DNA of 64,000 nucleotides, taken from contig JAAOMT010000366.1 in assembly GCA_016748015.1 (NCBI GenBank), positions 4,334 through 68,333 on the forward strand. The letters run 5' to 3'. The translations under genes were made by a program, and so were the position numbers. Origin of the DNA: Geosiphon pyriformis uo1. Taxonomy: Eukaryota; Fungi; Glomeromycota. Positions 1 to 64,000 of this stretch are shown piece after piece. The notes below the pieces were generated by a model. The model searched no databases. It saw only the letters and a program-made list of their open reading frames with translations, and was not told the origin of the DNA. Positions within the stretch are counted from its first letter, which is position 1. The number at the start of each line of letters is the position of its first letter.

Positions 1-29
1 CTATCTACATGTATATAATATTGCAACGT

Positions 30-600
30 AGAACATAAAATGGCTGTCTAAAAAGATTACAACAAAAACATTAAAAATGATCAGATAATACATCCACCAA
101 GTACTAATTATCTTACTCGAAAATATTGTTCAAAAAGGGGTTAAATTACATTACTCAACTATTTCGGAGACATTTGAGAGTATCAGCTACATTATTTTCC
201 TAATGATTATAGAAAGGTACAGAAACATCAAAATTCTAATTAAAATAGGATGTTATTAACTAATGAAACGGTTTTTATGTTGTTTTGTAATATTAAATCA
301 CTAATATCGTTATGAAGACTAGTTTGTCACATTGGAAATTTTTTTTTTGCATAGGCAAATAATGATAGTTATTAATTTTTCAGAAACGCCCGCTAAAAAT
401 TCAGATGATAATCCCAAAAACACTCCAGGCATGCTAAAAAGATTTTTTATGAAAACATTCTAGAAGTCATAGACTAGCAATCGAATAGTCCTGATTTAAA
501 CCCTATCAAAATTTGTGGAGTATTATTAAAACAAAGGTAGAAATACGCATTTTGAATATTTGAGAGAAATTAAGATTAGTGTACAAGTATACACAAATTC
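30..600 (+). mobile_element. Degenerate Tc1/mariner (DDE_3) transposase relic
   Basis: Broken frames still give Tc1 motifs: LLTNETVF (FSDE-like, about 250-275), DDNPK-H (about 405-425) and D*QSNSPDLNPIK-LW (472-518, matching WPxxSPDLNPIENLW). Stops and frameshifts throughout. Confidence 0.7.
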
Positions 601-3600
601 TGATAAATTTTTAAACTAATTAATTTGATGTCAGATTTCCAATAAATAACAAAAAAATATAAATCCCTCCTCGAAAATCTTTACTCAAATTTCATTAGTC
701 ATGTCTATTTACAAGATTTTCTAATTTCATGAAACACAAAAATACTGTTTTTCATTTCAATGTTAACTCGAGAAGTTTTTACATTTCTGAATCTAACAAA
801 TAATGCTAAATTAATGATTCCTAATATTTGTGGAGTTTTTCTCAATCGTTCTGGCAAAATTTTACAATATTTACAGTTAAACCACAAACAATTTTAGTTT
901 ATTTATTTTTCATCCCCTCTTAGAAGACAAAATCCTTTTCAAATCACATTGCTTCTCAATGCCAATCAGCTCTCACAAATGTGCGGAATGCTTTCCTCAG
1001 GTTCAGGAACCCTATACAAGTAAATTATTTTTTTGGAATTTTGGATTGACTTTTTATCGAGGCTTCGTTATTTTTGAATATTGTAATGTTTTTGAAATTA
1101 CTTATTTCGAAAAATCTTGGTGTAAAGATTATATCATGACTTATATCATTGATGAAATCATCTAAAAATGCTATTTCATATCAACTTAAGATTAAGACCT
1201 AATAATTTTTAAAAAGTGTAAGAAAATAACGACTTAATTTGTTAAAATTTAATATTGTTTATTTCTTATTTTAAAAATAAGGAAATGTGATTAATTTAAT
1301 TTATGTTGATATAATTTTATATTTTAGCTAATAAATTTCAAGTTTAATATTAATATTGTTTATTCGATAATTCTCATTAAAATTTAAGTCAATTTATTTA
1401 CTAAAAAAAAGAAATTGAAGTAGTAAAAAAGTATTTTAGATTATGGGACAAACTGATAATTTATACTTTTTTATAACTTTGAAAAGCATTGTTTATATAA
1501 TAAACAAAAAAATTTCCAATTAATTATTTAAAATAAAATGCTTAATCACATAATATAAAATAAAATAATAAAGTAGTCTTTATAAATTTTACAATATATA
1601 AGCAAATTTATGAATAATTTTTAATAATAAATTGCTTACACAATTTTTAAGATTTAAACAACATTATGAATTAATTATAAATTTAATTGATGAAATTGAA
1701 AATTTTAATATGATTTGATTTTTACTTCAATTATAATAAAATTTCAATATTTTATTTGGTTATAATTCCCCAATTGAAAATATAGTAATATTTAAAAATT
1801 GTCCCTTTACGGTGTCGGTTAACTACATATAGGTACGTGTGATATTTTCGCCAAACAAAATTTTGTTTGGCTTATATTTAAACATTGAAAACAAAATGAA
1901 ACAAGAAATTGGAAGCACAGACAATTCAAATGGGAATTTTATACGTTGTAGTTCACTGATTTGTGTTACATAACTGTCTTTTTCAAAAGTTAAGAATTAA
2001 TTTCAATTAATCAAATATCAAAATACTACCTCTTATCAAAATTATGAGTGCTAAGAAAATGATGAAAGAAATAAAGCGCAACCTCACAAATATACGACAG
2101 TTCTTGGCTAAATCCAAAAGGACCAATAATCAAAAAATTTACCACATATTCTAAATACAAACAAAAAAATCCATTTATATGAAAAGCTATAAGACAACAA
2201 TGAAAGCCACTTTATGATATTTTTAATTATTTAGAGCTTAAGTACTCTTTAGAGACAGCTAGAACAGTTTATGATGCAGGAAATGGATCTATATAGCAGC
2301 AAAAAAGTCATTATTTCAAAAAATCAAGTGATCTCGCATATTGAATTCCTACTAATTCAATTTGCTCATTAAATTGGATTACTCTTTAATTATTTTTATT
2401 ACCATAAAATACTGTTCTTTCTTGCTATCCATTAGCATGTTACATGTGATCATAACAATAATATTAAGACTTATTTTTATTTTCAAGTTAAAATTAAATT
2501 GAGAATTTTACTTATTATTTAAAATTAATAAACCCAAAAAAAATTACAAAAAATTTTGATATTTAATATTTTTGCAAATAATTAATATTAAATAATAAAA
2601 CAAAATATTATCAATAATTAAACAACATTAAATGCATATAATTTTAAAAAAAACATTCAAATCTGTTTAAATAATACATTCTTGGAAAAAAAGCACATTA
2701 AGTCAAAATTTGAAATTTTTCAGTGATAAGTAAACAAATATATAAGCAAACTTAACAAATAATTATAAATGCATATTTAATATTTTATTAGTTAAAATTT
2801 GACTTAATATTTAAAATAAAATTATTGTATTAAAATATTTTTGCTAAATTAATTATGCTTAAATTTAAAATAATATTATTTATAAAAGAACTTCTATTTC
2901 GGGTCCTATTGAAAAAGTCAAAAGATTTTCAACCTAATAAGCTTTTTTTCTACAATCATAATGAAAAAATTTTCTTCTCCTAATTTTCATAATTGTAACC
3001 AAAACAAAAAGTAAAAAAAAGAACCACAACTTGTTTACAGTAAATAAAAGTATTAAAATTTCTTTTATTTATAAAAAAACTAAAATCAAACATTGAAAAA
3101 TGCTTTTTTTGACTTTTTTTATAATAAAACAGTCTTTAACTAATTTAAAAGCATTGTTACTTAAATAATAATAATAATAATTGTATTAATTAGCCGATCA
3201 AATATTAGCATTATATAAAAAATATAATATTCAAAATTTCAAAAATACCAAAAAGAATACAAGAAATTTTAAGAATGCTAAAAATACCAAAGAATATTAA
3301 AAAAATGTCAAAATACTTAAAAATATTAGAGTATTTCATATTAATAAAAATAAATGTATATATACAGATAATCTAGTAAAAATACATACTATTAGCATAA
3401 AATTAGCTTAGTAAATAAGATAACTTACTAAAAAATACAAAAAAAATTAGATATAGAATTGTAGAAAGCCACCACATAATTAAATCTTTGTTTTTATTTC
3501 AAATTTTTAAAATTATAAATTTCTTAAAAAATTAATTTTATATTAAACTTAATACAAAATAATTTATTATTATATAAAAAGTTTGTATTAAACTTGTAAT

Positions 3601-6106
3601 TTTAAATACTTAAAACAGCAATTGAAAAAAATGCCAAATTAAAATTTAATTGATTACAAGTATTAATTGAATCCACAGTAAACTTTTATAAATCATTGTT
3701 AATTTTGATGATTTTCTATTGTTGGATGAGAGTCATACCCATATTTCTACTCATTTTGTAAGATACACGGATTCAATAAAGGGAATGAAATAAATTTTTA
3801 TTATACTTTTCTCTAATTTTAAATAGAATAGCTAATTGTAAACGATTTAACAACGAATTTTTGAGAAATGGATATATTCAACTTCAGATTCAATTATTAG
3901 TATTTTTGATATTAAATATAGAAGAAGTCCTTTGTAGAACTTTCTTATAGATATTCTGTTAAAGATTAACCAATAAAAAGGATTTTGTTGTTTATTCAAT
4001 TAATATACTCTAGCATTAAATAGAATAAAATAAATACATCTTTTTTCAATTAGATGTTATTCTTATTAGTCAATGTATTTCTTCAAGTAGCCTATCTTCA
4101 ATCAATGAAATTTACGTTACAATTTCTTTCCAAAAATTATAGAAACAATTATACTTTTAACAGGCTAAATGTGGAGATTTCAGGCAATGTTTAATAAATT
4201 CAAACAAAAATTTCTTGACCTTCAAACCGAAATTCATATTATGTGTTTGATCTTGTTTAAAAAATTTTATAGCAATTCGTAAAGCCAAAAGTTGAAGATA
4301 TCCAAATTTTTAAATATTTTTAATTTTTGTTAAATATTGTCTAAAACCTTAAAAGACTAATTTCTTTAGGAAAACCTAAATAGTTATGCAAAAAACTTAT
4401 ACTTTTCAATATATAGTAACTATTCAAAAACTTCTAACACGATATGAAAATGAGAAACAATAGTATTTAAGATAAATATTAAAAAGCATTTGCCTAAAAT
4501 AAAGACAGATTCCTTGCCTTTCAAATTATTTTAGGAATTGGTTTGAAAATTTTGTGGAATAAACAAAATTTCATTTTTTCGCATTACAAATTTCAATTTC
4601 ATTAATAAAATATAAATTTAAGACCATATACTTTTTTTTTTTTTTTACAAAACTACATGTACTCCAAACAGTATAAAAGTTCAAAAAATATTTAATCTTC
4701 GAATTTTGGGAGCTATTTTCTGTTTATGGAACTTTTATATTCTATAAATAATATCAAAATATATGTCCTTGATTTAGATCTTAGCGAACTTTTCAATATT
4801 AGAGGAACTCTTTATAGTACCCAGGTACCTTATATGAAATTAAGTTCATAGATAAGAATATGGTCAAAGAAGATATAGTAATCTTTTTAAATGATTAATA
4901 TATTATACATTCACAAATATTCCCTAAAGAGATTTCTGAAAGCATGTTTTATAAAGCAATAGCGTATCAAAAAATTTTGCAAACTAGCAAAGCTATAATA
5001 TTGAACCAAAGTCAATTAAAGTTCAAAAGAGTCTGATTTAATTCGATTACAAACCCTGGTGTTACTGGGTATTACTGCTTGCACAAACTTTTGAATTGAA
5101 AATTTACAAGACATAAAAAATCTCTAATTAGCATAGCATGCACAGCGGTAGCAAAATATCTAGAAAAATCTTTCTTATATTGATGGATCGAATGATTTTT
5201 CTTTTATTTATAAGTACAAATATGAACAAAACTTCTTTGAAATTTTTTTACTAATGGGTAGAATGGTTTAATGAACACAAAATACTATAGTAGTATTGCT
5301 ATAAATAATGTAATTAAATTTATCAATTATCTAATTAAAGTTAAAAAATAGAATTGACGTTCAAGTTTAATATTTTGAATAAAATTTGCTCATGTCAGAA
5401 ATGAGAAAAAAGATTATTTAGCATGGAAAATACATATATCAATCTACAAAAATAATTTTAAAAAAATCAAAATTGAACATATTTCAAAATGAATAATGAG
5501 TAAGGAATTATAAATTGCAAATTTAAAAAGATTTCTAAAGTACATTCTAAAATTTGCTAAAGGAATAAATATAAATATATCCGGAATAATGACCAAGTAT
5601 GTTTTCTGTTAACAATGATTAGAATAGAAATAAATTTTGAATCAAATATGCCATAATAAAATATTAAAGCCTACAGTCATTATATGCACTGGTTATAATA
5701 GATTTGGAAGCAAAAATTAATTTATTGCCTTTTAATATAAACATTTAAGCTTCAAAAGAGAAGAATATTGAATTTTTTTAACATAGTTTTTAGCGAATTC
5801 ATTCCAATGATAGCATAATCCTCTTCATAATAAACAATTTGTTATTTTATTTTTTAAGTAAATCTATTATTTATTTAAATTGTTAATATTTCTCTCCCAT
5901 TCTCTGAAAGTTAATTCGAGTATATAAAATAATTTCTGCTTTGAATTGGTTTTAAATATATAAATTTGCGATGAAAAGTTTCTAAAGAAAACTAAACAGT
6001 TGATAAAATAGGGAAAACTACAAGGAATATTTTCTGAAATTAAAAATAGTTTTACTCACATGTCCATACAGTATATTAAAACTCCCGATACAACCTCACA
6101 GCTTTT

Positions 6107-7627
6107 TCATCTATTGCTCAACACCTTATTCATAAAATACATGTTATTCAGATCATATTGGGCAATTGCATAACCTTGTTTAGTAGCAGCAGCTCGATAC
6201 CATTTCACAACTTCTTCATTCGATTGTTCAACTCCTTGGCCTTCCAAATACATATGACCCAGATTGTATTGCGCTTCTTTATGTCCCTGTGCGGCAGCAG
6301 CCCGATACCACTTCACAGCTTTCTCTTCTGATCGTTTCACTGCTCGGGCATTCAAATACACATTACCCAGATTGGTTTGCGTAATTACATCCCCTTGTTC
6401 AGCAGCAGCTCGATACCACTTCTCAGTTTCCCAATTCGTTTGTTTCACTCCTCCCTAGGACACCTGAATTGTGTTGTGACTGTGCGTCACCTTGGTTACT
6501 AGTAATTTACAGCTCCAAAAAATTGCTAATTTTTAAAAATTTCTCAAATTCTTGTTAGACATTAATTATTATTGGACGGTCTATTATTATCTTATTGAAT
6601 AAATATGAATTCAATATTCACCATACTGAAACAAAAAGATTTAGAAATCACTTCTATCTTTTATGATACCTGAACAGCATTTTCGATAAAGCTGAACATA
6701 TAAAATATTCAACTGATGAGAGAGCGATCCTCCTAGTTCAGTTTTGAAAATTTTCACACAACATTTTCTTGTCCCATTTAAAATTTCATCAGCTAATGTG
6801 GGATCTCTTAAACGGTGGTTAACTGTTTGGAATTTCCCATAGCAAAACGCCCAACGAATAGATATCGTATGCTGTGATATAGCTATATGTTTCATATACA
6901 AAGCTAACTGGATCTCTATAAGGAACTAACCCAAAACCATAGCATAATGAAATTGTATTATTTTCTGATTTTTATGTATGAGAACATTTTTGAGTGCATA
7001 AATTATAAAAAATTCTTAGATCTTATAATTTGACTTTAAAAGTCTTTCCGTTTAAATAAAATAACTCACTAAATCCTTATGCAATATCTTGTTCTCATGC
7101 AAATATGTTATAACGTCGATTGTATTTTTCCCTAGATCAATTTTCTTACTGATCCCAAGCAATTCAAAATGATTCTTTAAATAGTCTCGAAGTATGCCAT
7201 TTGCATATTGGAATACAAGAATATAGTCTCCGCTGAGACCTAAAATATGGCATAATTTAATCTTCTCTGTTTTGTAAACTAGAATAAATTTATTATAATA
7301 GAAATCTGGTTTCAAACCTTGTGTTAAACCTAAAAATTGAGTGATATATAGGTTTTCTCTATTACCCAGATTGTATAATATTTTCACCTTTATAGAAAAG
7401 TTTAAACAATATTTTAAGCTAGAAAGATTAAATATTCTCCGAATAATACCTCACGTTTGAAATTTTTTCTCTCTTTGTGTAATTTGCTTGCTGAAAAGTC
7501 TCTTAAATGCAACCTTAATACCTTTTTATTACAATATGCAACATCTATAGCCACCTTTCCCAATAAGAGTAGTCATGCCAAATTCCACGAATTCTATGTT
7601 AAATATTAGATCAATATCAGTTTTCAT
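6107..7627 (-). pseudogene. TKL-type protein kinase + SEL1-repeat pseudogene
   Basis: Minus-strand motifs in the correct order: GKGGY loop and VAFK (7500-7565), YLHENKILHKDL (7070-7110), HSKNVL, DIYSLGVLLWEI (about 6831-6866), YVQLYRKC, then SEL1 repeats (AQYNLGHMYLEGQGVEQSNEEVVKWYRAAA, 6107-6448). Several stops and frameshifts; no intact DFG. Confidence 0.85.
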
Positions 7628-7649
7628 TGGTTATTAATAAGGAATCTTT

Positions 7650-7733
7650 GAAATAACTTGTAGTTCACCAAAATGTACCTTTAGTTCGCTGAAATATTAG
7701 CAAAGGAAAAAGTGCTAGATTATAGAATAGTAC
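7650..7733. repeat. Dispersed ~84-bp repeat, second copy at 24791-24873; probable transposon terminus
   Basis: gaaataacttg...ttcaccaaaatgtaccttta...aaatattagcaaa...agtgctagat(t/c)atagaatagtac occurs at both sites, and similarity stops at the same base. The 24.7-kb copy is preceded by further ttcac/tttgc-tgaaata sub-repeats. Confidence 0.6.
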
Positions 7734-8429
7734 TCCGTATCACAAAAAACGAGCAACTAGAAAGTTACTAAATTCACTCAATTAAATATTGGGTTCAATC
7801 ACTTTAATTTTATATATGTATAAGAGACTATTCTATTTATTATTATTATTATTATTATTATTTTAAGAATATTATAATTTCGGGATTAAATTCATTTTTA
7901 ATTAAGACTTTAGAGATTTAAAATATATTTAAGTTTTATTAATTTAAATTACATGAGGAATTTACTTGAGGCAATCTTATTCATGAGTAATTGCTTTTTA
8001 TTATTAGTTGTGAATGAACCTTTAAATTTTTATTGATTTATATACTTTGAAATATGGTATTGACTTGTATTTATTCAAAGAATTAGTTACTATTGAGACT
8101 TTCTATTTTTACCTAAAATTATAATGTATATATTTTTAAATATTTAAAGTTAAGCGGGTTTCAATGTTATGCTTCACTATGATTTCTCTTGCTGAAAATT
8201 GCTCAATTCCATTCTCAAAATGGAAACAAATTGGCTTTTAAAATTTCAAGGTAAGTATTTGCATTTATTTTTTCACCATTTTTTTTGTACTTATCCCATA
8301 ATACTAATGATCCTTTTAATCCTCTCGCGAAACAACCCAAATTATTATCCACTTTTGAAAGTAGGGACTAAGCAATTAGTATTGAATTTTTCTCCAGTGT
8401 CCCGCCAAACTCTCGGTTGTTGTGATTGC

Positions 8430-9650
8430 TTCCCAATTTTCATCATAGAAGATAAATTGTAAGCATTTTTATTTTTATTTTCCTCCACCTAATGGGAATA
8501 TAAGCATGTGTTTCTGAGATATAAAGGTTTTTTGCTGCGATACGTGAGTGAAGTTCAGAGTTGTAGAGTACATTTGCGGCAGTTGACAATTTTGTAGTGG
8601 TGTCGTTTTTCCTTGGCTTTACACATTAATAAATCTTTTTCTTGGTTGCTAGGAATTTGTGGTCTTCCAAAAATTGGTAAGTTTTGACGTTTTCCTGTTC
8701 TTTGGTACTTGTGATTAAAGCACCATATTGTTGTATGTTGCTTTTGCTGGCGTGGTTCCAGTTTTCCCAGTTGATTTGGGAAAGTTTCTCAGTTTGTAAA
8801 TGATAATTTTCAGATGTGGAAAGGGTTATTGGCTTTAGGAAATATTCAATAATCTCTGTGAAATTATGTATAACTTGGGGTAATTCATGCTGAAAAATAT
8901 TGCATTGTATAATTCTAATATCTGATATATTAAATAAAATGTTGGGCATAGTAATTGAATATCTGTTCATTGAATTCAAAATTTATTGGGTGATGGTAGG
9001 TTTGGAACAAATATAAGCTTTTTGATACATTCTAAAAAATGGAATTGTAATTATTTAAGAGAGTTTCAAAGTTTTTTTGAGAATTAAGAATTGTATTTAC
9101 TGGGATAGTGAAATGACATGTTAGAGCAAAATCCTTGAGTCTTATGTTTATTAATGCTTAACTTCATTTGGTTCAATTGTTAATTTTATTTTGGAGCATG
9201 TTATTTTTCAGAAGCTGGTAATTTAAATAATCTGATTTAGATAACTTAATATTGTGAATCAATAATACCAACTATTTTTGGGTTTTGATTGTAGATTTGA
9301 AATAGTAAACAATATTAATAAAAATATGTAAAAATTTTGAAACATTAAAAAGCCAATTATTATAAGATTATGTATTAATTTTAATTTCAAATTTTTTTGT
9401 ATTTAATTTAGATTATAGTTAGATTGTGCCACTTTTTTGTTTTATTGGTTTTTATTGCTAATTACTTATTTTTTTAAGATTAATTAAATTGATAAATGAA
9501 GTGTGTTGCCTTAAATTATTTTTACTTAATTTTGTTGCTAATTTTTATATAAAAATTATAATTTCAGCAGCATAGCACCATATTAACAGGTTTGGTACAG
9601 TTAGCTTTTTTTATTGCTGCTTCTGTTTTTTTTTATTTTCAGGACATGGT
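8430..9650 (-). mobile_element. Probable non-LTR retrotransposon fragment (post-RT region)
   Basis: Strand-skewed, semi-open minus frames (LINIRLKDF, INWENW, CRKC) resembling the post-RT segment of fungal LINEs. No catalytic motif recovered. Confidence 0.35.
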
Positions 9651-10199
9651 TTATATATTTAATATTAAAATACAAATTTGCTTAATAAATATATTTTTTA
9701 ATTCTACAACAAATTATTTTAAAATTTAAGAATCTAAATAATAAGTATTTAATTCAAATTGTTTAATAATTTATAAAAAATTATTGAACTCTTCTAAATT
9801 AGTATTAATATTTTTTGTTGGCTTTTGTTTAATGTTTTTAAATTAGGTTAAAAAGCAATTAAGATGTTTTTATTGGTAAAATACTTAATTAAATTATCTT
9901 TAAATCAGCAAATAAAATAAATACAACTGATTGGCTTTGAAGTTATTTGGTTGCTGTATTTACTAAACGAAATAAAATTATTTTAAAACCTTTAGCCATT
10001 AATAAGTATTGGCTTTAACTGTTTTTGCAACTTTGTTAAATTATTTTTTCTTGAAAATTTTGAAATTTTGAAATTTAATATGATATAATTATTTTTTTGG
10101 TATTTTTTTTTAATTTACTTCCGTTCTTGAAGTTTTTAAAATAATAAATAAATCAGTTTTGTGCTGGTTTTTAGTTGCTAAAAAGTGGTTTTAATAAAC

Positions 10200-11300
10200 T
10201 TTTGTTTTAAAAAACAGACTTAATAAATGCTAAAAAATACCAAATATTAAAAAGCTTTTTAATTCAAGTATTTGAAGTTATTATAAAATTAATTTGGAAA
10301 ATAAAATGCTATTATTACAAGATAAAATATTATGTTCACAAATAGCAAAGAGAACAAATCATCAAAAATCTTTATTAGAAAAAATTAAATTAAATAAGTA
10401 AATAATTTAATTGATTTAATTAGTTTTATAAAAATTACAGCTATTGATTTTTTTGATAATTTAAAGTTTAATATAGTTTGTATTGTTAAAAAAAAATAAG
10501 ACAACTGTTATAATTTTATGTTTTAATCACCATTTTTGAAATTCAATAACAAATATCTATTGTTTTTATAATACTTAAATAGTTAAATGGCTTTTATAGC
10601 TTTAAAAAATTTCATTTATTATTTTTAAAAAAAATAGTTGACTAATTTTATAATAAAATTAATAATTAGATTAATAAAGATTAAATATTGTTAAAGTTTT
10701 GAGTTTTTACAAAAATAAATTAATGTTATTTTGCATTAAATTATTTAAAGCTATTGTTACAGATTGAAATAATATGCTAATACATAAAAAAACAAGTATT
10801 GTACAGCAATAAAACAATTAAAATATATTCAACAGAAGTAAGTTACATTTTGTATCAATTAAATATATATGTTTAGTTTTTATAAACATCTTAATTGCTA
10901 ATTTTGTCAAAAAAATTTGAAATACTATAGTTTTATGCCTTAATTAATGTTTTCAAAATTCAATAATAGATATTGTTTGTATTTTTTAGTAATTATTTAT
11001 TTAAAAATACTTTTCAAAAGCTTACAATATATATAATAAGAAAGAAAATTAGATTTTTTATTTTACATGTTCAAATTAAAAGATATAAGAACATTAATTT
11101 ATTATTCTTAGACTATAAATTATTGATCAAATTAATAATTACATCAATAATTAATTCTAAAATTAGAGTGACTTATATATATAACTAAATATAGTTGAAT
11201 AATTAATAAAAATAAAAAAATTGAATTATAACACTATAATTTACTTATTAAAAATAACATGCTTAAAAGTTGCAGTTATTTTAAAACTGAAGTTAAAAAT
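10200..11300 (+). mobile_element. Heavily mutated Ty3/Gypsy integrase relic
   Basis: Ordered remnants QREQIIK, NNKYLL...KW, IVTD and SNKTIK correspond to the HHCC-proximal, GNKYLLV-DxxSKW, IxTDxG and ERxNxT motifs. Very degraded. Confidence 0.4.
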
Positions 11301-12329
11301 AATCAACCAAAGTTTGAATTTAAATTACAATTAAACAACCAGTAAATAAAACTGATTAATTTTTTTAACCTAATAATTCTAAAAATATTTTATTATTTGT
11401 TTTTAATTGAAAATTAAAGCAATTAAATTTATGTCAATATTAACAAAATTGCTGTTTTAAATGCACAGTTATCAAAGATAATTATCTTAATTCTATCGTT
11501 AATTACTTATATAATATTATCTAATTGTAATACTACTAATGCAAAAATGCAAAAATGCAAAAAAAAACTTCCAAAAAATTTGAAGCTGGTAACTAGTTTT
11601 TAAAGTATAAAATATATAGTTGTTATTTACTGTATATTGAATTTCTACACAAATTTTACAAACATTATCAACAATTTTGTATAAAAAAAAACAAACAAAA
11701 ACAATATTTTGTCTAAATTAATTTATTTGTAAAAACTGTTTTTTTTCATATAATGTCCAATATTATTAAAATTATCTATCATAATATATGTATTTAAAAG
11801 ATTTATTCATCTAAAAATTGTCTAAAATTTGAAAATTCATGCCAAGTTACATTCACAAATTAAAACAACTCTAATTTTACCCTAATCGAATGCAGAGAAT
11901 TGAAATTAAGTGCTTTAAAAACGCAAATTTTGGGAAAACTTATTATTTCAAATTTTATTTATTAAATATAATCAGCTTAAAATTAATAAAAACTATTTGT
12001 AATTTTAAATCTTTGTTTCTTTTATTGAATAATTTACAATATTTAATTCAAAGCTTTTTTTTCTTTTTTTATTATCTCACTTATTTATTGTTTTTAATTC
12101 TTCATATATGTTTTTACTTATTAGTTCCAAATTTAAATTAAATCAAAGATTCATTTTTTGATTAACTAATAAATCAAAATCAATATTATTTGAAAATTTG
12201 GTCTTTGATATACAATTTTTAAATATTTATTTAAAAGTATTTATAGAAAATATACAGAAATATTTTAAATCACGTTTTTTTTGTGCATAAATTAATCAAG
12301 GTATTTATTGATTTTATACAAACAATACT

Positions 12330-12620
12330 ATTTGATTGTGCTTCTATTTGCAGCAATTACATAATTCCGATCAAATTTTCAAAACAAATGTATTCAGAAA
12401 GAGCATTTCAGGCTTGTTTAATTACCATTTAAGTTCTGGATGATTAAATAGTGGTGTGAAGTACGACAACAATCATAACTTTCAAAGATTCTCAATTGGA
12501 CTACGGTAATATCGCAATTCCAGCTGTGTCAACTTTGGAATCATATGGAATGATATTTTCTTGCGAAAAATATTTTCCATTAAGTCCTTGTCAGAATTGT
12601 GTGAAAACGTTTTTTCATGA
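12330..12620 (-). mobile_element. Tc1/mariner C-terminal relic
   Basis: Minus strand reads SP-IENL*KVM ... ELK-VIKQA*NAL ... VIAANRST, the typical Tc1 C-terminus with W codons turned to stops. Confidence 0.5.
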
Positions 12621-13678
12621 AAAAGAATCTTTTTGATATTTTAAGTTTTATAATTTGACTTGTTTCTTATGATGTGTTTTAGTCATTGCAGATTTACATT
12701 GGAATGTAAGATTACAATCTATTATATGTTCAAAAAAAAATTCTATACAAAAGTACACAGATATGATAACATAGAGCCATCGATTATAAACAAAAATAAC
12801 GTGGTCGCATAATTTTAGCCGTCCCCTATGGAATGATAATAATTAAATTTTTATTATTATTCAAATAAGAGTTTTTTCAATTTTATTAAGTAAATAAATG
12901 AATAACTAAATGACGCAATTAACTCAAAAAATTGATAGTCTAGATGTTTGATAGATAAGCTAATTAAAGAATTTAGTATGAAGGGAGTTAGAAAAAGAAT
13001 ATGAAATTTACGCTTTAAAAAACGGGGGTATTCGTATAACGCAATAAAGGTCTGTTTCCATGGCGATCAAAAAAGGAAGGAGGAAACATCTATTGGACTC
13101 GAGTAATTTGCTTTAATGTTTGGAGGCGCTTTCGTCTATGAAATATGAACACCATGTTCTTTATGCTGTGGCCATTTATATTAATCAGTCTAATGTATTA
13201 ATTTTTGCATAAGAGATATGGGTCCCACGGTTTTAAGGGTGAATTTGATTTCCCATACTGATTGTATTTAGCCATTTTAGGATAGCCGAGTCAAAAAAAA
13301 ATGAGTCATGAGGATCTGCTTAATATTACGTTAGTCATGAGGATCCGCGTAATAATATAAAAAATTTCCAGAAAGTACTAAGGTTTCAAAAAGTGATGCT
13401 TTGTTTTTAATGACCACATATTAAAAACTCAGGAGGTTATCTTCAAATCAATTTTACTAAAAATGTCTAGTTAACCCCACCCTTGTATTCTTGGATTCTT
13501 TTTTTCGCGTCAAAAACAAACGCGTAATTTTTGATAAACTTAGAGACAGTAACACATATAAAGAGGTGCTCTCTGCTTTTAGGCAAAATTTTATCCTATA
13601 TGGGATTACTCTTACCTTTATCGACTACCAACGACGAATTACCGGCGTCCACCAACTCACTAACACAACAGCTATAAC

Positions 13679-13698
13679 NNNNNNNNNNNNNNNNNNNN
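13679..13698. other. Assembly gap (20 N)
   Basis: Run of N bases. Confidence 1.
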
Positions 13699-13884
13699 AT
13701 ACCTCTGTGCGTGCACCCGTTCTTCCGAATGTCTGCTTCCACTTACGGTCAATGACATGAATTGTTATACCTCTGTGCGTGCACCCGTTCTTCCGAATGT
13801 CTGCTTCCACTTACGGTCAATGACATGAATTGTTATACCTCTGTGCATGCACCCGTTCTGCCGAATGTCTGCTCCACTTACGGT
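13699..13884 (+). repeat. 68-bp tandem repeat (about 2.7 copies) abutting the gap
   Basis: Unit atacctctgtgcgtgcacccgttcttccgaatgtctgcttccacttacggtcaatgacatgaattgtt starts at 13699 and 13767 (identical) and at 13835 (diverged, partial). Confidence 0.95.
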
Positions 13885-14008
13885 TATTGATGTGCATCAT
13901 GGGTTAAACTCTTCCTATCTACTATCTAGTGAAACCACAGCCAAGGGAACAGGCTTGGCAAAATCGGCGGGAAAAGAAGACCCTATTGAGATTGACTCTA
14001 GTTTGACA
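13884..14008 (+). pseudogene. Isolated ~125-bp 28S/25S rRNA fragment
   Basis: cctatctactatctagtgaaaccacagccaagggaacaggcttggcaaaatcggcgggaaaagaagaccctattgagattgactctagtttgaca matches the conserved eukaryotic LSU block CCTATCTACTATCTAGCGAAACCACAGCCAAGGGAACGGGCTTGGC...GACTCTAGTTTGACA. It has CpG>TpG/CpA changes and a ~10-nt deletion; flanks are not rDNA. Confidence 0.92.
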
Positions 14009-14039
14009 CCAACAATTGACGGATAATCACTGCTCACCA

Positions 14040-14600
14040 ATAATTCGCAAATTCAACATTCGAATAACCACCGGCCATCAATAATTTGCAACTCAACATT
14101 CGAATAGCCACCAGCCATCAATAATTCGCAACTCAACATTCGAATAACCACCGGCCATCAATAATTCGCAACTCAACATTCGAATAACCACCGGCCATCA
14201 ATAATTCGCAACTCAACATTCGAATAACCACTGGCCATCAATAATTCGCAACTCAACATTCGAATAACCACTGGCCATTAATAATTCGAAACTCAACATT
14301 CGAATAACCACTGGCCATCAATAATTCGCAACTCAACATTCGAATAACCACTGGCCATCAATAATTCGAAACTCAACATTCAAATAACCACCGGCCATCA
14401 ATAATTCGCAACTCAACATTCAAATAACCACCGGCCATCAATAATTCGCAACTCAACATTCAAATAACCACCGGCCATCAATAATTCGAAACTCAACATT
14501 CGAATAACCACCAGCCATCAATAATTCGAAACTCAACATTCGAATAACCACCAGCCATCAATAATTCGAAACTCAACATTCGAATAACCACCGGCCACCA
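14040..14600 (+). repeat. 40-bp minisatellite, 14 copies
   Basis: Consensus ataattcgcaactcaacattcgaataaccaccggccatca with an exact 40-nt period from 14081; degenerate tail to about 14663; no spacers. Confidence 0.98.
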
Positions 14601-14770
14601 AAAATGCACGAATTCAATAACTATCGCCCACTAGTAATTCGCAATTCAAAATTCGAATAACCAATGAATACGGAATAGAAAATCATGAACAATCGATCAT
14701 CAAATAACTGAATTAAATTTTAGAGTTAGGTGGTGAGGAATTGATAATTGTTAGTTTGTTATTTATGCCT

Positions 14771-14885
14771 TGCAAGAATAAAGAGTGGGAGGGGGGTAGT
14801 TTAAGATTTCTTACAAGAGTGAAGAGCGGGAGGAGGTAGTTTTAGTTTAAGATTTCTTACAAGAGTGAAGAGCGGGAGGGGGTAG
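14771..14885 (+). repeat. Purine-rich ~42-45-bp direct repeat (about 2.6 copies)
   Basis: tagtttaagatttcttacaagagtgaagagcgggagg is repeated, with a diverged first copy. Confidence 0.85.
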
Positions 14886-15135
14886 CCACATTTGTCAATT
14901 ATCTTTTCTATATCCATCTAGTCCAGGAATAAAACTTTATCAGTATATAACAAAGTTATCAGGGAAGGGTTTTTACAATGGCAAAATTGTTCACCCATTG
15001 CCAATTCTGATAAACTCTTGTTATTTACTGTTTATTGTTTAGGCCTATTGAAATCTAATTCAGAAATTTGAAATGATCGATATAAAATATTTAAGAAACC
15101 TAATGTATAATAAACTATTGTAATTAATATAAGTA

Positions 15136-15741
15136 CAGAGGGTGTCCAAAAGTTTCCGAACAAGATTTTATTTAACAATAATATTTATTTTTTTATAAAA
15201 TAAAACAAAATAAACAACATATTTATAATTTTATAGTAATTTTCTAAATTTTTCCATTAAGTGTTACTAAACGTTTAAGTCGGCGATATTTTTGGTGAGT
15301 AAATAAACGTGGACGTCCTGAACGAGGCCTTGAATCAATTGAACCAGTTTCTTTAAATCGTTTTATTGTATCCGAAACTGTTGTCAAGCTGCAATTGACT
15401 CTGTTGGCAATATCACGATATTTCTTGCCATGCTGTTGTAATAAGCATATAGTATTACGTTGAGCAATCGTTAATTCTTTTTTTGCTCCCATTTCGTTTT
15501 AATAAAAACGACGAAAAAATCTTATATGCGCGTTACATTTCATTTTTATAAAAAAACGAGTATGAATAAAATCAATTATGTGCGTCGCGAAAAAACATTA
15601 TACACGCGTGTTTAAAAAACAAAAAACGCGTAATTAAATAATTAACTAACTTAATTTAGTAATAAACTCGTGCTTTTCTAATTATTCAAGCATGTGGAAT
15701 GTTACTCCAAAGTTTGTTCGCAAACTTTTGGACACCCTCTG
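15136..15741 (-). mobile_element. 606-bp non-autonomous Tc1-like element (internal deletion derivative)
   Basis: 28-bp TIRs cagagggtgtccaaaagttt(c/g)cgaacaa (27/28 identical), TA target-site duplication at 15134-35 and 15742-43, and an internal truncated transposase ORF. Confidence 0.95.
15244..15492 (-). CDS. Tc1 transposase N-terminal HTH DNA-binding domain (82 aa, no DDE domain)
   Basis: MGAKKELT...YRDIANRVNCSLTTVSDTIKRFKETGSIDSRPRSGRPR: paired-like HTH followed by the GRPR motif, inside the TIRs. Confidence 0.85.
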   Translation of the reverse strand: MGAKKELTIAQRNTICLLQQHGKKYRDIANRVNCSLTTVSDTIKRFKETGSIDSRPRSGRPRLFTHQKYRRLKRLVTLNGKI

Positions 15742-16373
15742 TATTATAATAGTTCGGTAATAACTTTAAGAAATGCTAATATTAACTTAAGTCCAAGCAA
15801 TAATAACTTTATTTTAAACCACTTATCAAATATCCTTGAGACCTTTTTTACGCAAGTTCGGATTTAAATATTAAATTAGGTAATATTGAGCATGCTTAAT
15901 ATACTTGTTCACCGTGTAAAACGAAAACCCTCTGCCCTTGCTATCGAAATATATTAATTTGATCAGCACGAATAAAAAATTTTATGGTCAGTATTAATTC
16001 GGAAATATTTTTATATCCATAAGTTTAAATGAGAAAAATGTGAATGTTTAATTTTAATTAAAACCAGAATTTTAAATTGAAAAAAAAATTATTGGGATTT
16101 GGAAATTTACCTCAAATTAAATCCACGCTGAAATACTTTTCAATGAAGACAAAGCCAAAATAAAATTTTAATTTACTTCAATTTTTTGAACCTTTTCATT
16201 TAAAAATAGCGCAGCCTTAAATTTAGTTAAATAATTTGAATATTCATAAAAAATTTTTTTAAAAAAAAGGCAATAGACAATATATCTAAATAAATATTTT
16301 TTAGAAAAATTTAATTATTGGGATTAAATTTAATTTTAGTGTCATTATGTTTGATAGTAAAAAAAATGGCCAT

Positions 16374-16490
16374 TTAAGAATGATTGATTGTTACCATAGG
16401 AGAACATTGTGACATCATTTGTCCTAAATATGGATCAAGATGTGATGCGAAAGCTTCTTCATTCGTTGCAGCCTCGGTTCTACCATTGCA
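16374..16490 (-). pseudogene. Orphan terminal exon of a class-3 lipase paralog
   Basis: Translates CNGRTEAATNEEAFASHLDPYLGQMMSQCSPMVTINHS*, which aligns with exon 4 of the cluster genes (CN...HFGPYFGYMMGKCPS). Confidence 0.7.
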
Positions 16491-16714
16491 TTATCTCATT
16501 GAAATTATCCCACTTAATTTAATATTAGACTAAAAGACAATTTTTTTTAGGCAACCTTTTCTAAACTAAATAAGACAGCCAAATTCAAATTTTCAAGTTA
16601 TTAAAATTGCTAGAATGAATTATAGAGAAAATATTTTTCTTTTTCTACGTGTTGTTTTGTTTCAGTCATTTCATTTTCTAATGCAGTTATCATTTTATTT
16701 TTATCTTTTTTACC

Positions 16715-17193
16715 TCATTCTTTATGATAAGCTTTGGATCTCTTAATTTTAGCAGCAAGCCTTTCATTTTCCCTGGTGCCTGAATTGTCAGTAGGTCGGG
16801 ATTCATTTGGTATGTACCACCTGTTCATTTTTCATCGAGGATATATTTTAATCACTAATTCCGAGTTAAAATAATTATAAATAACAGGCATGCCACTTTC
16901 TTCTCGGCAAAATTTTCTCCTAGCACAGTTCTTATATTGAAGTCATAACAAGCATCTTGGTCTTCCATCTTTGCCATGAGTTTCTTAAACAGTTGGCCAA
17001 TCTCATTCCAGGTTTCCACATCCATTGTCTGAATGTTATTGGGCAGCTTGGCTTTGGGGGAAATGGTGATTATTCTCATATCAATATATAATTTAGCTAC
17101 TTTACTCTTTTTGGCAACAACTCCATCTTAATTAGGCTGCAAAGCAAGCTGGTGCTGTCTGTTTTGTTCAGAAGTCGGAATCTCATTAGGCAT
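16715..17193 (-). pseudogene. Possible HIT-fold-like pseudogene lacking the histidine triad
   Basis: IITISPK...IQTMDVETWNEIGQLFKKLM...FNIRTVLG...(intron)VIKIYPR follows the HIT pattern LVIPK...FNI...G...HxHxIPR without the His residues. Two in-frame stops. Confidence 0.35.
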
Positions 17194-19447
17194 TAGTTCA
17201 GCACCAATAAATTCTCAATTCTTCTTATATTTGGGATCTATTCACATGTAAAAGTGAGATTGTTGGTTTTGACCTGCTAATTTTTTATTAGGTATACTAA
17301 GATTGTAATCTAAAAGACCTGGTTTATTGACGTATTTATAGTAGTTTTCAATTTTCATAATTCTATCTTTTAAGACTGGTAAAATATCTAATTATATTTG
17401 GATAGTTAAGTCTTAATGTGACATTGAGTATATATTATGATATAAAAATTGGCATTAGATTACTTGACTAACAAAAGCAAACATAGTGTCATAATTGGAG
17501 ATTAAGTTTTTAAGATAGTTTTTTTCCAGAGAAAAACACTTTATTATACAATTCAAGCATTTATTAACCATAATATTATATTTTTATAACTGCAACAAAT
17601 TTTGAATAGTCATAAAACTTATTCATTCTTCAATAAAATATTGTACTGGCTGTGAACAAATAATGTTTTTAAATTTATTTCTGGCAAACAAACAAATATT
17701 GTAATAAAGATATTCTTGTCTTTTATAATCCAATAGTAAAAAATTAATATTAAATTGGATAAATTTAATTTTTTGGGTAATTTCAGAAATACTTGCTTTT
17801 TTAGTTTTTAACAAATTAAATTCACCATAGATATTATTAGCATTTAAGCTTTAACAATTCCAAGACCGATTGATTCAAAAAAAATACTGGTATTTTTGCA
17901 GACTATTTAATTTTTAAAAAAAATTCCCAAGTTAAAATCAAATCTAAGTACTGCAAAAATTTTTTTTTTATAGTGTTAAATCTTATTTAATCTAATTGTA
18001 TTCAATCTTTTCACAACTTCAACAATATAATTTATACAATTTACAATTATTTTGTGGTATAGTTTCTTAATTAATCTAAAACAATTATCACACTTGAATT
18101 TAATATTTTTAAGCATAAAATTTAGCTTAATATTTTTATTCAATCTCTTAATTATATTAAATACTATGTTTAATTTATTTATGTACTACTTTATCTTAAA
18201 TACCAAATAAATACATTTTATGTAACTAAAATAATAAATTTACTTATCTGTTGATTAGAATATAGAATGTAAATATTTTGTGTTTAATTATAACTATAAT
18301 GAGCAGTAATTTCAATATAACAATAATAAACCTTATTTTCTATTACAAAATAATTCTTATTTGCTAATTTTTTTTGTTGCTTCAGTAATTTCTTATTTTT
18401 GTTGCACTAATTTTTTTAATTTAGTCTTAACTAAATGTTTTTGTATTTTTCCAATAGATATTATTAAAGACATTATGTTATAAGTCATTTTAAAAATATT
18501 AACAAATATTGTCTTGAATTTATAATTTGAATATACAATATTAATTAGTGCCATAACTTGTAAAATAGATTATATTTTAATAATTTCAAAATGTTTTTTT
18601 AAGACCTGCAATAAAATCATAATAAACTAATTTATAACTTATTTTGGCTGACAAAGTATAAGTTTTTAAGTAATTTGGTAATCTATGTATTTTAATATAA
18701 TCTTTGAAAAAATTCTTTACAGTAATAATAATAATTATATTAATAGTTTTTTGGTTTTTTATTATGGCACTTTTTTTATATTTTTTGTTGCTAAATAATT
18801 TCTAAAATATTGAGATATGCTATCTAACAAAATAACATATTGTGATTTCAATAGTAAAAAGTGTTTTATTAATATGTATTTTCTTTTTAAGATATCAACT
18901 GGTGGTTATTTCTCTATTATTTATTTATTTTAGCTGGGCCATTAAAAATATATTTTGTTTAGATCTAAAAAAAGCTTAAAATGTTTTATGTAATTCAGTA
19001 AATCTTTCTCTAAGAATTTTTTTTGAACAACCACAATAGCGACTTATCTCCAAGAAACTTATTGCTTTTTCATATTTAATAAAACAATTGTAATTATTAT
19101 TCTTTATATACAGGTAATTATATATATATTTTTACTACTTAGAGTTTTTTCTGTGCTTTATATGCTTTGTTTGTGTCTATTTGTTTGATGCTTGGCTGAC
19201 ATTTTTACACAGTAACATTTTTCTCATATTAATATGTAATTTTTATGGTTTTGGTGCATATGCTAGACAGTCAATTAAGCATGTGATGCATTTATTTTTC
19301 ATTATTTATTGTGTAAAACAAACAAACAATAAGTTTGCATTTTCTTAACTAAATTTATATGATCCAGTCTAACACCAGATATCATCTAAAAATTCATTAT
19401 ACAAATTAGCCAAGTTCCCCACTATTCATATCAATAATCCAAAGCAT

Positions 19448-21633
19448 TCAGTATTCTTTGTTCCATGCGCAAAGATTACTACGCTTAACTTCTTGTAAGC
19501 CCGCCAATGCCCACCTCACAAGATGCAAATCATGGCTCTTTTCTATTTTTTTGTGAAGCCCAGCCTCCTGGTGCCAGTCAACAAATTGATTTAAGCTTTC
19601 TGGGTATTTAGCTTCCCCAACACTCCCAGCCCATTCAAAATCAATAAGTTTTACATCATCAGTTGGTCCAAGGAGAATGTTGGGGCCACGAAGATCTCCA
19701 TGGACAAAGCCAAGACTGTGGAGCATGTTTACTGCATCCAGAATAGGAGTTCGCATGCTCTCGCGCTTGTCCCATGGAACCTTATCGAGATGTGAATAAC
19801 ATTCCAAGCATTCCATGATCACCAAACTCCAACCATCATCAAGTTCCTCAAAGTACACAATTTTGGGAGCAATCCCTTTATCAGAGCATGCATCGTGAGC
19901 TTCTTTGCAGTATCGAGGAGTGAATTTAATAACGACATATTGATTGGATCCATCTAAATCTGCCTTGGCAAGCCAGAGGTTTTTACCTCCTATCCTGGAT
20001 ACATAGCATAAATTTTGAAGACTTTCAATCTGAGTTGGAAGACGTGGAAAAGGCCCATTGCAAAACGTTTTAGGGATGTCTTGATTATTGGAAATAGCAG
20101 TGTAGTGATCTTGAAGATCTTGCAGACAAGTAACAAGAGCAGAAATCGCACGGCCTGCCATCCTGGCTGTGTAGCAGTCATAAAACGCCATGTCAAGGGG
20201 GATAGCCGGAGTAAGTTTGTCTAGACAATAGTAATCGCTTATGATAGCACCGCTTATTGTGAGTTCTTGGTCTAAAAAAAATGCATTAATAACTACCAAT
20301 ACCATTAAAAGATTGAAACACAAAAAGATTTTTACCGTTCAAAGTAACGAGAAAAGATGGGTAACACGTGTGTTCAATATATTGCTCATTTGCTTTCCAA
20401 GTGAGTTTCATGAACTTAACATAATAAGCTGCCTTCTGTAAGTAAGAGCAATTCCTCGTTCCCCAGTCCGTCTTCAACTCCAGATTAAGAAGGAGAAACT
20501 CTGTGCCACAAACTCTCTTGATAACCGTGCCATCAGTCTCATACCCATGACTCTCTATTGTCAATACTGGGTTCAGATCTGTGAGGATGTGAGTCAAAAA
20601 TTTCTTGAAGAGGTTTTCTCGAATTTTCTCCGTAATTTCGAGACGCAATAATTGGGGCGAGAGCTCTTTAATCAGCTCCACATATTTCTTTTCGTTGTCG
20701 GAAAGTGTAGGAGTATCGTTGTAAAATGAATTTCGGAATGTCTCGAAAACCTTGCAATAGAATCTGATTGGGATGTCAGAACGACTAATGGGTCTGTGAT
20801 GGCGAAATCTTGTCTCTTGGACAGTATCGACAAAGCTTGACGAAGCGTAGTAGCTAGGTGATACATTTTCAAGAATGTGAACATTTTTCTCCCTCTCCTC
20901 GAATACTAGAAGAATGTAGTTGAACAGGTCAAAATTTCAATCTCTGCAAACTAATATCCTGTCCCAACTTACCCTTCCGACGCCTAATAACGCTGTCTGG
21001 CTCAGAGGATGGTGAGCGTGGACGTCGAATTTCTGGGTGATGGCAGCGAGAAAAATGAGATGGTGATGGAAAACAGACGCATTATGGTGGATGATGTAAG
21101 TGATAAATATTTCGACTGTGGTTACACCGCAACGAAACAGGCCATGCGCGACATTAATAGAAAGGCATTATTTAAACAAGGAGGATAAATGAGACAATTA
21201 AGAAACAAGATGACAGCAATAAACAGGTAGATTTATATTCGCAAAACAGTTATTGCATGATAGCGATAATTGCAAGCATAAAGGACATTATCGTATTTAC
21301 TATGTCTACTCTACCTTTGTACACACTATTCTATGCCCCCAACGCCCGAGTCACAACTTCTTTACCTGGTTGAGTAGTCTTTGCACGTAGTGCCTCTCCC
21401 CACTTTACCACCTCGTCAATACATTTCTTCTCCTTGTCCCTTTGCTCCTTCTCCTTTTCTTCCGGTCTTGCTTTTTCCTGCTGGTCGTCTTCGTCAAGTC
21501 CTTTAGTCCTTCTCCTCAATCTCTTCAACTCCAGTCCTTCATCCTTCTCAAACTCCTTCAACGCCGTCTCCGCCTTCTCTAACTGCGCCTTCACATCGTT
21601 CAGCTCTTGTGTTACTCTTTCGATACTCGCCAT
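19448..21633 (-). CDS. Crinkler-type effector-like protein: coiled-coil header + PD-(D/E)XK nuclease + kinase (573 aa, 4 exons)
   Basis: Exons 21633-21366, 21032-20973, 20905-20336 and 20271-19448 have GT-AG ends and join in frame (1722 nt). Motifs: HRP..PIxFY..VF..F; TDG...LELK...G....Q..YY (nuclease); VVIKF, HGDLRGPNILL, LIDFEWAG, YP (kinase). Confidence 0.9.
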
Positions 21634-21930
21634 TTTTTTCGTAAGTGTTTGAAGGGAAGATGTGCTAAGCGATGTGATGCTAATATACGAACTGATCAGT
21701 GGCTTGTGCCACTGTATGCAGAGTGTGACCAATGGTAATTGATGCGCAGAAACTGCGTTTGCATTAACATGACAAACAAAGTACATCTCTTTTAAGATTC
21801 AATAGAACGATTGCATGGAGGAAATACTCAGACCCAAAGCCATTGATTAGTAACCCTATATTTTGGTCGCTCTAGTGAAATCTATGCTACATATAATTGG
21901 TAATATTATTAACATATTTATCTTCACTTC

Positions 21931-21931
21931 T

Positions 21932-21999
<68 letters not shown>

Positions 22000-22000
22000 T
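21931..22000. repeat. (TTTC)n microsatellite, about 17 units
   Basis: Perfect tetranucleotide run. Confidence 0.98.
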
Positions 22001-23290
22001 ATCTATCCATTTTTCAAGCGCTTTGATCCTTTTTCTCGAGAATTGGTCTTTTAGGATAAAAGCAATAATACTTTTTCTTTCGCATAGTTTGTGAAATTTT
22101 ATAACCACTTTTTTAAATAAGACTGAGTCCAGCTCATGTCTTTTGATAGATAATAATAAAGTTTCAAAATCCTTCCGTAAGTATTTGACATTTAACAAAT
22201 ATTTTCACTCCGGAGCAGTTGTCTGGTTGGGGATATTAATTTGATTGCGTAAATTGTTGCTTTGAGCATTTGAGTTATAACATAGAGTTGATTAGTCGTG
22301 AGCAAAGGACCAATGAGAAGTCCGATCAACAACCCACAAAAGAACTCAATAGTGAAAATAAGCATTTTTGGATATTGGCTGTTTACTTCTTTTTTTTTTA
22401 TAGGATAAATTGTTTCAATATCGATGTTGGAAAGATTTTGTAATTTGATTTTTTAATGATTCCGAAACAGTTGATTCATCTCCTAAAGTTTGGATCAACC
22501 GCTCTTCTAATTATTTATTCTCCTGAATCATTTTTATCACTTTACCTTATGGTTTTAATACTATAATGTCATGAATTGTGTCAGATTTGTAGTACTTGGG
22601 GCACAAAGAACGAAAATTATCATATATATTATCATTCTTACTCGAGCAGTATATAAAAAATCATGGAAATTTGTCCCGATTATTGATGGTAATCCCACAA
22701 TAAAAAAAAAATAGATATTTGCTTTATATTTCTTCTAGTTTTCGTTTCTTTCTTTGTTCGTCATAAGTTGGCATTAATGTTCTTTTATTGGCTTTTATTT
22801 TTCGTTCTTCTTTATAAATTTCATAAGTGATTTTTTTTTTATATAGATATTTCTGGAGAATTTTGCTGTCATTTATTTTAAACACATAAGGTGCAATTTT
22901 TTCTCCTTGAGCTTTCTTTAAAATGCTTCTAATTAGTTTCGGATTATATTTTTATATAGATAGTTCTATATTTAATATTAAGCATGTTATAATTTTTAGT
23001 GCCAAAAACAGTCTATGAATTTATTTCTGACTCACAGATGTGCCACTAAAGCAAAACCTTTCAAAACGTCATCCATCACTTAGTTGATCTTTCAATCACA
23101 TAGCAATTTTTAGCTCACATAATCAAATGTTCACTTTGTCTGGGTTTGTTGCAATCTGCTTCAAATGATGATTCAAATTCAATTAAATAATATTTGGAAA
23201 ATAGCCGACTGTTCTAATAAATTACATCTATAAAGTATGAGCTAGTTCTATAATCTTTTTTATTAAGATATTAAATTTTGAAAGCATTAA

Positions 23291-24054
23291 GGGGACGAAC
23301 ATATATCACGTCATTATTGATTACTATAGGACCATCCCTTCCTTTCCCCCCTGGTGAGATATGCAATTAGACATTCCATAATAATGTTATCTCACATCAT
23401 AATAATATGCTATTCATGATGCACAATTATAAATCCATGCACTATAAATATATGGCATAATATAATCAAACTTGTATAATAAATATGATCAAACTTATGA
23501 TCGAAATTATTATAAAAATATACTAGCCTAAACATCTCAACTTATCGCATTGTCCTATTTATATAAAAATGACCACGAATTTGTGTCTAATCTAACGTGT
23601 CTTTTATCTCCTGATCTAGTGCATCTTTTATTCGCGTCTTTTATTTCCTGATCTATCGTGTCTTTGATATTGTATTTTTGATTTCATTTATTGCTAAACT
23701 CTCCTAATATGCAAGCTTTCCTAAATACACCGCAATACAACATGTTTTATATTTATAAAACTCTCACAAATCAACACCAGAGATTTTGCAATGAATTTGG
23801 ATATAGTCGTATGGTAAACACAAGAAATCCAGCATACCGAAAATTCAATTTATGTACCATAAATTAGACTGCATTTCTATATCTAATTGGCTAATAAATC
23901 ATGTGCCATTTAAAGTCGTAAGATTTTGACATTTCTATATTCTAATTGGCTAATAAAAATCCAAAATCACATGCCATATAAAATCATGTGAGACATGAGA
24001 TTTTGAATTCCCCCCCTCCCCCCTTTCATAATGACGTGATATATGTTTGTCCCC
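23291..24054. mobile_element. 764-bp MITE, PIF/Harbinger-like
   Basis: 27-bp TIRs ggggac(g/a)aacatatatcacgtcattat (26/27 identical), TAA duplication at 23288-90 and 24055-57, internal ~22-bp and ~58-bp direct repeats, no ORF. Confidence 0.9.
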
Positions 24055-25299
24055 TAATGCAAAATATATTTTTAGCGGAACAATGCAAAAATAAAAGCTC
24101 AAGGATTATAAGAAATTCACAACTTTTTTGAATTTGATTTAACATACAAATTTTCACGTATCATTTTAATAAATATTGTGAGTTAAAGTCTAAACACTAT
24201 TATAGTTGAGAGCCTGGAATTTTTTAAATAAAATGTCTAAACACAGTCAACAGTTTTTGTGTTTAATTTTTCCTTTATACAATTTTCACCCCTTAATTTC
24301 AATTATCTATACTCGTGATTATAAATTGATTGCATTCAATTGTTTTAATAAGCTAAGGACTAAATATGGTACTAAAAATGATGAAAATATAAATTTTTAT
24401 GATTGTTTGGTTATCAATAAAACTTTTGATCAAATAATGACTCTTTAAAAGCTTCAGCCTTTTGAAATTAAGCTGAATACAGATAATATTATTAAAAAAA
24501 AACTTCTTTCTCCCATTGTTACCAGTAGAAATTTGAGTTAGTAATTAGCATGAAATTATCCTATTATTAATTAGTATATATTATAGTTTCAATTTATTAT
24601 TCATTATTCTATCAAATTATCAAATGTTGTTATTTAATTAATAACCCAATTTGTATAATACCCAAGTGTAACTAAATGCAATAATCAGATTATGTAATAC
24701 CCCAAACTATGTAGCATTTAAGAATTTGCTGAAATATCTAGAAGTTTGACAAAATATTCAACAGTTCACTGAAATAATTAATATTTTATAGAAATAACTT
24801 GCATTTCACCAAAATGTACCTTTATTTTGTCAAAATATTAGCAAAAAAAAAGTGCTAGATCATAGAATAGTACAACAAGAAGTTTTATAAAAGAAAAGCT
24901 TTTTTCTTCAAGAAAAATTTTTTTTTTATAAAACTTAATTTAGAATCATCTTTTTAGTAAGCAATTAGCTATTACAAATTAATTCGATAAAATTTATCTT
25001 GAAACCAAACTTTTTTTCCAATTATTACTATTTAAAAAACTTAAAATTATCATTCTGAAATTAATTAGCTACCAGTAATTACTTAGTTACTATAACCCTA
25101 AGCTGAAGACAATTTTCATTTTATTTCTTTTCTTTTAATTTTTTTATATTTTTTTATATTGTTAGATAGCCTATAATTGAAACTTTTTTAGAAAAGTTGA
25201 CTTTTACAGCAAAGTAACTACACATAAATTGGAAAGCTTACAAACAGAAATTCCTGTAAAAAGAGTTGATTTTTACCACAAAGTAACTATACAAAATAA

Positions 25300-28200
25300 T
25301 TGATATAAAATTATTTTATTATAAGCTCCAATAAATACATGGTCTAAAGTATAAAAAAATACTTTGAAGATAAATTGGCTTATTAAAGATTTATTAGCTT
25401 CTATTAACAGCAGAATTAATAGCAAAACAGCATTAAAAACATCAAAAAAAGGATAAAAATTCTTTAATAATACTGTATAGATTAATAATTTTAAAGAATA
25501 ATAATAATATGTTATTATTCAGATTTTTAACATAAAAAGTGAATTAAGTAATAAAAATAGTAGTATTTTTTAGTTAATAGTAATTATAACATAAATAATA
25601 AAAATAAAAACTATTTCAATTTTGTAATAAATACTTTCAGAGCAAAAAAAATCAATATTTATGTATTAAATAGTCTTTTTTTTGGTTTTTTGAACTTTAA
25701 TAATATAAATAAAGACACAAAAACTCTTTTTTTTCTATTTTTTTAATATTAATGTAAATGTTTTTGTTAAAAATTATTTACTTTAAACATTAATTTTTTG
25801 GCTGTTAATAAAAAATTTTTTCAGAAAAAATTAAAATTATTAAGAAAATTATTTTTAATATAATAATTTTAAAAGATTTTTATCTTTTCAAAATTTAGTA
25901 AAATTATTTATGCAATTTTTATATCTAAAAAGTTATAATAAAAGTATTAATTTTGGTAGATAAAAGTAATATTATAATAAATACTAATCATAGGATATCA
26001 ATAAACAATTATACAATTTAAACTGTAATCATAAAAAAATTTTTGTGAAATTATCTATTAAAATTATGTGTACTTTATTAATTAAGTTTAATAATATTAA
26101 GTCAATTAAAATATAATTAATAAAGCTATAACAGAAAGCTTTGATTGGATTTAAAAATATTAAACAAATTAATTAATTAATATTTAAATAATTTGTTTTT
26201 ATTGAAAAAAATATAATGTAAATAATAAAGGCCAATATAAATAAATTATTTAAAAATATTAAAAATACTAATAAAAATTTGGTTTATATTTTGTTAATAA
26301 AAATAACTAATTATAATTTGTAAGATTTTATTGTTTTAATTAAAAAAAAAATTTGCTATATTAATTATATTTTTATATTAAATATACTATTATTTGTTTT
26401 TAATTTAATAATAATTTCATAATATTATTAATTAAGTTTCCAATTATTAAAAGTATTTATTTGAATTAAATTTGAATAAATTCTTTTTTGTGCTTTTTAT
26501 GTAAAAAAATTGGTTATATTTTTTTAGTATACAATTAATTTAAAGTATTAGTTTTAAGATTTAAATTTTTTAAACTCTAATAAATTTAGATTTATAAATA
26601 TTTATGCTAAAAAATGAGTTTTAATTATTCAGTCAACTTTTTTAACAAAAAGTTTTAGATTCAAGTTGTTAATAATAATTAATTTACTATCTTCTAAAAT
26701 TTTTTTTAAGTAGTTTATTTATAACTAATACTAAATTTTTTTTTCTTTATATTAATTTTTCTGTAAAAATTTGTTTAAATAAGTTAAAACACTTATTAAA
26801 ACTTCTAACTAATTAAATGTCTACAATTTTTTGCAAGTTAGAATTTTTATTAATTTGGTTTTTTTGAGTTTTAAAAACAGCTAAATTTTTTTTAGTCTTA
26901 ATAATCTTAATATAATTTTAAATAGATTGATATTATTTTTTCTAATTTAACTTAATATTATAAATAATTGTTTGTTTTTAAATATTAATATTTCAAAAGT
27001 TTTTACAATTAAAATTGGCAATTTAAAAACATATATGTTGATTTTAAAAAATTTTATTAATTTAGTTTTGACAAGATTAAACTTTTTTTTTTGGTTTTAG
27101 TTTTTAATTTTTTTTCTTATTCAATAATTTATTTAATTTAGAAAATACAATATACAATATAAAAACATAAATGTTTTGTAAAACAAAATATAAATATATT
27201 TCTAAAATTTTGGAAATTTTGAATAAATCAAACTGTTTTTTTAAAACAATTTTTAGCTATAATTTTAAATCTATATGTAAACTTTTTTTATTATAAAATT
27301 AAATCAAATTTTTAGTATTCTGGTTTATTTGTAATTTAAAATTTAAATCTGTTTAACTTTTTATTGATTGTTTTATCATAAAATGCTTATGTGAAATAAT
27401 TTTAGAAATGTAAAAAAACTATAAACTTTATTTTTATTAGTAAATTTTTGTTAATTAAAATAGTTAATCAAAAATGTTTATAATATTTCTGAATTTTTTA
27501 ATATTTATTAATTTATATACTTTTTTAAATACTTTTTTTAATATAATATACAAACAAACTAATTAAGATTAATAAAAATATAAAATTAAAAATGCTAATA
27601 TTGTCAAATAAAAATGATTTAAGTATATGTTTCTGTTTAAAACAACAGATATAATTGAGATTTTTAATGAATTTAGAACAAATAATAATTTAAATATTAT
27701 ATAAAATCTTCTTAAAAGTGTTATATATTTATTAATTAATACAGTTTTGTCTTAATTTTGGTATAATAAATTTGAATATTTTTAAAACAAACTATTATTT
27801 AAGTATTATAATTTAAAATTTTTAATAAATAAACTTATTAAGACTTAAAAAATTTAAATTTTAACTAATTTTTACTATTATAAAAATTTTTAAAAAGTAA
27901 AAAAACATCTTAATTCTAGTTAGTAATGTTTAATAATATATTTTTAACCAACATTTTTTTGCTTTGTTTAAAATTACAAAAAAGTATAAAATATCTAAAT
28001 ATTATAAATTTAATATATTCAAAATAACAAATATTAATTCAATTATTAAAAAACAAATAAAAATTTTTATTATAAATAAAGTTTACATGATTAATAATAT
28101 ATTAGAATGGCTTTTAAGAAAAATTGTTTTAGATTATCTAATTGTAAAAGTAATATGATTTTTAAATGAAATCAAATAAAATTAAATATAAATAGTATCA

Positions 28201-28780
28201 TAAAAAGTTGGTTTAAAAAACAAATAATGTTAATTGATATTTTTTTTATTAATATATTTAATAATATAAATTATAAATTATGATTAAAAATCTACTGAAT
28301 AATAAAATTATTAATTTATTAAAAATCTCTAATAAACTTTAAAAACATTATAATAAATTTATATTAAAATTTTAATTGAATTTATTTAATTATTATCTAA
28401 TTATTAAATCTGTTTTTGATTTTAAAAAAATTTAAATGTTAATAATTTTCAAGTTTTATAAGTTAAATAGTATTTTTTATTAATATTTAACTAATTATTT
28501 TAATTAAAGTAATGAGAAAATATTGTTAAAAATAATATTTAATCAGATCTTATATGTATATAATAAGTTTGATATTTTTTAAGATAACAATTTTTTGGTA
28601 TTAAAAAGTATTTTTATTTAAACTTCTGTTTTTATAATAAATTTAATTATAAAAAACACTTTAAAAAAATTTTAAAATATAATTAGTTTTATAAATATGT
28701 ACAAAGTATACAATTTTGTAAATTGGCATTATTTAAAAAACAGTTCATTAAAAATAAAAATATATAAAGTTTTTGTATAC
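25300..28780 (+). mobile_element. Hypermutated LINE (ORF1, endonuclease, start of RT), 3'-truncated
   Basis: SIKI*LIKL*QKALI (about 26100-26145) and ILEWLLRKIVLDYLIV (about 28100-28145) match the minus-strand copy at 59-64 kb. NI*LIILIK (NTRPIAL-like, about 28482) and NMYKVYNFVNW (DxxKAYDSVxW-like, about 28694) are RT motif relics. Confidence 0.75.
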
Positions 28781-29020
28781 ATAATAGGTATTGCTTTGCT
28801 AAAGAGATAAATATAAGATTGTTTTAAAGCCAAATATTTTATTGATTAATAAAATCATATATAGTTCAAGAAATAGTTTCCATAACAACTATTTAATTTA
28901 AATTTTATTTTACTTTATGATTTTCATATTTGGATTTGAATTTATATACTCAAAAATATGATAATTTAACAAAGCAAAAGGCATCTATTTAATTAAATTA
29001 CATTGCTTATCCCAAAAAAA

Positions 29021-30318
29021 TCAATAATGGGATCTTATCATCATGTATCCAAAATAAGGTCCGAAATGGTCATTACCTTCATTAGTCGTAACTATTCGAC
29101 CGTCTTTTTTTCTGCGTTTATTACGACTTTTATTACAATCCTTGCAGATGTAAAAAAATTAAGAACGCATTAAATTTTAAAAATAGCGTTTAACACTGGA
29201 AAAGTTCTAAATTTCCTCACCGGATGTTCATTTAATGTTCCGACCTCAAAACATTTATAAACAGACGGAAACTTTATTGGTGGTTCTAAGTCAGAGGTTT
29301 TTGTGAAAAGAGGTGAGCATTCACATTGATCTTGAAATGGAATCCAGTATTCGCCACTCAATTGAAAATAGTCAATTGCTTTTCCATCAAAATTATAACC
29401 AAGTTTTGGAACACTTGGGGTAAAATCATCTCGGTACGTGACACGATAAAGCGTAATTTTAGTTGCTACAAATTCGACAAATTTCATATTTCCCATTTTT
29501 GGCTGGCCGAATGTGACAACTGTTGGTTTAACTGCATATTCAGAAGCAAATTCTAATGCTGCGTACACTGCTATTACTAAAAAATTTCATAATTTAAAAT
29601 ATGCATATGCAACAATATTCAATATTATAAATACAACTTACTACCCGCTCGCCCAAAACCAGTGAATGCAAAGTAATTCTTTTTAACATGAAAGTGAGGT
29701 TTTGATTTCAAGTATCTCATCTTGGTCCAAAATTTTTTTCTACCCTTTAACCATACATTAAAATGACTTTTATCTACTAAGGCCTCTTCTATTCTAGGAT
29801 AAGGAATCGAAATCGATTTTATCCTTTGCCAATGAATGTATCCCCTTTCTTTAGATTTGAAAGTCCATATTATTTGTTGATACGCTCCTGTGGTTGGCTT
29901 TAAACTTTCTGGCATTCCCACTGAAATTTAAAATTATCAAATTTGAATCGAAGCATTTTCAAATTTTCAAAATAAAATTTATTATTTTACCAAAAAAGCG
30001 GTCCCTTAGGCGATCGCTCTCATCTCCAAGAAGTGAAGCCTGTCTTGCATAGTAAGCATTATTAGCTAGCATCCCGAGGAGCTTTTGATCATCTACTAAA
30101 ACTTTTTGAAAGTTGGAATCTTCACCAATTTTGGATCTTTTTTGCTCTTTGGTAATGTTTAAGAAATCCTTTTTTAAGGGGCTGAGGTTTACATCTTTGA
30201 TTGGAAGATACTCGCGAAAGTTCTCTTCTCCTTTTGTATAAATTTCTGCTATGGAAACTATCACCATGTGAAATAGCTTCAAAATGAGTAACCAACAAAA
30301 GCTTGAAAGAATTTTCAT
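29021..30318 (-). CDS. Secreted class-3 lipase-like protein A, catalytic Ser replaced by Gly (360 aa, 4 exons)
   Basis: Exons 30318-29991, 29920-29642, 29576-29221 and 29140-29021 join in frame (1083 nt). Hydrophobic N-terminus; FTGFGRAG-IIAVYAALE; TFGQPKMGN; RVTYRDDFTP; DHFGPYFG. Confidence 0.9.
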
Positions 30319-31974
30319 TTTAAAACATGAATAAAAATTACTTCTTGGATATTGAACTTATCACTGTATTCTGGCTTCGATGATCTATTCCCCTATATGG
30401 TTTTAAATTCCCAAACGAAAATACACGTAATCTTTAGAATTGTCGACGATCGATTTGTCCTGATAAACAAAAAGAGAATCAAAGATAAGCACAGAGTAAC
30501 ATTGGGAACTTAGTATATCTTAAGCATTTAAAAAACCAATGCTTAAACTTTCAGGTGCCAGATTTACTTTCATTGTTCAGTTTTTATTTTTACCTAACGA
30601 GACAAATAAATATTCTCGAATCATTACACATTCTTCGTCGGTTATAATTTTACCAGCTTAGGTTTCACTGAGTAGATATGAGTATTTCGAAGCAAAAAAT
30701 GCTTACCAGTGTAACCCATATATTATTGAAATATCTGAACTTGTATATTTTTGAAAATTTCATCCCCTTCCCAAGCAGGCCAATACTTAAATTCATATAG
30801 ACAGCTTTGCTGTATTCGGCCACATGTGGTCGATATATAATAAAAATTTCTATTTAACTCAATCAGCCTATATGTTATTTTTGAATTCTTAAACAAACGA
30901 TATCAACTGGCCTTCAAGGAATATGGCTTAAATCCTTTAAAAATATCGACTTGGTTCTTTTACCATAGCCAGTTTTGTACACTAAATTTTGGATTAACAG
31001 GAGTTCATTCAGGATGCACTGAAAAAGTGAAAAAACGAGAGATTTCGCCAAATGAAGTCTAAATAAAGAGGTCTCTATCCACTATAGTAGACAGTAATAA
31101 CTGTTGCCATAGCAATAAATGTAAATTAAACGGCTTTGATAAATATATAAAATAGCTAATAGATAGAAAACCAATATGTTGTAGATTTTCAAATATTTTT
31201 ACAAAATATATGAATTTTGAATATAATACAAAGGCTTAGAAATTTTTTTAAAGTATTTCGTTCTTTTATTAAATTTGGTTTGAAAGTGAATTTGACATGT
31301 CAAAATTTCGTAGAGAAAAATTTTACCGAAAAACAGTATTTCCTTGATCAAATATATAATGCTTATAAACATTTACAAACTGTGTTCGACGTCAATTTCC
31401 AAGATATAACAATTAATAATGAGCGAGCTTTTGGTCTTAAATTTTATCATCTCGTTTCAACTTGATAAAGAATCATAAAAGCAAACAATTTATTTTGTTT
31501 TTCTACATTCTGAAATTACTTCATTTATTTCAATTTTGAAAATTCTTAAAAGATTTTCCTCATATTCAGAATAGGTTTTAGATTTTTTATATACTATTGT
31601 CGGAAAGCCGCATAAGTAAGCTTAAATTATTCAATATCCTCATTAAGTATCCATGAGATATGCTTATATATCAGAGTGTGCTTTTAACAAATTAGCTAAA
31701 AATGTACATCCATTATCTTAAAAATCTCTAGCTTGATTTTAACTGTTATCTATCTTCATCCCATTAATATATTCAACAGTGTGAAAATTTCTCCAATAAA
31801 TGGTTGTTTAAATATAAAGAAATTCAGATTTTTCTATTCAGCGAGAGAGAAAATTCGGAATCTAAAAGCAAATTTCAAGAAATAAAAAAACTTGGCCTAA
31901 TTATGAATCAAGTAAATGAAAAAGCACTCTAAAGGAAGATTAAGAAGTCAATTGACTTTAGCTTCAATATTATC

Positions 31975-32230
31975 TATCGGAAAACCAGTGCATGAAAGTA
32001 GTTTTTAGCAACATGAAATTCAGATTTTATTATAAGTAATCCATCTTATTCAAAAAAGGGCTTTCAGCCATTAACCATATCATCTACTATGAAAATTCAC
32101 ACTATCAGAATCCAATATATGTTTATCAAGTCTGATATCACTACTAAAAGCATTTGGGTACCCGATTCTTGTGTCTACAAATTTTACTAATAATTTGTTT
32201 GTTGACAAGATGTTCCTAATTGGATCTTTA
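31975..32230 (-). pseudogene. Lipase exon-2 remnant
   Basis: Broken frames give IWLMAESPFLNKMDYL-IKSEFHVAKNYF-CTGF, compared with paralog WLKGRKKFWTKMRYLKSKPHFHVKKNYFAFTGF. Confidence 0.6.
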
Positions 32231-32559
32231 CCTATTAAGGTGTTTTTACTTCCTCTAATGAATCACTTTAAGTTTTATTTCGGACCCCGGGATTCTTATT
32301 AGAGATGGATCGTAATATATCACTAATGCTAAGCAATGCCCGAGAAAACTTCCCCGAGTGCCATTTTCATCTCTATTCATTATAGTCTTACAATTTCGGC
32401 ATTTATATATCTCAGATCATCTGATGTTTTGGGTGTTTCCACACCAACTGCAAAAAATAAAATAAAATAACAAAGCTAATAATAATTTATGTTTAATAAT
32501 TATAGAAATATTTGATTTAATTCATTTATTTAATTTGATTTATTATAATAATACAATCA

Positions 32560-33260
32560 TTAATTTTTAAGAATTATATAAAACTAAATAATAATAATAA
32601 ATTAAAAAATTATGACATGTTTTTATCTCTTTCAACTCATGTCTAATTCTGGTAGTTTTTCTGAATGCCTGAACTAAAGCCTGAGTTTCAATAATTCCCC
32701 AAAGCCTATAAATAGAAGGAGTTCTAATGAACACAAGACTAATAGCTCTAATTGAAACAGCTAGAAAACTGCTATCTAAAGATTTTAGTGAATCACATTT
32801 CTGATGTTTGTGAGTAAGAGAGAGTTCTAAGAGAAGACAATTATTCAGCGCTAAGAGGTATTTTTACACAAATGCCTATCTTGGTGGTTGGATTGATTGT
32901 AGAAAAAGTTGAAAAAGAGTAAAAAATTGTAGATGGTATTGTAGAACATGTAGAAAGCTTAAATTCAGTCAGTTGGCAGTATTTTGAAAAAGATTTGAAG
33001 AGAGATAAGAATGTATAATAGGAAAACAATTTTTTTAAGGATATTTATCATCATAGGAAAAATAAAATAAAGATCAATTTTGGTCTAACTGAAAAATATC
33101 AAGTATTGAATGAACTTAACAAAATTTAATTTTTTTTCTCTGCTGTGGCACATTAACTGCTAAGTGAAGTAAAAATATAAAGCTTCTTATGGGATATAAG
33201 TTAGAATCTAAAATATTAGCAAACAAACAAATTAATGTAAAAGAGCACTTTTTTTTATAT
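32560..33260 (+). mobile_element. LINE reverse-transcriptase fragment
   Basis: KA*VSIIP-AYK*KGVLMNTRLIALIETARKLLSK (32680-32780), NSVSW, and YQVLNELNK...FSLLW (GxxQG..SPLLW-like, about 33100-33150). Confidence 0.75.
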
Positions 33261-33299
33261 TAACTATTGAAGCTTTGTAGATATATTTAGTTCGATATA

Positions 33300-35650
33300 T
33301 TACGTTTGTTTTTTAATTGTTCAATATATATTACACCAATTTTTCTAAAGCTTTAACAGATTGAAATATTTTACTTTATTCAAAACATTTAAGATTAATA
33401 TATAAGCTTCATACTTAAAAAAATATAAATTAATATTGTTTATGTTGATTTCTGGTTTATTTACTATTATATCTGTTAAATAACAATTAGTAAGATTTAT
33501 TTTATTTTAACCAATATTAGAAACATATTTTTAGATTTTATTTTATAATATGTAAATTCATAAATCTGTGTTCGAACATATTTTTCAATAAATTATTATT
33601 ACCAATTTGTATTTTGATCAAATTTAAAATTATTAATATTATAAAGTATTAAAAAATTAATTCTCTTGTAAGAAAAATTTTTAAGTTGATTTGCTTTAAG
33701 CTTTAAACTTTTTCTAATTACAATATTTAATTTTGAGCAAATTTTATTATTTATAAAGCTAATTTGAATTTAATAACTAATTATAATAAACCATATTGCT
33801 AAAAAATTTAATATCTAATGCTATTTTTTTATGATTTGAGTTGCTTAAATCTTTTGTAATTAACATAATATTCAAACAATAGCGAAATCTTTTAGGCTTA
33901 ATAATATTAATTCTCAAATTATTAATACTCAAACTGAGATTATACTATTTTATCATTGTTAATTAAAATAATATTAATTAAGAATAATTGGCTTGTTAAA
34001 TTTAAAATATATTGCATCATAATATAATTACTTTCTATTCAAATTATGTATATTTAAAAAGTAAAAAAGATTTTGTTTTCAAATGATTTAAACTATATTT
34101 TGAATATTTAATAGCTAATAATACTAATAAAAATAGCTGCTTTTGTTGTGATATTTGAATATTTAAACAATGTGAATAATTTATTTTAAGATATTGCTAT
34201 ATTAAAAAAAAAACAAAGATTTTTATTAATAATACTGTTAAAAATCTTGGTTGTAAATCTGTTGAAAACTACTGTTTTTTAACATTATAAACACTAGTGT
34301 TAACATAAAAATTCGTAAAGTTTTATTATTAACTCTGACTGAACTTACAATTATTACATTAACCATAATATACATTTTTTAAAAAAAAGAATGTAATATA
34401 TATGCAAATTAGAATTGCAAAAAACAAATCTGATTTATGCAATAAATAAATTGGATTATACAGATTTTTTATTTAAACAAATATATTACATAATATATTT
34501 AAAAGTTTTTACATTAACTTTATAATGTTTGAAAATATTAAATAATTTGTTTAGCCCATATATAAAACTGGTTGGATTCAATAAAAAATAAAATACATTA
34601 ATAAATATTTGGATAAAAATTGGTCAATAAAATAAATTGAAACAAAACTTTTTTAATTTGACATCTTAGCAAACACATAAAATTTGATACAATTAATATA
34701 AAACAATTAGTCTGCATACTTATATTATAAAAACAATACATAGTAAGTTATCAATAATTAAATATAAAATACAAAATATTTGTATCAAATGTAGAAAGAT
34801 GAAATTATTTGATTATATTTTAAATATATAATTTAATACAAAAATATGAATGAATATTTTTCTAAACTTGTAATCTGTTTTGAATTTTTGCTTAGTAAAT
34901 TCAGAGTTTTTCAATAAACACTATAAATTGGCTTTTTAAAATTTACACAATTTTAACAAAAAAATTAGTTTTTAAAAGTTGGTACCATAATACATTAAAA
35001 ATATTTAAATACATTAAAGTGGCTGCTATTAAAGTAGCAAAATTTGCCTGTTTAATTTTATTAGTTTTTAGAAAAAATATATAAATACTAAATGTAAAGA
35101 CAAAAGCAGATTATAAGAATATTGTTATAATTTAGACTTTATGTTTAGTTTTAGAAATTATCTATTATTTATATCAGCAACTCTACTTTTAGAATTAGTT
35201 ATTAATATAATCATTGATTTGATTATTAACTTGATTATTAACTCAATTATTAGATTGATTATTGATTTGATTATTCACTTAATCAATTGTTCTTTTTAGA
35301 AAATACATAAACAAGACTCTTCATACCTGTAAAAAAGTATTAGCTCTGACAATAATTATTTTAGACACAATTAATTCTTTCAATACAATAGTTTGAATTT
35401 CCTCTTATACTTTTTGATTTGAAGGATAACAATTCTTTTTATTTTTTTTTGTGCTAGCTTTTTTATGAAGTATGATTGAATAAATGATTACTGAAAAGTA
35501 CAAAAGATATCTATTATTGAATTCTAAAAATGCCTTCTGAAGCATAAAATTATCTCAGTGCATCATTTTTTGTTGACAATATAGACTATCTCTATCTTCA
35601 AATTCCTTTGAAAAGATTAGTGACTGAAATTCTTATGAGACTGATCTCAC
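33300..35650 (-). mobile_element. Hypermutated repeat tract, possibly LTR/gag-derived
   Basis: CpG-poor, very AT-rich; weak NQ-FIYGL gag-like relic (about 34550-34575); 12-bp ttgattattaac repeats at 35210-35285; sharp TG-start boundary on the minus strand at 35650. Confidence 0.3.
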
Positions 35651-36113
35651 ATATTTAATTCATATATATTTAATTCACTCACTGCTAAGCATTTTTGCTT
35701 TGAAATACTTATATCTATTCACTGAAAATTAAGCTGATAAAATTGGAACCGACGAAGAATTTGTAATGCTTCAATAATATTTATCATGATTCGAGAATAT
35801 TTATTTATCTCGTTAGGTAAAAATAAAAACTTATCAATGAAGGTTTTTCATATTTTAAGCATTGGTTTTTAAATGCTAAAGGTATACTAAGTCCCCAAAT
35901 TTTATTCTGTGCTTATCTTGGTTTGTCAGGAAAAATCGATGGTCGACGATTAAAAAGATTACGTGTATTTTCATTTGGAAAATTTAACATCTGACGAAAA
36001 TATTTTGCTATTTTGATTAATAGACCTAAACTATATAAGGGAATAGATTATCGATGTTAGGTAACAGTAATAAGTTCAATATCCAAGAAAGTCATTTTTA
36101 TTCATGTTTCAAA

Positions 36114-37415
36114 ATGAAAATTCTTTCAAGTTTTTGGTGGTTGCTCATTTTGAAGCCTTTTTACATGGTGATAGTTTCCATAGCAGAAATTGATACAAAA
36201 CGAGAAGCGAACTTTCGCGAGTATCTTCCAATCAAATATGTAAACCTCAGCCCCTCCAAAAAGGATTTCTTAAACATTACCAAACGGTAAAAAAGATCCA
36301 ATATTGATGCAGACTTCAACTTTCAAAAAGTTTTAGTAGGTGATCAAGGGCTCCTCGGGATGCTAGCTAATAATGCTTACTACGCAAGACAGGCTGCATG
36401 TCTTGGAGATGAGAGCGAGCGCCTATCGACGCGCTTTTTTAGTAAAATAACAAATTTTATTTCGAAAATTTGAAAATGCATCAATATTTATATTTGGATA
36501 ATTTAAAATTTCAGTGGGAATGCCAGAAAGTTTAAATCCAACCACAGGAGCGTATCAACAAATAATATGGACTTTCAAATCTATTGAAAGGGGATACAAT
36601 CATTGGAAAATGGAAAAATCGACCTTAATTGCTTATCCTAGAATAGAAGAGGCTTTGGTAGATAAAAGTCATTTTAATACATGGTAAAAGGGTAGAAAAT
36701 TTTTTTGGGTCAAGATGAGATACCTGAAATTAATACCTGACTTCCATATTATTAAAAACTATTTTACATTCACTGGTTTTGGGCGAGCGGGTAGTAAGTT
36801 GTATTTATAATATTGAATATTGTTGCATATGCATGTTTTAAATTGTGAAATTTTTTAGTAATAGCGGTATGCGCAGCATTAGAAATTGCTTCTGAATATG
36901 CAGTTAAACCAACAGTTGTCACATTCGGCCAGCCAAAAATGGGAAATATGAAATTTGCCCAATTTGTGGCAACTAAAATAACGCTTTATCGTGTCACGTA
37001 CCGAGATGATTTTACCCCAAGTGTTCCAAAATTTGGTTATAATTTTGATGGAAAAGCAATTGAATATTTTCAATTTAGTAGTGAATATTGGATTCCATTT
37101 CAAGATCAATGTGAATGCTCACCTCTTTTCACAAAAACCTCTGACTTAGGACCACCAATAAAGTTTCCGTCTGTTTATAATGTTTTGAGGTTGGAACATT
37201 AAATGAACATCCGGTGAGGAAATTTAGAACTTTTCCAGTGTTAAACGCTATTTTTAAAATTTAATGCGTTCTTAAATTTTTTTTATATCTGCAAGGATTG
37301 TAATAAAAATCGTAATAAACGCAGAAAAAAAGACGGTCGAATAGTTACGACTAATGAGGGTAATGATCATTTCGGACCTTATTTTGGATATATGATAGGA
37401 ATATGCCCCTCATAA
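36114..37415 (+). pseudogene. Lipase-like B: inverted duplicate of gene A, disrupted
   Basis: Colinear with A including introns and about 400 bp of upstream sequence. Stops at 36288-90 (CAA>TAA) and 36685-87 (TTA>TAA), and a 1-nt deletion near 37178. Has GFGRAG. Confidence 0.92.
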
Positions 37416-40199
37416 CCATTTGATATTTAAGATTATTAGAAAGCTATTATTAATGCAATATACAGTATTTTGTAAGAAGCATCTCAAAATCTTAAAACCT
37501 CAATTTTCTAATTTATTCAGGATAAAAATATGGTCTTAAGATAAACATTGATTCTGTATATCTTTTATTTTGATAAGAAAACATTGTAGAATGCTTTCTA
37601 TAGTATCTCTCATTTTGAGAAAGATTTTTTGGCATTGGAATATATTATTGAATTTTTGAGATAAGCAATGTAATTTAATTAACTAGATGCCTTTTGCTTT
37701 ATTTTTAGTTTCAACTTTGGTAAATTTTCACATTTTCAAGTTCCAGCTTTGGGAATCTTTTACAACATTAATTTTGTTAATTATTAATTTTTTCATTTTT
37801 AAAGATATTTTTCGAAGAACAATATTTAATTTAAAAATATAATTTAATATCACAAACTCATTTATTTTTTTTATAAAAATTTTTAAGAACTGATTCTAAA
37901 GTTTCCCGTCAAAACAAATTACATTGAAAAAATTTAACTTGAAAGTTATATGTAAAAATTTTAAGCTTTACTAATAAATAATCTCTGGTTATTAATTTAG
38001 TAAAAAATTTAAGGCAAAGAGATTAAACTCCGAAAAACAAATATATTAAAAAAGCTTAATTATGAAAGAAATTACTAGAAATATCCTTAAAATCTCAAAA
38101 TGGATAATTCATTCGTTCCAATAAGTATATCAGCTTCAAGATATTTATACACACTTGAAACCTTGAAATTGGTCTCGTTTATGTAACTAATACGATAAAG
38201 TAAGGCATTTTATTTAATCTTAAGTCAACAATTTCATGTTTAAGTTAAAAATAATTATTAAGAACTTTTTCTTTAATGAATAAATAGATGTTTAAAACAT
38301 AAATATTTCTAAGCTAATATTATAATAAATTTTTTACATTGGAAATTCTATTAAATCTGAAAGAGATAGGTTGATATTTCATTCTTTATATAATAAATAT
38401 TTTAATTAATGATTATATTAAATATTGTTTACTAAAATTTGATTTCATTAAAGGCTAATAAAAAATGATCAGAATAATTAATTTGTTACAGTTACCATTA
38501 TCAATTTAATAATTAATAATTATAATGAACCTTATAACTTTTTAGGATAAACGAAAGATTACTATCTTATGATGTTTAGAACTACTGATCATAAATAATT
38601 CTAAAATATTTTATTACCCATAATTGTGCAATAATCAATAATGTTCAAAATTGTTTTCAGACAAGTTTCTCAATCTCTCAGGATAAAATTATATCACTGT
38701 TTCTAAATTTTACTCCATGTTTTCAAATGTTAAAAGAAAAAGGTCAAATATAATAAAAAATAACTCTTTAAATTTAGAGTTTCGATGAATGCAGTCTTAT
38801 GACATTATTACACATTAAAATTTTGATTAATTTCTTCAAGCCAGCCGAGAGGTGAAGTAACGTTTTAATTGATGAAGTCGTTGACATATTTTTCAAATTA
38901 TACAAAGAGGCTATCGCAGAAAGGAAATCTAGTGAGAGTTCTTGACCTCATGAAGCATAGCAGATTTTATTTGGGCATTTCTCTGGTGATCGCAATGAGC
39001 CTCCTGAACAGAATCCTAATTACATTTTTCATTTATGTAATCATAAATCACAAGTATATTATTTGAAATCAAAAAAAAAGAGCTGATTTAAAATGGATTG
39101 ATAGAATTAGAATTTAAATAAGTCACTTAAAATAAAATAAAATTTAATGAAATTTGTTTTTAATTTAGTTTCATTTTTGATATTTCAAAAATATTTAATT
39201 TAAAATTAATATTCATTAAAATTTTTTTAATTTGACATATTAAATAATTGACAAAATTGATTTTTGCTTAATAATTAAAAATAATAAACATACTTCAATT
39301 ATTACGTCAAAATTTAAAAAAAAACATTGGCTTTATTTAAATAAAAAAACCAAATTAAAATATCAAAAAAAATTAAAAGTGGTGGTCGCAACCTGTGGTA
39401 TCAACACGAGAGACACCATAATGACAATTAGTGATGCTTTTCCCTTTGGCCTGCTTAGTTATTTTGGAAAACGAGGGAGGTCGGGTATATTATCACACGT
39501 GAGTTATTATTTTGGGCGTCGGTTGGTAAGTAATGACGGTGGTGTAAAAGTGGTTAGTTTTGCATAGTGTTGCCTTGACGAAAGTCCGGGTGACTGTTCA
39601 CGGTTGAAAACGCATGATCCACGTTTATAGTTACTTTGTAGCTAATGTAGATAGTAGAAGGACCTCACTTAGTTAAAGCATTTTAAAATAATAACAATAA
39701 ATGATTTCCCTTTTAAGATATTTTATTTTTTAAATTTTTAAAACTTATTTCCGAAATAATAGTAAAATAAAAAGTATTATGAATTAAATATCGAGTTTAT
39801 AAACATTAATTATTTATAAACATTTAATAATTTTCATCATATTAGAAATCACATATATAAATGTCATACTTTGCCGTATTTTTATTTTTTGATAAGTTCA
39901 TATTTTATCAAGAAAAAAAATTCATAAATAAATTTTGTTCTATACTCTTTTTTAATAAAAATTTTAAATTTTTCATGATAACTTCTTGTTTTGAATATTT
40001 TATTTAAAATTTGGTGTACTATAATTCAATATTTAATTGTTATATTTTAATGATATAATTTCAATAGTTAGAAATTGAAATTTTTGAAAAGTAAAAAATT
40101 AAATGTAAGCTATGGTAATTCAAAACTTTGATTGTTTTAATTAAATTAATTTGAATAGTTATTACGACCAATTGAAAATATATTAAAAAAATATTCTGA

Positions 40200-40930
40200 T
40201 ATTTTGACTTGAAACAAAATAAGCTAAAAGCTTGATAAAAAAATTGGCATTTTTAAATTGATGCCTATAAATATTAAACATGAAATTCCTAATCTTGGAA
40301 GCTATGGTATTATTTTGAATATTATTAATAATTATATATTAGAAAAAGCATACAAAAGAGTAGCAGAGAAGAGACATTCAAAGCACAATATAATCTTGGA
40401 GTTTATATTGAAAATAAATTAGAAGTAACAAGAAATCTAGAAAAAGCATTTAAAACTTTTTTAAAAGCAGCCGAGACAAATAACTTTAATTTATAGAAGT
40501 AATATTCCTAATTTGAATACCAGTGAACTCACTTTAGGGATTAGGATAACCTGGAGTATTTTTTTTACAATTACAAAATCGAGGTTTTAAATGCCTGGAT
40601 AAATTCAAAACAGAATACTTGGATTTTGAAGCTTTATATAACCAAATTGAAGTGAAAAATTTTGGCATATCCATTTTGTGTTACAAATAAAACGGCCTGC
40701 CAAAATTTCTAGAATGCTATCACACATTGAAAGATTCACTTTGGTATAAATCTTGTGAATCATCACGATTTTTAAAGACTTAAGGAACATGGTCTAGTAG
40801 GGACTCGAATATTAATCAATATATAGAATATAGATAATAAATTACTGAAAATTCCGGAATGGATTTTTCCCGAAGAGATTATATTTTAAATAATATGGAA
40901 ACAGGGAGGATTTAGTGTTGTTAAAGAACT
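40200..40930 (+). pseudogene. SEL1-repeat / kinase relic
   Basis: HSKAQYNLGVYIENKLEVTRNLEKAFK-FLKAAE (about 40375-40475) followed by a TGGFSVV glycine-loop relic (about 40900). Confidence 0.6.
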
Positions 40931-42930
40931 AGAAATTCTTTTTTATGAATATTATTTTGGAAGCTTTTTTAATTACAATTTTTTTGTAGGGGAACCATTC
41001 TTATTGAACGTATCAACTTTTTAATATTATATAAACGTCACTGTTCATAACAACAACAACAACAACAACAACAACAATAACATCATCATGACATTATAAT
41101 TTTATTAACAGGAAAGAAATTTATATCTCAAACTATTTTTAACTTACTAAAAACAGTAAAACTATGGACATAGATTTTTTCGCTCTTTCGCTCATAGAGA
41201 CTGGATAGGTTTAAATCTGTCAGGCTAAAGAAACTTTCTAAAGTTTTTAAAAATCCAAATTTATAAGGTTAGCTGCTTTTAATTAATGATATTAAGTTTA
41301 ATATTGTCATAAAAGTGGGACAAATATGATGTATGTTGTGCTAAATATTTTTTCTCTTCGTAATTATGTTAAATATGAATTTTTTAACCATCTTGAATTT
41401 CGGGATTGTGTGATCTCAGCTACAGGGTTTGAATGTTCTTATTTTTAGCAAACCTTTACTAATGTCAACAGACCGATTGATAAAATTGTAATGACACATC
41501 TTTTCTTATAAAAAAATTTAAAGTAACTATATTATTTTTGAATGTAAACCTTGAAATTTTAATAATATGGTAAATATTCAAGAATTAGTAGAAATCATTC
41601 AAAGAAAGGAGACTGAATATATGATGAAATTTTTACGAAATGTAGAAATATCTAAATACTTGTGTATACAAAATTATGCAAGCTGCTTTGCAAAAAATCA
41701 AAATTTACCAATTTTATATAATTTACATAATATATCGTTGATCGATGCCATTGTAGGAATCTTACTGAAGGTTTTATATATAACATAAAATCGTTTCTGA
41801 ACTTCAATCATTTTTTGCTTTCAACAAAGTGTTTGGTTGCAAGAAATATTAAACACCAAAAAACCTAATTAATGTTAATTTGATATATTGGACTTTCTAA
41901 AAAATATTTATTTCAAAAGAAAGTTTTTTCTATGTAAGCGCGATTTCTTGGCTTGAAACAGATTTGAACATAAGTTTTCATTTAAACCATTTATTGTTCT
42001 TATGGCCAATTTTTGATCAGAAAATGGAAATTCATCATCATTTGGCATAATTAAAATTTTGCATAGCATTGAAAATTTATTTATGATATATTTACACAAG
42101 TTATAAAATATACATTACACATTTTTAATAGAAGTTTTTCTTTTATTGTTATAGAAATGCTCCAATAAGTTTAAAATTAATGTATAAAAACTTGCAAGAG
42201 GTTTTCCTAAAATAGGTTTTTTAAGGTTTTCTTAATTACAAAAAAAATCAGCAGTTTTCAAAATTATTTCGAAAAAAAAAAGTTTCATAGATACTTGTTC
42301 CTGCACCATCTGCTTTTTTTAATTTGCACAATTTCTTTGGGACTGCAAGAAAAAATATGATGGGATGCAGGTGAAGAGTCAGATAAAAACAGTGTTGTTG
42401 TCAATTGTAATGCGCAATGCAGGTACAAACCCCAGGAACGTTCTTCCCCGGTATGAGTTGGAACTAATTTTAACAATGCATAGGTGAGGTGCATATTATT
42501 AAATTTACAACGTCTCTAGGTTAAGATATGGTATATTAACGAAATTTAATAGATAATTTGATGATTTAGTTTATACATGATTAATATACATTTCGATATT
42601 ATAACTAATAAAATTAAAGTTTTAATTGAAAAGAATCAAAATTGAAAAGGAAAGTATTGAACTTGATATTGCATGGAATATTTTACTATTAATAAATGCT
42701 TTTACATTTTTTTTATTGTAAAATCTCTTTTGAATAATTCCAAACAATATTTAATAATTAATTGAACTAAATTATAATAAAAAATTCAGGATGCTGAAAA
42801 AAAAGTTACCCTTGAAATAAATCTATTGATATTAAAACATGCCATCTTTTTATTAATAAAAGATATTAAATTGTCCACTTTTACCAATTTCCAATATTTT
42901 CTAACACTTTAACCGAAGCAGAAATGAGAA

Positions 42931-44400
42931 TCAATTTCCCCTAACACTTCTTTCCACCTTATAACCAAAATAAGGACCATAGTGATCTTCAATATTTCGA
43001 ACATTTCTATTCTCTCCCCTTCTACCATTAGATCCAGCGTTGCAATTCTTTAATGCAACAAAAAATTGATCATTGATAAATAAAAAATAAAGATATGTGT
43101 CCTATATTTCATAAAATAAATTGAAAAGCTTACTTGATTCTCTTCAAAGCTTCCAATCCGGAAACATTCATAAACAATTGGAAAAACTTGTTGAGATTTT
43201 GTCAGTTGTTTACAACTACAATCTTTATCATAGGGTATCCAATATTCTCGACTTAATTGATAATATTCGACACTTATTTTATTATCATATAAACCCCATT
43301 TAGGCCATGCTGGTACCCAATCATCCCCATGTGTAACTCGATATACATCTAATTGACTATCAACAAACTCAACGAAATTCTTATTTCCCATTCGTGGTAA
43401 GCCGAATGTCACTACTTTTGGCTTTGTAGTCAGTTCAAAACTTTTAGCAAACTCCAATGCGGCAAATATTGCAAAAACTAAAAAATAATTTTTTAATAAA
43501 TAAAATTTTCAAAATTTGACTTAATATTAAAAAATACGTTTTTCTCACCACCCCCTCTTCCAAAAGCTGTAAAGGTAAATAAATCTTTCACATTTGAAAA
43601 ACCTGGATCCTCGAGAAGGTATCTCATTTTTCCCCAGAAAACATCACGTGCTTCTATCCATTTACGGTAATATAGATTTTCAACGTATACATTAGGAATT
43701 CCTGAACTGTAAGCAACTGCAACACCAGTGTTTACTTTACGATTACTGTAAACACTGGAAGTTCCTTTGAATTTGATTATTAGATATTTTTCATTGCTTG
43801 CAGAAGTGGTGAATGAAAAAAGAGTTTCTGGAAGACTGGCTTTCAAAGAAATTAAATAATACGATGAAAGATTATAATAATTTTTTTGAAGATTTTTAAG
43901 GGAATGAGTTTAATCTTTTTTATCTTACCAAAGGTTAACCTTATCAGTCTATCAGCATTGCCTTTTAAATAAGTTGCTTCATAAGCTTCCTTTGCATGGG
44001 TTGCTAGCAAGTTTAATTTCTCAGGAGATTCTACAAGAATTTGTTTATCCTTTGATTCAGCTAAATTTCTTTTGACCCTTTTATGGTTGTATTCTCTTTG
44101 CAGAGGTTCTTGTAGCCTTTTTATGAATTCTAATAGAGTTTTATTATATTGAGTATCAGAAGAGAATTTTTCTTTTTGATTTGCTTGTAAGTGTTGAAAA
44201 AAATTCTTTTTAAAAGCAAGGTTAATTGATTTTCTTGAGATATCTTTTTTACGTTTGAAACATGATTTTAAACCACTTTCTGAAGAATACCGTAATAAAT
44301 CAGAGGGTCGAAAGAATATTTGAATTTCTACTAGATTTTGGAAAAATTTTATGAATATTACGAATAAAAAAATCCAAAATAAAAATTTGTTTTTGGGCAT
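42931..44400 (-). CDS. Class-3 lipase-like protein C, catalytic Ser replaced by Gly (407 aa, 4 exons)
   Basis: Exons 44400-43929, 43839-43549, 43477-43134 and 43047-42931 join in frame (1224 nt). Hydrophobic N-terminus; long pro-region ending KRVKR; FKGT; FTAFGRGG-VFAIFAALE; TFGLPRMGN; HGDDWVP; DHYGPYFG. Confidence 0.9.
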
Positions 44401-44793
44401 GATAATTTTCTGAGGTCACTTTTTCGAAATAAAAATAAGAATAAGAACCTTAAAACTAAGTTGAGTTAAATAAAAATTAAATTCATGAGACTTATCATTT
44501 TGAATAATTTTTAAATATATGAAAAATAATTCAACATAATAAAAGTTGAATTAGATTTGCCTTTTTTGTGTTATCTGAAACTAAATACACCACTACTGGT
44601 GGGCAAATATTAGATTAAAACGCTGATTCTATTATTAGTATGGTTGTTGGTTACATGAATTTATATAATATTTGTTTAAAACAATAATTTACATAATAAA
44701 TGTTGATGAAAAAATCAAAAAAAAAATTTCTTATTTTGTGTGATATAACTTTTTTGTTGTTGCAAACTTTCAATTCGAAATACAAAATGAAAA

Positions 44794-44835
<42 letters not shown>

Positions 44836-45111
44836 TCCTATTTATTCTTCAAAAGTTTCTAAACAAGATTTTTCATAAAAATTAATTTGTCATGTTTTTT
44901 AGAAGGAATAATTTTTATCTTTTGTATATCAATCCCAAATTCTTACAAGCTACTTTTTTATATATTTCCTAGCTCAATCTTTGCGTTTTAAATAAAGGTG
45001 GCAAAGAATCAATCTCAAAAATTCCAAGTATAAAAAACGAAAAGTTCTTTACAATTTTTTGTTTAATACTCTTGAAAATATCATTTATTAGATACTGCAA
45101 GTCAAATAAAT

Positions 45112-46434
45112 TCAAAGTATTATTGTACGCTTTGCCCAATATTTGTCTTGTCGCATCACATATCCGAAATATGGCCCTTGATGTTCACTACTATTCTCTT
45201 TTAATAGATCATGATTAAATTGATTATTACAAAGCTTGAGGAAAAAAGAAACAATTAATTCTCCAATATAAAAAATTTCAAAAAAACTATTTACAATATT
45301 GGAGAAAACACACACCGAGCTTGGAAGAATACTCCCAACTTTTTCACATTTAAACACCAAAGGAAAAGAGATTGATCGATTTTCATCCAAACTTGGCCCA
45401 CAATTGCAATCTTTCTCCTCTGGGATCCAATATTCCGTAGCCAATGGCAAGTATTCATCAATAACCTTTCTCTTATCATCTATTACAGAGACTGGGTATT
45501 TAGGAACAAAATCTGCTCGATAAGTCACCCTGTATACGTTTAACATTAAGTTAGCATATTCAGCAAAAGCCTTGTTTCCAATTTGAGGTTGCCCAAAAGT
45601 TATTACTTTCGGTCTAGTATTATATGCTAAGGCATATTCAAGAGCCGCGTATACTGCCAAAACTGAATTTTTATAAATATTTCTGTGAAAATTAATAATA
45701 CCTTTTTCAAAAAATAGAATGAATTATTGGGATAAATTAATTACCTCCACCCTGACTGTAACCAGTGAATGTATAATGAGGTCTCCTTGATGTGAATTTG
45801 TTTTGAAGTTCAAAAGCGTTTATTTCATTTAAAAATATTGGACTTAGTGTTTTCCAAATAGTATTTAAAGTAGCTTCAACCTTAGCACCTTCTACATCTG
45901 AATATGGAACAGATGGCGAATTTTTCCGTAAAATGGGCCATGAGTAGTAATTAACCTCAAAACTACCAAATCCTATGGCTACATCTGGTCGCTTATCATT
46001 ATCATCTGAGATTATGAAAAAATTTCCTGAGATAAAAGTTTTTATTAATGTTTTGGGTGATATTATTGCTACAATGCTACTAATAGAAGTTTTCATGACT
46101 TACCCCAAGACCATCTTGATCCGAAATTGTGAATATTCCCTTGATGAAGCACAGATTTCTGAGAGAAATGGGCATGTAATGCAAGCATGTCTAAGGTTTG
46201 TTGATCTGTAACTAGAACCTTGTTGTCAGATTCATTTTTTTTGAAGAGTTTTTTTTCACTTTGTCCAAATTTTTTTCGAGTTTCACTGTTAGGGAATCTT
46301 TGTATCCTCCACCGAATCAAAAAACTTAATAATAAAGTAATCGATATAAAAGCAAGTAAAAAGAATAGCAATTTATGCCTTTGAAATTTAATAGAATTTC
46401 TATGAATTGAAGCCTCCTGCCGTTGTTGCTTCAT
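45112..46434 (-). CDS. Class-3 lipase D with intact Ser-Asp-His triad and N-terminal signal anchor (360 aa, 4 exons)
   Basis: Exons 46434-46104, 46026-45745, 45662-45316 and 45234-45112 join in frame (1083 nt). FTGYSQGG-VLAVYAALE; TFGQPQIGN; YRADFVP; EHQGPYFG; hydrophobic segment at residues 22-40. Confidence 0.9.
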
Positions 46435-47339
46435 CTTTAAAAAAATTATGGTTCGTAATTACAAAATTTAAAGCTAATTTTTTCTTTTTCTTTTGAATTC
46501 TATCTACGACCAATTTAGTTGACTACCAAAAAAATTAAACAATCATTTATTTATTTTTTAAAATGAAAGGGGAAATAAATAGATCGTCTTACGATCATTT
46601 ATTAATATTGTCTATCCGATCTTTTATATCTTTTTATCACTGCTACCTTGATTTTATTAATAAATCTACTTCTATGATTGTTTGGAAACAAATCTCTTTA
46701 ACTAGCGAAAGTATATCATTTCAGGTGGTTGTGTATGTCACACAGGAAAAAACCAATTGTGCGACACGATTTTGTTTTGTGAGTTTCAACATTTCATTTT
46801 CACTCCATTCTGGAAGATAATTTAGAATTCTAGATTTGAGTTATCATTTTCTGTTTGTGATTAGCCATCTATTTCATATATAAAGCTTAGGGAAAATTTC
46901 TTTTATAAATATTGTAAAAATATATAATTAAAAAAGCAAATCCTAAATGAATAAACATATTTCGGTGAAACCAAAGTCAAAGAGCTTTCTACATTTGTTC
47001 TTTAGAATTAAAATAATTTCTTTATTGAAAATTTTTTACGCTTTCTAATTTTTCATTCATCAAGTGATCCGATCTATAATTTTTTTATCCTTTTTCAAAA
47101 GGAAACAAATACAAAACAAAACAAAATTTACATCTTTTCTTATTTTCGAATTTTAAAAGTCAAGAAGATAATTTAATTGATCAAAAAATAAGTCACGATA
47201 TTGTATAGAAACCTTGATTTTCTGCTTATTCGAAATCAGGTACCCCTCAATATCGATCGCCTAATAAAACATTGATAATTATTGGGAAAATATTGAAAGC
47301 TAAGAATTTGCAATCTAAAATTAAAGATACAAAATCTAA

Positions 47340-47620
47340 ATATCACTTGTTAGCACTACAAGTTCTTATCATCCCAAAATAACTGTGATGGGAAACGATT
47401 AATTTCATGATCTTGAATACATTATCTCAAGAAATTTTGGATTTCATTGGACGAAGAATGTGAACGTGGATTTAAATGTACACTTAATAAATTTACCATC
47501 CTAAACCCGTTAGAAGCTTAGAAAAATTACGACTCTTACAGAATTTCTCTCCTTCATTATACGATTTCATTTTTCATCCACCTTTGCACAGCGATTTCTA
47601 AATTTTGTGCTAAATCTATG
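47340..47620 (-). pseudogene. Possible lipase C-terminal remnant
   Basis: Ends SHHSYFGMIRTCSANK* (H..YFG...C signature), preceded by a broken WM...EGEKFC segment. Confidence 0.4.
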
Positions 47621-49240
47621 CAATAGTTTATGATAAAGTTTCTTTTGCAAATTTTCAGACTATTTTTCTCTATTTATTTTTGTATTCTTGAATAATTATC
47701 ATTTTTTTATCATTGATCAGTTTTCATAACTTCTGATTAAAACAGAGAATGTAGTTTTTTGTGTTGCAAAAAATATTTCCATTTTATTCAAAACAATGTT
47801 AGACAAATTCTGTATAATTATAATTCAGATTAATTATTTGGATAAAACTAATAAAAAAAGTATCCAAAACCATTTTTGAATTTAGGACAAAAGTAATTTC
47901 AAAAGTAACTTTTGTAAACAACTTTTTTAAAAAAATAGTGACCATAGATTGGTGAATTATTGTAATCAGTTCCACATTTCTCTTTTACTCTCAAAAAATG
48001 ATTGAAATTTTACAAAAAAAAATCAATTCTCTTATATAAATGCATATTGGTGTTGACTTTGTCAATATATTATTATTGATTTCCCTAAAAATGCAAATCT
48101 TTCGAATTACATTATTTAGCCAAGGTGCAAAATCAATTCAAATAAAGACTTTATTTTGTTTTCACACGTTGGATTCTTAATTGGATAAAATCCCAAATAT
48201 CAATCAAAAAACTAAATGGTTTAAAAGACAATAAAATAAAGGCCACATATTGTCATTGATTACAAATTTTTTATTTTGCCAAAATTCCTCAATTTTCGCA
48301 TTAAAATTTTTTGTTTAATATTTACAACCACAAATTGTAATCAGAGATTGAGATAGACTCATATTTATAATATCAACTCCTTTATAAATTTATTAGGCTT
48401 TTTTCTTATCAATCTTTTGTAAATATACTCGGTGGAATAAAGTTACCAAACACTTTATTAGTTTTACAATTACTATAGATGAAAACTAAAATTTGAAATC
48501 TTGTAGGCCGCATTCTTATTCCTAATTAAGTTTTTATACGTTTGTCTATTAATTGCTTCCCATTCTTTTTTTGAACATCATAAAAAGTTTGCAAAGCTTT
48601 TATGTTTGTGATCCTATTTTCGAACACCTCATTCCAACTTATCTCATAAATGCTCAATTGAGTTGAGATCTGGGGATTATGCGTATTAATTTGGAAGTAG
48701 TTTGAAAATCGGATTTTTAGTTTACCGGCATTATAAATCAAAGCATTGTTTTATTGAAAAAATGAATATCAATCTTGAGATACAAGGCTATATTTTGCTT
48801 TTCAAGAAGTTTTATATAGCCAAATTGATAAAGTTTTCTTTCGATTGATACAAAAAACTCTACACCAATGATTAAATTTTATTTAAGAACAATTTTTTGG
48901 TTCTTGAATCAAAGCATTTTATTACCAACTTTAAATACTAGAATATTTATTTAACCTTTGGTAAAATCCAATCAATTATTAAAGTAATTAAAAATATTAG
49001 TTAAAAATATTACTATAACGCTAATACACAATTAATATTAAAGAGGATATACAGTATCATTTCGTTTTGAGGAGTTCTATTAAATTTTATTTTAACGCTG
49101 ATTATTAAGAGCTAGATAACTATGTAAAGAGTCCTAATTTCCATTATATTAATTTAAAGTATGTAAGTCAGAGGTGCCGACGATAATTTTAATGAGATGG
49201 TCGAAAAAAGAGAATTTTCTAAAAGAACAGTCTGCAGATT

Positions 49241-49372
49241 TTACATGATTGAGCATTGACCAGTGCCACTGCCATCGTCTGGGTCACCAGTTGGTCCTTT
49301 AATTGAGCCGTTTCCAGGAGCGATAATTGAGAGAGGATTAAAGGAGGACTGATTGTTAGTTGTTGGTTGCAT
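49241..49372 (-). CDS. 43-aa CaaX-terminated peptide; candidate lipopeptide (a-factor-like) pheromone precursor
   Basis: ATG-to-TAA, 132 nt: MQPTTNNQSSFNPLSIIAPGNGSIKGPTGDPDDGSGTGQCSIM*. The GC-richer patch coincides with the ORF; A-rich start context (taaacaaaATG); TATAAAA about 110 nt upstream. Confidence 0.65.
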   Translation of the reverse strand: MQPTTNNQSSFNPLSIIAPGNGSIKGPTGDPDDGSGTGQCSIM

Positions 49373-49481
49373 TTTGTTTAAGTTATTTGATTAATTTAAA
49401 TTTGAGTGTTTCGTTTCTTTTCCTTTTCTTTTAATTCTTTTGGATGGATTGAATAAAAATAAATTGGAAAGGCACGACCAG

Positions 49482-49670
49482 TTTTATAGAAAAAGATATG
49501 ATTAGAAACAATATCAATTGAAGCAGAATGTTAAAAAAGTCAAATCATTATTCCATTTAATCATAAATTTTGATAGACACATTGTTAAAGTTATGCTAAC
49601 AATGTCTTGAAAACATATCAGCTTTTAAATTTAATTACCAGTTTAAAAAGGCAAGTGGTAAGTCATTGTT
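49482..49670 (-). promoter_or_regulatory. Putative promoter of the CaaX peptide gene: TATA box plus four AACAAT (HMG-box-like) sites
   Basis: TATAAAA on the minus strand at 49482-88; AACAAT/ATTGTT at 49507, 49581, 49598 and 49665. Confidence 0.35.
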
Positions 49671-50649
49671 CTTTGCATTAAAATATATTTTATGAATTTA
49701 AAATGCCGTAAACAGGTTTTCTTTAAAAGATGGTGTTACAGTTGTACAAAGAATACTTGTTTATTCACGGACAATATTAAAAACTTAAAATTTCAATTAT
49801 TCCAATTTCTAAATTTAACTCTATGTTAATCAGTATTATATGCAAGAAAATAATTACTAGGATGCAAAATACCTTTAAATTCAAGATTGTGAACAAGGAT
49901 CTTTTTTAAACCTTTTCGAAAGCAAAATATACTTCGTTTATTTAGTACAAGTATCGATCAATCCATGAACGAATACTTTTCAATTTTAGAATTAATTTTA
50001 ATTTGATATGAAAAAAAATTAGAATTTTTAAGCAATAAAATTTTATAAAATTATATTTTTAAATGGATCCTTGCTAACAATGCATTTACATAATATTGTT
50101 AGCCCTTCCTGTATTAATTATATGGATGTCTAATTTTTTATTTCATTATTTCGTATTTTATTATTTTTAATTTCCTATTCTTTTAACACCTTATTTGAAT
50201 ACTTGCTAATTAATGTTGCCAATGCAACGTGCTAAAGGATGAAACAATTTAACCGAATATAAATAATTTAATATTTTTTCAAAAATTCTTTATTTTAATT
50301 CTTCTCTATTTCTCAAGAAAACAGAAAACCTTCAATTAAAATGAACAATATAGATGTTATATCAGTTCACAAATAGACATTGTTTAAAATTTTACATGAC
50401 GCTATAAATAACCTGAAATTTAAATACTTTCAAGATGCTATCAAACTAAGATTTTCGGTCTAATTTATTCATTTAGAAAATTCATTTAAAGCATTATCAG
50501 TTTCAATAATCAGGTTTATTTTCTTATTCTATTTTATTCATTAAGAGCTTTAGAATATATACATTTATTCTTTGAATAATAATTTTTGGGTAGTTTTTTA
50601 CTCTATAAAATTGTTATTTTTATCAAGTTCTTAATCTTTAATTTAATAA

Positions 50650-51992
50650 AAAATATATAATAAAATTAGAGGTAGTACGTTATAACAAAAATTTTACTAG
50701 CAAACAAATGTTAAAATCAAAAATTAGCATCTTGAAAATCAATCTGAACCTAGCTTAAGCAATACACCAGAAAAATTTGATATAAAGCATAAAAAAATTT
50801 TGAACTGGATAAATAAGCATAAAGAATTGAATTAATGTGTGCAAGACTTAAATAAAATGATTTACTTCTAATTTGAAGCCCTGATATCCAATACTCAAAG
50901 GTGATCTTGTTATTTGGATTAGATCTTTATTTCAAAAACAAAAGATCGTAAAATGCTGTAGGGTTTGTTCTAAGGCAAGATTTTTAGCAGAAATATCACA
51001 TTTTATTTTATATCAATGGATTTATGAAATCCTATTATCTACAAACAGCATTTTACTATAATTTTACAAAATAAAAATACCAAACAATTTAGAATCAATA
51101 CAGTATGAGTTTTTGAGCTTTTTTTATATCTTTTGGCACTTATCAAAAATGTTGATGAAATGACTCTTATTCTCAATGTTCCTAATAATAGGACTATTAA
51201 AAAAACTGGTGCAAGTATTGTTAGCATTCTGACAAGAGAACATAAAAAATCTAATTTACTGTAATATTGATTTATATGGCTGATGGAAAAAAATTACCTT
51301 CAGTAGTAATTTTTAAATTATTTAATATTCCCACTTCAAAATTTTATAATGGATTGATTTAATGAAAAAAAAACGCAAATGTGGCCGTAATTCCAGGTGA
51401 ATATACCAATAATTTTTAACCATTAGATGAATATTTAAACAAATTATTTAAATCAAAGGTATGTTTGAATATTATTTATTATAATATATTTATTTATTGT
51501 AATATTGCCAATTATTTAATAATTGGACGATTGATGGAACAACATTTGGTGGTCGTATACAACACCCCCCAAAGTTATAGTAACTGTTGCCAAATTTTTA
51601 TGGAATTAAGTTGATCCGCATCTTATTAAGCGTGTTGTGATCAGATAATAATATTTTTAATTATTATTGGGCTGAACAAACCTCAAAGATCTAATTGCAA
51701 TTATATAATTGAAGATGAACTATTAATTAGGATGGACTTTGTTGAAATAACACTCATAGTGTATCATTACAAAGTCATCAAATTTCCGATTTTGATGAAC
51801 ATTATAATATTTAGACGGAATTATATTTAAATATATTAAATAATAAAAATAAAAATTTGTAATTACTGATCAAATTAAAAATTTTAACCTATTAGATTTA
51901 ATAAATTTTCAATCATTAAATATACCCGAGTATTTTATATTTTAATATTAAAACCTATGAATTATAGGAATTCTAAATGGGAAATTACAGTA
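50650..51992 (+). mobile_element. Degenerate pogo/Tigger-like (CENP-B HTH + DDE_1) transposon
   Basis: YPILKGDLVIWIRSL (CENP-B HTH), TVILIYMADGKKLPSVVIFK, VAVIPGEYT-PLDEYLNKLFKSK (IPGGxTSxLQPLDV-like); possible right end gaaattacagTA at 51981-92. Confidence 0.8.
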
Positions 51993-52179
51993 ATACATTC
52001 ATTTTTATCATCATATAAAAACGGCTAAATTGTTAGGAAAGTAATGGCCCTTCCGAAAGAAGCCGACATAAGTGTTATTTTTGTTTACTCCTGATGTCCT
52101 ACAATCTCTTATCTATTTCCTTTGATACTCATTCTTTCTATCTACTTATTTTTCCACTTGCCTAATGCATCTCAACTCC

Positions 52180-53010
52180 ATAAAATCGAACCGTGAGGTT
52201 GTTATGTACTTTTGGGGCAACTTTCACCGCAATGCAACTGAAATCGCAAAATTAACTGTTGTTTCCCCGCGCTCCTGTGAACGTTGCGTCGCTCTACTTT
52301 AGAAAAAGACCAAATTCCGGATATTAATCGTCCTGGCCGCCCACACAAACTTATTTCTCCCAAATTGTCGCCAGATTGACAAAATCTTCCACACCAATCA
52401 TTTAGTTACAGCAGCCGAAATCAAAGCATGGCTCTAAGAATTAAATACCAGCTTCGAAGTTGGTGAAAAAACTATCCGAGACGAGATTTTAAGGCTTCGT
52501 TACACTCCCATTCAGCCTAAAGATGTCTCTTCTCGCCGAGAACCGTTTGCAATGGGCACATAACTATTGCCTTTACAATTGGCACAAAATTATATTCTCT
52601 GATAAAACAATTTTGCAGATGTTACGAAACAACTGTTTGGCATGGACAATCTATAGCACGAATGGTAAAAGATCCATTCAAGCTGCATGTTTGGGCGGCG
52701 ATCAGCGAAGATGCAAGATCAGTTTTCACATTTTCACAGAGAATTTAGAATGTCATATCTATTGTGAAATCTTCACTTTTATGACAATGCAATCACAATA
52801 AATGGTCATAAATTGGTATTCCGGCAATATAATTACCCGAAACACATTTCTCATCATGTATGTAAAAAAGTAAAAGGAATGGTAACAAAAAAAAGGTGTT
52901 TCAGGAGATTTTTATAAAAGAAATCTTCAAGAAGAGTTGTTACTAATATTTGTATATCTGCCTATATTCAAGCTTGTATAAATGCAGAAGGATATCATAT
53001 TAATATTAGT
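52180..53010 (+). mobile_element. Degenerate Tc1-like transposase
   Basis: NATEIAKLT...RPGRPHKL, RLQWAHNY...WHKIIFSDKT and RQYNYPKHIS (QQDNDPKHTS-like); frameshifted. Confidence 0.8.
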
Positions 53011-53279
53011 TTTCTGCATATATTATAAAATAATTATTAATAAAAAATCTTTTAGTTACGTTTAAAAAATTCTTGCAGTTTAAAAATTGATGATATTCAG
53101 CTCCCCAAACGTGTTTCATATCTATCTTAATATGGATAGTTGATTTTAATATTATATTTTTATTCGCAAGAGCAAATCTATCTTCCTATAAAGAATAGAT
53201 TATCGAATAGTAATATATCAACATTTTGGATGTTCCAGATTAAAATTTTGTCGGAGGAATTTTAACCTTTTTTTTAAAA

Positions 53280-54613
53280 ATGAAATTTCTTTTAAGTTTT
53301 TGGTATTTAATCATTTTGAAGTTATTTCATATAAGGATAATTTTCATACCAAACTTTAAAACAATACCAGACGCAAACTTTTCCGAATATTTTTCAACCA
53401 AAGAGATAAATCTCAGCTCTCAAAAGGATTCTTTAAACATTACTAAACAGCAAAAAAGGTCTATATTCGTTCCAGATCCAAACTTTCAAAAAATTTTAGT
53501 TAAAGATCAAGACCTTCTCAGGATGCTAGCCAATAATGCTTACTATGCAAGACAAGCTGCATGTCTCAAAGATAATAGCGAGCGTCTAACGTTGCGCTTT
53601 TTTGGTGAAATAACAATTTTCTTTTTTGAAAAGTTAAAATGTATAAATGTTATACTTAACAACTTTAAATTTTAGTGGGAATGCCAAAAAGTTAAAACCC
53701 AACTCCAAAACCATATGAGCAAGTAATTCTGACGTTCCAATCTCAAGAAAGAGTATATGTTAATTGGAAATCGCAAAAATCAGATTCGATTCCTTATCCT
53801 AATATAAAAGATGCCTTAGTAGATGGATATCATTTTCAAATATGGTTAAGGTCCAAAGAAATTTTTTGGAAAAAGATGAAAAATTTGAACTTGAGATTCA
53901 AATCTGGTTTCCACTTTGCTAAAAAATATTTTACATTCACTGGTTTCGGGAGAGCGGGTAGTAAGTTATTAATTATAAAATTAATATTATGTTTTGTTTA
54001 CTGTATATGCATTTTTTTTAAAAGAAAATTTTATTTTAGTAATTGCAGTATATGCAGCATTAGAGTTTGGTAATGCAAATAGAATTAAGCCAACAGTTGT
54101 CACATTTGGCCAGCCACGAATGGGAAATAGGAAATTTGTCGAATTTGTAGCAACTCAAATTACTCTTTATCGTGTCACATACCGTGATGATTATACTCCA
54201 AGTCTTCCAACATATGGTTATACTTCAAATAGAATTGCAGTTGAATATTTGCCATTAAGTGGCGAATATTGGATTCCATTTCAAGACCAATGTGAATGCT
54301 CTCCTCTTTTCCCAGAAGCTTCTCATATAAATCAGAAAATAAATTTTCCATCTGTATATAAATGTTATCAAGTTGGGACATTAAATGCACATCCGGTGAG
54401 TAGATTTTTGAGAACTGAGGTGTCTCTAAAATTTATTAGCTTAAATTTTTTTGTTTTTATACTTGTAAGGATTGTAATGGAAATTGGATACAACGCACAA
54501 GAAGTGAACATCGAACGACAAAAAAAAAGGAAAATGATGACCATTTCGGACCCTATTTTGGATACATGATGGGAAAATGCCCTTCAGAATCAACTGATAT
54601 TAGTACATTGTAA
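53280..54613 (+). pseudogene. Lipase-like E (GFGRAG type) with a single premature stop
   Basis: Exons 53280-53604, 53676-53960, 54040-54395 and 54470-54613 stay in frame. The only lesion found is TAA at 53693-95, where A and B have TTA. RDDYTP and DHFGPYFGYMMGKCP are retained. Confidence 0.85.
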
Positions 54614-54999
54614 GGAACAGTTCAAAATTTTGAACATGACCACTTTTTGTTAACCTCTGGGTATTTTGAAAATTAAACTGATTAACAATTATTATAGAAA
54701 AATAAATTCATGCTTTATTTGCAGTTTTATACAATCTTTTATAAATTTTTGATTATTGTTTTAGCAGAAAAAGAACTTGATGAAACAGCTTAACATTTTT
54801 GTCGGAATCGCCATTTTGTTACCAAATATTAAACTTTGATAAATTTTTTCTTATTCTTTCCATTATATTAAGCTGTTATTATTGTAAATTAATAAAAAAA
54901 CAAAGATTTATTATTTATATCAAGAAGATACCAGAATTAAAAATTTCACAATTAATTGCAATTTACAATTTATTGTTTTTATTAATTCCTTATTAATTA

Positions 55000-57900
55000 A
55001 TCAATTAATTAATTATTAATTAAATCTTAAATTAATTTTAAATTATAAAATATTTTTTATTATTTGTTAACTAAAAATAATTTCATTTAAAAAGCTATAA
55101 AATTATAAAGAATTTATGACAAACCAATTATTATAATATTAGAAATTTAAAAAAAACTGATGTTTTAATTTACTTGTATAAAAATATTATTACAAACAAA
55201 ATTTTCACATAATAAATTGGAGTAATTAATTTCATATTATTTCAATTATGTATAAGCTATTATTGTTATATATTTTAGCTATTCTATTTTTAAAATTAAT
55301 TGTTAACTTGTTTATTTAATTTAATTATATGGTTTTTATTAATTTTATAAGCCAAATTTTTAAACTTATTTCATCTTATTTATTATTTAATTATATAAAA
55401 CTTCAATTAAAATATAAGTTTATTCAGATTTTTTACAATAATACTTTTGAATTTGATTTTATTAATTAAATTGTTTATATATTCAATTTTATTTTTTTAT
55501 TTTATATTGTATTTGGTTAATTTTTTGCTATTTTTTTCTAATTGTTAATATAATGACTAATTATACAACATTAGTGTTTAATGATAATAAAATATTGAAC
55601 ACAATATTATTCTTTTCAAAAAATTTAAGCTTTGATAAAATAAAATTTTTAAATTTTTTTATTAAATTCTATCCTTTTTTTTAATTTATTAACTCTAAAT
55701 TTGTAATTTAAAATAAAATAATTTATTCCTTTATAAAATCGTTAAATTTCAAAATGATCAATTAAATTTTTGAAATTGTTTTCTTTTGAAACTTTATAAT
55801 ATTAATAAATTTGTATTGTTTTCTATATAAAAGCTTTTTAGCAATAAGTAATTTTTAATTGTAATAAAAGATAAAAACATTTTGATAGTTTTATATTTAT
55901 TTAGAAATTTGTTATTTTATTGTCAATTTGTTATATTTTGTAATATTTTATTAAAATTAATAACAAAGTAAATTTCAATTGTATTTGGTATTATAATATT
56001 TTATTTAATTATTATTTAAATTTTAAAATTATTTTTTTTAGTAATTATAAAGATTGGTAAAAGTTTTTGTTAAGTAAATTGTTTTTTACGTTAAATAAAA
56101 ATACTTTTATTTTAAAATTTAAGCTTTTTAATTATGTTTGTTTTTTTGTTGTTATTTTTTAATTAATATTAATAGTATTATAACAATAAATAACCAGTTA
56201 AGTAATTTATAATAATTTTAATTGTGTTTTATAAACAAATTAATTAGTGAAAATATTTTATATTAATTTTATAATATATTATTACAGATTAAAACAATAT
56301 TTTGAAAAACTTTTTTTAAATAATAATTTTTTAAATATTTATATAACATATAATTTTTTTTATATTTAAAATTGGCTTTTAAAACAGTATATTTATTAAT
56401 TGTATAAGCTTTTTTATTTTAAATTTAGACAAATTAGAAAAAATATTTTTTGGTAATAAAAATATTTATTTCAAATTTTTAAATACACAATTGTGTTTTT
56501 TAAATTAATAATTAATTTAAAAAAATAAATATATGTTTTATTTAATAATAATATTTAATTAATACTAAAATTTAAAGTACTTTAAAATTTTACTTTAATT
56601 AAAAAAATCTATTTATTCTTGATTTTTTGTATAAATTTAGGTTTTATGTTAATAAATAAATAATGCTTTAAATAAATAAAACAAATATTTTTTATTTTTT
56701 ATTTAATATGTAAAGCTCAATTATTATTTAATATAATATAATTATAATATAAGTCCAAAATTAAATATAACTTATATATTTTTTAAATATATTCAAACAC
56801 AATTTTAATTCAGATTAAATTACATTAATTTTAAAAAAAAAACATATTTTAAAAAGATATTTTGTGTATATATATTATTAAAATACTACTATTTTAAATT
56901 ATTTTACTTAATTATTTAATAAATAAAATTTAATTGCTAATTAGTACATAAAAACAGATTAAATGTTTTTAAATAAATACAAATTATGTATTTTTTACAT
57001 ATAACTAGTTTTTTAGACCAATTAAAACAATATTACATAATTATATACACTATTTTATTTCTGTTTAAATTTAAAAAAACATGATTTATATAAACCAAAA
57101 TTAATTGCAAAAACTTTAATAATATCAAACATATAAATTATTCTGTTTAAAAATATAATAAAATATTATTATTATTTATTAATTTAATTTTTTCTATTGT
57201 TGTTTTAAATTTAAATCTGTATAGCCAAATTTTATTTTTGTAATATGTAATTAATAAATAAATAAAAATTATTAAAATTTTATCTACTTTTTTTGTTTTT
57301 TTAAAAACCAAAACAGTTTTATTATATTAATTCTTTAAAATTATGTTTTTGTAAAAAACATTATATAGATTATTATTAAAAATACTAAAAATATTTATGA
57401 ATATTTTTATTTATTAAACATGCAAAAACATGATTAAATAATTTTATTTTAATGTAATACAAATATTAAATACTTAAATAAAGCTTGTTATAAATTTGTT
57501 TTTTGATTATTATTAATAATTTTATATAAATAGCTTTTATTAAATATGTATATAAGTTAACTAAAAGCTTATTTGTAAATTAAAAAGCATGTAAAATCAA
57601 AATATTATATCTTTAATATATAAATTTCAATTTATATTTTAAATAAATAAACTGTTTACTATTTTTAAACTAAAATTAAATTTTTAATAAATATATTGTA
57701 TTAATTTATATATATTTTTAATAAAATACTAAAAATTTCAAAAATAATATAATTATTTACCAAAATATACTGCTTTTATAAAGACACAAAAAAACACAGA
57801 ATAAAAAAACCACTTTATTTACAAACATATTTGTTTTCTTGTTCTTTTCAATTTTAAAATATTTTTTAATTTTAAACCAAATAATTAAAATATTTTTATT

Positions 57901-59150
57901 ATTTAACAAATTGGCTATATGTTGTTTTTTAATTCAATAATAATAATAAAAGTCAGATATAATCAAAAAATTTTTAGCACTATAAATATTTAAATTATTT
58001 AATTATTAAAATAAATTATTACTATATTAAAAATTAATATATTAAAAAACTAAAACTATAATCTGTAATTTACTTAGTATTAATAAAATTAGATTTTAAA
58101 TACTAATTTTTATTTTAAATTTAATTTAGCAAAATAAGCTGTCATATTATAAACAATCTTTGGTAAATTTAATTTTTTAATAATTTATATATAAAAACAT
58201 TTATAATATTAAAATTTACTTTATGTAATTTTTTTTGTAATAATCTAAAATCATTTAAACTGCAAACATCTTACAAAAAAAGTCAAAAACTACACAAAAA
58301 AAACTATAACAAAGGTATTTATATGTATAAATTTAGTAATTAATTTAAAGCAATAAAATATAAAGTCTTTTAAATCTAATTTTTTTTATTTGTAAAATAT
58401 TTTTTAATTAATAAAATTGTTTTTTTTTTATAAAAATTTGTTTTTAAGAGCTATTTTAAACTGTTTTAACAAATAAACTACTTCATAATAGAATAATATA
58501 TTTAAAATATTAAACATTGAAAATTTATTAGAGTTACAAAAAACATTAAATTATTTTTTAATTTATACTTATTTAAACAATTTTAAGTTATATAAAAAAA
58601 TATAAGACTTTAATTAATAAGTTTTCAAACAAATTAGTTTTAAGTTTTAATTTTTTTTTTTGATTATAATATTTTATTTATAATGAATACTTTTTAAAAT
58701 AAAACTAAACTAAAAGATTTATTTAATAATAAACTACAAAATAACTACTACTAAATACATAAATTATTTATATTAAATTGTTTTTTTAATACCAAATTTA
58801 AAAAAAATTTAATATTTAAGTAAATTTTAGCCAAACTAAATTTTAAAAAACTTTTAAAAATAAAAAAATATTTAAATATTTATAAAATTTCCTCTTTTTT
58901 GCAATAAAAATTGGTAAATTACTATTAAATAAAATAATTTTTTTAATATTTTAATTGATTAAAATAGCTAATGTTTTATTATTATTAATTAAAATATTAT
59001 TAATATTAAAAAATTTGTTTGTAATTTTAAAATATATTAAATAAAAAATTAGTTAATTATTATTTAATTAAATTATTTTTTTTATTACTATTTTAATAAG
59101 TAAAGTTCAATTGTTATCTAATACATAAAACAAAACTAAATGGTTTAAAC
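55000..59150. repeat. Extremely AT-rich decayed repeat tract, family not assignable
   Basis: Almost no CpG, no ORFs, same compositional texture as the decodable LINE relics. Confidence 0.45.
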
Positions 59151-59199
59151 TAAATATAATTCATGTTTTTACAATATATAACTAATTACTCAGACCAAC

Positions 59200-62100
59200 A
59201 AAACAATACTTAATACTTATATTAATATATATATTATTATTTAAACCAGAAAAAAAAGAACACAGCTTGTATTTACCAAAACTAACTGCAAAAAATTCTA
59301 TAATATCAAACAATTAAACTATTTTATTAAACAACATAAACATCATATTATAAAACAAAGTTAATACCAAACTATTATTCTTGATCAATTTAGCCTTCTT
59401 TATATCTACTTTATATTTGGATTTTATAAGTTATGTCTTAGTATAATACAATTCTACTAATTGTTTTACATATTTAATAATAATAAAAGCAATCTTTTTT
59501 TTCTTATCAAAAACTATAACAGCTTCTATATACTAGTTTTTTATCACAAATCTCTTGCAAATTATTGCATATAAGTTTATATTTGAAAAACATCTAAAAA
59601 GTGTCTGTAAAATAACAGAAAAAGATAGACTATAAACATTCACCAAAAAAACTTACTGTTTAGAAATCTTTGCCAAAATTTTTTTTCACACACAATTATT
59701 TTTAGCACAAGTAAATATATGATCTGATAACTCTATTTTATTACACAGCAAATACAGCATACTTGAATACACTTTATTATACAATTTTTTTCTAATCACT
59801 ACTGACAATTATCTATGTATTACTTTTATTAAGTATATATACAGATTGGCAGATTTTCTATCAATAAACCCAAAAAATATATGTAAATTAGAGTGTTAAA
59901 TTTTCACAATAGCTAATTAATACATCTTCCTAATTAGTGCATTTGAAATTATATTTTAATTAGAACTAGTTTCTCATTAAATATAACAAATAAATTTGTA
60001 TAAATTGTAAACAAAATAACAAATATTATCAGATATAACTGTGTTTTAAACTATTCTAAAACATTTATGCATTTCAGTCAGCAAAAAAAAGAAAAGTAAG
60101 CAGTCTTGTTTGTTATTATATTAGTGTAAATATTGCCTGAAATTTCCAAATAACTTTTAATTTTCATCTAATTAATAAAAAGATTCTTATCTTTGATCAA
60201 ATTAACAATATACTTTTTTTTATCCAGTATTGATTATAAAAGTCCAGTGTAATAAACAAAATATTAGTCATATATGTATTAATAGCAGCTTGACTATTTA
60301 AATACAAGACCAGCATACAGAAAAATAAAACATATTCTAAAAACAAAATAATAGTCTGTAATTTAACTATTGTAAATAACAAAATTTTATACATCTTAAT
60401 ATTAATACTCATATTTACAATAAAAAAATAAACTGCTGCTTTACTAATAATTTCAATAGAATCCAGCATATTTTAAAAACCTATCTATATAAACTTTAAT
60501 AAAATTAGATTAAATTTTATGTAAACACTTTTATATATCAGAAAATTTTTTATAATTCAGAATATTTAAGTTATATAAACCACTAATATTAACAAAATTA
60601 ACCACTAAAAAACTTTTATCATCCAAAAACTTTAATGTCAACTTGAATCAGTAAAATATGAAGCCTTTAGGATCTAATTTTTTTTATTAACAAAACATCT
60701 TCTAATTTATTATATTATCTTTTTTGTTCAAAAATTTGTTATTAAACACAATTTTAAACTACTTTAAAAAATAAAAAAAACTATAGTACATGATTTTTCT
60801 TAAGATATCTAACATTAAAAATCTACTAAGACTATAAAATATATTGAACAAATTGTTTATTAAGAATAAATTATTGTTCAGAAAAATTTTTATCATTCCA
60901 ACCAAAAAATTATTTACAGAACTAACATATAACTTAACAAAAAACTGCAAAAAATTCAAAGAAGCTTACTCCAAAATCTGTAAATCCAAAAATTTTTAAT
61001 CAAATAAATGTCTAAGAATATCTAAAACATTAAAAAAGATAAATAAAAAAGCCAACTTTTCTTTAAACTATATTTGCTTAAAAAGTTTCAAATTATATAA
61101 AAAGAGATTATATAAAGCTTTATTCAAAATAACTTTGTAAAAAAACTATTCTAAAATACTTTTTATTATTTATTTTTTGTCAAAGCAAAAATTTTTCATA
61201 CACTGTTTAATAGTCTTCCTAATTGTTATATTCTCTAATATCTTTAATTTCTTCATAATTTTGGCAATAAGCAATTTCAATTTGAAAAATTTCAATAATT
61301 GTTTGTTCTTTAAGTAATTATATTTACTATAACAATATCTAGAAAACATTATATTAGCAGACTATTCTATAATCTTTCTTAATACTTTCCATATTGTTTC
61401 TAAATTATCACTATTTTTTGTTTTTCTAATCATATTTAATACTACTAACAGTTCATTAAAAAAACACTTCTTAAATTTTACTTATTTGATCTTATCTGCA
61501 TTTTTTATTTTGAACTTCCATTGATTTTTATTGGCCTGCTTGCAAATGCTATTAAGACAAATATTTAAAAGCTATCTAAACAAACTAAAATTAAAACTGT
61601 TTTGTAATTCATATTAAAAAACTCAAACACATTATTAACTTTGTGGTCTATAACTGCAGAATCTAAGTTTTTATTCACAAATACAAAATTTATTACTTTT
61701 TCAACACCTCTAAAATTGTTTTAAGTAGAATTTTTAACTAATAAATACCTATTAAATAAATAAATTAAACTCATATTCAAGCAAAATTTGAAACTTACAC
61801 TTTTTTTGAATTTGTTTTTATTGAAATTCTTATTCAAAACCACAAAAGTGCTAAAATTAATTGTTTTGGTCATAAAAAAATTGATTTTCAATGTCTGCTC
61901 AAATCTAGTCTTAAAAAAAACACCAGTATACAACCCCAAAACTATAACTGAAAGCTTATTTTTAAACAAAAATTAAATTAAAATAATTTTGTTTAGAATT
62001 TTATCAATTTTTGAAACATAATAAATCAAAAAACTGTTTATAATAATTGTCATACTAGTACTAAAAAAATTTATATTTAGAATAAACATAAAAATTCAAA

Positions 62101-64000
62101 TCTCATCAAACTTATTCATAATTCATGACCTAATATTAAATCTTAATTTTGTTTTTATAATAATAGAAATTATGTTATTCAAGTCTATATGCTAATAAAC
62201 AATATTATTTTGTTTAACAGAAACATTAATACCATAAATATTATACATAGCAATTTTCTAGATCAGATTAGTTATTGTTAAATAAAAGTGTCTAAACCCA
62301 AACTTTTATTTTTTATTTTGATCAGCAAACTTATAACCATTTTTAACAGATTGTTTATATTGTTTTCCAATTTAGAAATGATTGACAGATTAAAAAATTC
62401 TGTTTCTATAATAGTTTTATTACTAATAGTTATATTTGAACTCTTATTTATTATTGTATTTGTCTCTTAATTCTGTAATAAAAAGATTATTAACAACTAA
62501 CATTCAGAATTAAACTGGAAAATTATTGGTTCAAGTGTGTTTACCCTCTTAGCTAACTTATTAACTTGCTTTGCAAGATTAATAAAACTGTATTCAAAAG
62601 CAGCAATTTTCTTACTTATTTTTAATATAATTAACAGAAAAAGTTTTTTTTTTGAGAAAAAGCCAACTTTTAAGAAACTATTTTGCACAAAAAAAGAAAG
62701 AAACAAAAAACTACTAACAACTTAAGTCTAAGTTTTTTTATTAAATAAAATTGAATGAGCAATTAGCATTTGTTTTTTTTTTATATATTTGCTAAACAAA
62801 TTTGATTCTAAAAATTAACCACTCTTTTATTATAACTAACTAGATTTCTACTTACTGAGCACATACCAAAAACATGATTTAATTGTTTATATTAAGCATA
62901 ACAGACCAAAAAAAAACCAGTCTGCTGCAAATTTACATTCTTAAAAATTGGAGCAGAATTAACAATAGTATTCTTTAATACTTTATTAACAAAACTAATC
63001 ACAGTATATTTGTTATATATATAAGAACTCAAATTATAACCAATAGAGCAAATTTTTTTATTATAAGATACTAATAGATTAAAGAAATTATAAACATTTA
63101 TTCTAACTAGTAAAGTATAAAGCAAAGCTTAATAATAATTTCTAACTATTTATATTTATTTTTTATTAATAGTCAATATCATATGTACAAAAATTTTTCT
63201 TATAAAAACTAATTATTTAAATATAACTAAACCAGTAATTTCAAATAATTCAAACTTTATTAAAGTTTTTTGCCAAAGACTAATAAGTTGTATTTTAATT
63301 GATATTACTTTGCCAAATTTAGAAAAACTAATTCCATAATTAATTTAAGAATATCTATTAGAATTTTTTTAATGATTATTTCTTAATTTGTATAACTGTT
63401 TATTTTTCTAACATTATTATTAATCAGAATTTTTTTACAGATTGCTATTTTTTTAGCCTTTTTTAAGTTCTATTCAGATATAAAAAATAACTTAATAATT
63501 CCTAAAAATTTTGAGAGAGTGAAAATCATCAATACAATAATATTTTTTTTTTATAATTATTAACTTATCTTCAGAAGTTTTTTCAAGCATAGCAGAAAGT
63601 TTAATATCCAAAGCAAAAAAATTTACAACTTTAAAATTTTGTTTTTTTAAAACATATGATCTAATCAATGGCAATTGCTTAAAGCCAACAAACTTAGAAG
63701 ATAAAAGCACTAAAACATTGTTATTATTATTCAAATTGTTAAATAAAGGTGTTGTTAATAGATAATTTAACACATATATTTAAATGTAAATCTTTCTTAG
63801 TATGATTTTATTTATATTTTCATTGCTTATAGAAGTGTCTAAATCTGTATAATTGATTTTTTTTGTAATTGTGTTTTTTATATTTTTTATATTCAAGAGA
63901 TTACTAATACTATTTACTATACTACTAATATTGCTCTTTTAAAATACTACAGATTTAATATTAAAGCTTCCAAAATCTACTAAATTTAAAAAATTAGCAG
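59200..64000 (-). mobile_element. Hypermutated LINE: ORF1 + AP endonuclease + RNase H + CCHC finger, RT domain missing
   Basis: In order on the minus strand: ORF1 (about 64000-62300); APE relics IAMYNIYG (NVRG), IKTK (ETK), LNKNFN (GDFN), INFVF (IDF), MNY (xDH); RNase H relics VYIDRFL (YTDGS), KLQTIILFL (ELxAIxxAL), NSQAA (DSQAA), *MKIKSYLEISGN (WxKVKGHSGxxGN); finger YLLCNKIELSDHIFTC. Confidence 0.85.

Follow-up and report, generated by a model that had tools for sequence, protein, structure and literature searches.

The analysed window, a 64-kb stretch from Geosiphon pyriformis, carries an open reading frame (ORF) of 132 nt on the minus strand, running from ATG at 49372 to TAA at 49243–49241. 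Its presence and translation agree exactly with an earlier sequence-only reading, in which the strand was left unstated; on the plus strand, positions 49241–49372 are interrupted by stops. The GC content of the ORF is 45 per cent compared with 24 per cent window-wide, which places it at the 98th percentile among 132-nt segments. AAA lies immediately 5' of the ATG, and there is an in-frame stop upstream. The GC-richer patch, the A-rich leader and the upstream TATA box described in that reading are all present. The features of the locus are as follows.

49241–49372, minus strand: coding sequence of a candidate lipopeptide pheromone precursor; single exon, 43 aa plus TAA.
49244–49255, minus strand: CaaX box C-S-I-M, directly 5' of the stop; CSIM-stop in 18 of 18 Geosiphon copies.
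49253–49309, minus strand: G22–C40, longest candidate mature peptide; predicted boundaries.
49310–49312, minus strand: Asn21, putative N-terminal processing site; invariant in the alignments.
49373–49470, minus strand: A-rich 5' leader region, alignable among the Geosiphon copies.
49483–49488, minus strand: TATA box TATAAA at −116; 100 per cent conserved in the promoter alignment.
49508–49512, plus strand: ACAAT box 1 (−140), HMG/M-box-like; unchanged throughout the aligned Geosiphon copies.
49581–49585, minus strand: ACAAT box 2 (−213), AACAATG; 97 per cent conserved.
49599–49603, plus strand: ACAAT box 3 (−231), AACAATG; 88 per cent conserved.
49665–49669, minus strand: ACAAT box 4 (−297), AACAATG; 95 per cent conserved.
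48871–49934, minus strand: duplicated cassette of about 1 kb (promoter, gene and 3' region); 74–81 per cent identical (blastn) to the closest copy subfamily, without terminal repeats.

About 2.8 kb without long ORFs flanks the gene on either side, and its neighbourhood consists of class 3 lipase genes, kinases and Sel1 repeats. There are at least five intron-containing class 3 lipase genes (29029–30698, 35692–37703, 43050–46434 and 53280–54584), with PF01764 on both ORFs scanned and an inverted pair about 90 per cent identical. A kinase gene (Pkinase/RIO-like) with an N-terminal coiled-coil ORF forms a patch of 40 per cent GC at 19448–21786 and resembles the expanded fungal FunK1/CRN-like kinases. 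The Sel1-repeat ORF at 6107–8979 (108-nt unit) lies downstream of kinase-like exons, the whole being probably a tyrosine-kinase-like plus Sel1 gene.

The window also contains repeats. GC-richer tandem arrays occupy 14038–14663, together with 13699–13884 and 14769–14885 (40-nt unit × 15.8, 68-nt × 2.8 and 46-nt × 2). At 15134–15743, inverted repeats of 44 nt starting TACAGAGGGTG lie 522 nt apart, like those of a mariner-type MITE. The GC-richer broken ORFs at 52165–52801 look by eye like the relic of a Tc1/mariner transposase; Pfam returned only sub-threshold, unrelated matches for them. The segments 26000–29000 and 55000–59000 have a GC content of only 10–12 per cent and are likely to be heavily mutated repeats.

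The ORF at 49372–49241 is the only strict CaaX ORF of 30–70 aa within the window, and block shuffles yield 0.08 such ORFs per 64 kb by chance. Taken singly, without its family, it is modestly above chance, which is suggestive only. The peptide matches, however, the N-termini of several 'hypothetical proteins' annotated in the Geosiphon assembly GCA_016748015.1. Read as DNA, these and related loci give 18 copies on six named contigs and the window, namely 16 distinct ones from the window together with the six loci read first, and two more. The true number is at least 18, as the annotated proteins P0010, P0011 and P0014 point to more. Some copies are in tandem (six at one contig end) and others are single. 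All 18 are single-exon genes with 43 uninterrupted codons ending in C-S-I-M-TAA; 14 encode an identical peptide despite a DNA divergence of 8–12 per cent, and the other four are variants. Two of these are located at L003:7772–7903 and L011:10001–10132. One of the two, possibly relaxed, combines six dispersed changes with a weaker promoter box; the other has an Asn-rich tail like that of Ambispora and could represent a second specificity.

The family is also found in Ambispora leptoticha (five copies, all on one 18-kb contig) and Ambispora gerdemannii (at least two copies). The seven Ambispora homologues end in CVIM (five copies), CVIV and CIIW. The CIIW copy, a divergent gene of 39 aa in A. 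leptoticha (L007:14447–14566) with a deletion of three residues after the Asn, is possibly in decay or prenylated in another way. In total, the CaaX-stop is kept in 25 of 25 copies from three species, with X being Met in 23, Val in one and Trp in one. The conserved CaaX terminus, mostly with Met as X, supports the CaaX reading made from the sequence of the window.

Selection on the coding sequence is strongly purifying. Each of 11 paralogues is separated from the window copy by 10–16 synonymous and no non-synonymous changes, and the variable columns among these copies number 2, 0 and 29 at codon positions 1, 2 and 3. A codon model for 17 Geosiphon copies gives an omega of 0.073 (lnL −573.8 compared with −636.1 at omega 1; likelihood ratio about 125), rising to 0.137 once the Ambispora copies are added. 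Paralogues under purifying selection that keep the CaaX box, which the sequence-only reading had proposed to look for, are thus present. As the 18 Geosiphon and seven Ambispora copies keep the start, frame, CaaX and stop at this low dN/dS, the ORF is well beyond chance. That it is a real gene is practically certain, and the 'Glomeromycota-like lineage' to which the small gene had been assigned is indeed a member of the Glomeromycota, G. pyriformis.

The same data bear on the idea that the ORF was carried along by a non-autonomous transposon, or arose by chance and was multiplied by segmental duplication. Dispersed and tandem copies in a repeated 1-kb cassette, in a repeat-rich genome, are what such an origin would produce, and the cassette of the window is bracketed by one 31-nt inverted repeat. 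This repeat, however, has only 24 matches in 31, a score that 17.5 per cent of random pairs reach, and the other copies lack it. The cassettes share no terminal inverted repeats, the conservation with Ambispora does not extend beyond the ORF and the context of its start, and an omega of 0.07 argues against a transposable element fragment, a possibility also raised in the sequence-only reading. We consider this origin barely credible.

Every public gene model of the family splices the ORF, and in all copies a G|T spans the last codon and the stop, within a donor-like GT-R-A. The ORF could accordingly be exon 1 of longer spliced proteins, with the apparent CaaX-stop merely read into an intron. 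This GT is, however, forced by any Met-stop or Trp-stop junction. Splicing in the public models starts from no fewer than three different GT sites, and the tails to which it leads are unrelated (lipase, kinase, kelch-like or short junk). In tblastx comparisons of the 1.5 kb after the stop, a sense match was obtained in 6 of 91 pairs, compared with 76 pairs inside the ORF; the six are close relatives or overlapping sequence, nearly all with stops. Close copies have 3' regions interrupted by stops in frame and by frame-breaking indels (1, 5, 10 and 11 nt), and distant copies cease to be similar at the stop codon or just past it. The earlier reading had allowed for a last exon of a larger gene; our comparison, made on the regions after the stop only, found no conserved coding second exon 3' of the stop. 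A spliced product is highly improbable, and the public models of the family are apparently artefacts, judging from these alignments. In two further pheromone-like copies (P0009 and P0011), they fuse the gene wrongly to lipase genes.

Two profile searches retrieved matches in Geosiphon and Ambispora only. No homologue was found in Rhizophagus or in other Glomerales and Diversisporales by a search that would miss short unannotated genes. The missing homologues beyond Geosiphon and Ambispora are weak evidence of absence, because such genes reach protein databases only if mis-modelled. Among metagenomes, a pattern scan gave 216 matches, none confirmed, and a DNA-pattern scan gave 21, all chance when translated. 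Pfam, PDB, ESM Atlas and Rfam gave no usable match; in particular, the Pfam profiles, including those of yeast MFA and basidiomycete pheromones, hit no family for 10 members at E-values up to 10. An EGF-repeat protein of Acropora (P0012) and two other weak long matches were taken as low-complexity, and a bacterial ABC exporter clustered with P0001 has no similarity to it and was set aside as a database artefact. No published description of such a gene was found in a search outside which most of the subscription literature fell.

The promoters of the family share a characteristic organization. Each of the 18 Geosiphon copies has TATAAA between −103 and −122, and an unbiased word count identified AACAATG/ACAATG as the most enriched word. 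As homologous promoters would count twice, the enrichment was measured in seven promoters whose pairwise alignment scores are at the shuffle baseline. In this set, ACAAT occurs 33 times (13.3 expected), AACAAT 20 times (5.2) and ACAATG 13 times (2.2), each with P = 0.0005 in 2000 shuffles; these are the top 5- and 6-mers. The enrichment of ACAAT is significant in the Ambispora promoters alone, and the ACAAT words are commoner than in 17 control upstream regions (P about 1e−4). When 16 Geosiphon promoters are aligned, conservation is 95 per cent in the window copy's four ACAAT cores compared with 69 per cent for the remainder (P = 1e−4), and nearly all highly conserved 5-mers overlap these cores. 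A Geosiphon copy added after the enrichment test has four ACAAT boxes too. A second enriched word, TACATG/CATGTA(C), occurs between −400 and −100 in 5 of 11 family promoters and is absent from the proximal promoter of the window copy.

ACAAT is recognized by HMG-box proteins generally, and HMG genes are numerous in these fungi. The boxes observed upstream of the family are putative targets of an HMG-box factor; they went unremarked in the sequence-only reading but lend support to its interpretation. Known HMG-box sites include the form A/T-AACAAT (PMC3036917). In Schizosaccharomyces pombe, the HMG protein Mat1-Mc binds an M-box that lies upstream of a Ste11 box in the promoters of the M-factor genes mfm1–3, and ACAAT is seen at the M-box position in the published promoter table (PMC1693924). 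Several short CaaX precursor genes with ACAAT-containing promoters are therefore common to both systems, whereas the adjacent Ste11 box of S. pombe (AACAAAG) is absent in Geosiphon, ACAAAG being essentially missing between −110 and −350.

The precursor has the anatomy of a prenylated peptide. A hydropathy scan (9-residue maximum 1.19) reveals strongly polar first residues and no hydrophobic N-terminal signal, in line with the precursors to which the sequence-only reading compared the peptide. Fifteen residues are invariant across the aligned copies: M1, N6, Q8, S9, F11, N12, I17, N21, G26, P27, T28, D30, Q39, C40 and I42. Farnesylation is favoured by a terminal Met, and a polar residue after the Cys occurs in fungal precursors (PMC3068285). 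The product is very probably prenylated. The same reading had placed the cleavage at a Pro and DD layout; this part of it did not hold, as one Geosiphon variant and the Ambispora homologues have ND or AD in place of DD. The proposed mature peptide of seven residues is therefore doubtful, and the invariant Asn21 appears the better cleavage candidate. At 19 residues, the peptide released by the predicted cut would exceed known mature pheromones (about 9–15 aa) in both length and polarity.

In the a-factor pathway of yeast, the CaaX Cys is farnesylated, aaX is removed, the peptide is methylated and exported by Ste6, and it is received by Ste3; the N-terminus is cut at T7|A8 by Ste24 and at N21|Y22 by Axl1/Ste23 (PMC2134810, PMC2148179). 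The Geosiphon family has in common with Saccharomyces cerevisiae MFA1/MFA2 a short precursor, the lack of a signal peptide, a terminal CaaX and redundant genes, and with a-factor also Thr5, Asn21 and Ile24 at equal positions (PMC2134810). There is, however, no significant sequence match to a-factor, and 12 residues follow Asn21 in yeast compared with 19 in Geosiphon. The a-factor is hydrophobic and encoded by two genes in Dikarya, whereas the Geosiphon peptide is acidic, Gly-rich and encoded by at least 18 copies outside Dikarya. Yeast a-factor also starts with MQP and has I-K-G-x3-D-P at matching numbering and spacing. The MQP start and the alignment at Asn21, with no Pfam match, are a lead only.

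The precursors of other fungi provide further comparisons. Mushroom pheromone-like precursors also have about 40 aa, are missed by annotation and are rich in Gly, Ser and Asn before the Cys (PMC8305134, PMC8545103), whereas the Geosiphon family has no MDS/AF start, no conserved ER/DR-type charged pair and, at the loci examined, no STE3 linkage. The mushroom genes are multi-allelic, and the Geosiphon paralogues nearly identical. Trichoderma HPP1 (h-type, C-polar-a-X) has a polar residue after the Cys and a terminal Met favouring farnesylation (PMC3068285), but is built of repeated motifs with Kex2 sites, the Geosiphon peptide being one unit. Signal peptide, repeated units and KR sites characterize the alpha-type, KEX2-processed repeat proteins (PMC6339444); none of these features was found in the window peptide. 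The trisporoid pheromones of Mucorales share a phylum-level neighbourhood and HMG-box control of mating, but are carotenoid-derived and not peptides (PMC3834313). The family resembles known pheromone precursors in its size, in being multi-copy and in having escaped automatic annotation. By these analogies it would probably work like the class-a lipopeptide pheromone precursors, although it belongs to no named sequence family.

A prenylated peptide may alternatively stay in the cell. An intracellular microprotein, membrane-anchored and largely uncut, for example an adaptor or regulator, would explain why all 43 residues are strongly conserved, including the part that a pheromone would discard, and the copy number would reflect a need for abundance. 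The polar, acidic C-terminal half, without a conserved charged pair of the basidiomycete type, is also compatible with such a role. On the other hand, identity over the whole length is found in pheromone paralogues too (two identical MFA1 copies). The variation between species is greatest in about ten residues preceding Q-C while the N-terminal half is kept, a pattern expected of receptor-specific ligands, and the M-box-like promoter also argues against an intracellular function, which we regard as unlikely.

The lipopeptide could also leave the cell by the pheromone export route and be aimed at another organism (the Nostoc endosymbiont, a plant host or competing fungi), with no fungal Ste3 involved. 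The unusually many Geosiphon copies suggest a high output, and they sit amid expansions of lipase, kinase and Sel1 genes. The family is, however, kept in Ambispora, which is not known to have a Nostoc symbiosis. The codon model gives no sign of diversifying selection among the paralogues, and an orphan Ste3 exists in the lineage (PMC3834313). A signal between organisms is quite improbable, more so than an intracellular microprotein.

In Rhizophagus/Glomus, Halary et al. reported one STE3 copy and STE6 and found no a- or alpha-factor gene, a failure that they put down to short length and divergence (PMC3834313). In two coexisting Rhizophagus isolates, HMG-box genes were induced and pheromone genes were not identified (PMC7490403). 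No STE3 was found among the called genes within 10 kb of any copy examined or among the scanned ORFs of the window; the gene is not in a P/R-type locus. At the loci examined, no second, mating-type-specific allele was found.

We favour, as the probable explanation, that the gene encodes the precursor of a farnesylated a-factor-type signal, exported and acting on a Ste3 receptor. An HMG-box factor would turn on all copies jointly. Cys40 would be modified by farnesyltransferase, SIM taken off by Rce1/Ste24 and the new end methylated by Ste14. The N-terminal part would be removed, possibly after Asn21, by a protease of the Axl1/Ste23 type. A Ste6-type ABC transporter would then export the lipopeptide, which would activate the Ste3 GPCR and MAPK cascade of a neighbouring hypha or germling. 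Dosage, rather than allelic diversity, would be served by having so many near-identical copies.

The response to this lipopeptide could be either mating or vegetative recognition and fusion. The Gly/Ser/Asn-rich tail is like that of the non-mating-type pheromone-like peptides of mushrooms (PMC8305134), so a role in vegetative signalling is plausible. A role in mating can be put forward only tentatively. The same reserve applies to the broader proposal, towards which we lean slightly less than away, that cryptic mating in Glomeromycota makes use of this farnesylated Ste3 ligand under HMG control, which would be the first pheromone of peptide nature outside Dikarya.

Sex in Glomeromycota has never been observed and is a long-standing open question; a receptor and an exporter were reported in 2013, and the ligand gene was missing. 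The family provides a concrete sequence that can be synthesized and tested on Ste3, and it offers a candidate link from the expanded HMG-box genes of these fungi to a specific target. The gene pattern (short ORF, CaaX-stop, TATA box and ACAAT cluster) may be used to seek equivalents in Rhizophagus and Gigaspora. If the proposal is true, the whole a-factor system, with its ligand, M-box control, exporter and receptor, would predate the split between Mucoromycota and Dikarya, and a chemical handle would be available for inducing sex in fungi of the arbuscular-mycorrhizal type.
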